Shown here one piece after another: positions 1 to 46,079 of a stretch of 46,079 bases of DNA (positions are counted from its first letter, which is position 1; each line of letters starts with the position of its first letter). The position numbers were made by a program, and so were the translations under genes. Source of the DNA: Anaerolineae bacterium. GTDB lineage: Bacteria > Chloroflexota > Anaerolineae > UBA1429. The notes below the pieces were generated by a model that saw only the letters and a list, made by a program, of their open reading frames with translations, had not been told where the DNA came from and did no database searches. The DNA lies in the NCBI GenBank assembly GCA_049975585.1, contig JBNGEB010000002.1, positions 1 to 46,079 on the forward strand. The letters run 5' to 3'.

Positions 1-439
1 GGGCCAAGGCATCGCTGACAACGGCACCCACTTGTCCGCTACCGCGCCCAATCGCTGCATCAGGAGCGGACGTTGCTCCCAACCATCCTGTGACTCCGAG
101 TAGCATGGCCAGTAGCAGCACGCCACCGAGCGCTCGTACCCAGGGGAACACGATCGCCCGGCCCGCACCGTGGACCACTAGGAACACGCCGCACGCGCCC
201 ACGCCAACAGCCACAGGATACAATCCCCAGCCCAGTAGGCGCGTGACGCTTGCCGCCCAGCGGGTCGTCAGCCGGCCCTCGCCGCCCACGGCCGCTGCCG
301 CCAGCGTAAAGACTGCCAGGGCCAGGACCAACACGCCTGCACTGGTCTTGAGCCACGGGCTCTTCAGAATCTTCGCCACCTTGTGCAGGAAGGCCCTGGC
401 GGCAAAACGCTTCTTTTTTGTTTTTCTGCGCCTTGTCAT
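1..439 (-). CDS. ftsK: DNA translocase FtsK/SpoIIIE, N-terminal membrane segment; the gene continues past the left window edge
   Basis: Not in the ORF track. Minus strand from ATG at 437-439 reads MTRRRKTKKKRFAARAFLHKVAKILKSPWLKTSAGVLVLALAVFTLAAA...GRGSGQVGAVVSDALA with no stop down to position 2. A basic N-terminus followed by several Gly/Ala/Leu-rich TM helices is typical of FtsK N-termini. Confidence 0.5.
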   Translation of the reverse strand, partial: MTRRRKTKKKRFAARAFLHKVAKILKSPWLKTSAGVLVLALAVFTLAAAAVGGEGRLTTRWAASVTRLLGWGLYPVAVGVGACGVFLVVHGAGRAIVFPWVRALGGVLLLAMLLGVTGWLGATSAPDAAIGRGSGQVGAVVSDALA

Positions 440-560
440 TGTTTCCTACTATGCAGTCACTAGGAGATTGTCCTCTAGCATTCCTGCGGATACAAGCCTC
501 CCTGCACCAATACCTGGAAGCCCACATAACGCAAAGCGGCAATCTCCTGGGCAATGCCCC

Positions 561-1184
561 CTAGAACAGAGAAAGCTGCTCAGGAGGCTCGGGTTCCGCC
601 TCGTCGGCCAGGGCGTTTATGTCCGACAAGATGGCGGGCAGTTTCTTGATATCCTGCTCGATAAAACTCTTGTACCGTGGCTGGTGCAGCCCTGCTGCGG
701 GGTGGAACATGGGAAAGTAGACAATATCCCCCATGCGCTTGGGCGTCCCGTGGACGCGGGTGATGGTTATCCCCGTGAATGCAAGCCGCATCGAGAATCG
801 ACCCAAAGTGACGATGATCTTGGGCTTGATCAGCTCGATCTGCCGTTCTAGGAAGCCTTGGCAGGCCTCAATCTCGTCAGGCTGCGGATCGCGGTTATCC
901 GGAGGGCGACACTTGACGACGTTGGTGATATAGACATCCTCACGGCAGAGTCCTATCGATGCCAGCAGCTCGGACAAATAGTTGCCCGCTGCGCCTACGA
1001 ACGGTCGGCCTTGCTGATCTTCATGGTAGCCCGGGGCTTCGCCGATGAACATGATATCGGCATGTTCCGGCCCCTCGCCCGGCACAGCGTGCGTTCGACG
1101 CATACCTAACCGACATCGCTGACAACGGCGGATCTCCTCGTCAAGTTGCTGCAGCTCTGTCACTGGGCCTGCCTCCTCTTTCAC
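561..1184 (-). CDS. uracil-DNA glycosylase, family 4 (Fe-S type)
   Basis: Motifs GEAPG...GRPFVGAAG and HPAAGL, plus cysteines CQRC / KCRPP. GTG start. Confidence 0.85.
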   Translation of the reverse strand: MKEEAGPVTELQQLDEEIRRCQRCRLGMRRTHAVPGEGPEHADIMFIGEAPGYHEDQQGRPFVGAAGNYLSELLASIGLCREDVYITNVVKCRPPDNRDPQPDEIEACQGFLERQIELIKPKIIVTLGRFSMRLAFTGITITRVHGTPKRMGDIVYFPMFHPAAGLHQPRYKSFIEQDIKKLPAILSDINALADEAEPEPPEQLSLF

Positions 1185-1322
1185 GCGACACCCTTCATGC
1201 TGCGATTATAGATTGGGCTGGCCGTATCGTCCACCGGCTAGCAGGCTCTTTGACCGGAACTGGCTCTGAGAGTACCCTTCTATCTTGGTACGTGATGCCG
1301 ACAAACCTACTATCGAGGGAAA

Positions 1323-2102
1323 ATGCTCGAACTTGCCATCGAGGCTTCACGAGCTGCCGGTCGCGAGCTATTGCGGCTCTTCCAGCAGCCCATGGATATC
1401 TCTTCCAAGGGGCTACGGGACATCCAGACAGAGGCAGACCTGGCTGCCGAAAACGCCGTCGTCGCGCTGCTTCAGCAGCGTACGCCAGAAGCGGCCATCA
1501 TCACCGAAGAGGACCCGCGCACACCAAGGGTACAGCCGGGGCAGCTAGCGTGGTACATCGATCCCCTGGACGGCACCACCAACTATGCTCGGGGATTGCC
1601 CGGATTCTCTGTGTCCATTGCCGCTGCGCGGGATGGCGTGCCAGAGTATGCGGTCGTGTACGACCCTCTATTGCAACTTACCTTCTCGGCTCAACGCGGC
1701 CATGGGGCCTTTCTCAACGGCGAGCGCCTTCAGGTCAGCCACACCGAACGCCTTCAGGACGCTCTCGTCCTGCTAGACTGGCCTCGCGAACCTTCGCCAC
1801 GCCAAGCCATGGCCGACATGCTCCGAAGCATCGTCCCTGACGTGGACGCGGTTCGCTCCAGAGGCAGCGCCGCCTTTGGCATGTGCGCTGTCGCCGCTGG
1901 CTGGGCCGATGCCTACTTCCAGCTCACGTTGCAACCGTGGGATGTGGCCGCCGGGTCGCTGATCGTGGAGGAAGCGGGGGGCAAGGTGACGGATCTGGCC
2001 GGCAAAGCCAGCGCCCTCACCAAACCGGACTGGCTCGCGAGCAATGGCCGGCTGCACGAGGCGGTGCTAGCCTACAGCCCTCGGCTCACTGCCGCCCCAT
2101 AG
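1323..2102 (+). CDS. inositol monophosphatase family protein (SuhB-like)
   Basis: WYIDPLDGTTNY and WDVAAG signature motifs; 259 aa. Confidence 0.85.
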   Translation: MLELAIEASRAAGRELLRLFQQPMDISSKGLRDIQTEADLAAENAVVALLQQRTPEAAIITEEDPRTPRVQPGQLAWYIDPLDGTTNYARGLPGFSVSIAAARDGVPEYAVVYDPLLQLTFSAQRGHGAFLNGERLQVSHTERLQDALVLLDWPREPSPRQAMADMLRSIVPDVDAVRSRGSAAFGMCAVAAGWADAYFQLTLQPWDVAAGSLIVEEAGGKVTDLAGKASALTKPDWLASNGRLHEAVLAYSPRLTAAP

Positions 2103-2169
2103 CCATCCGCAGCTCCACATTCCAGGCAGCCGAGGGAGGGGGCATCCCCCATGCCCGCCGGAAAAGCCC

Positions 2170-2511
2170 CTACAGCGAGACCTTGTCCTTGGGCAGGTAC
2201 GGCCACTTGATAAAGACGAGCTTCAGATCGTCTGCACCGACGTTGCGGACAGCGTGGCGGTCTTTGGGCTCCATCCGCAGCGCCGTGCCCGCTTTGGCGA
2301 CGATCTCCTCATCGTTCACCTCGAACGCCGCTTGTCCCTGGACCACATAGAAGGTCTCTTCGACCTGTTCATGGTAGTGGCCAGCCAGATTCTCACCCGG
2401 CTTGAGCAAGATCACGCCCCAATCCAGATTGGGACCACGCATGAGGTACTTGACTCCGCTATCGCCGCCACGATACGCTAGGTCTGCCTCGTTGACACGC
2501 TGCACGGGCAC
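2170..2511 (-). CDS. cupin domain protein
   Basis: 113 aa. GHYHEQVEETFYVVQG...RH metal-binding cupin motifs. 3 nt downstream of the ADH gene stop. Confidence 0.75.
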   Translation of the reverse strand: MPVQRVNEADLAYRGGDSGVKYLMRGPNLDWGVILLKPGENLAGHYHEQVEETFYVVQGQAAFEVNDEEIVAKAGTALRMEPKDRHAVRNVGADDLKLVFIKWPYLPKDKVSL

Positions 2512-2514
2512 CTC

Positions 2515-3654
2515 CTAAAGAGCGCTCTCGAGTATGCGACGCACGTCCTGACCATCAAGAGGACGCGGGTTGTGCTTGAGCGAACCAGAGGGTAACGAGG
2601 CCTCCACAATCGCGTCAAGATCGTCATCCCGTACTCCCAGAGGTCCTAGATGCTCTGGGATGCCGATATCACGCAGCAACTGCCAAACATGCTCCACGGC
2701 TGCATGCCGTAGCTTCATGTCCGACGCGTCTATATCAGAAATACCCAACAGCTCGGCCACGTGGGCATACTTGGGCGTCGCGGGAAGATTGTACTCCATC
2801 GTATAAGGTAAGAGTAAACCGCATATCATCCCATGAGGAAGCTCAAAGGCGACCCCCAACGGATGTGCCATGCCGTGCACGGCGCCGAGCCGTGCGTTAG
2901 CCATCGCCATACCCGCCAACAGGCTACCGTAGGCCATATCCTCGCGCGCCCGAAGATCCTCCCCCGACGCGTACGCACGAGACAGGGATCGCCCGATGAG
3001 CGTGATAGCCTGCTCCGCCAGACTATCCGTCAGAGGCGTCGCGCCGATGGACGTGTAGGCTTCGATCGCCTGGCAAAGCGCATCGCTGCCCGAATTGGCA
3101 GTCACTTCGGGAGGCATGTCGAGAGTGAGCTCGGGATCGACGATCGCCCACCGCGGGAACCAGCGATCGTCGCGAATCGAATGCTTGATCTTTGCCTCGC
3201 GATCGATCAGCACAGCGTTCTTGGTAACCTCCGCGCCCGTGCCGGCTGTAGTCGGAATGGCCACGAACGGGATTGAAGGACCGTCGACGGGCCGTCCGGC
3301 AAAGTACGCGCCTGGTGGCCCCTCCAGCAGCGCCAGACCGGCCACTGCCTTTGCCAGATCCATAGGGCTCCCGCCACCAAGGCCTACGATGACGTCACAA
3401 TTGCCATCACGGACAAGGCTGCACGCCTCCTCCACCATGCTCAGATCCGGCTCGCGTCCAGCCCGAACGTAGAGCTCCAGCTCGATGTCGTGCTCCGCGG
3501 CAAGCGAGCGAGCTCGATCAACGAGCCCAGAGCGCACAGCGTGCTGTCCACATACCAACAAGCCTCTCCGCCCGCAAGATGCCAAGATCTCGCCCAAGCT
3601 CTCGTAGGCACCCCTGCCCGTACGGATCTGCGTCGGCAAGTAGAACGTGTCCAT
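2515..3654 (-). CDS. iron-containing alcohol dehydrogenase
   Basis: GGGSPMDLAKA dinucleotide motif and conserved His cluster (HGMAHP...H); 379 aa. Confidence 0.85.
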   Translation of the reverse strand: MDTFYLPTQIRTGRGAYESLGEILASCGRRGLLVCGQHAVRSGLVDRARSLAAEHDIELELYVRAGREPDLSMVEEACSLVRDGNCDVIVGLGGGSPMDLAKAVAGLALLEGPPGAYFAGRPVDGPSIPFVAIPTTAGTGAEVTKNAVLIDREAKIKHSIRDDRWFPRWAIVDPELTLDMPPEVTANSGSDALCQAIEAYTSIGATPLTDSLAEQAITLIGRSLSRAYASGEDLRAREDMAYGSLLAGMAMANARLGAVHGMAHPLGVAFELPHGMICGLLLPYTMEYNLPATPKYAHVAELLGISDIDASDMKLRHAAVEHVWQLLRDIGIPEHLGPLGVRDDDLDAIVEASLPSGSLKHNPRPLDGQDVRRILESAL

Positions 3655-3674
3655 CCCCAGCGCACCTCCTCCGG

Positions 3675-4922
3675 TCAGAGCTCAGTCGTCACCGATATGA
3701 CGCCATCGTCCAGAAGCAGCTCGTCGCCGGCGAGCTCGGACTCACCATACACGGCGAGATCGACGGACGGTGCCTCATAGTCGAGGAAACGGGCCAGCAT
3801 CCGGGCCCGCTCCCCTGCCAGCGCGATGGTATCGGCCCCCACATCCTCAAAGAAACGAAGGTAGAGGCTCTCTTGGTGAGGCCTCGTCCACCAAGAGCCA
3901 ACGATGACCCCATCGCGCCAGATGGTCCCCCTCGGCTCACCAGCCCGATCGACCACACGATCGCGGTCGTCAGGATCCAGGAATCGTCTCGTGTCTCCAT
4001 ACGCGGCTGGATAGCTATCGTGAGGCGGGAGCAGGGCCACGTTTCCCGACTCGAGAGGCATGTCTCCCATCTCTTCCAAATGTTGACGGCACATCACATA
4101 GTCGCCGCGACATCCACGTATTTCCAGGTGCCACAGCCTATCCTGCAACTCCAGCAGCAGGCCCGCCATCTGGCTACGAGGGATGCTGCCGAACCAGAAA
4201 ACGATATCGCCGAGCGTGACAGGGCCATAGGCTCGAATGTAGGCCAGCACGGCCCGTTCCGCCGCCTGCTCCCAGGAGAGCGGTGCCAGCTGCAGGTGCG
4301 GCAACCAAGACGAGAGGGCCGCGTACCGGTACTGCTCGCTGCGCCAGCCACCCCTGCTGCCCGCGCGCACGACCAGACCACGCACCTCCATCGCGGGGAT
4401 GAGTCGGTAGCCCAGACGCAAGTCCCTGCCGCTCGTCCGGGGTCCGGCGCAAGCCGGAGCCAAGATCTCGTCAAGTTCTTGGATCGTAAGGGGGCCGCTC
4501 GTGCTGAGGATCTCAAGAACGCGCTGTTCTAGCGCCTCGCATACGTCAGAGCCATAGGTGGCATCTCCACCTACAGCCTCTAAAATCTCCTCGCTGACGG
4601 CTGACAATCCATTGTGGAACTCGCTCTGCACCAATTGATGGTAAACGGCCAGATCGGCCACCGGCACCAAAAAGAGCTTGCCTCGCATCCCTCGAATCGT
4701 CGCCACACTGCGCTGTTCAAGGATGGCTCGCTCGAGATGCCTACGCCGAAAGCCGGCCACCCGTGCCCACAAGGAGATATAGGCGCTCGTAGCCGGTATG
4801 GCTCGAATCGGCCCAACTCGCTCAATGACCCGCGGCAGGTCCTTGGTCTTGACGGGCGAGGCCAGGTGTTGCTTCTGAAAGCGGTAACGGTTGACCCTGT
4901 CCTTCTCAAAACGGAACGGCAT
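3675..4922 (-). CDS. winged-helix DNA-binding protein, YcaQ/DUF1006 family (putative interstrand-crosslink DNA glycosylase)
   Basis: 415 aa. N-terminal pattern RYRFQKQHL...AIPATSAYISLWARV...LFLVP resembles the YcaQ family as I recall it. Confidence 0.6.
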   Translation of the reverse strand: MPFRFEKDRVNRYRFQKQHLASPVKTKDLPRVIERVGPIRAIPATSAYISLWARVAGFRRRHLERAILEQRSVATIRGMRGKLFLVPVADLAVYHQLVQSEFHNGLSAVSEEILEAVGGDATYGSDVCEALEQRVLEILSTSGPLTIQELDEILAPACAGPRTSGRDLRLGYRLIPAMEVRGLVVRAGSRGGWRSEQYRYAALSSWLPHLQLAPLSWEQAAERAVLAYIRAYGPVTLGDIVFWFGSIPRSQMAGLLLELQDRLWHLEIRGCRGDYVMCRQHLEEMGDMPLESGNVALLPPHDSYPAAYGDTRRFLDPDDRDRVVDRAGEPRGTIWRDGVIVGSWWTRPHQESLYLRFFEDVGADTIALAGERARMLARFLDYEAPSVDLAVYGESELAGDELLLDDGVISVTTEL

Positions 4923-5002
4923 AGTCCTCCGTGACTACCTCACCTGCGATCTCGCGTCTCCTCCTAGATTATAGCACAGACTGCGCCCCAAGCCGTGAAC
5001 GC

Positions 5003-5506
5003 CTATGCGAACCGCAACTCCATCGCGCCGTCTTCTCCCGCGTGGTACTCACCGTACACCAGATCCCTATGGCCTTCATCGAGCACCAGAGGCAGCAGCA
5101 AAGGCAAGTCGTCAACCATCTCGTCCCAGGGAAGGTCATCGACGTCGCACCAGACGGGCTCGCCCTCTGCGCCTGCCCGGACGTCGCGCGACGCGACCTC
5201 TCCGAGATACACAAGGATCAAGACACCAGGCTCTTGAGTCTGCGACGAGATGTGGATCACCCCACGGAGCGAAAGGGTCGATGGCTTCACCCCCGCCTCT
5301 TCCCATAGCTCGCGGCGAGCGCACTCGAGAGGCGTCTCGCTGGGCTCGACGTGCCCACCGATGCCATTCAGACGTCCAGCCCATAGCCTTTTGGCCGGCG
5401 CGCCACGAAGCAGCAGCAGACAGCCAGCGTGACGGATAAAGCAGAGCGTGCGCGGTATGACCACATGACGACCCTGCCCGCGTGTGCCTTGGTCACGCCA
5501 GAGCAT
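5003..5506 (-). CDS. NUDIX hydrolase
   Basis: Nudix box GGHVEPSETPLECARRELWEEAGV. Start moved to ATG 5506 (MLWRD...), 7 nt after the thpR stop. The ORF-track start at 5575 would overlap thpR by 62 nt. Confidence 0.75.
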   Translation of the reverse strand: MLWRDQGTRGQGRHVVIPRTLCFIRHAGCLLLLRGAPAKRLWAGRLNGIGGHVEPSETPLECARRELWEEAGVKPSTLSLRGVIHISSQTQEPGVLILVYLGEVASRDVRAGAEGEPVWCDVDDLPWDEMVDDLPLLLPLVLDEGHRDLVYGEYHAGEDGAMELRFA

Positions 5507-5513
5507 GCCACGC

Positions 5514-6095
5514 CTAGCCCACGAGAGCTGCGCGATGCAGCCGGGCATAGATCGCGCCAGAGGGGGCGAGATCACTGCGCATGAGGCTTACGGCATGGAC
5601 TGGCAAGGCAAGATCGCGTGTCAGGTCCAAGACGCTCTCGCGTGCGAGGGAAGCCACCTCAGACCTCGGCGCGTCCCGCCGGACGCGGCCCAACGTGAGG
5701 TGTGCCGTATACGGACGACTCTCTCGCTCGAATCCCAGCCGTGCCAGCGCATCCTCCAGGCTCTCGACCAAAGCGCCGAGGCGGCCCCGCGAGTCCTCGA
5801 CCCCAACCCAGAACACCCTTGCCCTTCGAGGATTGGGAAAGCAGCCAAGCTCCCCCAACGCGAGATCGAATCGCGCATGAGATACGACCACGCGATCAAG
5901 CGCTCGGCTCAGCGCAGGCACTTGCGCAGCGTCAATGTCTCCCAGGAACTTGAGCGTGAGATGGATGCTCTCCGGCGAGACCCATCGAACCAGCTCGCCG
6001 CCCTCCTCCGCCTCGAGACGGGCAATACACTGGCCAAGAGCCTCCCGTACATTCGCATCAAGCTCCACGGCGACGAACGAACGCATGCTAGACAT
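5514..6095 (-). CDS. thpR: RNA 2',3'-cyclic phosphodiesterase (2H family, LigT/ThpR)
   Basis: Two HxTx motifs (HLTLKFLG and HLTLGRV); 193 aa. Confidence 0.85.
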   Translation of the reverse strand: MSSMRSFVAVELDANVREALGQCIARLEAEEGGELVRWVSPESIHLTLKFLGDIDAAQVPALSRALDRVVVSHARFDLALGELGCFPNPRRARVFWVGVEDSRGRLGALVESLEDALARLGFERESRPYTAHLTLGRVRRDAPRSEVASLARESVLDLTRDLALPVHAVSLMRSDLAPSGAIYARLHRAALVG

Positions 6096-6942
6096 GTTGC
6101 TCCCCTCCGCCTTCGGCTAGCCCCAAGAGCCGAGCAGCATTCCCTCCCAGGAAGCCTCCCCACTGGTGCACATCCGGCCGCATCACGCCTAGGTAGCGCC
6201 GCGCAGACAACAAAGGGTAGTCAGTCCCAAAGAGGATTTTGCGTGGCATCCATCCCAGGGCATCTTGGTAGAGCCTCTTGTCATACAACAGCGGCCCGGC
6301 TGCCGTGTCATAGTAGACATTGGTACAAGCTCGTCTCACCTCTGGCATATGCTCATAGAACAAAAGGCCGCCTCCCCAGTGCGCCAGGACGAGGCTATTC
6401 GCAGGATGAGAGGATGCCAGCTCGAGCGCTTCACGAGGGCCTTGCCAGCCCTTGCCAGCATAGTCGTGACCCACCGGCTCACTCACGTGCAACAGCACGG
6501 GAGCGCGGTGTTCCAACGCGAGATCCATGAGCGGGCCCAGCGTGTGTTCGTCGTTCAGTGCGAACCCTTGACCATCGGGGATCAACTCGCCCAAGCCGAG
6601 AGCCCCGGCCTCCAGAGCCCCCCGCGCTACCGAGATGCCCTCTGGGTCACGTGGATTGGTGAGGCCAAAGGGAAGGAGCGCTCCGGGATACCGCTCGGCG
6701 GCATCCAGCACATAGTCGTTGCAGGCGCGACACAGCCCAACATCCTGAAACGGGAAGCCAAACGTCACCGATGCTGCGATGCCCTGGTCGGCCATATGCG
6801 CCACCAGATCCTCAGCGGTGGCCAGCCGCGCCTTGGGGCGAGCGTACAAGCGTGAAAACCAAGGCTCGCGCTCACACAACGCCTCCCGTCTCGCGATGAG
6901 ATCGGACGGTAGGATGTGCGTGTGAAAATCGATGATGAGCAA
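6088..6942 (-). CDS. amidohydrolase-family metal-dependent hydrolase (TIM barrel)
   Basis: N-terminal IIDFHTHI metal motif; 284 aa. Overlaps thpR by 8 nt. Confidence 0.7.
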   Translation of the reverse strand: MLIIDFHTHILPSDLIARREALCEREPWFSRLYARPKARLATAEDLVAHMADQGIAASVTFGFPFQDVGLCRACNDYVLDAAERYPGALLPFGLTNPRDPEGISVARGALEAGALGLGELIPDGQGFALNDEHTLGPLMDLALEHRAPVLLHVSEPVGHDYAGKGWQGPREALELASSHPANSLVLAHWGGGLLFYEHMPEVRRACTNVYYDTAAGPLLYDKRLYQDALGWMPRKILFGTDYPLLSARRYLGVMRPDVHQWGGFLGGNAARLLGLAEGGGEQHV

Positions 6943-7027
6943 GGTCCCCTCTCAAGACAACCTGGCACAGCACCATCATTCTTGCCATGCCCCGCTGTCT
7001 TGTCAACCAACGCCCAAGACCAAAGTC

Positions 7028-7056
7028 TGGACAAACTTTCCTAGCGAGGCTATAGT
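7028..7056 (+). promoter_or_regulatory. putative sigma-70 promoter TGGACA-17-TATAGT, possibly giving a leaderless lipid-kinase mRNA
   Basis: Hexamers at 7028-7033 and 7051-7056. The ATG at 7063 lies 6 nt after the -10 and has no RBS. Confidence 0.3.
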
Positions 7057-7062
7057 TGGATC

Positions 7063-8079
7063 ATGAGAGCCCATCTGATCGTTAACCCAGTCGCCGGCAC
7101 CCACGATACCGATGACCTAGTCGACGCCGTCGCGCACTATCTGGCCGACCATGACTGGAGCGTAGCCATCCGCCGGACGCTAGGTCCCGGTGACGGCATC
7201 ACCTATGCCCGTGAGGCCGCTTCCTCGGGCATCGACGTCGCCGTCGCCATGGGAGGTGATGGAACCCTCGGGGAAGTAGCCTCGGGCCTCGCGCACAGCG
7301 ACTGCAAGCTCGGCCTTGTTCCCATCGGCACAGGCAACGTCTGGGCGCACATGGTGGGCATCCCCACCTGGTCGGTACGCAACAAGAACGCCGTGCTAGA
7401 AGCAGCGCGTATCCTCGTCGAGGGTCAAGCGCGTCAAGTCGATCTGGGCCAGTCGGGAGATCGTCACTTTATGCTTTGGAGCGGCATCGGCTTTGATGCC
7501 GAAGTCATCCAAGAGGTAGAACGCCATCGCACGCTGCGCCGGAGTGTAGGCAATCTCGCCGATCTCGTGGCCGCCTTTGTGGTGGGAGCCAGCCTGCGTG
7601 GCACGCGCACGACCGTCGTCCTTGACGGCAAGATCATGCGACAGCGCCTCATCTTGGCGCTGGTCTGCAACGCGCAGCTCTACGGGCGGGCATTCCGGGT
7701 CGCGCCGCAGGCCAGGCTCGACGATGGCGTGTTGGATGTGTTCATCTTCAAGGGAGGGAGCATGTTGGATGCCCTGCGGCACGCGGCATCCGTGCTCGTG
7801 AACCTGCACGCCAAGGACCCCAAGATCGAGTACCACCGAGCCCGTCAGGTGGAAATTCACAGCGAGCAGCCGCTGCCGCTGCATCTCGATGGCGATCCCG
7901 TGGGCACCACGCCGGCAGAGATCTCTGTTGCCCATCGAGCCATCTCTGTGATCTTTCCCAAGACGGCTCCTGCCTCGCTGTTTGAGAGCGCCGAGCAAGA
8001 GCCTGAGGAGAGCTCCTTGATGGATCGCCTCCTCGGGAGACATCGCCAGGAGCGGACAGAACACGTGGGGCAAGCGTGA
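7063..8079 (+). CDS. diacylglycerol/lipid kinase family protein (YegS/BmrU-like)
   Basis: GGDGTLGEV motif; 338 aa. Confidence 0.8.
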   Translation: MRAHLIVNPVAGTHDTDDLVDAVAHYLADHDWSVAIRRTLGPGDGITYAREAASSGIDVAVAMGGDGTLGEVASGLAHSDCKLGLVPIGTGNVWAHMVGIPTWSVRNKNAVLEAARILVEGQARQVDLGQSGDRHFMLWSGIGFDAEVIQEVERHRTLRRSVGNLADLVAAFVVGASLRGTRTTVVLDGKIMRQRLILALVCNAQLYGRAFRVAPQARLDDGVLDVFIFKGGSMLDALRHAASVLVNLHAKDPKIEYHRARQVEIHSEQPLPLHLDGDPVGTTPAEISVAHRAISVIFPKTAPASLFESAEQEPEESSLMDRLLGRHRQERTEHVGQA

Positions 8080-8137
8080 CCTCGACGTTGCCCTGGTTGA
8101 CACCACTAGCCGTCGATGGTATAGTCTGGGTCGTCTG

Positions 8138-8222
8138 GCCGAGGTGGCGGAACCGGCAGACGCGCCGCGTTCAGGGCGCGGTGGATATTAGATCCATGAG
8201 GGTTCAAATCCCTCCCTCGGCA
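8138..8222 (+). tRNA. tRNA-Leu (anticodon CAG)
   Basis: Hand-folded. Acceptor GCCGAGG/CCTCGGC; D arm GCG-GAACCGGCAGA-CGC; anticodon stem CCGCG/CGCGG with loop TTCAGGG. Long variable arm TGGATATTAGATCCAT; T arm GAGGG-TTCAAAT-CCCTC; discriminator A. No encoded CCA. Confidence 0.9.
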
Positions 8223-8296
8223 TACGGCGCCCCATGTGCATTCGCACCTGGGGCGCTTGGCGTGCCAATCTGCTAGAACTGGGAACGGGAGGACCG

Positions 8297-8857
8297 GTGC
8301 CTCGCCAAGATGCCAGCAAACCGCTTCTCATCAAACGGGGGCGCTGGACCCTCCGCGTCATCCAAAGCGCCCGCCGCAAAAAGACCATCAGCGCCAAGTT
8401 AATCGACCAAAACACGCTAGAGATCCGCGCTCCCGCGCATGTCTTTGAGCCGCAGATCCTCAAAGCGGCGGACACGCTCATCGCCCGCACGGAACGCCAG
8501 CTCGCCTCTTCCAAGGCGCGCGAGCGTGATGCGTACCTAGAGGAACGGGCACGCATTCTCAACGAACGCTACTTTGACGGCAAGCTGTCATGGACGAGCA
8601 TCCGCTTTGTGACCAACCAGAGAAAGCGATTTGGTAGCTGCACACCCGATCGAGCCACCATCCGCATCTCTGACCGACTCTGTGGTGCCCCTGCATTCGT
8701 GCTAGACTATGTCGTGCTCCACGAGCTTGCCCACCTCACGGTACCTAACCACTCTGCCAAGTTCTGGGACTTGGTGAATAGGTTCCCCAAAGCAGAGCGT
8801 GCTAGAGGCTATCTCATGGCGATGCAGCATCTTCAGGCTGACCAGGAGGACTCGTGA
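8297..8857 (+). CDS. YgjP/DUF45 (M48-like) metal-dependent hydrolase
   Basis: HELAHLTVPNHSAKFW zinc motif. Start placed at GTG 8297, 5 nt after GGGAGGA. The ORF-track start at 8234 sits 12 nt after the tRNA. Confidence 0.75.
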   Translation: MPRQDASKPLLIKRGRWTLRVIQSARRKKTISAKLIDQNTLEIRAPAHVFEPQILKAADTLIARTERQLASSKARERDAYLEERARILNERYFDGKLSWTSIRFVTNQRKRFGSCTPDRATIRISDRLCGAPAFVLDYVVLHELAHLTVPNHSAKFWDLVNRFPKAERARGYLMAMQHLQADQEDS

Positions 8858-10296
8858 AGACTGACATGCCCAGATCGGCAAAAGCCGCCGTGCGGATCGA
8901 GACAGACTCGTTGGGCAGCATCGAGGTCCCAGCCGATGCCTGGTGGGGCGCTCAGACTCAGCGAGCGGTAGAGAACTTTGCGGTGAGCGGGCTCCGGCAG
9001 CATCGGGAGTATATCGTCTGCATCGCTCTCGTGAAACAAGCGGCCGCCGAGGTAAACACAAAGCTCGGCCTGCTAGACGCTCGCCGAGGCAACGCCATCG
9101 TGGATGCTGCCAAACGTATCGCCGCGGGCGAGTACCTAGACCAGTTCGTCGTGGATCCCTTCCAGGCCGGAGCTGGCACCTCGCATCACATGAATGCTAA
9201 CGAGGTGATCGCCAATCTCGCCAATGTGGCATTGGGGGGCAAGCGTGGCACCTACGACCTCGTCCACCCGAATGACCACGTCAACATGGGCCAATCAACC
9301 AATGACGTGATCCCTACGGTCACGCGTGTCTGCTGCGTGCGCGAGAGCGTCGCGCTGCTGCGCGCGGTGGATGCCCTGGCCGAGGCCCTTCAGGAAAAGG
9401 CCGAGGCCTTTGACGCCGTCCTCAAGTCGGCGCGCACGCACCTGCAGGATGCGGTGCCTATCCGGTTAGGCCAGGAGTTTGGCGGCTATGCCCTCGCCGT
9501 GCGACGCGACGGCGAGCGGATAGCCCAGGCCATCGACGGCGTGCGTCGGTTGGGAATCGGTGGCACGGCTGCCGGCACGGGCATGAACAGCCATCCCGCC
9601 TACCACCAGGCCATGGTGGAAAAGCTCTCCGAGCTCGTGGGGTTGCGTTTGGTCAGCGCCGGCGACCTGTTTGAGGCCATGCAAAACACGGCCGATCTGG
9701 TGCACTTTTCCTCAGCCATGCGGACCCTGGCCGTAACGCTCACCCGCATCGCCAACGACCTGCGTCTTCTATCTTCCGGGCCTACGACGGGTCTGGCCGA
9801 GATCCACCTTCCGGCCGTGCAACCTGGATCCTCCATCATGCCGGGCAAGGTGAACCCGGTGATGGCCGAGATGCTGAACATGGTGTGCTATCACGTCATG
9901 GGCAATGACCAGACTGTAGCCCTCACCGGCCAGGCCGGCCAGCTTGAGCTCAATGTCATGATCCCTATTCTGGCCTACAACCTAATCCAGTCGTGCGAGA
10001 TCCTGACAGCCGGCATCGAGGCTTTCACGGAACGTTGCGTGCGAGGCATCACCGCCGACCGAGAGCGATGCCTACGCTATGGTGAGGGGAGCATGGGATT
10101 GGCGACGGCGCTCAACGCGCACATCGGCTATGCCGCCGCGGCCAAGGTGGCGCAGGAAGCCTTGAGGCGAGGGGTCACGCTGCGCCAGGTTGCACTAGAG
10201 CGAGGCTACCTGATGGCGGAAGAACTGGACGCCATCCTCGACCCGCGACGCATGACAGAGCCGGGCATCCCCGGCCAGCACCGCGATGAGAGCTAA
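8854..10296 (+). CDS. aspA: aspartate ammonia-lyase (class II fumarase/aspartase family)
   Basis: GSSIMPGKVNP signature loop. QSTND (aspartase-type rather than SSND) and PVMAE after the loop; 480 aa. GTGA overlap with the upstream gene. Confidence 0.7.
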   Translation: MKTDMPRSAKAAVRIETDSLGSIEVPADAWWGAQTQRAVENFAVSGLRQHREYIVCIALVKQAAAEVNTKLGLLDARRGNAIVDAAKRIAAGEYLDQFVVDPFQAGAGTSHHMNANEVIANLANVALGGKRGTYDLVHPNDHVNMGQSTNDVIPTVTRVCCVRESVALLRAVDALAEALQEKAEAFDAVLKSARTHLQDAVPIRLGQEFGGYALAVRRDGERIAQAIDGVRRLGIGGTAAGTGMNSHPAYHQAMVEKLSELVGLRLVSAGDLFEAMQNTADLVHFSSAMRTLAVTLTRIANDLRLLSSGPTTGLAEIHLPAVQPGSSIMPGKVNPVMAEMLNMVCYHVMGNDQTVALTGQAGQLELNVMIPILAYNLIQSCEILTAGIEAFTERCVRGITADRERCLRYGEGSMGLATALNAHIGYAAAAKVAQEALRRGVTLRQVALERGYLMAEELDAILDPRRMTEPGIPGQHRDES

Positions 10297-10398
10297 CGGG
10301 ATCGCGAGGAGCCTCCTGGTCAGCGAGCAGTGCCTGGCATCGCATCACCGGACAGGCTATACTTCGGCCAGGCAGATACAGCACTGGAAGGGGCGCCG

Positions 10399-10551
10399 AT
10401 GTATGTCACCCTACTCAAGCTGTTCCTACAAGTATCAGAGAATCCTTGGGCCTTTGTGGGACTCTTGATGCTGCTCTTGCTATCATGGGGTCTCATCGTA
10501 GCCGCTGTCTATGACATCGCCATCCGATTGTGGGATGAGCCGATGGCCTGA
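10399..10551 (+). CDS. hypothetical small membrane protein (50 aa)
   Basis: ATG 10399 preceded by GGAAGGGG. One clear TM helix (AFVGLLMLLLLSWGLIVAAVY). No recognisable family. Confidence 0.35.
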   Translation: MYVTLLKLFLQVSENPWAFVGLLMLLLLSWGLIVAAVYDIAIRLWDEPMA

Positions 10552-10561
10552 CGCCGCCGGC

Positions 10562-11590
10562 CTATGCGCACGCATGAATCATATCGCGCAGCACCGCCGC
10601 CGAGGTCGGCACCGGCCCCTTTTCCTCGATCACGGCGCTGATGGTCCCCATATAATCCGTGGTATAGACCACGGCCATGTCCCACATGCCGGTCCTCGCG
10701 AGGGGGTGGCGCTCGGGAAGCGAAACGGGACCCACCTGCAGCGCATAGTCGTCGCCCTGGCGCTCAGCCACGGCCAGCGGCTTGATGACACGTCCCTGCT
10801 CACGCGCATGTATAAGCCGCTCCAGCGATACTTGTCGTATGCCCTCGATGGCCACATCGGACAGCGTCGTCGGACGGTCCAGGACGCTGTTAGCAATGAT
10901 GACGAGCTTGTTGGCAGCGTCGAACCCGTCCACATCCAGCGTGGGATCAGCCTCCGCGATGCCGGCCTCCTGAGCGCCGCGCAAGGCTTCTTCGTATGGG
11001 ATCCGCTCCTCCAACATGCGCGTCAGGATATAGTTCGTCGTCCCGTTAAAGATGCCCTCTACCTTGACCACGTCCGAGCCAGCGAGATCGCGCACACCGA
11101 TGTTCACCGTCGGCAGTCCCCCAGCAACGGTGCCGCTGAAGAACAGGTTCGTGCCACGCTTGGCCGCGAGGCCTATGAGCTCTTGGTAGGCAAGCACCAG
11201 CGGTCCCTTGTTAGCTGCCACGACATGCCAACCTTGCTCTAGAGCTTGGCGCGTACAGGTCAGGCCTGGCTCGCCATCCGTTAGGTTGGTGGGCGAGGCA
11301 TCCACAAGGAGATCGGCCTGCGCCATGCGCACGAGCTCTCGGGCGTCGAGTCCTGCATGTGCTCCAGGCAAGGCCGCGACGGCCCCGCCGGCGACCTTCA
11401 GGTCGCGAAGCGCTGCCATATCGATACCCGCCGCGTCCATGAGGGCCCCCGACGAGTCGGCCGCCCCCACCAACACGAACGTGATGCCATACCGATCCCA
11501 CACGGGCTCGCTTCGATGCACGAGGATGTCCAGTAGATTCCTGCCGATGTTGCCCAAGCCGATCAACACAAAGGGTACGCGATTCGCCAT
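10562..11590 (-). CDS. hom: homoserine dehydrogenase
   Basis: N-terminal Rossmann motif VLIGLGNIGRN and homoserine-DH core. Start moved to ATG 11590 (MANRVPF...), preceded by AGGAGA. The upstream extension to 11716 is Arg-rich with no domain. Confidence 0.8.
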   Translation of the reverse strand: MANRVPFVLIGLGNIGRNLLDILVHRSEPVWDRYGITFVLVGAADSSGALMDAAGIDMAALRDLKVAGGAVAALPGAHAGLDARELVRMAQADLLVDASPTNLTDGEPGLTCTRQALEQGWHVVAANKGPLVLAYQELIGLAAKRGTNLFFSGTVAGGLPTVNIGVRDLAGSDVVKVEGIFNGTTNYILTRMLEERIPYEEALRGAQEAGIAEADPTLDVDGFDAANKLVIIANSVLDRPTTLSDVAIEGIRQVSLERLIHAREQGRVIKPLAVAERQGDDYALQVGPVSLPERHPLARTGMWDMAVVYTTDYMGTISAVIEEKGPVPTSAAVLRDMIHACA

Positions 11591-11744
11591 GCCATTCTCC
11601 TGTGCCGCAACCATTGTCTTTGCGCGTCTCGCGAGTCTACCATGTCGGACAAGCGACGCCAACCTGGCGCACCTGCCCTCGCCAACAAGGGGGATGCTGA
11701 CCAAGCGAGTCAGCATCCCCCTTTGCCTGACAGAGGTCGAAGGC

Positions 11745-11984
11745 TAGATGATAGCCTCCAGATCCTCAAGTATCTGCCTCTCGGTAGGAAAGCGTCCCGT
11801 CTCCAGCTTGGAGTAGAGCTTGTTCCCATCGACCAGCACCTCAAAAGCCCCGCCCGAGGACGGTACCAAGGCAACCTGCTCCAACCCGTTACGGAATCTG
11901 CCTAGCACCTTTTCCGCCAGACTGGCGGCTCTTGGTAGATAGCCTCAAGAGGTGCAATACTGGATCTCGACCTTGGGGCTCACA
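11745..11984 (-). CDS. Rdx/SelW-like thioredoxin-fold protein with in-frame TGA (putative selenocysteine) in a CxxU motif
   Basis: Not in the ORF track. GTG 11984 lies 8 nt after AAGGAG. Translation: MSPKVEIQYCTS[TGA 11946-11948]GYLPRAASLAEKVLGRFRNGLEQVALVPSSGGAFEVLVDGNKLYSKLETGRFPTERQILEDLEAII. Family hallmarks are EIxYC, GGxFEV, VDG and GRFP. A hairpin lies 16 nt after the TGA. Confidence 0.75.
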
Positions 11985-12076
11985 GTAGATGCTCCTTTTC
12001 TCCCTAAAAACATTGAAGAAGATGCTAACACACGCGCCCCTCCGGTGCAAGGCAAGCTCGTCTCGACCGGATCCAC

Positions 12077-12451
12077 TCACGCCTCGCTGACGGCCAGCAT
12101 ATAGCCATTGATGTCGCCGACGCTGAACTGCCGGCGCCCCGCGAATTCGACGAGGTCCTGCACGATGATGGCGCCTCGGCTTGACAGCTCTTCGTAGGCG
12201 GCGTCCACGTCTTCCACCAGGAGATACAGCACGACGCCGTTGCCCTTCTCGGCGATAAAGTTCCCCTCCGACGTACCGAGATCTATGGTAAAGGCAAAGG
12301 TGATCTCCCCGCGCGAGACGGTCGCATAGCGCGGGTCGCTGGCATTGGGCCACACGAGACCTAACACGAAACCAAGCGCCTCACGGTAGTAGGCTATCGT
12401 CTCGTTCACGTCGTTCACTTGCAGCATCGGCACCACCTGCTTCCATACCAT
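12077..12451 (-). CDS. VOC (glyoxalase/bleomycin-resistance) family protein
   Basis: 124 aa from ATG 12451 (MVWKQVVPMLQVNDV...), preceded by GGAGGAGG. The 297-aa ORF-track version adds an Arg/Gly-rich N-terminus that overlaps comEC. Confidence 0.75.
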   Translation of the reverse strand: MVWKQVVPMLQVNDVNETIAYYREALGFVLGLVWPNASDPRYATVSRGEITFAFTIDLGTSEGNFIAEKGNGVVLYLLVEDVDAAYEELSSRGAIIVQDLVEFAGRRQFSVGDINGYMLAVSEA

Positions 12452-12489
12452 GGCTATGGCACCTCCTCCCAGCACTACATGCTTCGCTG

Positions 12490-14832
12490 CTATTGGATCC
12501 AGAGATGATCGCCGTCCGTCACCAGCTCGATGGTCCCCATCTCGTCGGTCCGGAGCACCCAAGCGCCGATGGCGCCGAGTCTCGCCAACACATCCGCGGC
12601 TGGATGGCCCACGCGGTTCTCCGCACCAACGCTGATCACAGCGATCTCGGGCTGGCAGGCCTGCAGGAAAGCCTCCCCGCTGGATGAGGGCGACCCATGG
12701 TGAGCCACCTTGAGAACGGTCACGGGCCTGACGAGATTCATCTGCAGCAACTCGCGCTCGGCCTCCGCCTCGATGTCGCCTGTGAGCAGCATCGAGAACT
12801 CTCCCATGCGAAGCAAGATGACCACCGAGTTCTCGTTGCGATCGCCCTGGGCCAGCGCCTCTGTTCCTGGATGTAGCACTTCCAAGGTGACACCGCCATC
12901 CAGCCTCACGGATTGCCCTCGAAGAGCCACCGTCGGGACGATCTCTGCCGCCGCCAGTTGCCGCTGCCACTCTAGGCCCAGCGGATCGTCTCCCATGTCA
13001 GGCGGTTGCAGCACCATGCCTATCGCATAGCGACTCGGCAGAGGCGCTAGCCCCGAAAGGTGGTCAGCGTCGGCATGGGTTGCGACCAGTAGATCGATCT
13101 TCCGCTCCCACAGCGGCAGCGCCTGATGGAGCCGCGACGCCAAGACCAGCGGATCGGGCCCCCCGTCGACCAGCACCGTCGTGCCTGATGGCGTCCGAAT
13201 CAGGATGCCATCCCCTTGACCCACATCAAAGACATGGACGTGGAGGCGACCATCGGGGAGCTTGGCGAGCTGGGACAGGATCGCTAGGACCAGCAGGAGA
13301 GCAGCGAACGCGGCACTCAGGACACCAACCCGCTGCCGTATCCACGTGATCGCCTTGCTGCCCGCGCGTGCCAGATGCCGAAACATCAACGCTCCTCCTA
13401 CGAACCCATAGAACCCCACCAGAAGCCAAGGAGACGGAGCCGCGACCTGCCAGGAGGCGATGGATAGCGTCCCGAACGCCTCCGCCACTGTGATGGTCCA
13501 CCAGAGTGGCACGTAGGCCAGAGCTGCCACGGCCATCCCCAGAGACTTCCATAGCCAGCCAGCTAGTGCTGCAAAGGCCCCCAATATGGTGATGGGCGGC
13601 TGTGCTGGCAACGCCAGTACGTTGGCCGGGAGCGCCAACAGCGATATCTCCTGGAAATGATACCAGAGTATCGGAAACGTCAGAAGCTGAGCCGCACACG
13701 TGGAGAGAAGATATGAGCTTGCCAACCTGGTTACGCTTTGCGCGTTGGGGTGAGCAAGATGCCGGCCCAGCAGGCTCAGAGTCCAGCTTTCGAACATGGG
13801 CGTCAGGCCGATAAGCGCTAGCGTGGAGACCATGGAGAGCTGAAAGCTGACGTCCCACACAAGGGCTGGATTGGCAGCCGTCATCAGCAGAGAGGCCCAC
13901 GATAGCGAGGTGAGTACGTGCGGCTTGCGCCCCACCAGTTCCGCCAGCACGAGGAATCCCCCCATGATCGCGGCCCTCACAACGGGTGGGCTGGGCCCCA
14001 CGAACAGCGTGTAAACTGCAATGGCACCAGCCGCAACCAAAAGCGTCAGCCTTCGGGGCGACCATCTCTCCAGAACCAGGACGGTCTGCTGCAGCACAAG
14101 CCCGATGTTAAAGCCAGAGATGACGATGACGTGGGTCAGCCCCGATCGGCGAAAGGCCTCTTCTACATCGTGGGGAAGCGTATGCCCGAGCCCCAGCAGG
14201 ATTCCACTAAGCAGGCCGGCCTCTGGCTCTGGCAGAATGCGCTCGATGCTTTCGCGAGCCCGATCCTTGATCACGTACATCAAGCGCAGAAGCGGCGAAC
14301 CAGCATCTCCTGGCAGGCTACGAGCTTTTACCCAAGCCATCGTCGCATCGACACGATGCGCCGCGAGATACCGGCCATACGCCCCCGAGCTAGGACCGAC
14401 CGGCTCCACATGCCCTGTCACGGCCAGACGCTGGCCGTAGCTGCGTTCGGGATACCGGCTCAGGGTGACCAGAACCCGACCCGAGGCCGGAACCAGCGAG
14501 CCGCGTTGCTCAACAGCTTCCACGCTCAAGCAGACCTGTAGGCTGGTGCTACGGTAGATGGGCTCTTCGGCTATATGCCCGTACACCGTGATCTCGCGCC
14601 CAGCGAGACCCTCCCACAGCTCAGGAGCGCTTGTTCGCGCTTGCAGCCGCTGAACTCCTGCCCCACCAAGTAGGCCAATCCCTATCGCAAGAGCAGCCGT
14701 AGCCAACCCTCGCTTGCCCAGCCGCCATCCTATCCCTGCTGCCAGCGCACAGGCCCCCGCAGCCGGCATGGCCAACACTGACTCTGCGATGCCTGCCAAC
14801 CAGCCGATGGCTACCCACACCATAGTTGTCAT
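12490..14832 (-). CDS. comEC: DNA internalization competence protein ComEC/Rec2 (with C-terminal metallo-beta-lactamase domain)
   Basis: Polytopic ComEC core plus HADADHLSG MBL motif. Start uncertain: ATG 14832 (MTTMVWV...) is preferred because it leaves room for the divergent mtaB promoter. The alternative is 14931. Confidence 0.85.
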   Translation of the reverse strand: MTTMVWVAIGWLAGIAESVLAMPAAGACALAAGIGWRLGKRGLATAALAIGIGLLGGAGVQRLQARTSAPELWEGLAGREITVYGHIAEEPIYRSTSLQVCLSVEAVEQRGSLVPASGRVLVTLSRYPERSYGQRLAVTGHVEPVGPSSGAYGRYLAAHRVDATMAWVKARSLPGDAGSPLLRLMYVIKDRARESIERILPEPEAGLLSGILLGLGHTLPHDVEEAFRRSGLTHVIVISGFNIGLVLQQTVLVLERWSPRRLTLLVAAGAIAVYTLFVGPSPPVVRAAIMGGFLVLAELVGRKPHVLTSLSWASLLMTAANPALVWDVSFQLSMVSTLALIGLTPMFESWTLSLLGRHLAHPNAQSVTRLASSYLLSTCAAQLLTFPILWYHFQEISLLALPANVLALPAQPPITILGAFAALAGWLWKSLGMAVAALAYVPLWWTITVAEAFGTLSIASWQVAAPSPWLLVGFYGFVGGALMFRHLARAGSKAITWIRQRVGVLSAAFAALLLVLAILSQLAKLPDGRLHVHVFDVGQGDGILIRTPSGTTVLVDGGPDPLVLASRLHQALPLWERKIDLLVATHADADHLSGLAPLPSRYAIGMVLQPPDMGDDPLGLEWQRQLAAAEIVPTVALRGQSVRLDGGVTLEVLHPGTEALAQGDRNENSVVILLRMGEFSMLLTGDIEAEAERELLQMNLVRPVTVLKVAHHGSPSSSGEAFLQACQPEIAVISVGAENRVGHPAADVLARLGAIGAWVLRTDEMGTIELVTDGDHLWIQ

Positions 14833-14952
14833 AACTAGACCATCAATTCGAACACCAACGACTTGACGCCTCGATCCATTATAGGCCGACTCGCGGCGGA
14901 TCGCACCGGTCTTTTGGTCCACGCTCTCCACCAGGCTATCATCGTTGCTGCC

Positions 14953-16239
14953 ATGAATGTGTATCTCAGCGCACTAGGGTGCAAACTCAACTGGGCGGAG
15001 CTCGAAGGCTTTCGCAGGGAGCTCGTCGGGCGAGGGCACGCCATCGTCGATGCCCCCGCCCAAGCAGACTGGGCCATCGTCAATACCTGTGCCGTCACCC
15101 ACGTCGCAGCGCGCAAGTCCAGGCAAGCCATCCGTAAACTGCGGCGAGAGAACCCATCCCTTCGGGTGGCAGCCGTCGGCTGCTATGCTGAGATCGCGCC
15201 CGGGACAGTGCGCTCCCTGGATGGCGTTAAGATCTGCCTGGGCAACCGCGCCAAAGACGATGTCGTTGGCCGCATCCTCGCTAGCGAGCCGCCCCCTCGA
15301 GAAGAGCATAGACGGCCGATCGATCCGACGGACAGTCCGCGGACCCGTGCATTCTGCAAGATCCAAGATGGGTGCGACAACCACTGCACCTACTGTATCG
15401 TTACCATCGCTAGAGGCGTGCAACGGAGTGTCAGCCCGCAGGCTATCCTAGCCGAGATCCGGGAGCTCGTCGACGAGGGCTACCAAGAAGTCGTCTTGAC
15501 AGGCGTGCACATCGGCGCGTACGGTCACGATGCGGATCCGTCGGCTTCACCCAACGCGGCCGGCTGGGACCTTCCCAAGCTGGTTCGGTGGCTGCTCGCA
15601 GAGATCAGGATACCCCGCCTGCGCCTATCCTCCATAGAACCATGGGACGTGACCGACGCTCTGCTCGACCTGTGGCCCCACCCGCACCTTTGCCCCCACC
15701 TTCACTTGCCGCTCCAGAGCGGATGCGACGCCACCCTTCACCGCATGGCGAGGCGCTACAGCACCGACGATTTCAGACAACGGGTACACGCCTTTCGCCA
15801 GCGGGTACCGCACGGAGCCATAACCACGGACGTCATCGTGGGCTTCCATGGCGAGACGGATCAGGAGTTCGAAGAGACCGTCGCCTTTGTCCAGGAGATG
15901 GCCTTCTCGCGCTTGCATGTATTCCGCTATTCCCCGCGGCCAGGGACAGCCGCCCTACGCCTGCCAGATCAAGTCTCGCCACGGGTCGCCAAGAAGCGAA
16001 GCCAGAAAATGCGCGATGTCGGGCAGGCTCTATCGAGAAACTACCACCAAAGCTATCTGGGGCACACTGTGCCGGTGCTTTTTGAGAATCGCGATGATGG
16101 TCAATGGACGGGGCTGACCGATACCTATATTCGGGCCTCGGTCGCCTCACCAAACAATCTACACAACCAGATTGTGCCCGTTCGATGCGTCACCGCTGAT
16201 GCACGCGGCATTGGCGGCGAGCTCCTGGCGAGCAGTTGA
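14953..16239 (+). CDS. mtaB: radical-SAM methylthiotransferase, MtaB-like (MiaB/RimO family)
   Basis: N-terminal UPF0004 cysteines, radical-SAM CNHCTYC, C-terminal TRAM-like end. Start at ATG 14953 (MNVYLSALGCKLN). Confidence 0.8.
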   Translation: MNVYLSALGCKLNWAELEGFRRELVGRGHAIVDAPAQADWAIVNTCAVTHVAARKSRQAIRKLRRENPSLRVAAVGCYAEIAPGTVRSLDGVKICLGNRAKDDVVGRILASEPPPREEHRRPIDPTDSPRTRAFCKIQDGCDNHCTYCIVTIARGVQRSVSPQAILAEIRELVDEGYQEVVLTGVHIGAYGHDADPSASPNAAGWDLPKLVRWLLAEIRIPRLRLSSIEPWDVTDALLDLWPHPHLCPHLHLPLQSGCDATLHRMARRYSTDDFRQRVHAFRQRVPHGAITTDVIVGFHGETDQEFEETVAFVQEMAFSRLHVFRYSPRPGTAALRLPDQVSPRVAKKRSQKMRDVGQALSRNYHQSYLGHTVPVLFENRDDGQWTGLTDTYIRASVASPNNLHNQIVPVRCVTADARGIGGELLASS

Positions 16240-16273
16240 CGAACGCGCGATCTGAATCTGCGCGTGTGTGTGT

Positions 16274-16303
16274 TGACGATAGCGTTCCACGAACCCTATA
16301 ATG
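16274..16303 (+). promoter_or_regulatory. putative promoter TTGACG-18-TATAAT upstream of yqeY
   Basis: Hexamers at 16274-16279 and 16298-16303 in the mtaB-yqeY gap. Confidence 0.4.
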
Positions 16304-16363
16304 GGGCTCCAAGTGCTGGTGCCGCTGCCCCGATGTTGCCAAGGTACATTCCAATAGGAGCGT

Positions 16364-16804
16364 ATGATGGACCTGAAGGCGCAGCTCATGGAAGATCTGA
16401 AAACAGCCATGCGTCAGCACGACGACATAGCTAGGGACACGATTCGTTTGGCAAGAGCGGCCATTATCAACGCCGAGATCAGGCTCCAGCATGAGATATC
16501 CGATGCCGAGGTCGTCAGGATCATCAGCAAGGAAGTCGACCTTCGCAAGGAAGCTGCCGAGGAGCTCCAACGTGCCGGCCGTGACGATCTGGCGGCAAGA
16601 GAGCTTGCTGATGTCGCTGTCCTCGTCAGGTACTTGCCTGAGCCGATGACCGAAGATCAGATCCGTGCGCAAGCCCGTGTCGTGATCGAAGGCATGGGCG
16701 CTTCGAGTCTGCGAGATATGGGCCCGGTAATGCGCGAGTTGATGGGCCGTCTATCTGGCCACGCTGATGGCGGCATCGTCAGCCGCATCGTCGTGAGATG
16801 CTGA
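16364..16804 (+). CDS. GatB/YqeY domain protein
   Basis: MMDLKAQLMEDLKTAMRQHD...ISKEV pattern typical of YqeY; 146 aa. AGGAG RBS. Confidence 0.8.
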   Translation: MMDLKAQLMEDLKTAMRQHDDIARDTIRLARAAIINAEIRLQHEISDAEVVRIISKEVDLRKEAAEELQRAGRDDLAARELADVAVLVRYLPEPMTEDQIRAQARVVIEGMGASSLRDMGPVMRELMGRLSGHADGGIVSRIVVRC

Positions 16805-16858
16805 GCGTCTAGTCGCAACGAGAATCGACTCTGTACCCCTAATGGGATCGGCGACACG

Positions 16859-18994
16859 ATGGGCAAAGCGGGTAGGCAGGAGCCATCCGAGAAAGAGCAC
16901 GCGCTCCACCCAGCGCGTGTTGCCCTGCGTGGCTTGCTCTTGGCGGCGCTCGTGCTCGCGGCCTGGATCGGGATCCTGGCCCTGGATGGCTCCAGTAGTC
17001 AACTTGCCGTTACCGAGGGCGAGCCCTCGCCCCGCGACGTCAAGGCTCCCCATAACGTCACCTATGTGAGCGATGTCAAGACGCGTCAGGCCCAGGATGA
17101 GGCCGCAGAACTCGTCGAGGACGTGTACGTCGGGCCCGACAGTCAGGTTGTGGAGGCCCAGTTGGCACGTCTGGACCAGATCATCGCGTTCATCACCGCC
17201 CTCCGTCATGACGAGTTCCAAGAACCGAGCGACAAGCTTGCCTTGCTGTCACAAGTTCCAGAGCTGGCGCTCACCGGTCCTGACCTGGAGCAGATCCTCA
17301 CCGTCTCCGAAGACTCGTGGCTGAGGATCGCCTCGGAGAGCCGTCGCATTCTTGAAACGGTTCTAGGGGACCAGATCAGACCCAGCGAGCTTCCACAGGC
17401 CAAACAACGTATCGCTCGGCTCGCGACCCAATCTCTCGGTGAGGATGCGCGACGGGCTAGCGTGCTCCTCGCCCAAAGCCTGGTCGTCGCCAACACGTTC
17501 TCTGACCCTGAAATGACGGAGGCCAATCGGCAGGCAGCGCGAGAAGCGGTTGAGCCAGTGATATGGAGCCTTCGCGCAGGGGAGGTCATCCTCCGCGAAG
17601 GCGAGATCGTCACTCCCTTTGCCATCGAGCAACTGCGGGTCCTTTCGCTTCTTGAACAACGTCCGACGCTCGAGGATCAGCTCACCATCGTGCTCTTTGT
17701 GCTCATGCTCATTGTAGCTCTAGGCTTTTACACAGCGCGGACCCAGCCGCTAGTCATCCAGCGCGCCAAGCGGGAACTGCTTCTGGTGGTTCTGCTGGTG
17801 GGTGTTGCCGTGGCAGCGCGGGTAGTTGTGCCCGCCAAAGGGATAGCTCCCTATCTCTTCCCGGCGGCTACGGCATCCATGCTCGTGGTGCTTTTCCTTG
17901 ATCTACAGCTAGCGATGGTAGTGTCGGCAGTGGTAGCAGCGTTAGTAGGCTTTGTCGCGTCGCGCTCGTTTGAGGTCACTATCTATGTGATGGTCGGTTC
18001 CATCATCGGCGCGCTCTCGTTATGGCGCCTCGATCAGCTTGGATCTTTTTTGCGCGCCATGGCATACCTCGCCTTGGCCAATTCTATGCTCGTTCTAGCC
18101 TTCGAGTTGCCATACGGGGCTAGCGAACCAATCCGTCTTCTGACACCGATCGCTGCTGCTGTTACCAACGCCCTCCTGTCGACCAGCCTAGCGTTCGTGG
18201 CCTTTGCCTTTGTCGGGCGCGCGTTCGGCATCACAACGTCGCTCCAGCTTCTGGATCTCGCTCGTCCAACGCATCCTTTGTTCCGCCAGCTACTCATCAA
18301 GGCCCCAGGGACATATCACCACTTGTTGATCGTGAGTAACATGGCTGAACGGGCTGCTGAGGCCATCGGCGCTGACCCCCTCCTGGTTCGAGTGGGGTCC
18401 TACTACCATGACATCGGCAAGCTGAACCGCCCCTACTTTTTCTCCGAGAACCAGTTTGAAGGCGACAATCCACATGATACGTTGGATCCCCATACCAGCG
18501 CAGATATCATCATCGGCCATGTGATAGAAGGCATCGCCCTAGCGGACAAGTATGGCCTGCCAGAACGCATCAAGGACTTTGTGAGAGAACATCACGGCAC
18601 CACGTTGGTGAACTATTTCTACCGCGTGGCAGCCAACGCATCCGAAGACGGCAACGTGGACGAGGATCGCTTCCGCTATCCCGGACCTCGACCGCAATCT
18701 CGGGAGACGGCTATCGTCATGTTGGCGGATGGCATAGAGGCGAGCGTTCGCGCGCAACGTCCAGCCGACAATGACGCTATCGAACGGGTCATCCGCCAGA
18801 TCATCAACGATCGGCTGGTTGCCGGCCAACTGGATGAGTGCGATCTCACCCTCAAGGATCTAGACCGAATCCGACAGGCTTTTGCGGAGGTCATCCAGAG
18901 CGTGTTCCATCCACGCATCCAGTATCCAGACCGCACCCGTAGGCGCTCACCACAACGAGCGGCTCCGGAAGAGGTACAGCGTGACGCTTCCTGA
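16859..18994 (+). CDS. pgpH: 7TM-HD membrane phosphohydrolase (PgpH/YqfF-type, c-di-AMP phosphodiesterase family)
   Basis: Extracellular N-domain, 7 TM helices, C-terminal HD domain (HHLLIVSNM...YYHDIGK...REHHG); 711 aa. Confidence 0.8.
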   Translation: MGKAGRQEPSEKEHALHPARVALRGLLLAALVLAAWIGILALDGSSSQLAVTEGEPSPRDVKAPHNVTYVSDVKTRQAQDEAAELVEDVYVGPDSQVVEAQLARLDQIIAFITALRHDEFQEPSDKLALLSQVPELALTGPDLEQILTVSEDSWLRIASESRRILETVLGDQIRPSELPQAKQRIARLATQSLGEDARRASVLLAQSLVVANTFSDPEMTEANRQAAREAVEPVIWSLRAGEVILREGEIVTPFAIEQLRVLSLLEQRPTLEDQLTIVLFVLMLIVALGFYTARTQPLVIQRAKRELLLVVLLVGVAVAARVVVPAKGIAPYLFPAATASMLVVLFLDLQLAMVVSAVVAALVGFVASRSFEVTIYVMVGSIIGALSLWRLDQLGSFLRAMAYLALANSMLVLAFELPYGASEPIRLLTPIAAAVTNALLSTSLAFVAFAFVGRAFGITTSLQLLDLARPTHPLFRQLLIKAPGTYHHLLIVSNMAERAAEAIGADPLLVRVGSYYHDIGKLNRPYFFSENQFEGDNPHDTLDPHTSADIIIGHVIEGIALADKYGLPERIKDFVREHHGTTLVNYFYRVAANASEDGNVDEDRFRYPGPRPQSRETAIVMLADGIEASVRAQRPADNDAIERVIRQIINDRLVAGQLDECDLTLKDLDRIRQAFAEVIQSVFHPRIQYPDRTRRRSPQRAAPEEVQRDAS

Positions 18995-19379
18995 GCGACC
19001 ATTCCGCGGCAACCTCATAGAAAGTTTCCGTCATGCTTTCCATGGCTTGCAGTACGTCCTCCGAGCGGAACGCAATGTGCGCGTGCATCTGATGATCGCC
19101 TCAGTCGTCACAGTTGTCGGCCTTTGGCTTGGACTAGATGCCGTCGAATGGGCATTGATCGTTTTTGCCATCGCGCTCGTACTCGTAGGAGAGCTGATTA
19201 ACTCGGTGACCGAGCTCACTATCGATCTCGTCTGTCCGAACTATGACATACGCGCCAAACATGCAAAGGACATGGTAGCAGCCGCTATCCTCGTGGCCGC
19301 GCTCGCCTCTGTCTGCATTGGAGTCCTAGTGCTCGGCCCGCCGCTGTTAGCCAAGGTGAGCGCGCTCTTTCGCGGCTAG
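18981..19379 (+). CDS. dgkA: diacylglycerol/undecaprenol kinase DgkA
   Basis: FRHAFHGL...ERNVRVH...ELINSVTE motifs. GTG 18981 after GGAAGAGG; 14-nt overlap with pgpH. Confidence 0.8.
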   Translation: MTLPERPFRGNLIESFRHAFHGLQYVLRAERNVRVHLMIASVVTVVGLWLGLDAVEWALIVFAIALVLVGELINSVTELTIDLVCPNYDIRAKHAKDMVAAAILVAALASVCIGVLVLGPPLLAKVSALFRG

Positions 19380-19414
19380 GCTCTTTGAGGCACACCAGTC
19401 CAAGGGAGAAGGGC

Positions 19415-20128
19415 ATGGATCTACGGCAATACTGGGCCGTCTTTCGCCGACGCGTGTGGATCGTCGTGCTGCTAGTAACCGCCACCGGCCTGAGCTATGC
19501 CATCGCGCCGCCACCACGCACCAGCGGCTATGTTGCTAGCATGCGGTTTGTCGTCGGCGTGCTCCCTGAGGAATCCGATGGCTCCTTTTACACGTACGAT
19601 CGCTACTACACTTGGCTCACGGCTGAGTATCTCGTAGATGACCTAAGCGAGGTAGTCAAGAGTCGCGCCTTCGCTAGCGACGTTGCGGAGCTATCTGGCA
19701 TCGCTGTGCCCACGGGAGCCATCCAAGGCGCGACCTCAGCGGGCAAACTGCACCGCATCCTTTCGGTCAGCGTCACCTGGCACGATGCCCAGGAGCTCGA
19801 AGCCATCGCGGATGCCGTCGTCGAGACACTCACACAACGAGCTGGCACGTATCTAGCACAACTCGGCACAGAGCAAACCCTTGTGCACGCCATCGATCCC
19901 CCCGTCGTAGCCCCCCTTCAGCCATCGCTCAGAGAGAGGTTGGATCTTGTCCTGCGATTAGGACTGGCCCTTGTGGTCGGCGTGATCGCTATCTTTGGAC
20001 TCCACGCTCTCGACCGGTCGGTCAGAACCAGAGAAGAGGTCGAAGCCTTGGGGGTGCCAGTCTTGGCACAGATTCCGCCTACGCGCTCGTGGTGGCATCG
20101 CGCGATCTTCCGGCGCGCCGATCGCTAG
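19415..20128 (+). CDS. Wzz/chain-length-determinant (polysaccharide co-polymerase) family protein
   Basis: N-terminal MDLRQYWAVFRRRVWIVVLLV TM helix, periplasmic/extracytoplasmic loop, C-terminal TM. ATG 19415 after AAGGGAGAAGGG. Confidence 0.7.
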   Translation: MDLRQYWAVFRRRVWIVVLLVTATGLSYAIAPPPRTSGYVASMRFVVGVLPEESDGSFYTYDRYYTWLTAEYLVDDLSEVVKSRAFASDVAELSGIAVPTGAIQGATSAGKLHRILSVSVTWHDAQELEAIADAVVETLTQRAGTYLAQLGTEQTLVHAIDPPVVAPLQPSLRERLDLVLRLGLALVVGVIAIFGLHALDRSVRTREEVEALGVPVLAQIPPTRSWWHRAIFRRADR

Positions 20129-20214
20129 CGCCCCGGCCGCCCCGCGTACGGCTTTGGTCCGCCTCTCGGCGAATGGTATAATGCCAGCGCTCGATAGGTC
20201 ACTAGGAGGCATAA

Positions 20215-20904
20215 GTGGAGCTATCTGCATACCTGCGGATTCTAGGCAAGCGTGGTTGGATCCTGGTCCTGAGCGTCGTCATCGTCGCAGCTAGCGCCTT
20301 TGTCTTTAGCCGCATTCAGACACCAGTGTACCGATCGACGGTGTATCTCAACGTTATGCCGGCTCGGATGGACTGGGGGTTGCAGCAGGTGGTTCGAGGC
20401 GTGATGCGAAACTATGCAGGCACCATCGCCTCGCGCCCCAACGCGCAGGAGGTCATAGACCGCCTGCAACTGGACATCACCCCCGAACAGCTCCTGGCAA
20501 AGATCACTGTAAGCCCTAACGAGGCCGACCTCGTCCTCCAGATCAATGCGGATGACTATGATCCACTAATAGCGCGTGACATCGCCCAAACCTCCGCTGA
20601 GGTATTTGTCGAGCAGATCAATGCTTATATGTTGGATCAAGACAAACGCGATCGCGTGGCCGTTACCATTCGCGACTATGCGCTACCTGGCACGCTCCAC
20701 AAGCCCAAATGGAAGATCAACGTGCTGGCAGGAGCCGGGTTCGGCCTTATTCTCGGCGTGTTGATCATCTTTGTGCTCGAGTGGCTTGCCTCAGAGATCA
20801 TCCACACACCCGACGACATCGAGCGAGAGATGGATGTGGCGGTCTTGGGCGTGATCCCCAGCACAAGCGGCACTAGGATGCGATCGGAGCACACCCTCCC
20901 TTAG
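20215..20904 (+). CDS. Wzz/chain-length-determinant family protein (second, diverged copy)
   Basis: Same two-TM architecture (YLRILGKRGWILVLSVVIV ... GFGLILGVLIIFVLEWL). GTG start after GGAGG. Confidence 0.7.
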   Translation: MELSAYLRILGKRGWILVLSVVIVAASAFVFSRIQTPVYRSTVYLNVMPARMDWGLQQVVRGVMRNYAGTIASRPNAQEVIDRLQLDITPEQLLAKITVSPNEADLVLQINADDYDPLIARDIAQTSAEVFVEQINAYMLDQDKRDRVAVTIRDYALPGTLHKPKWKINVLAGAGFGLILGVLIIFVLEWLASEIIHTPDDIEREMDVAVLGVIPSTSGTRMRSEHTLP

Positions 20905-20933
20905 CACGGGCTCCGCAGCAGGAGGAAGCATCG

Positions 20934-21599
20934 ATGACCGACACACCGGACCTCGTCACCCTCACAGACCCCCAGTCACCCGCAGCGGAAGCTTACCGCA
21001 CGTTGCGCATGAACTTGCAGTTCGCCGCTCTAGACAGCGATCTGCGGACGCTATTGGTGACCTCCCCAGGGCCTGGGGAAGGAAAGACCACCACGCTGGC
21101 CAATCTGGCCGTCACTATGGCCCAGATCGACCAACGCATCATCGTCGCAGACTGCGATCTCCGCAAACCGTACCTTCATCGTCTCTTTGACGTCTCGAAC
21201 GAGCTCGGCCTGACGACTATGCTGCTCGAAGACGACGCGCTGGCCAACCCGCCTCTGCAAGAGACAGCGGTGACCGGCTTGAGCGTCCTTCCAAGCGGCC
21301 CGCTGCCGCCACGGCCCGCAGATCTTCTCGGCTCCAAACGGATGCTCAAAGTCATCGACGAGCTTTGCAAGGAGGCAGACGTCGTCCTGTTCGACGCTCC
21401 CCCTGTCATGGCAGTGACGGACGCGGCGGTCCTGGCCACGCGCTTGGACGGGGTACTCCTCGTTGTGAGCGCTGGCGAGACCAAACGAGAGCATGCTTCA
21501 GATGCGCTGGAACGTCTGCGCAAGATCAATGCCAACATTGTTGGCGCCGTCCTGAACAACGCTGCCATCGAACCATCCCTCGCTGGCTACTATCGCTAA
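20934..21599 (+). CDS. CpsD/CapB-type bacterial tyrosine kinase (BY-kinase) catalytic subunit
   Basis: Walker A SPGPGEGKTT, Walker A' VADCDLRKP, Walker B VLFDAPP; 221 aa. The C-terminal tail ends in only two tyrosines (...SLAGYYR). Confidence 0.8.
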   Translation: MTDTPDLVTLTDPQSPAAEAYRTLRMNLQFAALDSDLRTLLVTSPGPGEGKTTTLANLAVTMAQIDQRIIVADCDLRKPYLHRLFDVSNELGLTTMLLEDDALANPPLQETAVTGLSVLPSGPLPPRPADLLGSKRMLKVIDELCKEADVVLFDAPPVMAVTDAAVLATRLDGVLLVVSAGETKREHASDALERLRKINANIVGAVLNNAAIEPSLAGYYR

Positions 21600-22065
21600 C
21601 ATTCCATCCTGCACAGATGCCCCAGTCGGCCCCATCCAACACGGATCGGGGTCGCCTTGTGAATTGAGAATAATCGCTACACAGACCCTGTGGATAAGTC
21701 TGTTCGTGGTTGTGGATTAGGTGGAAAACCTGTGCATAGCCTAGGCCGGTTATCCCCGTCTCACTCACAGGTCATCGATACGGCTTTATGATTCTGGTAG
21801 GTTTTTTATGCTTTCCTCTTTGTACTCTAGACTCGCCATACATCTCAACAGGTATAGCTGCTGCCAAGCTTTCCAGTTATATCCAGAAGTTATCCACAGT
21901 CGATGGGGATTATCCACCACAACATATAAAGCCCACACAACCGTGTACCACAACCGGTAGGGGATTCTCCATTCCTTTCCACATATCCACACGCCCTACG
22001 ACGACGACGATACTCTATAGATCCTCCAATAAGCTATATAGAATCTCCCGGAAAGGAGTTGTCAG
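21600..22065. other. AT-rich non-coding island with a DnaA-box cluster (oriC-like)
   Basis: Boxes on the minus strand: TGTGGATAA 21689-21697 (perfect TTATCCACA), TGTGGATTA 21711-21719, GGTGGAAAA 21720-21728. Boxes on the plus strand: TTATCCACA 21890-21898 (perfect), TTATCCACC 21910-21918, ATATCCACA 21983-21991, weaker TTATCCCCG 21750-21758 and CTTTCCACA 21975-21983. Hand count gives about 40-43% G+C for 21781-21900. Confidence 0.55.
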
Positions 22066-22734
22066 GTGCTAGATATCAAAGATCCATTCGTTGAGCGTCG
22101 TAGGGCCATGGTGGAATCGCAGATTGTAGCCCGTGGTGTGAAGGATGAGCGAATCCTAGCTGCCATGGCAAAGGTTCCTCGGCACCGATTCATGTCGGCC
22201 CAGGACAGGTCGCAAGCGTACGCCGATCGACCCGTGCCCATCGGGTGGGGCCAGACCATCTCGCAGCCGTATATTGTGGCTGCCATGACCGCGCTGCTCC
22301 ATTTACAGCCAGACAGCCGCGTTCTGGAGATCGGAACGGGCTCTGGCTACCAGACAGCCATACTTGCCGAACTAGCGGGGGCGGTGTTCACCATCGAGGT
22401 GGTTCCAAGTCTCATCGATCGGGCGAGGGAGGTCCTGGATGAGCTAGGATACAACAACATCCACTTCAGGTGTGGCAATGGACGCGACGGATGGCCCGAA
22501 GAGGCTCCCTTTGATGGTATCATCGTGACCTGCGCGCCAGAACAAGTGCCCGATCAGCTTGTTGCACAGCTAGCCGACGATGGACGGATGGTCATCCCTG
22601 TGGGTCCGCCGGGTGGGGTGCAGATGCTCTATCTGGTGACCAAACACGGTGGGCGCATTGTGCGCACGCCCAAGATGAGCGTAAGGTTCGTTCCGCTGAT
22701 GCCTCCGTCTGACAAGTACGGCGAGGAGAGCTAG
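22066..22734 (+). CDS. pcm: protein-L-isoaspartate O-methyltransferase
   Basis: ISQPYIVA and EIGTGSGYQTAILA SAM motifs. GTG start after GGAAAGGAG. Confidence 0.85.
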   Translation: MLDIKDPFVERRRAMVESQIVARGVKDERILAAMAKVPRHRFMSAQDRSQAYADRPVPIGWGQTISQPYIVAAMTALLHLQPDSRVLEIGTGSGYQTAILAELAGAVFTIEVVPSLIDRAREVLDELGYNNIHFRCGNGRDGWPEEAPFDGIIVTCAPEQVPDQLVAQLADDGRMVIPVGPPGGVQMLYLVTKHGGRIVRTPKMSVRFVPLMPPSDKYGEES

Positions 22735-24425
22735 CGGTTCCAGGGAAGCTTGTAGTCGATGCCCATTTCACGGGCTTTTGCATAGAAAACGCGTTCTGTG
22801 GCCATGTACCAGTCCAGCGAGGTTTGCAGGCGATCGCTCCCATCGATCGTCGGGCCGACCTGAACGCCCCGTACGTCGGCATCCACCGCATAGCTGTAGA
22901 TAGGCTGGTACAGGAGGATGGCAGGAACATCCTCGACGAAGAGGCGCTGGAAGCGGTAGTAGAGGTCCCTTCGCAAGTCTAGATCGGTAGTGGCACGAGC
23001 CGTCTCTAGCAGGCGATCAGCGTCTGGATTGATATAGCCGCCAAAGTTGAGTCCGTTTTCGCTGACCTGCGTCGAGTGCCAGTAAGCATAGGGATCCGGG
23101 TCCGGCGGTAAGCTCTCCCATCCACCCAAGATGGCGTCATAGCGACGCCGTCTGAGCTGGTCTTGGATCAGCTCATCCCACGGTACGACAGTGGTCTCGA
23201 CCTGGATGCCTATCTCAGCAAGCTGCTCAGATATGCATTCGATCATCGCTTGTCGGGCTGCATCTCCCTCGTTCGTGGCAAGCGTAAACGCGAGCTGGAC
23301 TGCTCCGCGCGAGCGAACGCCATCCTCATCGGGATCGAGCCAGCCGGCCTCTTCGAGCACGGCGCGGGCTTTTTGCGTATCCTGGTGGTATGTGGGTGCA
23401 TCGGGATCAAAAGCCCACGAGTTCGGCAGGATGGGCGTATCCAGCACGATGCCTTGGCCGTGAAGCACCTCGTCGACCAGTGCTTGGCGATCAAGTGCCC
23501 ACATGATGGCCTGACGGACCGCACGGTCTTGGAAGACGGCGCGGTCTAGGTTCAGGAAAACGAGCGTGTAGCCTGAGAGAGGAGCTGAATATAGCGTGAG
23601 GTTGGGGGCTTGCCTCACGAATTCCAGGTGTTCCGGAAGTACCCGCGATATGCCAGAGATCTCTCCTCTCGTATAGGCTTCATAGACTGCGGTCAAGGAG
23701 GGATAGAACCGAAAGGTGATGCGGTCCAGAAAGGGGCCGTTGTTCTCATCAGCTCGATAGTACGCAGGATGGGGTACCAAGGAGACGCTGCGTGCGCTAA
23801 CCTGCTCGATCTTCCACGGACCTGTCCCAATGGGTGTGGCGTTAAAGGTGGCAGAAGGCAAGTCACTCGCGCTGATGCCGCCGAGGATGTGAGCTGGGAG
23901 AATGCCTACCGTTGCATAGTCCAGGAAGGGGGTAAATGGCTCCCGCAACACGAACCGAACCGTATGGATGTCCAGCTTCTGGATGACGACATTGCGCCAC
24001 ATCTCGGCCAGGAAGGCTGCCCCAGCATAGTTCGGATCTTGGATGGCCGTGAGAGTATATACAACGTCATCAGCAGTGAAGGGGGCTCCATCATGCCAGG
24101 TGACGTCTTGTCTCAGATAGAAGGTATAGATTGTCTCATCAGGGCTGATTTCCCATCGCTCCGCCAGATCGGGCACAATCGTCCCGTCCGTCTCGGCGCG
24201 GACCAGTCCAGAAAACACGAGCGAGGCGATGTCACGATCTACGGGATTGGCGTGGCAGAGGATGGGATTAATCATCCGAGGGTTACCCGCAACACCCTCA
24301 ACATACGTGCCGCCGCTCACGGGCACCTCAACGGTAGCCACCTGATAGGAGATATAGGCTACGCTCGCTATCAGAACAATGAGCCCTAGCAGCGTAAGCA
24401 GTACTGGCGGGCGGCTGCGAGCCAT
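22731..24425 (-). CDS. ABC transporter substrate-binding protein, family 5 (peptide/nickel type)
   Basis: 564 aa. N-terminal signal/TM anchor and SBP_bac_5-like core (WHDGAPFTADDV...). No cognate permease or ATPase genes are adjacent. Confidence 0.75.
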   Translation of the reverse strand: MARSRPPVLLTLLGLIVLIASVAYISYQVATVEVPVSGGTYVEGVAGNPRMINPILCHANPVDRDIASLVFSGLVRAETDGTIVPDLAERWEISPDETIYTFYLRQDVTWHDGAPFTADDVVYTLTAIQDPNYAGAAFLAEMWRNVVIQKLDIHTVRFVLREPFTPFLDYATVGILPAHILGGISASDLPSATFNATPIGTGPWKIEQVSARSVSLVPHPAYYRADENNGPFLDRITFRFYPSLTAVYEAYTRGEISGISRVLPEHLEFVRQAPNLTLYSAPLSGYTLVFLNLDRAVFQDRAVRQAIMWALDRQALVDEVLHGQGIVLDTPILPNSWAFDPDAPTYHQDTQKARAVLEEAGWLDPDEDGVRSRGAVQLAFTLATNEGDAARQAMIECISEQLAEIGIQVETTVVPWDELIQDQLRRRRYDAILGGWESLPPDPDPYAYWHSTQVSENGLNFGGYINPDADRLLETARATTDLDLRRDLYYRFQRLFVEDVPAILLYQPIYSYAVDADVRGVQVGPTIDGSDRLQTSLDWYMATERVFYAKAREMGIDYKLPWNR

Positions 24426-24447
24426 GGCGTTCCGCTTTCGCGATAAG

Positions 24448-24669
24448 CTATGCTTGTAGGATGACGCTCAGCAGCGACATCAGGAAAAAGACCGCAGCCA
24501 AGCCGATGGTGATCTGGAACATGGTCTTCTCGACGCCGCGCCGAGTGCGATGGATCGAGCTATCGCCACCCAGCATACTCCCGAGCCCCGCCGTGCGGCT
24601 CTGGAGTATGATCAGCGCGATCAAAGCCAGAGAGATGATTATCTGGGCGATGTTCAGGTAGGAACGCAA
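24448..24669 (-). CDS. secG: preprotein translocase subunit SecG
   Basis: 73 aa from TTG 24669 (GGAGG 6 nt upstream): two TM helices flanking LGGDSS...RRG. The ORF-track N-terminal extension to 24813 has no support. Confidence 0.75.
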   Translation of the reverse strand: MRSYLNIAQIIISLALIALIILQSRTAGLGSMLGGDSSIHRTRRGVEKTMFQITIGLAAVFFLMSLLSVILQA

Positions 24670-24705
24670 GGGTGACCTCCACACCGATTGGATGCAACCT
24701 GGCCG

Positions 24706-24734
24706 ATTATAGCACCTGACTAGAGAGTGAGCAA
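24706..24734 (-). promoter_or_regulatory. putative secG promoter TTGCTC-17-TATAAT
   Basis: Minus-strand hexamers: TATAAT at 24706-24711, TTGCTC at 24729-24734. Confidence 0.4.
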
Positions 24735-25016
24735 GACAGTGTGCTCGCTGAGTGGACGAGCGGTTCGCGTTGACGGTCAAAGAGAGCAGGCGTATGCTCC
24801 GCACGAAGAGCATCTGGATGAGCTCGCGGAGTTGTGTCCCCTGTTTATGCCTCGCACGCTGGTTCCGGACGAGGCCACTGTTGAGCGCATCAGCGCGTGG
24901 GTGCGAGATGAGGGCATGCTGGTTTGCGAGTCCGAGTGTGGTGCCTGGCCGTTCTCTTGCCCGAGTCTGTGACCAGTTGGCTAGCGGATCGGATCTTCGG
25001 AATCAACTACATAAGA

Positions 25017-26219
25017 TTAGGGGCGAGGGGCAGTCTCTAGGCCGTCGCTCAGGAGGCGTGTGCCCAAGAGCCCTAGAGCCAGCGCCGCGATCCCGGTGAC
25101 GATGAATGTGGGGCGAATGCCCACAGCATCACCCAGAATGCCGCTGAACCACGGTCCGGCGAACATGCCAATCGCGTACACGGCCTGATGGAAGCCCATG
25201 GCCGTGGAACGCTGCTCCTCAGGGATAGTGCGAATAGAGAGCCCCATGAGCGTGGGCGCAAGGATGCCCATAGACAGGCCTACGCAGAGCTGGGCGGCAA
25301 AGAGGACAGGCAGCATGGGAGCCCACGCGACGCCCACGAGGCCGACGGCCAGGGAAGCAAACCCAACGGTGGCAAGCGTCTGGTTGGAGACGCGCTTTGA
25401 GAAGGTGGCCGTGCCCAGGTTTGCCAGCATGATGACGGCGACGTTCAAGCTGATCATGATGCCCAGCAACGTGTCCGTGGCGCCGAGCTCCTCGGCCAGG
25501 ATGGGCGTAAAGCCGAACGTAGATGCCCAGTTAGCGTACTGGGCTACGAGGGCTAGCACCGACGGGACCAGGACATCCGTCTGAAAAAGCAGGGATTTGA
25601 GCCCTGACACAGCGGGCTGCACCGATGGGCGTTGCGTCTCCCGCGTGGCAAGCATGCATACCATCGCCGCTACGCCGCTCGCGGAGGCTAGGTAGAATGC
25701 CAACGAGTACCCACCTAGCTCATTGAGAGGGCCATTGACGCCAGTAGCGAGCATCCGGCCGAGAGAGCCAACGAGAGTCAGCAACGCCGTGGCACGGACG
25801 GACTCTTCTGGCGGGAATAGGCCGCTGAACGCAACGACCAGGAGGACCCACGTTCCTGCCGAAAGCCCCGTGATGGCTCGTCCGACGGCCAAGCCGGTGA
25901 TGCCGGCTGCTGATGCCATCACCAGAGCGCCAAGCGACGTGAGGGCGAACCCGGCCAGGATGAGATGGCGGCGTCGCCCGAGCCAGTCCGCCAAGATGCC
26001 CAAGGGCAGGCGAATCACCGCTTGCCAGAGCCCGTACATGGAGAGGACTGTCCCAACCAGGGCGAGGCGATCGGTCTTGCTGGCGGCATAGGTTGGCAGC
26101 GTGGGCACGTACAGGTAGAGCGCGATCCAGTAAAAGAACACGGCGGCGGCATAGAGGCCGATCGAGCGGCGACGCGTATCCGAGGATTCGGAAGCATCGG
26201 TGGATGGCGATGGACTCAC
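25017..26219 (-). CDS. MFS transporter
   Basis: 12-TM MFS pattern. Start placed at GTG 26219 (AAGGAG 6 nt upstream); alternative ATG 26264. The ORF-track start at 26660 overlaps cobO on the other strand. Confidence 0.75.
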   Translation of the reverse strand: MSPSPSTDASESSDTRRRSIGLYAAAVFFYWIALYLYVPTLPTYAASKTDRLALVGTVLSMYGLWQAVIRLPLGILADWLGRRRHLILAGFALTSLGALVMASAAGITGLAVGRAITGLSAGTWVLLVVAFSGLFPPEESVRATALLTLVGSLGRMLATGVNGPLNELGGYSLAFYLASASGVAAMVCMLATRETQRPSVQPAVSGLKSLLFQTDVLVPSVLALVAQYANWASTFGFTPILAEELGATDTLLGIMISLNVAVIMLANLGTATFSKRVSNQTLATVGFASLAVGLVGVAWAPMLPVLFAAQLCVGLSMGILAPTLMGLSIRTIPEEQRSTAMGFHQAVYAIGMFAGPWFSGILGDAVGIRPTFIVTGIAALALGLLGTRLLSDGLETAPRP

Positions 26220-26300
26220 GTGAGTCTCCTTGGCATAGGGATCTGGCTCGCACAATCGCATCATCCTACTGAACAAAGCCGATAGGCGCAAACGCACGGG

Positions 26301-26852
26301 ATGAGCCATAGAACGGGAGGCATAGTGACGGGCACTCAAGGGCTGCTGATCGTGTACACGGGCGACGGCAAGGGCAAAACAACGGCGGCGCTCGGGCTGG
26401 TGCTGCGTGCTTGGGGACATGGCATGCGCGTGTGTGTGGTGCAATTCATAAAATCTGCTCGTGGGCGCTGGGGGGAGGTCAAGGCAGCTAGCAAGCTGGG
26501 CATCACTTGGCACACCATGGGCACTGGCTTTGTGTGGGAGCCAGGTGACGACGAGCAAGCTCGGCAGCGCGCCCTGGAGACTTGGGAGCTGGCCAAGGAG
26601 ATCATCGCGAGTGGCGAGTACGACCTTGTGGTGCTCGATGAGTTCACCTATCCACTGCAATACGCTTGGATCAAAACGGGCGAGGTGGTGGACTGGCTAC
26701 AGCAGGAGAGGCCAAGCAGTGTTCACGTGGTGATCACAGGACGCAACGCTCCTGAGCATCTGGTCGCAGTTGCCGATCTGGTGACAGAGATGAGGAACGT
26801 CAAACACCCGTTCGATGAGGGGGTGCCAGCTCAGAAAGGCATCGAGCTTTAG
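26301..26852 (+). CDS. cobO: cob(I)yrinic acid a,c-diamide adenosyltransferase (CobO/BtuR type)
   Basis: P-loop YTGDGKGKTTAALG and DEFTY motif. Alternative start GTG 26325 after GGGAGG. Confidence 0.85.
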   Translation: MSHRTGGIVTGTQGLLIVYTGDGKGKTTAALGLVLRAWGHGMRVCVVQFIKSARGRWGEVKAASKLGITWHTMGTGFVWEPGDDEQARQRALETWELAKEIIASGEYDLVVLDEFTYPLQYAWIKTGEVVDWLQQERPSSVHVVITGRNAPEHLVAVADLVTEMRNVKHPFDEGVPAQKGIEL

Positions 26853-26983
26853 GTATAGGGCATGGGTCCGCGTTGGATAGTGAAGACGCTACTTGGCAAC
26901 CTTCTGTAAGTGCTCTGAGCAATGAAGGCGAACGGTTTGCCCTTGATGGCCCCGTGCCCACCGGTCCAGTCCGGAAGGCATTC

Positions 26984-27012
26984 TTGACCTTAACTGGTGT
27001 GAATCCTATAAT
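26984..27012 (+). promoter_or_regulatory. sigma-70 promoter TTGACC-17-TATAAT for the thiamine operon
   Basis: TTGACC 26984-26989, 17-nt spacer, TATAAT 27007-27012, just upstream of the TPP aptamer. Confidence 0.6.
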
Positions 27013-27032
27013 AGGTATGTAACAATAAAATA

Positions 27033-27122
27033 GGCCGCTGGGGGAGCCGCTGGGCTGAGAGGATGACTTTCGTCATCGACCCCTGGAACCTGATCTGGGT
27101 CATGCCAGCGTAGGGAAGCATA
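27033..27122 (+). promoter_or_regulatory. TPP (THI-box) riboswitch aptamer
   Basis: GGGGAGCC...CTGAGAGG...ACCCCTGGAACCTGATCTGGGTCATGCCAGCGTAGGGAAGC matches the THI-element core (CUGAGA, ACCC, GAACCUGAUC, GCCAGCG, AGGGAA). Confidence 0.9.
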
Positions 27123-27139
27123 GAATCGAGCTTTCACAA

Positions 27140-27180
27140 GCGCCGCTGGGTGTCACCAAGCGGCGCATTCTGTTTTCTGG
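27140..27180 (+). terminator. riboswitch expression platform: hairpin plus T-rich tract overlapping the thiN RBS
   Basis: GCGCCGCT (27140-27147) pairs with AGCGGCGC (27159-27166) across an 11-nt loop, followed by ATTCTGTTTTCTGGAGG. Confidence 0.55.
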
Positions 27181-27190
27181 AGGTCACACG

Positions 27191-27856
27191 ATGGGCAATG
27201 AGCGCCATCTGAGTGCTTGCATCCTAGCCAACGGTGAGTATCAGCATGAGGAGCGTTTGCTGGGGATCGTGAAGCAGGTCCATCTCCTGATCGCGGCTGA
27301 CGGTGGCGCCAACTGGTTGGCTAGGCACGAACTAGCCCCGGATATTCTGGTAGGCGATATGGATTCGGTGGACGAGGGGGTCAAGAACAGCGTCGAGAAG
27401 CATGGCGGGCGGCTGGTGATGGCCAAGCGCGAGAAGGACGAGACCGATCTGGAACTCGCCCTGCTAGAGGCCGTCGCTATGCATGCCGAGAAAATCACCA
27501 TCTTGGGGGCTTTTGGTGGACGGGTAGATCACGCCCTCGCGAACGTGTGTCTCCTAGCCATGCCGGCCCTGCGAGGCGTGGATGTACGACTGTACGACGG
27601 CATAACGTTTCTCTGGCTGGCGATCGCTCGAACAGAAATACACGGCGAACCGGGTGATCTTGTGTCGTTGATCCCACTCGGCCGCGATGCGCATGGCGTA
27701 CGCACCTCTGGCCTGCAATACGCTCTACATGGAGAGACGCTTCGATTTGGACCTGCGAGAGGGATGAGCAACGTGCTCACCGAGCCCGTGGCCACCGTAG
27801 AGGTTGGCCTGGGAGAGTTGTTAGTGGCCCATACCCCTCGCGATGATAGAGAGTAA
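27191..27856 (+). CDS. thiN: thiamine diphosphokinase (thiamine pyrophosphokinase)
   Basis: LIAADGGAN...GDMDS...KDETDLELAL catalytic-domain motifs plus C-terminal B1-binding domain; 221 aa. Confidence 0.85.
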   Translation: MGNERHLSACILANGEYQHEERLLGIVKQVHLLIAADGGANWLARHELAPDILVGDMDSVDEGVKNSVEKHGGRLVMAKREKDETDLELALLEAVAMHAEKITILGAFGGRVDHALANVCLLAMPALRGVDVRLYDGITFLWLAIARTEIHGEPGDLVSLIPLGRDAHGVRTSGLQYALHGETLRFGPARGMSNVLTEPVATVEVGLGELLVAHTPRDDRE

Positions 27857-28541
27857 GGACATGATGCAGAACCCTTTCGCAGAGTCCTCAGTCGCTGATG
27901 TGTATGATGCTTGGTATCAGACGCCGATGGGGCGAGCGGTTGACCAAATGGAACAGTCCGCCCTGCTACGCCTTGCGCGGCCGATGCCCGGTGAGCTGGC
28001 CCTGGACGTCGGATGTGGGACGGGCCACTTTAGCGCCATGCTCGCCGAGGAAGGTGCCATCGTCACGGGGTGCGATACGTCTCGGGCCATGCTCACGCAC
28101 GCCCGCCGGAACCATCCCGATCTGCGCTGGCACTATGCCGATGCACGCGATCTTCCCTATGCCGACGCTAGCTGGGATCTGGTGCTATCGGTGACGATGC
28201 TCGAGTTTATCCGAGAGCCTACGCGCGCCCTCGACGAGATGTGGCGCGTGGTAAGGCCCGGTGGTCGGTTGGTGGTAGCGGTCTTGCAGGCAGGGACGCC
28301 TTGGCACGCGTCCTATGTTCGTGAGGCGGCTGAGGGTCCGTCGCCCTTTGCGGCTGCCCACTTTTACCAGCGTGACGAACTCGTGGATCGGCTCGGCCGC
28401 TACGGTTCGCCCCGCGTGACAACGTGCGTTCACATGCCACCTGATAGCCGTCCGCCTCGCTGCCTATCGTTGGTGGAGTTCTGGGGTCGGCTGACGCGGC
28501 CAGGCCAAGCCGCTATGCTGATCGGGAGGGTAGAAAAGTGA
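27843..28541 (+). CDS. class I SAM-dependent methyltransferase
   Basis: LDVGCGTGHF motif I and Methyltransf_11-like core. Start could be ATG 27861 or 27864. Confidence 0.75.
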   Translation: MIESKDMMQNPFAESSVADVYDAWYQTPMGRAVDQMEQSALLRLARPMPGELALDVGCGTGHFSAMLAEEGAIVTGCDTSRAMLTHARRNHPDLRWHYADARDLPYADASWDLVLSVTMLEFIREPTRALDEMWRVVRPGGRLVVAVLQAGTPWHASYVREAAEGPSPFAAAHFYQRDELVDRLGRYGSPRVTTCVHMPPDSRPPRCLSLVEFWGRLTRPGQAAMLIGRVEK

Positions 28542-28807
28542 GAACAATCAGCGCGCAGGTCAGTGTGTACGGCCTTGGAGGCACGGATACGGCCGCGGCC
28601 ATCCGAGCTTTCCTGGGGGTCCTAGACGAGCAGGGGATACGATACGAGAGCGGAACCATGAGCACCGTCGCATGGGGGGATCAGGAGGCGATATGGCAAG
28701 CCTTGCGGGAGGGCTATCAAGCCGCCTCTGATCTTGGTCCCGCGGTGATGCAGATAACCGTCTCCAATGCGTGCCCCCTACCGGCTATCGACGAAGCAAG
28801 CGTATGA
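28538..28807 (+). CDS. MTH1187/DUF77 family thiamine-binding protein
   Basis: 89 aa; ISAQVSVYGLG...GIRYESGTMSTVAWGD pattern of the MTH1187/YkoF-related fold. GTGA-type overlap upstream. Confidence 0.7.
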   Translation: MRTISAQVSVYGLGGTDTAAAIRAFLGVLDEQGIRYESGTMSTVAWGDQEAIWQALREGYQAASDLGPAVMQITVSNACPLPAIDEASV

Positions 28808-29634
28808 TGGGCAAGCCGCTCCCGACGCGAGATGCTTCGGTTAGGCGGAAACGCCTCAACGCAATCGCGAGCTATGGCCCGCCGACGGCCCTCGTTCTGG
28901 CTCTCTTGGTCCTGTGGCAGCTTGCCGTGCATCTATGGGACGTAGAGCCATGGTTGCTGCCATCGCCTACCGCCATCGTCCACGCAGGATGGGAGGCGCG
29001 AGCTCTTATTGCTGAGCACATGCTGCAAACTGGGCTGGAAACGCTGTTGGGCTTTGCGCTCGCCTTGGCGACGGGCGTCGGATTGGCATTGGCTCTGGAT
29101 AGCTCGCCGGTTGTGCGGCGGGCCATCTATCCTTTGATGGTAGCGTCGCAGACGGTTCCCATCATCGCCATCGCACCGCTTCTGATCATCTGGTTCGGTT
29201 ACGGCATATGGCCAAAGGTGTTGGTTGTGGCGTTGGTGTGTTTCTTTCCCATCGTCGTTAGCACCGCGGATGGCCTACGGTCGGCCGATCGAGATCTGAT
29301 CGCGCTTGTCCGGACGATGGGAGCTAGCTCGAAGCAAGTGTTCGCCAAGGTGCGGTGGCCCGGAGCTGTGCCAGGGCTGTTCTCTGGCATCAAGATCGGC
29401 ATTACCTACAGCGTTGTTGGCGCCATCATAGGCGAGTGGGTCGGCGCTAGCAGAGGATTGGGCGTGTTCATGCTACGCGCTACCAACGCGTTCCGCACAG
29501 ACTGGGTATTTGCGAGCATTTTCGTCGTAGCGCTACTGAGCTGGGTGTTGTTTGCGTGCGTCCAGTTGGTCGAGCGGTTGACGTTGCGTTGGTACTATGC
29601 GGTGCGCCCAGAGCGCTGGGAAGAGCTCGCTTAG
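28804..29634 (+). CDS. thiX: ABC transporter permease (NitT/TauT family; ThiX-like HMP/thiamine-precursor uptake)
   Basis: Six TM helices and an EAA-like loop. ATGA overlap with the upstream stop. Context: TPP riboswitch plus NMT1/THI5-like SBP. Confidence 0.75.
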   Translation: MMGKPLPTRDASVRRKRLNAIASYGPPTALVLALLVLWQLAVHLWDVEPWLLPSPTAIVHAGWEARALIAEHMLQTGLETLLGFALALATGVGLALALDSSPVVRRAIYPLMVASQTVPIIAIAPLLIIWFGYGIWPKVLVVALVCFFPIVVSTADGLRSADRDLIALVRTMGASSKQVFAKVRWPGAVPGLFSGIKIGITYSVVGAIIGEWVGASRGLGVFMLRATNAFRTDWVFASIFVVALLSWVLFACVQLVERLTLRWYYAVRPERWEELA

Positions 29635-29662
29635 CCTAGTACATTGAGGGAGGAGCATACAG

Positions 29663-30637
29663 ATGCGAAGGTCAATGATCATCATCGGATTGAGCGTTCT
29701 GTGTATAGGCGCGTTGGTTGGGTGCCGGCAGACGCCGGCCACGGCGGCGACCCTTTCGCTGGATTGGGTGCCAAACACCAACCACACCGGGTTTTACGTC
29801 GCACTGGACAAGGGCTGGTACGAGGAGGAAGGCGTCGATCTCACCATCGAGATCCCGTCCGATCCGTCCGCAGCTCTCAAGCAGGTTGGAGCCGGCAACA
29901 CTGAGTTTGGCGTCAGTTTCCAGGAAGAAGTGACCGTTGCGCGGGCTACGGGGATACCCGTTGTCTCTATTGCTGCCATCATCCAGCACAACACTTCGGC
30001 CTTTGCCGCTTTGGCCGAGTCTGGGGTGTCTTCAGCGGCCGACTTTGAGGGGCTGCGCTACGCTTCGTATGGGTTGCCTATCGAAAGGCCGATCCTCAAG
30101 GCGCTGATGGCCTGCGATGGCGCCGACGTGGATACCGTGACCTTTATCGACGTGGGGTTTGATGCCTTTCCGGCGCTGCTGGCAGGGCGTGTCGACCTAG
30201 CTTGGATCTTCCTAGGGTGGGATGGTGTGCAGGCCGAACTCAAGGGGGTTGAGCTAGCCACGGTGCCCTTGTATGGAAGCTGTGTGCCAGACTACTATAC
30301 ACCCGTTATTGTGGCCGGAGAACAGACACTCGACGAGAAGCCAGAGCTCACCCGGGCCTTTATGAGGGCGACGCGACGCGGCTACGAATATGCTGCTGAG
30401 CATCCGGACGAGGCCGCCGAGATCCTGCTGGCCCACTCGCCCGAGAGCGATCCGGAGCTTGTCCGCGCTAGCCAGGAGTGGCTGAGTCCTCGCTACCAAG
30501 ATGACGCGCCGAGTTGGGGTGTCCAGGATCCAGAGGTGTGGCGCCGGTTTACCGCCTTTATGGAAGAGAATGATTTGCTTGACGTGCCCGTCGACCCCGA
30601 TAAAGCCTTTACCAACGCGTTCCTAGAGAACGACTAG
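29663..30637 (+). CDS. thiY: ABC transporter substrate-binding lipoprotein, NMT1/THI5-like (ThiY-like)
   Basis: Lipobox LVGC. LDWVPNTNHTGFYVA motif typical of NMT1/THI5-like binding proteins. Confidence 0.75.
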   Translation: MRRSMIIIGLSVLCIGALVGCRQTPATAATLSLDWVPNTNHTGFYVALDKGWYEEEGVDLTIEIPSDPSAALKQVGAGNTEFGVSFQEEVTVARATGIPVVSIAAIIQHNTSAFAALAESGVSSAADFEGLRYASYGLPIERPILKALMACDGADVDTVTFIDVGFDAFPALLAGRVDLAWIFLGWDGVQAELKGVELATVPLYGSCVPDYYTPVIVAGEQTLDEKPELTRAFMRATRRGYEYAAEHPDEAAEILLAHSPESDPELVRASQEWLSPRYQDDAPSWGVQDPEVWRRFTAFMEENDLLDVPVDPDKAFTNAFLEND

Positions 30638-31405
30638 ATGGGAGAGCCTACAGGGGCGCCCATTGAAGTGCGGGGGGTCAGCAAGCGGTTTCGCGTCGAT
30701 GGCCATGTGGTAGAAGCGCTGCACGAGGTGTCCCTTGTGGCTGATGAGGGGCAGTTCGTGTCCCTCATTGGCCCCAGCGGATGTGGCAAGAGCACCCTGC
30801 TCAACATCGTTAGCGGGCTGATGCGGCCCGATAGCGGCCAGGTGCTCGTCTACGGAGACGCGGAGGCGTCCCGTCTCGGTCGAATCGGCTACATGCCACA
30901 GAAGGACCTGCTCCTTCCCTGGCGCACGTTGCTCGAGAACCTGCTACTGGGGCCTGAGATACGTGGCCGGGACCTGGACGAGGCGCGCAGCGAAGCAATC
31001 GATCTTATGGAGCGATTCGGGCTGGGCGGGTTTGAGGACAGCCTACCGGCGACCTTATCCGGTGGCATGCGCCAGCGAGCTGCCTTGCTGCGAACGCTCA
31101 TGTGCCACCAGGACGTGCTCCTGCTCGATGAGCCTTTGGGCGCTCTGGACGCACTGACGCGTCGGGAGATGAGGCAGTGGCTTCTAGACGTCTGGCAGAC
31201 CTTTCGCAAGACCATGATCTTTGTGACGCACGACGTGGATGAGGCCATCTATCTCGCCGATCGCGTTTTTGTCATGTCGTCACGACCAGGTACCATTATC
31301 AACGATCTGGAGATCGAGCTCCCGCGACCTCGCTCGGAGGAGCTTACCCGCGGCAACGCGTTTCTTGACTATCGAATGACGCTTCTTGAGAGCTTGGGGG
31401 TCTAA
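30638..31405 (+). CDS. thiZ: ABC transporter ATP-binding protein (ThiZ-like)
   Basis: Walker A GPSGCGKST, signature LSGGMRQR, Walker B LLLDEP. ATG abuts the thiY stop. Confidence 0.85.
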   Translation: MGEPTGAPIEVRGVSKRFRVDGHVVEALHEVSLVADEGQFVSLIGPSGCGKSTLLNIVSGLMRPDSGQVLVYGDAEASRLGRIGYMPQKDLLLPWRTLLENLLLGPEIRGRDLDEARSEAIDLMERFGLGGFEDSLPATLSGGMRQRAALLRTLMCHQDVLLLDEPLGALDALTRREMRQWLLDVWQTFRKTMIFVTHDVDEAIYLADRVFVMSSRPGTIINDLEIELPRPRSEELTRGNAFLDYRMTLLESLGV

Positions 31406-31915
31406 ATGCGAGCGGGTGAGACGGTTCGCATCGTCAAGTTGGATGAGCAGGGAAACCAGATAGCCAGCTACACCGGGCGCGTGATCCAGGCGAACGGTGA
31501 GCGCGTCGTGGCGGCATGCACCTGGACGTGGAAGCGGACCATCGATGTCGGTCCGTTCGCGCTAGAGCCGGGCGATCGCCTCTGTGAGTTCTATTATGCT
31601 GATGCTTGGTTCAACGTGTTCAGGGTCTGCGACGAGAGGGGAGTGCTCAAAGGCTGGTACTGCAACGTGACGGCTCCCGCGGAGATGAACGGCGACCATA
31701 TCCGCTGGCGGGATCTCAAGCTGGATCTCGTGGTGGGCGTGGATGGCGAGGAGCTCGTAGCGGATCAGGACGAGTTCGAGGCACTCGATCCTAGCCCCGA
31801 ACTGCGAGAACGGGCCGCGGACGCTTTTGCTAACCTGCGATCATGGCATCGCCAAGGCGCTGGCCCCTTTGCCGAGGACGGGATCTGTACCAGCGCAGGA
31901 GCCCACGCCCCGTGA
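31406..31915 (+). CDS. DUF402 domain protein (nucleoside di/triphosphatase-like)
   Basis: WFNVF...GWYCNVTAP...RWRDLKLDLVV pattern of DUF402. ATG directly abuts the thiZ stop. Confidence 0.65.
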   Translation: MRAGETVRIVKLDEQGNQIASYTGRVIQANGERVVAACTWTWKRTIDVGPFALEPGDRLCEFYYADAWFNVFRVCDERGVLKGWYCNVTAPAEMNGDHIRWRDLKLDLVVGVDGEELVADQDEFEALDPSPELRERAADAFANLRSWHRQGAGPFAEDGICTSAGAHAP

Positions 31916-32517
31916 GCGAATCGAGTGCCCGCCAAGGCCCTCGTTACGCTTTAGTGATCCGATTGCCGCGAGAGCACGAGGTCAGGATCGAGGACGCGTA
32001 CCTCGGTCTCTCTGGACTGACCAAGCCCGTCATCAGCTACCATATCACGTTGCTGGGCCCCTTTCGGCTGCGGCGTGAACCCGCAGAAGCCGTGGCAAGC
32101 ATTCTGGATGCCGCTTGCCAGCGATGGGAGCCCTTCCAGGTGCGGGTTCACAGGGTGGGCTTTTTTGAGAGACCGGACGATCACGTCGCTTATCTGGACG
32201 TGGCGACGCCCGAGCGCGTGATAGCGCTCCGAGACTTTCTCCTGAAGCAGCTCCTGCCGCTGGTGCTTCCGGAGAACGACCGTGTGGCTCAGTTTACTCT
32301 GGCCCACTACCACCCTCATGTGACGCTGGGCCTTGATCTGTCCGATGTGCAACGGCGGGAGATCCTGGCCGCGACGGACAAGCATCCATTGGATCTGTCA
32401 TTCCTGGTGGACTGTGTGTGGCTGGTGAGTCAATTCGGTGCATCTCCCTGGCGCTATGAGCGATCGTTTGCCTTAAGTGGAGATGCGCAATTGCCTTGCG
32501 CTCCCGATGCCGAGTAG
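31912..32517 (+). CDS. 2H phosphoesterase superfamily protein (2'-5' RNA ligase-like)
   Basis: Two HxT motifs (HITLLGPF, HVTLGLD). GTG 31912 in a GTGA overlap with the DUF402 stop. Confidence 0.7.
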   Translation: MSESSARQGPRYALVIRLPREHEVRIEDAYLGLSGLTKPVISYHITLLGPFRLRREPAEAVASILDAACQRWEPFQVRVHRVGFFERPDDHVAYLDVATPERVIALRDFLLKQLLPLVLPENDRVAQFTLAHYHPHVTLGLDLSDVQRREILAATDKHPLDLSFLVDCVWLVSQFGASPWRYERSFALSGDAQLPCAPDAE

Positions 32518-32540
32518 AGCCCTCAATTGCTCCACAGTCC

Positions 32541-32569
32541 TTGACACTCTCCCTGGCTTGTGCGATACT
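32541..32569 (+). promoter_or_regulatory. putative promoter TTGACA-17-GATACT upstream of tsaE
   Basis: Hexamers at 32541-32546 and 32564-32569. Confidence 0.4.
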
Positions 32570-32666
32570 CGCGCAAGCCTCATACACGCGGAGAGTCGAT
32601 GCATGGTGCTCGCAGGCGCTCGTCAGGCCAATGGGGGCTTGGCCGCGCAGGGATTCGGAGAGGTCC

Positions 32667-33200
32667 GTGACGCCCATCCTCACGGAAAGCGATTTCGAGG
32701 TCATCACCCGTAGCCCCGAACAGACGCTCGCCTTGGGCCGACGGCTCGGCGAGCTGCTGAGGCCGGGCGACGTTGTCTGTCTGGAGGGTGCCCTCGGTAT
32801 AGGCAAGACTTGCCTCACCAAGGGAATCGGCGCGGGGCTGAAGGTCGAGGGAAAGATCGTCAGCCCCACGTTTGTGTATATCAACGAGTACGGCCCCAAA
32901 GGCCCCGGCCCCTATCTCTACCATGTGGATCTGTATCGCATTGAGGATGCCAGCTCTTTGTATAATCTCGGCCTAGATGATTATATATACGGCGATGGCG
33001 TGACCGTGATCGAGTGGGCAGAGCGAGCCAAGGATATCCTTCCGGCAGAACGTCTCTGGGTGACCATTCGCGATCTGGGAGGCCAACGGCGGTGCTTTGT
33101 GTTCACTGGCATGGGCGACCACTATGAGGCCACCGTTTCGGCTCTCCAACGCGCCATCGCCCCCGAACGCCCGCCCAAAGGCGAGGAGAAGGAGGCATGA
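32667..33200 (+). CDS. tsaE: tRNA t6A37 biosynthesis ATPase TsaE
   Basis: LEGALGIGKT P-loop. GTG 32667 after GGAGAGG. The ORF-track extension starting at 32496 overlaps the preceding gene. Confidence 0.8.
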   Translation: MTPILTESDFEVITRSPEQTLALGRRLGELLRPGDVVCLEGALGIGKTCLTKGIGAGLKVEGKIVSPTFVYINEYGPKGPGPYLYHVDLYRIEDASSLYNLGLDDYIYGDGVTVIEWAERAKDILPAERLWVTIRDLGGQRRCFVFTGMGDHYEATVSALQRAIAPERPPKGEEKEA

Positions 33201-33853
33201 TCCTCGCGGCCATCGATACGGCTACGCGACAGGCAAGCGTGGCTCTTTATGATGAGCGAGGCGTGCTGGCTGAGTCCAGTTGGCGAACGGAGAACCGACA
33301 CTCGGTAGAGACGCTTCCCGTCCTCAAATCCTTGATGTATCTCGAGCATCTCCAACCATCCTCGCTGGGCGCCTTGGCGGTCGCATCGGGGCCGGGATCG
33401 TTCACCGGCTTGCGCATCGGCATGAGCTTGGCCAAGGGACTCGCGCTAGCTCTGGATCTGCCCATTGTGGGCATACCGACGCTAGCCGTTACGGCCTATG
33501 TTGCGGGCGACCCCGGCGGCCCCCTCTGGGCCGTCATGGAGGCTGGACGAGGCCGTCTGTGTATCCAACCGTTCCGTTTTGAGGAAGGGCTCCCTGTGGC
33601 CGATTCCAAGGCTGAGATCGTGGACGCGAACGCGTGGACACCCGATGCTAGCGAACCTGTCCTGCTCGCCGGTGAACTTCGAGCGGACGTGGTGGAGAGA
33701 CTGTTTGCGCTACCGGACGCGGAGAACATCGCTATTGCGTCCCTAGCGAGCTCGGTGAGGAGAGCTGGATACCTAGCGGAGCTAGCGTGGGAGCGCGTGC
33801 AGCGCCAAGAGGTCGACGATCTGGACACCCTCGATCTCACCTATGTTCAGTAG
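33197..33853 (+). CDS. tsaB: tRNA t6A37 biosynthesis protein TsaB
   Basis: ILAIDTAT...GPGSFTGLRIG motif. ATGA overlap with tsaE. Confidence 0.85.
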   Translation: MILAAIDTATRQASVALYDERGVLAESSWRTENRHSVETLPVLKSLMYLEHLQPSSLGALAVASGPGSFTGLRIGMSLAKGLALALDLPIVGIPTLAVTAYVAGDPGGPLWAVMEAGRGRLCIQPFRFEEGLPVADSKAEIVDANAWTPDASEPVLLAGELRADVVERLFALPDAENIAIASLASSVRRAGYLAELAWERVQRQEVDDLDTLDLTYVQ

Positions 33854-33925
33854 GCCAATGGAGAGACGGGCTCACGGAGCGGCCCTTTGCTGAATCTCGC
33901 GGGGTTCCCCTTCCACCTCGACGTG

Positions 33926-34459
33926 ATGCGCCTGCGTGATGTGCCCGCGGTGGTCGCCCTCGAACGGACGGTCTTCCCATCGCCATGGCCTGCGAGGGCG
34001 TTCATTCAGGAGATCTCGCAGAACCCCCTGTCGCGCTACTATGTGCTCAAGGGGGCAGGCTTCGCTGGAGTCGATCGTCTGCCAGGTCTGCTCGGCTACG
34101 TCGGCTACTGGCTGGTCGTGGATCAGGCGCACGTGGGCACGCTGGCCGTGCATCCCGAGTGGCGTGGGCGAGGTCTGGGTGAACTGCTCTTCAGCACAGT
34201 CGTTGGCGAGGCGCGAGAAGCTGGGGCCGCCACGATCACGCTAGAAGTGAGGGAAAGCAACCGACCTGCGAGAACTCTTTACACAAAATACGGGCTGCAA
34301 GTGGTGGGGCGCCGTCGGCGATACTACCCCGACAATGGCGAGGATGCCCTGATCATGACGGCCGCCGGCCTATCTGCTAAAGACTATGGCCAGTTGCTAG
34401 AGCAACTGGCCACGAGCCTTGAGGGGCGTCTGCGGGAAGAGTTCGGAGAGAAGGACTAG
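33926..34459 (+). CDS. rimI: ribosomal-protein-alanine N-acetyltransferase RimI (GNAT)
   Basis: GNAT core LAVHPEWRGRGLGELL in the canonical tsaE-tsaB-rimI context. Alternative start at 33887. Confidence 0.8.
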   Translation: MRLRDVPAVVALERTVFPSPWPARAFIQEISQNPLSRYYVLKGAGFAGVDRLPGLLGYVGYWLVVDQAHVGTLAVHPEWRGRGLGELLFSTVVGEAREAGAATITLEVRESNRPARTLYTKYGLQVVGRRRRYYPDNGEDALIMTAAGLSAKDYGQLLEQLATSLEGRLREEFGEKD

Positions 34460-34722
34460 ATCAGGCTCTCTCCAAGCGTCCACGGGACGACATAGCCCGT
34501 GGGTTCGCTTTCTTCCAACATGTCGGGTGTCAGGCTGCCCGTTCCGCAGAACTGAAGAAGCGTGGTGATGATAAGAAAGGCGGCGGCGAGGTACATCACC
34601 GTCTTCCAGCTTTTCTGTGGGTCTTTCTTCTTGACTGGTTCGGGCTTGGGTAGCTCATGGCCGCAGCGCCAGCACTGCTGGCGATCGTCAGGATTGTAGG
34701 TGCCGCATTCGGGGCATTTCAT
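34456..34722 (-). CDS. zinc-ribbon membrane protein (hypothetical)
   Basis: MKCPECG...CWRCGH zinc ribbon, Lys/Pro linker, one TM helix; 88 aa. Confidence 0.6.
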   Translation of the reverse strand: MKCPECGTYNPDDRQQCWRCGHELPKPEPVKKKDPQKSWKTVMYLAAAFLIITTLLQFCGTGSLTPDMLEESEPTGYVVPWTLGESLI

Positions 34723-34854
34723 CGTGGGCGTCTCTCTCTACATCGGGAGCAAAGCTGGCACGATTATAGCATGGGACCTGGGAGGCATCAACAGAGAGGC
34801 TTGCGCCGAAGGGCGATAGATAGCTCGCAGCTAGCAGTAAAGGGGTAAGGGAGA

Positions 34855-36198
34855 GTGATCGCCAGGGATCTCGATCGGCACATGCGCTCGGTGGGGACGT
34901 GGGTGGCGTGGGATGATGGAACGTGCGATGGCTTCAAGTACGGCGATCCCGACACCCCTGTGGAGGGCATCGCCGTGGCCTGGCAATCCACCCTATCCGC
35001 GCTGAGAGAAGCCCGCGCACGTGGTTGTAACCTCTTTGTGACGCACGAGCCCACGTTCTATGCGCATATGGATGACGACGCGGAGCTGCTGAATTCGGGA
35101 CCGGCCCTCACCAAGAAGGCATTCCTGGACGATGCAGGGATCATCGTCTACCGATGTCATGACGTCTGGGACGTTATAGAGGGCGCGGGCGTCATCGATC
35201 GGTGGGTGGCGCATCTGGACCTCGGGCCGATGGTGGCGAGCGATCGCTACCATCGCATCATCGAGGTGCCTACGGTGACTGCATGGGAGCTAGCCAGCCA
35301 GGTTGGACAGCGGGTGAAGGCGCTCGATGAGCAGGCCTTGGCCTTTGTGGGCGAGCGCGGGACCATGGTGCATCGTCTGGGCGTAGGCACGGGAGCGATC
35401 ACAGATGTCCGCAAGATGGTGGAGCTGGGCGCCGATGCTGTTCTTGTCACCGATGACGGCGTGTTGCTGTGGCGTGAGGGCGCTTGGTTGGCCGATCGCG
35501 GGATCCCAGCGATGGTCGTGAACCACACCACGGCAGAGATCCCCGGGCTATTGGGTTTGGTGGAGCATCTGCGTCACACCTTTCAGGGCGTGCCGGTTTG
35601 CTTGGTGGGGCGCCGTTGTGGCTATGAGGTACTTAGCAGTGAGGGTAACCGGATGCAGCTCATTCGGATGCGCAGGGATACCCTGGATGATCTGCCGCCT
35701 ATCGATCTCCCAGAGGGCTACCGGCTGGTGCCCATGGGCGAAGATGAGGTGGACGCCTACCTGAAGGTGGTCAACGAGTCGCTCTTTGCAGGCGAGATTG
35801 GTGAGTCATGGTTCAACCGAACCTTCCGAGACGATCCCCTCTATCACCCTGCCCACATCCAGCTCATCTGGCATGGCGACACGCCGGTGGCGGGGGCAGC
35901 CGCTTGGCACAACACGGTAGATGGGGAACCCTATGGCATGGTGCATTGGGTAGGCGTGAGCCGGCAGGAGCGCGGCAAGGGCCTCGGCAAGGCTATTACC
36001 CTGGCTACGCTGCATCGGCTGAGGGAGCGAGGTTACCGTCAAGCGCTGCTGGATACCAACCCCTGGCGGCTCCAGGCGGTTGCGGCGTACATGCGACTCG
36101 GTTTCGTGCCTTGGGTCACGGGCGAAACGTCAGAGCTCTGGGAACGAACGTTGGAGGAGCTCGAACGCTGGCGGGTCACGGGGAGACCTCGTCCATAG
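34855..36198 (+). CDS. Nif3-like dinuclear-metal-centre domain fused to a C-terminal GNAT acetyltransferase
   Basis: N-terminal part: LFVTHEP, CHDVWD, VNHTTAE (NIF3-type ligand positions). C-terminal part: VGVSRQERGKGLGKAIT acetyl-CoA motif; 447 aa. Confidence 0.65.
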   Translation: MIARDLDRHMRSVGTWVAWDDGTCDGFKYGDPDTPVEGIAVAWQSTLSALREARARGCNLFVTHEPTFYAHMDDDAELLNSGPALTKKAFLDDAGIIVYRCHDVWDVIEGAGVIDRWVAHLDLGPMVASDRYHRIIEVPTVTAWELASQVGQRVKALDEQALAFVGERGTMVHRLGVGTGAITDVRKMVELGADAVLVTDDGVLLWREGAWLADRGIPAMVVNHTTAEIPGLLGLVEHLRHTFQGVPVCLVGRRCGYEVLSSEGNRMQLIRMRRDTLDDLPPIDLPEGYRLVPMGEDEVDAYLKVVNESLFAGEIGESWFNRTFRDDPLYHPAHIQLIWHGDTPVAGAAAWHNTVDGEPYGMVHWVGVSRQERGKGLGKAITLATLHRLRERGYRQALLDTNPWRLQAVAAYMRLGFVPWVTGETSELWERTLEELERWRVTGRPRP

Positions 36199-36291
36199 GT
36201 AGGCGACCTGTGTTTCAAGACAACAGGCGAGGGGTGACCGCAGAGGCATGGCTCGGACTCGAGAGACTGACAAAAAGTATCGGAGGCGATA

Positions 36292-39243
36292 GTGGGTTCT
36301 GATGAGCGAGCGGATACGAGATCACTGGCGCATGGCGCGCTGCCGGCAACGGATGCCAATGTAGTGGCTCGAGAGAAGCCGGAAAGCGCGCTGCAAGAGG
36401 CTCTGGCTCCTCAAGAGCCAGGCATCGTTCTGCTCGAAGGCGGCGACGGCATGGGCAAGACGACGCTCATGGCGCAGGTCGCGACGCGTATGAGGTGGGC
36501 GCAACGCTTCGAGCATATCGTTTACACGGGCTTTGGGGGCGGGGGTCTGGCCGAAAAGGCCCTGCGCGATTTGGCGGTCGTGTTGTTGGGAGAATCGCAT
36601 GCGCACACCAGGGAGCTCAAGGGTCGCCTTGAGGGGGCGCTCACAGAGCACCCAACGCTGATCTGCTGGGATGACATCGACGCCGTCCTTGGCGAGGGAC
36701 CCATGGCCCTATCTGACATGATGCAGCAGGAGCTGGTTGCCCTCGCTCAGCAGTTGGCAAGTCTGGGTAGCACACGCTTAGTACTGAGCTGCGCTCGCCG
36801 GCCCGCCCAAGCTTTCCTCGCCAGTAGTGGTGTCCAACGCGTCAAGGTTGGCGGGCTTGCCCCCGAAGAGGCCATAGATCTTTGGAAGCAGTGGGGATAC
36901 GATGACCAGGTGGCCGATGCCGATGTCGCACGTCTAGCGGATCTGCTGGGGGGCAACCCCTTGGCGCTTCGCCTGGCCAGCTATGTGGCGGGCTCGCACG
37001 GGTTGGAGATAGCCAACCAGGGCCTCGAGGAGGCGTTGCCCGGTTTCGCTCAGGGAGAGGGCAGATTGGGTAACCAAGGGCTCCATGCAGCCATGGAGGC
37101 GTGGTTGCGACGGATTCCAGATGTCCACAGCGAGGCATTGGCAGCCCTTGGCGTATTTGTGCAAGGCTTTGTAGCCAATCTCCCGGCCCTCGTAGGGGAT
37201 ACGCCGAACGATACCTGGGCGAAAGCTCTCGGCCTCCTGGTGCGCTCTGGCCTGGCCCGCACGTATCCGGTAGAAGGGCTCAAGGTCCCGTACGTACGCG
37301 TGCACCATGCGCTCCTGGATCATTTGGCGCGCCGCCTGGACCAGACGGAGGCTGCGAGACTGAGGAGCCGATACGCTGGCAACTATATGGGACTGGTCAA
37401 GTGGATGATCAAGAACCGCGACCGCGCAGCCGAGGCGGTAAGCAACCTGCGTCGATACGAAATGCCCAATCTGCGATGCATCCTGCCGCTCCTGATTGGC
37501 AGTGGCGAGATGGGCATGGCCCGCGAGTTCACGCGGGATATGGCTGATCTTTTGCAGGATGATGGGCTTCCACGGGAGGCGGGCCTCGTCCGAGAGGCCA
37601 TCGGTCGAGCCATTTCCCAGCTCTTGCAGCGGCAGGGACCCTTGTCGCGACCGGAGGTGAATCTCCTTATCGGCGAGGCGGATAGCCTCATCGACAACCG
37701 TCGCTTTGGGGAAGCGGGCATGCTGTTGCATCAAGCGTGTGACCGCTTCCGTGACGAGAAGGGCATCTCCTATAGCGGGCCGACCGCTACCTACGATCAC
37801 GCCAGGGCTTGTCGTAGGCTCGGCCATGCGCTCAGTGCGCTGCACCAAGCCGATTTGGCCCTATCCCCTCTGGTGCAAGCGGAGGAGCTGCTTGGCAAGC
37901 TTCAGGGGCAGAAAGCCATTAGCGAGGAGGTCGTGGATCTTGCTCTGGATCTAGCTCCTCTCTACGCCAGCCGTGACCAGGCTGACAAGGCGCGAGACCT
38001 GCTGGAACGGGCGCTCCCACTGGCTCAGCAAGCCAAGCGGCACGAGGACGTCGCACGCTTGCGCCAGCAGCTCGCAGCGGGGGCCCTGCGTGCCGAGGAC
38101 ACGAATCTGGCCGAGGAGCATCTACGAGCGGCCCTTGAGGCCCTGAACGAAGGGGGCGCGGCACCTGAGGCTGAGGCCGCGTTGCGGGATCAGCTTGCTG
38201 GCATCGCAGTGCAGCGCGACGATCCGGATAGCGCCATTCAACTGCTAGAGCGAGCAGTCGCCTTGTACCGGGAACGGGAGAACCGTCCCGCTGAGGCGTC
38301 AGCTCTGGTTAGGCTAGGGGGACTGCTGCGGGAGCGGGGAGAGTTTTCGGAGGCCGAGGCCCATCTGTCACGAGCAGCCGGCCTATACCAGGAAGCCAAC
38401 CAGCATTCTGCCTTGGCGACAGTAGAGCTGGATCTGGCGCAGGTTCTTGTGGATCAAGGCAGGTCCGCGGAAGCTCGCGTGCACGCCGAGGCTGCTCGAG
38501 TCCTTTTGGAGGAACGCAAGGTTCGCGGCCCCCTCTGGCAAGCCTACGCGCTTCTTGAGCAGTTGGACGGGGATGCCGGCGATTCCGAGGCCTCCAAACG
38601 TTGGCACCGTTTGGCCATCGAAGCCTTTGCGGCATCCAGCTCAGCGCGGGCCCTGGCAGCGCAGTGGGGACCGTTGTTGAACGGTCTAGTCCGCGCCTCT
38701 CACGGTCAGGCGCTCGACAATGATATCGTCTTGGTCCTGGAAGAGATGGAGCAGGATGACGAATGGCGAGATACGGTCGACGTCTTCTGGCGCGTTCTGA
38801 GTGGCGAGCGCGGGGATGATCTTTATCAGGATCTAGGTGTTCGGCAAGCCGCGCTGGTCAAGGCGCTCCTGGCGGGCATCGAGGCGCATGAGCCGGAGAA
38901 GCAAGCTCACGACGAGGAACGCGCTCCGGCCGCCGAGGGTCAAGCCCAGCCGAGAGGTGCTGGTATCCCCCGCGAGGTGCAGGCAACGATCCAGCGGGTG
39001 TTTGTAGCCGTCATGCAGGCCATTCGAGGCGACCCCAATGCCCAGTTCGTGGCTGGCATGCTGCTTGGAACGCTGCAGCAAAAGGGCAGCCCTGAGCTGA
39101 TGGCCAAGTATGCACATGCCATGGAACGTATCCTGGCCGGCGAACGAGATCCTGCCCTGGCTCAGGGGCTACCTCAGGGGCTAGCAGAGCCGGTCCGCAC
39201 GCTGCTTGGAGCGCTGGAAAAGGGTCCTTCGCTGAGCGGATAG
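36292..39243 (+). CDS. STAND NTPase: NB-ARC-like ATPase with TPR repeats and a non-repeat C-terminal region
   Basis: Walker A GGDGMGKTT, Walker B LICWDDID, LVLSCARRP, GLAPEEAIDLW and GGNPLAL (the NB-ARC motif order). Ala/Leu/Arg-rich TPR-like repeats follow. GTG start after GGAGG. Confidence 0.7.
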   Translation: MGSDERADTRSLAHGALPATDANVVAREKPESALQEALAPQEPGIVLLEGGDGMGKTTLMAQVATRMRWAQRFEHIVYTGFGGGGLAEKALRDLAVVLLGESHAHTRELKGRLEGALTEHPTLICWDDIDAVLGEGPMALSDMMQQELVALAQQLASLGSTRLVLSCARRPAQAFLASSGVQRVKVGGLAPEEAIDLWKQWGYDDQVADADVARLADLLGGNPLALRLASYVAGSHGLEIANQGLEEALPGFAQGEGRLGNQGLHAAMEAWLRRIPDVHSEALAALGVFVQGFVANLPALVGDTPNDTWAKALGLLVRSGLARTYPVEGLKVPYVRVHHALLDHLARRLDQTEAARLRSRYAGNYMGLVKWMIKNRDRAAEAVSNLRRYEMPNLRCILPLLIGSGEMGMAREFTRDMADLLQDDGLPREAGLVREAIGRAISQLLQRQGPLSRPEVNLLIGEADSLIDNRRFGEAGMLLHQACDRFRDEKGISYSGPTATYDHARACRRLGHALSALHQADLALSPLVQAEELLGKLQGQKAISEEVVDLALDLAPLYASRDQADKARDLLERALPLAQQAKRHEDVARLRQQLAAGALRAEDTNLAEEHLRAALEALNEGGAAPEAEAALRDQLAGIAVQRDDPDSAIQLLERAVALYRERENRPAEASALVRLGGLLRERGEFSEAEAHLSRAAGLYQEANQHSALATVELDLAQVLVDQGRSAEARVHAEAARVLLEERKVRGPLWQAYALLEQLDGDAGDSEASKRWHRLAIEAFAASSSARALAAQWGPLLNGLVRASHGQALDNDIVLVLEEMEQDDEWRDTVDVFWRVLSGERGDDLYQDLGVRQAALVKALLAGIEAHEPEKQAHDEERAPAAEGQAQPRGAGIPREVQATIQRVFVAVMQAIRGDPNAQFVAGMLLGTLQQKGSPELMAKYAHAMERILAGERDPALAQGLPQGLAEPVRTLLGALEKGPSLSG

Positions 39244-39337
39244 TGGCGTTGACAGATCGCGAGTTGTCCCTGCGGTGATTCCGGCTATAATCGATCCTGG
39301 TTCGCAAAAACGGTCAGCCGTAGGCTTGGAGGAATGA

Positions 39338-39877
39338 ATGCACACACTGGTTATCGCACGTGACCGTTCGCGCGTGCTGCGAGTCGCAGCCGTGTTGCTC
39401 TGTGGCTTGGCTACGGCGCTCTCTGCGCGGGTGGCCATCCCGTTGCCGTTCACACCTGTCCCGCTGACGTTACAGGTCTTGGTCGTGCTCCTGAGTGGCC
39501 TCGTCCTAGGGGCTCGAGGGGGCTTTCTGGCGCAGGCTGCCTACCTGCAGATGATCCTGCTTGGCGCGCCGCTAACGGCTGCAGGCTTGGGTGGCCCGGC
39601 GGCTTTCGTATCGCCGACGGCGGGCTATTTGTGGGCGTTCCCTGTCGCGGCGGCGCTGGCTGGCTTGGTGGTGGAACGCTATGGTCGTAGCTTGGGCGTT
39701 CACCTTCTCGCTGGGCTGGCCGGCCTTGGCGCCATCTATGCGGGTGGACTCGTCTGGCTGACGGTCTATACTGGGAGTCTCCAGCAAGCATGGCGCTTGG
39801 GCGTGGTGCCGTTTGTCGTAGCCGATGCGCTCAAGGTGACGCTGGCCGGATCCTTGCTAGCGGCTTCTAGGCGCTAG
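39338..39877 (+). CDS. bioY: biotin transporter BioY (ECF S-component)
   Basis: IPLPFTPVPLTLQVLVVLLSGLVLG motif; 179 aa. No bioMN adjacent. Confidence 0.85.
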   Translation: MHTLVIARDRSRVLRVAAVLLCGLATALSARVAIPLPFTPVPLTLQVLVVLLSGLVLGARGGFLAQAAYLQMILLGAPLTAAGLGGPAAFVSPTAGYLWAFPVAAALAGLVVERYGRSLGVHLLAGLAGLGAIYAGGLVWLTVYTGSLQQAWRLGVVPFVVADALKVTLAGSLLAASRR

Positions 39878-39897
39878 CGGTCACGACTGCGTGATAC

Positions 39898-39923
39898 CCC
39901 TCCGCCCTGCTCACAGCGGAGGG
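39898..39923. terminator. hairpin between convergent bioY and the XRE gene
   Basis: CCCTCCGC (39898-39905) pairs with GCGGAGGG (39916-39923) across a 10-nt loop. Confidence 0.45.
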
Positions 39924-39936
39924 CTTGCTGTGCGAT

Positions 39937-40182
39937 CTAGTCCTGGCTGCGTTTCCGAGAGGGTGAGAGAAGCGCAAAGCCGATGGCCTGGCGCATTTCG
40001 GGGAACTCGCGCAGGGCTGCCATCAGCACGCCAATGCCCACGGAGCGCTGATCGCTGTAGATCATAGACAGGTGCCCAGGACTGATCCGAAGCTTGATCG
40101 CCATCCCTCGCAAACTGTAGCCCCGCTGATCTTGGATGCGATGCAGGGTTGCGGCAACCAGCTTGGCCAGATCGAGATCCAC
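39937..40182 (-). CDS. XRE-family helix-turn-helix transcriptional regulator (81 aa)
   Basis: HTH GYSLRGMAIKLRISPGHLSMIYSDQRS. Start placed at GTG 40182, 5 nt after GGAGGA. The ORF-track start at 40326 lies upstream of the predicted promoter and LexA box. Confidence 0.7.
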   Translation of the reverse strand: MDLDLAKLVAATLHRIQDQRGYSLRGMAIKLRISPGHLSMIYSDQRSVGIGVLMAALREFPEMRQAIGFALLSPSRKRSQD

Positions 40183-40218
40183 GGTGTCCTCCGGAATCAA
40201 GGGGAATAGTGTAGGGCC

Positions 40219-40247
40219 ATAATAGAACAAACGTTCTAATCTCGCAA
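40219..40247 (-). promoter_or_regulatory. promoter TTGCGA-17-TATTAT of the XRE gene
   Basis: Minus-strand -10 at 40219-40224 and -35 at 40242-40247, about 30 nt upstream of GTG 40182. Confidence 0.5.
40223..40238. promoter_or_regulatory. LexA (SOS) operator, Cheo-box type TAGAAC-N4-GTTCTA
   Basis: Perfect 16-bp palindrome TAGAACAAACGTTCTA overlapping the -10 and spacer of the XRE promoter. Confidence 0.6.
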
Positions 40248-40447
40248 GGCACCCCATCTCGTATCTGCACAAAAAAGTGCCGCGGACGAGGCTGAAAGCC
40301 TTTACTTTCCGCGGCTTTCGCCGCATAGAGCCAGACGCTCACCGGCCGGTTTGTGTGAGCTTGGCGTTGTCCCTAGAATAGCCAAATGGATAGAGGCGCA
40401 GTCCGTGGCATTGAGAGTCCACGGCGCAGACGATAGGAGCAAGCAAC

Positions 40448-42454
40448 ATGCCGAGAGCACTGAGCAGCCACGAGCGTGAGCTGGCCGTGAACACCATCAA
40501 GATGCTGGCCGTCGACGGCGTAGAGGCGGCGGGGTGCGGACATCCTGGCCTTCCCATGGGAGCCGCCGACTATGCCTTCACCCTTTGGTACCAGTATCTT
40601 CGCTTCAACCCTGAGGATCCTGACTGGACCAACCGGGATCGCTTTGTGCTGTCGGCTGGTCACGGGTCGATGCTTCTCTACGCCCTGCTGCATTTGGCCG
40701 GCTATGACCTGTCCCTGGACGATCTCCGCAACTTTCGCCAGTGGGGCAGCAAGACGCCTGGCCATCCCGAGTACGGCCTGACCCCAGGCGTGGAGACGAC
40801 CACGGGGCCGTTAGGCCAGGGCTTTGCCAACGGGGTTGGCATGGCCATCGCCGCCAAGATGGCCGCCGCTCGCTACAACACGAGCCAAGACACCATCGTC
40901 GATCACTATGTCTATGGCATCGTCAGCGACGGCGATCTCATGGAGGGCGTCGCCTCGGAAGCGGCTTCGCTGGCCGGGCACCTCAAGCTTGGCAACATCA
41001 TCTACTTTTACGACGACAATCGCATCTCCATTGAGGGCTCCACGGAGCTCGCCTTCACCGAGGATCGCGGCAAGCGGTTTGAGGCGTACGGCTGGCAGGT
41101 CCTGTATATTGACGGCCATGACGGGCAGGCCGCAGCCAAAGCCATCGAGGCCGCGCAAGCCGATACGGAGCGACCCACGCTGATCGTGGCGCGTACCCAT
41201 ATTGGCAAGGGCAGTCCGAACATGGTTGACTCGGCGGAGGTTCACGGCGCGGCTCTTGGCGAGGAGGAGACCAGGGCCACAAAGGAGAACCTGGGCTGGC
41301 CTTTGGAGCCCAGCTTTTACGTGCCCGATGAGGTGCGAGTGCTGTGGCGTGAGCGCGTCGCTGAACTCAAGCAAGAGTACGCTGCTTGGCAGGCAAACTT
41401 GGCGCGCTGGGAGGAGAAGAATCCTTCTCTTGCCACCGAGCGACGTGCCGCTCTGGCCAAGGAGCTTCCGGCTGGTCTGGAAGAGGAGCTTCTGGGTGCC
41501 ATCACCAAGCCGAATGCCACGCGGCGCATGAGCGGTCAGGTCATTCAAAAGATCGCCGAACTGATCCCGCACGTGGTGGGTGGTTCGGCCGACCTGGCGC
41601 CGTCCACTTCGACATGGATGGATACATCGCCTGCTTTTGGGCCTGATACGCCTGAGGGACGAAACCTGCACTTTGGCGTGCGCGAGCATGCCATGGGCTC
41701 TATCCTGAACGGCATGGCATTGTACGGAGGTTGGATCCCGTTCGGTGCCACGTTCCTTGTCTTTGCTGACTACTGCCGGCCTCCCATCCGCTTGGCGAAC
41801 CTGATGGGCGCTCAGGTGGTGTACATCTTTACGCACGACAGCGTCTTTGTGGGAGAGGACGGCCCAACCCATCAGCCGGTGGAGCAGATCTCCTCGCTGC
41901 GCGTCATCCCTGGCATGGTGGACCTGCGCCCAGCGGACGGGCCGGAGGTCGCGCAAGCATGGTTCTATGCCTTGCAGCACACCCAGGGTCCCTCGGCTAT
42001 GTTCCTTACCCGCCAAGGCGTGCCCGCGCTCGAGCGGGATGAGCCTCTGACGGCAGAGACGTTCGCCAAGGGAGCCTATGCGCTCAGCGATAGTGAAGGC
42101 GATCCCGACGTGGTGCTCATCGCCACGGGCTCAGAGGTGCAGCTCGCGGTAGCGGCCGCCGAGGCCCTGCGGGATGCCAGCATCGCAGCCCGCGTGGTCT
42201 CTATGCCGTCCCGCAACCTGTTCATGGCCCAAGACGTCGCTTTCCGAGAGGCCCTTCTACCGATCGGCTCGCGCAAAGTGGTGATTGAGGCGGGATGTCG
42301 ATTCGGGTGGGGCGACGTCGTTGGGGCGGACGCGCTGTTCATCACCCAAGACGAGTTTGGACACTCGGCGCCCAATACGGTGCTAGCAGAGAAGCTCGGA
42401 TTTACGCCGGACGCTGTGACCGAGCGCATCAAGGATTGGCTGGGGTTGGCCTAG
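40448..42454 (+). CDS. tkt: transketolase
   Basis: [22 protein letters not shown] and GEDGPTHQP motifs; 668 aa. Confidence 0.95.
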
Positions 42455-42473
42455 TCAGGATAGGCTTTGCTCG

Positions 42474-42509
42474 AGGGGCGTGCCTGATAGGGTACGCCCC
42501 TTATCGTTT
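42474..42509. terminator. bidirectional intrinsic terminator between tkt and the MFS gene
   Basis: AGGGGCGT (42474-42481) pairs with ACGCCCCT (42494-42501), followed by TATCGTTT. Confidence 0.55.
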
Positions 42510-42516
42510 GAGTGCC

Positions 42517-43869
42517 CTAGTTGCTCGATTGCGGCTGCCGGACGACGATTCGCCAAAAGGCTAGTCCACCAATAACGCGGAAAACGGTGATGATATAGAA
42601 AGCACTAACGATACTCGTCAGATCCGCCAGAAGCGTGCCGAGCATGGGCGCCACAAAGGCTGCCAGGTTTGCCAACATGCTGTCGGCGGCCACAAAGGGC
42701 GGGCGATTGTCCTCGGGCGAGACCTCGAACAGCAGGCCCCCTAGGTAGATATTCATTCCCGCGCTAAAGATGCCGCCAACCACAGCGGGCACCAACAACA
42801 TGGCCGGTGTGCGCGAGAGTCCGGTCGTCAGCGGATAGAGCGCCGTGCCCAGACAGCTCAGCCAGAGCTTGCTGCGGAAGTCAGGCTTGGTGAGAAGCTT
42901 GCCAAGGGCAAAATAACTGATTACGCTGACAGCATTCTGCAACGTGAGCAGAACGGCCACCCACGCGTCAGACGACCCTAGCGTGCGAACGCGGTAGATG
43001 GTGTACAAGGCTTGGGGCATGGCCAAGCCAAGCCGGAAGATCAGAGACGCCACGGCATAGCCGTGAAATGCCGGCGTCTCCTTGATGAGCTCTACCATCT
43101 GACCGAGCCGAAGGCGGGTGGGGCGGGGGGTGCTGGAAGGTGGTGGGGCATCCTCGGGCATCCGCAGCTTGGAGAGCAAATAGATGCTGATGAGGCCGGC
43201 CACAAACCCGGCCACAAAGAGCACCTGGTAGTTCACAGGGTACGGGGCATAGTCTAGCCACTGCCCGGCGAGAAAGCCAAACATCGTGGCTGCCACGCCA
43301 TTGATGGCCAGCCGCAGGCTCAGTATGCGCGGACGCTGATCCGCGGGGGTCACGATGCCCAAGACTGTGGTGAACGACACGTTGGAGACCGTTCCAGGGA
43401 TGGCCATGAGCGTACGGGCCCCGACCAGCACATAACCTGCGATGTCTGCTGGCAACAGTGGCAGCAGGGCGAACATGCCCATCATCCCGCGGAAAACGAA
43501 CCGCCCCCAGTTTGCTGTAGCCACGAGCGAACGCTGGCGCTGTACAAAGGACGCCACGGGCATGGCTGTGACGATGACTGCCAGCGCTGGGAGTGAGGAG
43601 TAGAGGCCTACCAGCCAGTTGGGTGCCCCCAGCCGTACCAGATAGACGCCCACGAACGCCAGGACGCCGCTGGCGAGGATCGCCTGGAAGAAAGTCTCGG
43701 CGTAGAGGATACGCTCATTGTAGGGAAGCCTGGCGAGACGCGCGCCAGCCTGCCGGATGGCGTGCCCGATGGCCTGAGCAAGCGTGCGCTTGCCCCCCGT
43801 GGTGGGCGGCAGGGTCACGTCGCTGGCTGAGCTGCCCTGGCTTTCTGGCGACGCGCTCTGTGTCTCCAT
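42517..43869 (-). CDS. MFS transporter
   Basis: 450 aa, about 12 predicted TM helices, MFS-like loop between TM2 and TM3. Confidence 0.7.
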   Translation of the reverse strand: METQSASPESQGSSASDVTLPPTTGGKRTLAQAIGHAIRQAGARLARLPYNERILYAETFFQAILASGVLAFVGVYLVRLGAPNWLVGLYSSLPALAVIVTAMPVASFVQRQRSLVATANWGRFVFRGMMGMFALLPLLPADIAGYVLVGARTLMAIPGTVSNVSFTTVLGIVTPADQRPRILSLRLAINGVAATMFGFLAGQWLDYAPYPVNYQVLFVAGFVAGLISIYLLSKLRMPEDAPPPSSTPRPTRLRLGQMVELIKETPAFHGYAVASLIFRLGLAMPQALYTIYRVRTLGSSDAWVAVLLTLQNAVSVISYFALGKLLTKPDFRSKLWLSCLGTALYPLTTGLSRTPAMLLVPAVVGGIFSAGMNIYLGGLLFEVSPEDNRPPFVAADSMLANLAAFVAPMLGTLLADLTSIVSAFYIITVFRVIGGLAFWRIVVRQPQSSN

Positions 43870-43970
43870 CGAGGTTCTAGGTCACGGTGCAGTTCGCATC
43901 GTACCACGCCAAGCTAGCGACATCCATCGGCCGCTCTCCTGTCTGTTGAATCCTGGTCGCTGGCGAGACG

Positions 43971-46079
43971 TCACTCCTTGGGAAGCTCCACGCCAAACTC
44001 CACAAAGCAATAGTCATCGTTCCAAGGCGCGCAGCCAAAGACGCTTGGCTCCTTATAAAAGCTGGAAGGAGCCACGGCATAGCTCTCACCCTCTTCAAGG
44101 TGGTGCGGGCCAAGCAGGTTGCGCAGGCCACCGGTCAATATAAGCTCAAACGTGTTGACGCCAGGCGTCAATATCCTGCTGAGATCGACGACATAGGGCC
44201 GCCAGAACCACCTCGCGGCGGACTCTCCGTTGACGATCAACTCGACGATGTGGCCCTGTACGTCCTCCAAGGAGAACGACCTGCCGTCGATCTGCTCCTC
44301 GTCCAGCGTGACCTCTCTGGTCAGGCGAACGGTTCCATTGAAGAACGGGAGCCCCTGCGGCGTCAGGTTGCTTGGATCGACCTCTGTTGGCTCGGGTCCG
44401 ATGACAAAGGGGCCACTGTATCGCATGGCATGCCGGGATAGCGCCTCGAAGGAGCCAGGCGTTTGCACGCCAAAGCGCCCCACGAGATAGATGGCCTCGA
44501 TCTCGCTATCATAGGTGAGCTTGTTCTTTTCCGCCTCAAAGACGCGGGCCTTTTTCAGGTTCTCATACACTTCTGGGCTCTGGGAGAAACGCGTCTCCAA
44601 GACGATCTCGTTCGCGCCAGGACGTAGCTGACCTGTGATGTCGATCTTGCGGAAGGAGGTATCCCGGTAAAAGCCGCAATCCGTCTGGTCAATGGTTCGC
44701 CCATTGATGGCGATCCCGGACTCTTGAGGCTGCTCCATGACCAGATAGAGCGGCCCTTCGGGCGACCAACCGTCGGCCACCTGCACGCTGAAGCGCAGCT
44801 TGAGCTGTACCGGCTTGCCCCGATCCAGGCATCGCTCTTGCACCACGCTGATGTGCTCATTTTCGGCCTCTAGCTCGCCGTCGATCCAGATATCGCAGTA
44901 GTCTAGCGTGAGGGCGTTGGGGTCCAGCATCTCGAGCTGCCAGTTCCCCGTAAAGAGATGGGCAGGCAGGGGTTGGCCTACGATCGTTGCTGGCTCGACG
45001 GCATCCGTCAACGCTTCCGGCTCATCGGGGACGATGAGAGCTAGCGATCCGCTCGCGGGGAAGCGATGGTGCAGCTTGACCCGCCCGTCTCGCACCTCCC
45101 AGGGGATCTCCTGGATGGTCCCATCCTCCAGAACGACGCGCGCGGCGGCTTTGCCCGGCAACCCGATAGTCGCGTCGTGAGCGGAATTGGCATCGCTGTT
45201 CACGAGAAAGTAGAAGGCACAGGCTCCGAGATCGCCAAAGGCTTCCAGGTGTCGCTGTGTCACGGTGACGGACGGGATCTCTTTGCCCTGGCTGTCCGCT
45301 ACCGAGATGCTTCGTACCGATGCGGGCAGCGCCTTCTCCAGTTCGGCGATCGCGTCTAGAAGCTCGCCCCTCTTGCCGAGTTCGTCCAGCTCGCTGGACG
45401 GCTCGCCCTCTACCAGCGTGGGCACTTCCCCGAGCCAGAGGACGCTGCCGCCCCCATCGACATACGCGCGCAGCAGCGAGAGCGTATCCCGCGATACGGT
45501 GCGCATGGGCGGCGCAATGACCAGCTTGTAGGTCTGAGTGCCCACGTGGATTCGATCGCCCTCAGCTTGGGCGTGTCGCTTCAGGATGCGCTCGTCGCCG
45601 AGATGGAACGGCACGTGGAGGCCTTCCAACGTGTCGATGACACGCATCAGGCCGTCGTTGAGTTCGTGGATGCCGGCGTTATCATCGTCGTTGTAGCAGA
45701 GCCAGGCCGAAGCCTGCGGGTGCAAGACGAGGACATCAAAAGCCACATCGCCCTCGGCGAGGAGCAGCCCCAGGCGCGAGACATAGTCGTTGAAGAATCG
45801 GTACTGGTCCCACCAGGGCTCTTGGAAGAACATGGAAGGCGGATAGTCGCGCTTGCGGATGCCTCGTAGCGAGTAGCCTTCCAGGTGCTGGCAAAGCTGG
45901 GTCACCCCACGGACGCACTGCCACTCGTAGATCCACTTGAGTTCCTCAAAGCTGACGTTCCAGCCGCAGAGAGCAAAGGTCTCGCTGAGAATCCGTCGCT
46001 TGCCGAGCTGGTGAGCCACTGAGGCTACCTGCAAGGGCGTCGTCGGCGGGTTGATATGGCGGCCTAGCCAGTCCATGCC
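43971..46079 (-). CDS. glycoside-hydrolase-like protein (GATase1-like middle domain plus jelly-roll/sugar-binding C-terminus); the 5' end probably lies beyond the window
   Basis: Frame open to the window edge, over 700 aa. ETFALCGWNVSFEELKWIYEWQCVRGV and YVDGGGSVLWLG segments resemble uncharacterised GH-like families. Function is uncertain. Confidence 0.5.
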   Translation of the reverse strand, partial: GMDWLGRHINPPTTPLQVASVAHQLGKRRILSETFALCGWNVSFEELKWIYEWQCVRGVTQLCQHLEGYSLRGIRKRDYPPSMFFQEPWWDQYRFFNDYVSRLGLLLAEGDVAFDVLVLHPQASAWLCYNDDDNAGIHELNDGLMRVIDTLEGLHVPFHLGDERILKRHAQAEGDRIHVGTQTYKLVIAPPMRTVSRDTLSLLRAYVDGGGSVLWLGEVPTLVEGEPSSELDELGKRGELLDAIAELEKALPASVRSISVADSQGKEIPSVTVTQRHLEAFGDLGACAFYFLVNSDANSAHDATIGLPGKAAARVVLEDGTIQEIPWEVRDGRVKLHHRFPASGSLALIVPDEPEALTDAVEPATIVGQPLPAHLFTGNWQLEMLDPNALTLDYCDIWIDGELEAENEHISVVQERCLDRGKPVQLKLRFSVQVADGWSPEGPLYLVMEQPQESGIAINGRTIDQTDCGFYRDTSFRKIDITGQLRPGANEIVLETRFSQSPEVYENLKKARVFEAEKNKLTYDSEIEAIYLVGRFGVQTPGSFEALSRHAMRYSGPFVIGPEPTEVDPSNLTPQGLPFFNGTVRLTREVTLDEEQIDGRSFSLEDVQGHIVELIVNGESAARWFWRPYVVDLSRILTPGVNTFELILTGGLRNLLGPHHLEEGESYAVAPSSFYKEPSVFGCAPWNDDYCFVEFGVELPKE

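Follow-up and report, generated by a model that had tools for sequence, protein, structure and literature searches.

Does an in-frame UGA near the start of a short minus-strand gene of an Anaerolineae bacterium end a broken reading frame, or is it read as selenocysteine (Sec)? The question is raised by a stretch of 46,079 nt from contig JBNGEB010000002.1 (hereafter, the window), in which a preliminary description had pointed to a candidate selenoprotein of the Rdx/SelW type. SelW-like selenoproteins with a CxxU motif and a small SECIS hairpin in the coding region are established in bacteria (PMC1088965; PMC1794560; PMC5029168). They constituted the most abundant selenoprotein family in Sargasso Sea data, where the CxxU motif was recorded (PMC1088965); a 2006 count over complete bacterial genomes gave ten, Cys forms being rare or lacking in organisms that use Sec (PMC1794560), and a 2016 survey found them in 35 organisms (PMC5029168). 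Annotation frequently overlooks them (PMC4607533). In the following, we describe the gene, its family, the conservation of its UGA codon, the hairpin that follows this codon and the genes that surround it, and the alternative explanations are weighed where the evidence bears on them.

Gene structure and annotation

The elements that make up the locus all lie on the minus strand:

11992–11997, minus strand: Shine-Dalgarno sequence AAGGAG, read from the sequence, with an 8-nt spacer to the GTG start
11744–11983, minus strand: predicted SelW-like/Rdx-family selenoprotein gene, 79 codons plus TAG, GTG start, U at codon 13
11954–11956, minus strand: TGC codon of Cys10, the first residue of the CxxU motif (TGC or TGT in 84 of 84 homologues)
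11945–11947, minus strand: in-frame UGA at codon 13, predicted to encode selenocysteine (TGA in 84 of 84 loci)
11914–11928, minus strand: predicted bacterial-type SECIS hairpin with a 6-bp stem (CCGCCA/UGGCGG) and a GUC apical loop, 16 nt past the UGA
11687–11723, minus strand: perfect 16-bp GC-rich stem-loop with a weak U-tract, 20 nt past the stop codon of the Rdx gene

The frame runs from the GTG at 11983–11981 to the TAG at 11746–11744, with the TGA of codon 13 (11947–11945) as its sole interruption, and its translation is VSPKVEIQYCTS*GYLPRAASLAEKVLGRFRNGLEQVALVPSSGGAFEVLVDGNKLYSKLETGRFPTERQILEDLEAII*, the first asterisk marking the TGA. This is exactly the peptide that had been proposed earlier, and the claim of an unlisted, RBS-preceded minus-strand gene of 79 codons is likewise borne out, the arrangement AAGGAG-8 nt-GTG being present. 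As for positions, the RBS spacing and the location of the hairpin had been given correctly, and most other coordinates were 1 nt too high (the GTG had been placed at 11984 instead of 11983–11981, and the TGA at 11946–11948 instead of 11947–11945). Relatives carry the Shine-Dalgarno sequence GGAAGGAG at an equal distance from an ATG start (L001), and full-length orthologues that keep both the frame and the start occur in at least 20 Anaerolineales species.

In the ORF list, which was compiled with a 40-aa minimum, the Rdx gene is present as fragments only. The first (11744–11908, 54 aa) is its in-frame 3' part; the second (11945–12076, 43 aa) terminates at the TGA and is opened by an upstream GTG that is backed by neither homologues nor an RBS. 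Beyond the 3' end, the 67-nt stretch around the stem-loop at 11723–11687 folds at −37.8 kcal/mol (z = −5.3), an energy equalled by 0 of 200 shuffles, and the stem-loop probably serves to terminate transcription or to stabilise the mRNA; a consensus terminator scan made no call for it because its U-tract is weak. We regard the Rdx gene as functional and, from its appearance, monocistronic.

Membership in the Rdx/SelW family

Profile and PDB comparisons were carried out with the protein sequence in which U had been replaced by C. By profile-HMM search, this query matched the Pfam Rdx family (PF10262) with 84.2 bits (cut-off 22.6; E = 7.2e-24), over residues 4–75 and profile positions 1–72 of 74, and TIGR02174 (CXXU_selWTH) with 74.3 bits (cut-off 34.2); both matches, far above their curated cut-offs, uphold the family assignment of the preliminary description. 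The top-scoring NCBIfam model was NF041051 (SelTWH_Campy), which covers Campylobacter-type SelT/SelW/SelH proteins alike in length and architecture; at 85.7 bits, the match falls just below the equivalog cut-off of 88, and the window protein is therefore assigned to a related subfamily and not to that equivalog.

Among solved structures, the best match was the bacterial Cys-type Rdx protein Atu0228 (2fa8, E = 7e-15), followed by 2obk, 2ojl, 3dex, 2oka and 2p0g, also bacterial and of Cys type, and a thioredoxin-like fold is predicted for the product by homology to these Rdx structures (E = 7e-15). The six proteins are alignable with residues 2–75 (E = 7e-15 to 3e-11) and share the motifs (I/V)xYC, PSxGGxFE, VDG and GxFP, their CxxC lying exactly on CxxU, but they differ in their length (about 103–108 aa), in having CTQC with a second Cys, and in requiring no recoding. 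In the alignment with 2fa8, 2obk and 2ojl, C10-T-S-U13 matches CTQC column for column: Cys10 stands on the first Cys of CxxC and U on the second, which agrees with the earlier placement of the TGA at the second redox residue. Mouse SelW (2npb) was matched at E = 0.003. Mammalian selenoprotein W is thus a distant relative of the same fold family that also has CxxU, but its SECIS element is located in the 3' UTR and operates with SBP2 and eEFSec, whereas the element in the window lies within the ORF, just past the UGA.

Conservation of the UGA codon and selection on its two sides

The UGA site was compared across 84 loci, that is, the window, contigs reached via truncated protein matches, and the best 80 of 460 confirmed matches among GTDB species representatives; these loci are labelled as Anaerolineales/Chloroflexota, Bacillales, Poribacteria, Gemmataceae, Verrucomicrobiota and, in one case, a Bathyarchaeota MAG. 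The codon is TGA in all 84 (including the best 80 of the 460 matches), and TAA, TAG, TGC or TGT is found at this site in 0 of the 84. Close relatives with TGC and no conserved hairpin, a pattern that had been suggested as the mark of a nonsense pseudogene, are therefore not what is seen here, the hairpin being conserved together with the codon.

Selection was evaluated in 20 Anaerolineales sequences. The pN/pS ratio is 0.39 upstream of the UGA (10 codons; pS 0.59, pN 0.23) and 0.38 downstream of it (60 codons), and the codons just before the UGA vary synonymously (TGC/TGT for Cys; ACC/ACA/ACG/ACT for Thr). Because the two ratios are equal, we conclude that both halves are translated in one frame, and the view that both had been kept intact, with the upstream codons conserved, now has a quantitative footing. 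A nonsense pseudogene—that is, a formerly Cys-type Rdx gene whose TGC or TGT codon has become TGA by mutation, leaving a peptide of only 12 residues—would need just one transversion (C or T to A), and the failure to find Sec machinery in the window would suit it. We nevertheless regard it as barely credible, given that all 84 homologues, from several phyla, have TGA and none has a Cys codon, that purifying selection is equal on the two halves, that the RBS and start are conserved, and that the hairpin downstream covaries (see below).

Public gene calls offer another reading of the locus. With a single exception, the database entries for close relatives (P0001–P0029) are 5'-truncated, at about 44–64 aa, and begin past the UGA, with some of them bearing the name 'selenoprotein W-related protein'; the only full-length entry, P0011 (Logan), has W at the UGA site and was apparently called with a code in which UGA is Trp. 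We attribute both kinds of call to the inability of gene callers to read UGA. If the truncated ORFs (54–64 aa) were instead taken at face value, the true product in the window would be the 54-aa ORF that begins at GTG 11908, which does exist in the ORF list (11744–11908), and the codons upstream would form an untranslated leader. This is very improbable: such a product would have neither the N-terminal EIxYC stretch nor the family-defining CxxU; the start codons chosen by the callers are not conserved, the TTG of L001 being CTA in the window; the 10 upstream codons show the substitution pattern of coding sequence in the frame of the gene; and it is GTG 11983, not 11908, that is preceded by a strong RBS.

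The genetic code of the organism also bears on how the codon is read. In the window, TGA is the stop codon of mtaB and of the genes for an HDIG protein and a lipid kinase, and 0 of 11 family-supported genes contain an internal TGA; we therefore take the code to be standard. A reading of the UGA as one of the standard amino acids (Trp, Gly or Cys), by genome-wide or context-dependent reassignment or by near-cognate read-through, could draw on the W in relative P0011 and on the fact that some systems can place Cys at Sec codons when selenium is limiting. It is set against the use of TGA as terminator in at least three well-supported window genes and its absence inside all eleven, the location of the site at the catalytic position of CxxC/CxxU, the presence of a hairpin of SECIS type that covaries and keeps a constant distance from the UGA, for which plain read-through has no need, and the occurrence of the subfamily in sel clusters beside tRNA-Sec in other phyla; on balance, we consider such decoding highly unlikely. 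Even when the decayed gene, the short ORF and the standard amino acid are added together, they account for only a small share of the probability.

A crude scan of the window for TGA-interrupted ORFs returned 225 candidates, about 50 of which had a Cys nearby; those other than the Rdx gene were judged to be off-frame noise. A TGA at 16802 ends an ORF upstream of the HDIG gene in the same frame, at a place where a YqeY gene is found in L001.

The hairpin downstream of the UGA

The sequence CCGCCA-GUC-UGGCGG (11928–11914), which begins 16 nt past the UGA, forms a hairpin of −9.9 kcal/mol (z = −2.7). The preliminary description had reported it as CCGCC/AGUCU/GGCGG, to which RNAfold adds one A-U pair, resulting in the 6-bp stem and the GUC loop. 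Since the 66-nt context after the UGA folds no better than shuffles (z = −0.05), the 21-nt hairpin alone stands out, and does so modestly; it is on covariation and not on energy that we consider the hairpin real. For background, the spacing rule of bSECISearch allows roughly 16–37 nt between the UGA and the loop.

To assess covariation, 78 distinct sequences were aligned without gaps. Of the cells that make up the six pairs of the hairpin, 98.1% are paired, compared with 23–51% in controls in which the 3' strand was shifted by 1–3 columns. Double changes occur in three of the six pairs, with the following counts:

Alignment columns 27–33: GC 36, CG 30, AU 11, UA 1, with 0 unpaired; both are third codon positions
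Alignment columns 24–36: CG 58, UA 15, AU 1, UG 1; both are third codon positions
Alignment columns 26–34: CG 63, UG 10, UA 5; UA requires Ala-to-Val plus Ala-to-Thr

The last of these pairs is compensatory and non-synonymous, an Ala-to-Val change (GUC) being matched by an Ala-to-Thr change (ACG). In five lineages, AAS-LAE (GCC...GCG) has become AVS-LTD (GUC...ACG), and G-U intermediates (GUC...GCG) are preserved in ten others. Because pair 26–34 changes in step in this way, it shows that the RNA structure constrains the protein sequence. The first base of the loop is an invariant G, which at least 90% of sequences follow with U; the distance between UGA and hairpin is invariant and free of indels in all 78, and RNAalifold independently recovers the inner five pairs of the helix. 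Thus, the hairpin that had been noted 16 nt past the UGA, with GU in its apical loop, is both present and covarying. The extension of its stem by UACC/GGUG pairing fared otherwise: the complementary bases are present in the window sequence, yet only 45% of cells are paired in homologues, and this lower stem was dropped from the model because it is not conserved.

Compared to the SECIS element of E. coli fdhF, which is recognized by SelB, the hairpin is alike in being in frame, immediately 3' of the UGA and at a fixed distance from it, with a G-U apical loop, but it retains only the 6-bp upper helix and has neither a conserved lower stem nor a bulged U. Searches of Rfam with the whole window and with 11700–12050, at E up to 10, gave no SECIS-type family, and binding of SelB to the element is a prediction.

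Selenocysteine machinery and gene linkage

Neither selA, selB, selD nor tRNA-Sec was found in the 46-kb window, in which about 20 of the largest ORFs were scanned and ARAGORN was run, and none of them lies within 10 kb of the gene in any Anaerolineales locus, where tblastn with the SelA, SelB and SelD of Planococcus gave no match. A 28% 'SelB' match in L025, which lies beside a tRNA cluster, is probably EF-Tu. In a SelA profile search, the best 120 of 8000 matches came from Bacillales, Verrucomicrobiota and a few other lineages, with no Anaerolineales among them. From the literature, SelB genes have been reported both from single-cell genomes of Anaerolineales and from A. thermophila (PMC4959059), and Chloroflexi are among the phyla with the Sec-decoding trait (PMC1794560; PMC5322559). 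For this genome, the Sec machinery is a prediction. The tRNA-Sec reported for Chloroflexi has an 8/4 acceptor/T-stem form.

In other lineages, the SelW-like gene is closely linked to sel genes. All 50 Bacillales-type loci that were sampled (within L026–L086) have selA 31–1169 nt downstream of the SelW-like gene; 44 of these loci also have selB, selD or both no farther than 10 kb away, tRNA-Sec was found in 25, and in several of them, for example L039, selB is directly upstream. The order in this Planococcus locus (L039, 5488–11677) is selD, a glycosyltransferase gene, tRNA-Sec, selB, the SelW-like gene and selA. In a Verrucomicrobiota MAG (L080, 3026–7850), the SelW-like gene is followed by tRNA-Sec (3400–3496), selD, selA and selB, and in a Gemmataceae MAG (L069, 10019–11290), selD is located 214 nt downstream of the SelW-like gene. 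In a limited literature search, no description was found of SelW-like genes placed beside selA in Bacillales or beside selC/selD in the two other phyla.

Two of the related loci carry further features of their own. In Planococcus, the selD gene (L039:6354–6560, minus strand) has an in-frame stop in SSKGG*GCK, which we take to be the classical GUGCK site; with SelD interrupted as well, these Bacillales would have at least two predicted selenoproteins within the sel cluster. A contig binned as Candidatus Bathyarchaeota (L034:4185–4406) encodes a homologue of 57% identity with a bacterial-type hairpin within the ORF. Since the 3' UTR is the normal place of SECIS elements in archaea, either mis-binning of a bacterial contig or horizontal transfer is the probable explanation.

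Genomic context

The nearest genomic relatives of the window are Anaerolineales/Chloroflexota MAGs, with protein identities of up to 86%; among the relatives, AnMBR.bin314 has the orthologue on a 3.3-Mb contig (JAXGPZ010000001.1; L019). On the minus strand, the order of genes is comEC (14931–12490), a glyoxalase/VOC gene (12451–12077), the Rdx gene and a homoserine dehydrogenase gene (hom), and the arrangement comEC-(VOC)-Rdx-hom is syntenic in several Anaerolineales MAGs; mutY-like, aspA and tRNA-Leu(CAG) genes are situated farther out in relatives.

The VOC gene between comEC and the Rdx gene (12077–12451, minus strand) encodes 124 aa and matches Pfam PF00903 at E = 9e-10. In the ORF list, it is masked by a 297-aa ORF (12077–12970) that overlaps comEC. 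The relatives L007, L008, L012, L014 and L023 have the VOC gene conserved at this place, ahead of the Rdx gene. On the other side, the first ATG of the listed hom ORF (11716) falls inside the stem-loop at 11687–11723, and hom therefore probably starts about 40 codons farther downstream. Elsewhere in the window, a tRNA-Leu(CAG) gene (8138–8222, plus strand) adjoins YgjP-like and aspA genes and is syntenic in most Anaerolineales relatives. A TPP riboswitch (27030–27133, plus strand; Rfam RF00059, 70 bits) precedes a run of plus-strand genes from 27191 onward that includes an SsuA-family substrate-binding protein (29663–30637); the run is probably an operon for the transport or salvage of thiamine or a precursor.

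Proposed mechanism

Taken together, the family membership, the position of U, the TGA in 84 of 84 loci, the conserved upstream codons and the covarying hairpin support the initial reading of the locus as a candidate selenoprotein gene, and, on this comparative sequence evidence, we consider it very probable that it is a SelW-like Rdx selenoprotein gene whose UGA is recoded to selenocysteine via SelB and a SECIS element. Translation would initiate at GTG 11983, past the strong Shine-Dalgarno sequence, and the UGA at codon 13 would not be taken as a stop. Instead, the short hairpin within the ORF, 16 nt farther on and spanning the stretch that codes for AASLAE, would act as a bacterial SECIS element, tethering SelB-GTP-Sec-tRNA(Sec) to the ribosome through its presumed binding to SelB, so that selenocysteine is inserted. 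The predicted product of 79 residues would carry C10-T-S-U13 where the Cys homologues have CxxC and, by the redox chemistry expected of the family, would presumably act as a thiol-dependent oxidoreductase that alternates between a selenol/thiol and a selenenylsulfide state. Selenium incorporation at residue 13, the binding of SelB, the redox chemistry and the substrate are all proposed from what is known of the family.

In nearly every respect, this gene conforms to the bacterial SelW-like selenoproteins described previously (PMC1088965; PMC1794560; PMC5029168; TIGR02174). These are likewise Rdx proteins of about 75–80 aa with an N-terminal CxxU, encoded by genes in which an in-frame UGA is followed by a small hairpin in the coding region with G in its apical loop; their close relatives, too, include hardly any Cys forms or none, and annotation routinely misses or truncates them. 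There is no essential difference: the copy in the window comes from an uncultured lineage of the Anaerolineales that is represented mostly by MAGs, has a CTSU motif, and sits between a VOC gene and hom, away from sel genes.

Implications

Given that SelW-like selenoproteins are established and that curated NCBI models for them exist, the gene adds a member to a known selenoprotein family, and the knowledge of selenoproteins in general is unchanged by it. Its main value is for annotation, the gene being invisible or truncated in standard ORF calls. As a predicted selenoprotein gene, it also marks this Anaerolineales lineage as a predicted user of selenocysteine; selA, selB, selC and selD are therefore predicted elsewhere in the genome, in which further selenoproteins are possible. 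In addition, the hairpin is a very clean case of covariation in a minimal bacterial SECIS element, with a 6-bp helix, fixed spacing and the paired exchange of Ala/Ala for Val/Thr, and could help to train predictors of bacterial SECIS elements and selenoproteins.

With regard to the family, the adjacency of SelW-like and sel genes in related loci is a hint that the protein may act in the metabolism of selenium itself. Because selA (in 50 of 50 Bacillales-type loci), selC-selD-selA-selB (in Verrucomicrobiota) and selD (in Gemmataceae) adjoin the gene, we tentatively raise the idea, which is speculative and on present evidence rather unlikely, that the obligate-Sec SelW-like clade is an accessory of selenium/Sec metabolism, or a UGA 'test ORF', and not a generic antioxidant. 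As an accessory, the protein may be a redox partner of SelD or SelA in the handling of selenide or selenium; as a 'test ORF', the decoding of its UGA may report the availability of Sec-tRNA(Sec) and tune the expression of selA downstream. If this idea were true, the Anaerolineales copy would be the same factor, relocated outside the operon.

Follow-up and report, generated by a model that had tools for sequence, protein, structure and literature searches.

The window analysed here, an entire contig of 46,079 nucleotides (46 kb) from an uncultured Anaerolineae bacterium (Chloroflexota), carries ordinary chromosomal housekeeping content as judged by a Pfam scan of 40 of the 41 called ORFs. The genes include comEC, yqeY, pcm, secG and tsaE as well as those encoding a MiaB-like radical-SAM enzyme, a 7TM-HD protein, Wzz, an ATPase, an SBP5 solute-binding protein, a transketolase and a fumarase, and there was no sign of genes for plasmid replication or partition. 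Neither dnaA nor dnaN was detected by Pfam among these 40 of 41 ORFs, and a tblastn search with a Pfam-verified DnaA query returned no match in the whole window or in 18 related loci, which bears out the remark of a first-pass annotation that neither gene lies nearby. Adjacency to dnaA or dnaN, which is a common although not obligatory indicator of an oriC, is hence absent at this locus.

Near the middle of the window, a non-coding gap (21600-22065) separates the gene of a CpsD/BY-kinase-like ATPase (20934-21599) from pcm (GTG start at 22066; Pfam PCMT, E = 4.5e-61) and constitutes our candidate oriC. Its G+C content is 48%, compared to 61% for the whole 46-kb contig. The gap had been described as the largest and most AT-rich one of the window; the latter holds, since two gaps of similar size have a G+C content of 55-58%, but its size is rivalled by these same two gaps at about 11939-12489 (551 bp) and 26661-27190 (530 bp). 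The 120-bp window with the lowest G+C content of the contig (40%) starts at 21774, in agreement with the AT-rich tract reported before at 21781-21900. To the right, the gap is bounded by the pcm ribosome-binding site GGAAAGGAG and the GTG start codon on the plus strand (22050-22068), as apparent from sequence and translation. On its left side, folding reveals a GC-rich hairpin on the plus strand just past the ATPase stop codon (21625-21657). A strong hairpin occupies the equivalent place in all nine relatives that were folded, with differing sequences and in several cases with a U-tail. A simple terminator scan did not call the hairpin at 21625-21657 because the copy in the window lacks a T-run. 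As a hairpin in the same place with a lineage-specific sequence suggests an insulating terminator, we consider that it probably terminates the upstream plus-strand operon and shields the origin from read-through transcription.

We also inspected the gap for other functional elements. Two ORFs reaching into it (21788-22072 on the plus strand and 21526-21768 on the minus strand) were rejected as coding candidates, as no conserved ORF but only short matches were found, all of them falling on conserved DNA motifs or on the last part of the ATPase gene. An Rfam search of the gap for non-coding RNAs gave no match at E <= 1, and with neither an RNA family nor a conserved ORF the gap has no other explanation. 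A single weak sigma-70-like match is present at 21764-21792, and the count of promoter-like sites in the gap is not above that of shuffled sequence. No parS site with up to three mismatches was found across the window, an absence that we count against an origin reading.

Exactly two perfect DnaA boxes (TTATCCACA) occur in the 46 kb, at 21689-21697 on the minus strand and at 21890-21898 on the plus strand, precisely where the first-pass annotation had placed them. The expectation for perfect boxes is 0.09 per window and none of 100 shuffles reached two. Five of the eight boxes of the window with at most one mismatch fall within 21689-21991, and when two mismatches are allowed the gap contains 12 boxes in comparison to 0.65 expected from the remaining window (Poisson P = 7e-12). 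Shuffling the gap at matched composition yielded on average 1.4 boxes with at most two mismatches, and none of 2000 shuffles reached 12. The gap thus harbors what is looked for first in an oriC, a cluster of DnaA boxes well above chance.

The boxes are arranged in two opposed groups, as had been noticed before, with those on the left mainly on the minus strand and those on the right mainly on the plus strand. The left array (21689-21739, minus strand) consists of the perfect box, a box with one mismatch at 21711-21719 and two boxes with two mismatches each at 21720-21728 and 21731-21739. In an alignment of eight gaps, hereafter alignment A1, its boxes at 21689-21697 and 21711-21719 are nearly invariant, and a perfect box takes the position of 21731-21739 in lineages L084 and L088. 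It is followed by a weak plus-strand box with two mismatches, TTATCCCCG (21750-21758), that is kept in close relatives only. The right array (21879-21918, mainly plus strand) comprises a box with two mismatches at 21879-21887, the perfect box, which is conserved in most lineages, and a box with one mismatch at 21910-21918; a minus-strand site with two mismatches overlaps it at 21904-21912. Including the two boxes at 21975-21983 and 21983-21991 discussed below, all six imperfect boxes listed earlier (those starting at 21711, 21720, 21750, 21910, 21975 and 21983) were recovered. An additional inverted pair, GGTTGTGG and CCACAACC, is likewise present, with the position of CCACAACC corrected from 21949-21956 to 21948-21955, and its two members are merely opposed DnaA-box cores.

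Strand asymmetry provides a second line of evidence. The earlier annotation had proposed cumulative GC skew and a Z-curve as a check, and all three extremes obtained from the 46-kb contig, which is a part and not the whole of the replicon, are located inside the gap: the minimum of the cumulative GC skew, a local one, lies at 22049, the minimum of the RY (purine/pyrimidine) component at 22027 and the maximum of the MK (amino/keto) component at 22054. The mean skew changes from -0.066 left of the gap to +0.074 right of it. At third codon positions, the plus-strand skew (GC3) is negative in 20 of 20 genes on the left irrespective of their strand (pooled -0.16 for plus-strand and -0.09 for minus-strand genes) and on the right 17 of 21 genes have a positive one (pooled +0.05 and +0.12); the two sides differ with a Mann-Whitney p of 6e-7. 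The flip in skew is independent of gene orientation. Reading along the plus strand, an excess of C over G turns into an excess of G over C, a polarity that marks an origin and not a terminus; within the 46-kb contig, the gap hence lies at the switch in strand composition.

A caveat raised beforehand was that transcription to the left of the gap would run head-on into a departing replication fork. This caveat is real, since the left 7 kb form a plus-strand operon transcribed toward the gap, and about 4 kb on the right are likewise transcribed toward the origin and head-on to the departing fork. The head-on layout is, however, kept in every lineage that was retrieved via the ATPase and is therefore a feature of the clade and no refutation of an origin.

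We compared the locus to that of relatives. Looking up the exact sequences of Pcm and ATPase from the window gave no record. Pcm was discarded as an anchor for relatives, its best matches being at most 60% identical, spread over many phyla and devoid of synteny and box clusters. Contigs encoding homologs of the ATPase with 64-86% identity represent nine further independent lineages, all nine of which possess a gap of 430-845 bp in the same place. Also in all nine, the gap is preceded by a plus-strand block of genes encoding (S21), YqeY, 7TM-HD, DAGK, a hypothetical protein, Wzz and the ATPase. The right neighbor differs and is pcm, an ABC transporter, EF-P or a peptidase; because of this variability, the element is tied to the left block and not to pcm. 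In nine of nine gaps, the left side carries boxes on the minus strand and the right side boxes on the plus strand, and a module of box pair, GC cluster, trio array and AT-rich DNA is present as well. Of the nine lineages, five have their local minimum of the cumulative skew inside the gap, and two (L091/92 and L215) have it to the right of the gap at a distance of no more than 0.6 kb; in L083, whose left arm is short, and in L216 the minimum lies away from the gap. The contigs of the relatives also carry S21, EF-P and GroEL, and contigs assembled independently (JGI, ENA, NCBI, Logan) agree on the order of genes on both sides of the junction. A motif scan contributed, among the matches listed, four further contigs with the same arrangement (L113, L121, L155 and L184), so that the non-coding element is conserved in at least 13 further lineages. 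In L093/L094, dnaN, recF and rsmG (gidB) are located 6-8 kb left of the gap, with no dnaA beside dnaN. The location of the gap is a fixed origin position in this Anaerolineae clade, and the origin is separated from dnaA and dnaN and sits clade-wide at the 3' end of the block from S21 to the ATPase. The location had been called unusual, and for an ordinary DnaA-type origin the neighborhood is so, but it is no one-off oddity and is normal for this clade.

The first-pass annotation had assigned a possible unwinding element to the T-rich stretch GGTTTTTTATGCTTTCCTCTTTGT (about 21801-21824) between the two box arrays. This stretch and the lowest-GC 120-bp window both belong to a central spacer without strand assignment (21759-21878), which has almost no conserved columns in alignment A1 and is the least conserved part of the gap. 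The AT content of the gap center varies from 36 to 61% across lineages at locus backgrounds of 35-41%, and in L086 it amounts to 36% compared to a background of 35%. With neither a conserved sequence nor a consistent AT-richness among relatives, the T-rich stretch had to be abandoned as an unwinding element. Since a conserved module is present at the right end of the gap and the center is variable, we moved the unwinding site to 21975-22047.

This module begins with two tandem plus-strand boxes in the same orientation, CTTTCCAC[A]TATCCACA (21975-21991), that have one base in common and represent the best conserved block of alignment A1. The upstream box CTTTCCACA (21975-21983, plus strand) has two mismatches and shares its last base with the proximal box ATATCCACA (21983-21991, plus strand), which has one mismatch and is oriented toward the repeat that follows. 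A GC cluster, CGCC (21992-21995, plus strand), separates the boxes from an array of DnaA-trios (21996-22010) that reads CTA CGA CGA CGA CGA on the plus strand, so that the trio-bearing minus strand is 3'-GAT GCT GCT GCT GCT-5'. The first trio is reached after 12 bp counted from the upstream box and after 4 bp counted from the proximal one. Beyond the trios lies an AT-rich region of about 37 bp without strand assignment (22011-22047) that ends at the pcm ribosome-binding site, and it is on this stretch that the skew and Z-curve extremes (22027-22054) fall. In eight of eight lineages compared, the 40 bp past the trios are 62-80% AT, again at locus backgrounds of 35-41%. A single copy of the box-to-trio pattern exists in the window, where chance predicts zero. 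By sequence, 22011-22047 therefore qualifies as the AT-rich unwinding region expected beside the boxes of an oriC, and by analogy to Bacillus subtilis we propose that it serves as the site of DNA unwinding and helicase loading. A mirror-image module left of the box at 21689 (a 14-bp spacer followed by GAG AAT AAT) was considered as well and is not supported, as it is restricted to the closest relatives and its region is not AT-rich.

The unwinding module of B. subtilis, located in the incC region of its oriC, is known as the basal unwinding system (BUS; Richardson 2016/2019, Pelliciari 2021/2023). The scaffold by which it was defined reads TTATCCAC[A]AATCCACA-GGCC-CTA CTA TTA CTT CTA CTA (PMC8287927 supplement), and the resemblance to the module in the window is close. 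Boxes 6/7 of B. subtilis and the tandem boxes of the window each overlap by one base, both modules have a GC cluster of 4 bp and an upstream box 12 bp from the first trio, and both continue with 3'-GAT-5' as first trio, a period of three and AT-rich DNA. They differ in that trios 2-5 of the window are centered on C (3'-GCT-5') instead of A. They also differ in their surroundings: the B. subtilis module lies by dnaA/dnaN and its box arrays are split around dnaA, whereas the module of the window lies between the CpsD-like ATPase gene and pcm and all box arrays are contained in one 400-bp gap. That a B. subtilis-type module exists in Chloroflexota with base-for-base the same spacing supports the module being ancient.

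The published rule for BUS searches asks for at least three consecutive 3'-NAN-5' trios on a strand set by the orientation of the box and for a spacer of at most 16 bp, with a mode of 10-13 bp, between box and first trio (PMC8287927). The window has a DnaA box with at most two mismatches oriented toward the trios (ATATCCACA), a second co-oriented tandem box (CTTTCCACA) and spacers of 12 and 4 bp that are within this limit. It fails on the three consecutive NAN trios, having an A at the center of trio 1 only. Reading the plus strand as A-centered trios (TAC GAC GAC GAC GAT) is no remedy, because this is the wrong strand for the box orientation in the B. subtilis scaffold. The lineages L091, L155 and L216 have at least three consecutive A-centered trios at the homologous position and pass the rule, and the trios of the window are positionally homologous to 3'-GAT GAT GCT GAT GAT-5' in more distant relatives. 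By this positional homology, the trio array of the window is a variant of the same module.

We further scanned metagenome contigs with a pattern composed of the box pair, the GC cluster, the first trio and an A with period three, in which the central base of trios 2-5 was left free. At least 120 module loci spanning 28-70% GC were obtained. Analysis by tblastn placed dnaA within 1 kb in 52 and dnaN immediately downstream in 54 of the 120 module loci listed, which corresponds to the classic dnaA-BUS-dnaN type of origin. As dnaA and dnaN stand beside many of the module loci, these represent bona fide origin contexts, and the motif is a good origin marker. Among the loci listed, 28 of 81 evaluable ones have no dnaA upstream, each of these 28 with at least 2 kb of upstream sequence; an origin apart from dnaA is not rare. 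No description of an origin from Anaerolineae or Chloroflexota turned up in our literature search. A 2021 BUS survey, in which 15% of origins received no BUS call, reported only weak candidates for the DoriC origins of cultured Chloroflexi, and that of Anaerolinea thermophila UNI-1 (ORI94030346) has a box with two mismatches, a 16-bp spacer and a score of 7 (PMC8287927). The DoriC prediction for A. thermophila UNI-1, which belongs to the same phylum or class, is likewise a DnaA-box origin, but the sequence of its BUS candidate is unrelated to the module at 21975-22047.

The box cluster, the skew switch and the conservation in at least 13 lineages all support the origin call of the first-pass annotation, and we are highly confident that the gap at 21600-22065 is the chromosomal, DnaA-type oriC of this uncultured Anaerolineae bacterium. 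If initiation follows the course known from B. subtilis, DnaA bound to the tandem boxes would seed a filament of ATP-DnaA along the trio strand, and this filament would stretch the trio strand and capture its bases. The duplex would then open at 22011-22047, where the helicase would be loaded and from where forks would depart both ways. The distal box arrays may recruit and organize more DnaA in a manner similar to the opposed half-origins of E. coli, and the hairpin past the upstream operon probably keeps read-through transcription out of the origin. Resemblances to E. coli oriC (gidA-mioC) are that dnaA is not adjacent, that two opposed box arrays are present and that the unwinding element is placed at one end of the box region and not in its middle. 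E. coli oriC relies on IHF, 13-mer repeats and GATC/SeqA control, and it differs in that no tandem box pair and GC cluster of this geometry stand ahead of its duplex-unwinding element.

We weighed this assignment against other explanations. One could argue that the gap is a relic or a secondary DnaA-box cluster and that the active origin is located elsewhere, for example beside dnaA; the gap would then be what rearrangement has left of an ancestral dnaA-oriC-dnaN region, or half of a bipartite origin. The lack of dnaA in the window and in every related locus, as judged by tblastn with DnaA, would fit such a scenario, as would dnaN and recF at a distance of 6-8 kb in L093, a hint that an ancestral origin region was rearranged. 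Moreover, the skew is local to 46 kb, and the global minimum could lie elsewhere. A relic, however, would hardly have kept its box pair, spacer, trio phase and AT-rich tract at 64-86% ATPase identity with the remaining gap free to diverge, and a skew switch located at this site in the window, and within or close to the gap in most relatives, requires forks that start here. We therefore judge a relic to be unlikely.

Even less probable in our view is a function of the gap in DnaA titration or regulation, similar to datA/DARS of E. coli, or as a DnaA-controlled promoter of pcm. DnaA-box clusters are known at non-origin sites, and datA/DARS are likewise box clusters distant from dnaA; these sites, however, have neither a trio array nor an unwinding region, are located off the skew switch and are not replication starts. 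The gap, with its box-pair, trio and AT-rich module at the switch, does not match a box cluster that lacks an unwinding module and lies off the replication start. The position directly upstream of pcm and the weak sigma-70-like match speak for a pcm promoter, but the cluster stays by the ATPase gene where pcm has been replaced or displaced (L088, L093, L215), and promoter-like sites are no more numerous than in shuffles. The least credible explanation attributes the flip in skew to a recent inversion, to an assembly join or to the origin of a secondary replicon (plasmid or chromid) and not to the main chromosomal origin. In its favor, one 46-kb metagenomic contig cannot reveal the size or topology of its replicon, but the junction has the same gene order in the JGI, ENA, NCBI and Logan assemblies and is surrounded by core housekeeping genes with no plasmid replication or partition genes in sight.

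Assignment of 21600-22065 as oriC would fix the origin for a widespread and almost entirely uncultured class of bacteria. A known origin aids the orientation of genomes, the estimation of growth rates from read coverage and assembly checks of MAGs. Origin finders that need adjacency to dnaA or NAN trios would misplace or under-score the origin at 21600-22065.

The most peculiar feature of the module is the composition of its trios. The first one is canonical (3'-GAT-5') and trios 2-5 carry a C at the center (3'-GCT-5'). All four of these trios are C-centered in the window and its closest relatives L081, L083, L084 and L184, compared to three of four in L113 and L121, two of four in L086 and one of four in L088, L091, L093 and L155. 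The number of C-centered trios thus climbs with relatedness to the window across the clade, and judging from these sequences, replacement of A by C appears to have occurred stepwise, in one, two, three and then all four trios. Among the matches listed, 90 distinct modules from elsewhere have A (75%), C (19%), T (4%) or G (1%) as central base of trios 2-5 on the trio strand, and none of these 90 listed modules from other contexts has C at all four central positions.

Recent work by Pelliciari et al. (2023) on trio recognition is informative in this respect. C proved to be the best tolerated replacement of the central A. In vitro, strand separation was near-native when the central A of trio 1 was exchanged for C; in vivo, cells in which trios 1-3 had been altered to C grew faster and initiated replication more often than those with G or T (PMC10721633). 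The authors point out that A and C share a primary amine that is contacted by Asn187, and that some DnaA homologs possibly recognize other sequences (PMC10721633). Because C carries the primary amine of A, 3'-GCT-5' trios would be expected to be still bound by DnaA. By analogy to these experiments, the clade looks like a natural case of a DnaA that accepts non-A trios, and we regard it as an even call that the Anaerolineae subclade of the window runs its origin on C-centered trios at positions 2-5 after a single 3'-GAT-5'. If true, an origin would exist in nature whose central adenine, supposedly conserved, is almost wholly swapped for cytosine, the base best tolerated in the nucleobase-capture experiments on B. 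subtilis; the NAN rule for finding unwinding modules would overlook real ones, and the DnaA of this lineage may have changed its single-strand specificity. By its shift to four C-centered trios out of four, the clade lends itself as a natural test case for the "primary amine" model of how trios are recognized.

We examined the surroundings of the gap holding the candidate origin, which lies between an ATPase gene and pcm, together with related contigs and metagenome loci matching the pattern of the basal unwinding system (BUS). On the related contig L093 (525–4741; also on L094), three genes are found 6–8 kb to the left of the origin gap: plus-strand rsmG (gidB) and minus-strand recF and dnaN. 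Upstream of dnaN is a methyltransferase gene, not dnaA. This arrangement around dnaN suggests that the classic dnaA-oriC-dnaN region has been broken up in the Anaerolineae. The BUS-pattern locus L162 (51% GC; 5233–5263 and 9060–10193) harbors no dnaA within 5 kb upstream of the motif, which is surrounded by genes for an ArsR-type protein, a peptidase M1 and a CitMHS transporter. Its dnaN is located 3.8 kb downstream and shares 51% identity with that of L093; L162 may represent a second Chloroflexota-like lineage whose origin is separated from its usual neighbors. Among the 120 metagenome loci listed (L095–L214), 81 BUS-pattern loci possessed adequate flanking sequence, and in 28 of these dnaA was absent from the upstream region of at least 2 kb. 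Origins separated from dnaA seem to be common in metagenomes. At least one match, L149, looks like a chance occurrence of the pattern, with no DnaA boxes nearby and downstream DNA of 40% AT.

The same matches listed (L095–L214) comprise 90 distinct BUS modules, in which the central base of DnaA-trios 2–5 on the trio strand is A in 75%, C in 19%, T in 4% and G in 1%, frequencies that are conditioned on the search pattern used and derive from an only lightly dereplicated sample. In B. subtilis trios, C is reported to substitute for A better than any other base, both in vitro and in vivo (PMC10721633), and the ranking in the 90 modules agrees with this order of tolerance.

To the left of the origin, a plus-strand block of conserved order occupies 14863–21599 in the window and about 5000–10666 in the related contigs L081–L094, L215 and L216. 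It comprises genes for S21 (in most relatives), YqeY, a 7TM-HD/PgpH-like protein, DAGK, a hypothetical protein of about 237 aa, a Wzz-like protein and a CpsD-like ATPase. In all of these contigs, the block is transcribed toward the origin, head-on to a leftward fork. The ATPase (221 aa) is unusually strongly conserved, with 64–90% identity across the best 120 matches listed. A strong GC-rich hairpin follows its stop codon (21625–21657) and recurs at the equivalent position in all nine relatives folded; its sequence varies among lineages, and several of the relatives carry a U-tail. Conservation of structure but not of sequence is as would be expected for a putative terminator just ahead of the origin.

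Between the right DnaA-box array and the BUS, two short motifs, ACCAC[A/T]A and T[A/T]G[T/G]GG (21917–21924 and 21958–21966), are kept in most lineages. Both resemble DnaA-box cores (CCACA/TGTGG) and may be low-affinity DnaA sites. Across the whole contig, we found no parS-like sites (TGTTTCACGTGAAACA, up to 3 mismatches) within 21–24 kb of the origin and saw no parA/parB pair.

About 14 kb to the right of the origin, a plus-strand gene for a 990-aa STAND-type NTPase (NB-ARC/AAA_16) with TPR repeats (36271–39243) is located among housekeeping genes. Between comEC and the homoserine dehydrogenase gene, an apparent long gap contains a small minus-strand Rdx-family gene (11744–11938), which is absent from the crude gene map of the window; its product shares 75% identity with a protein of 64 aa in L084.
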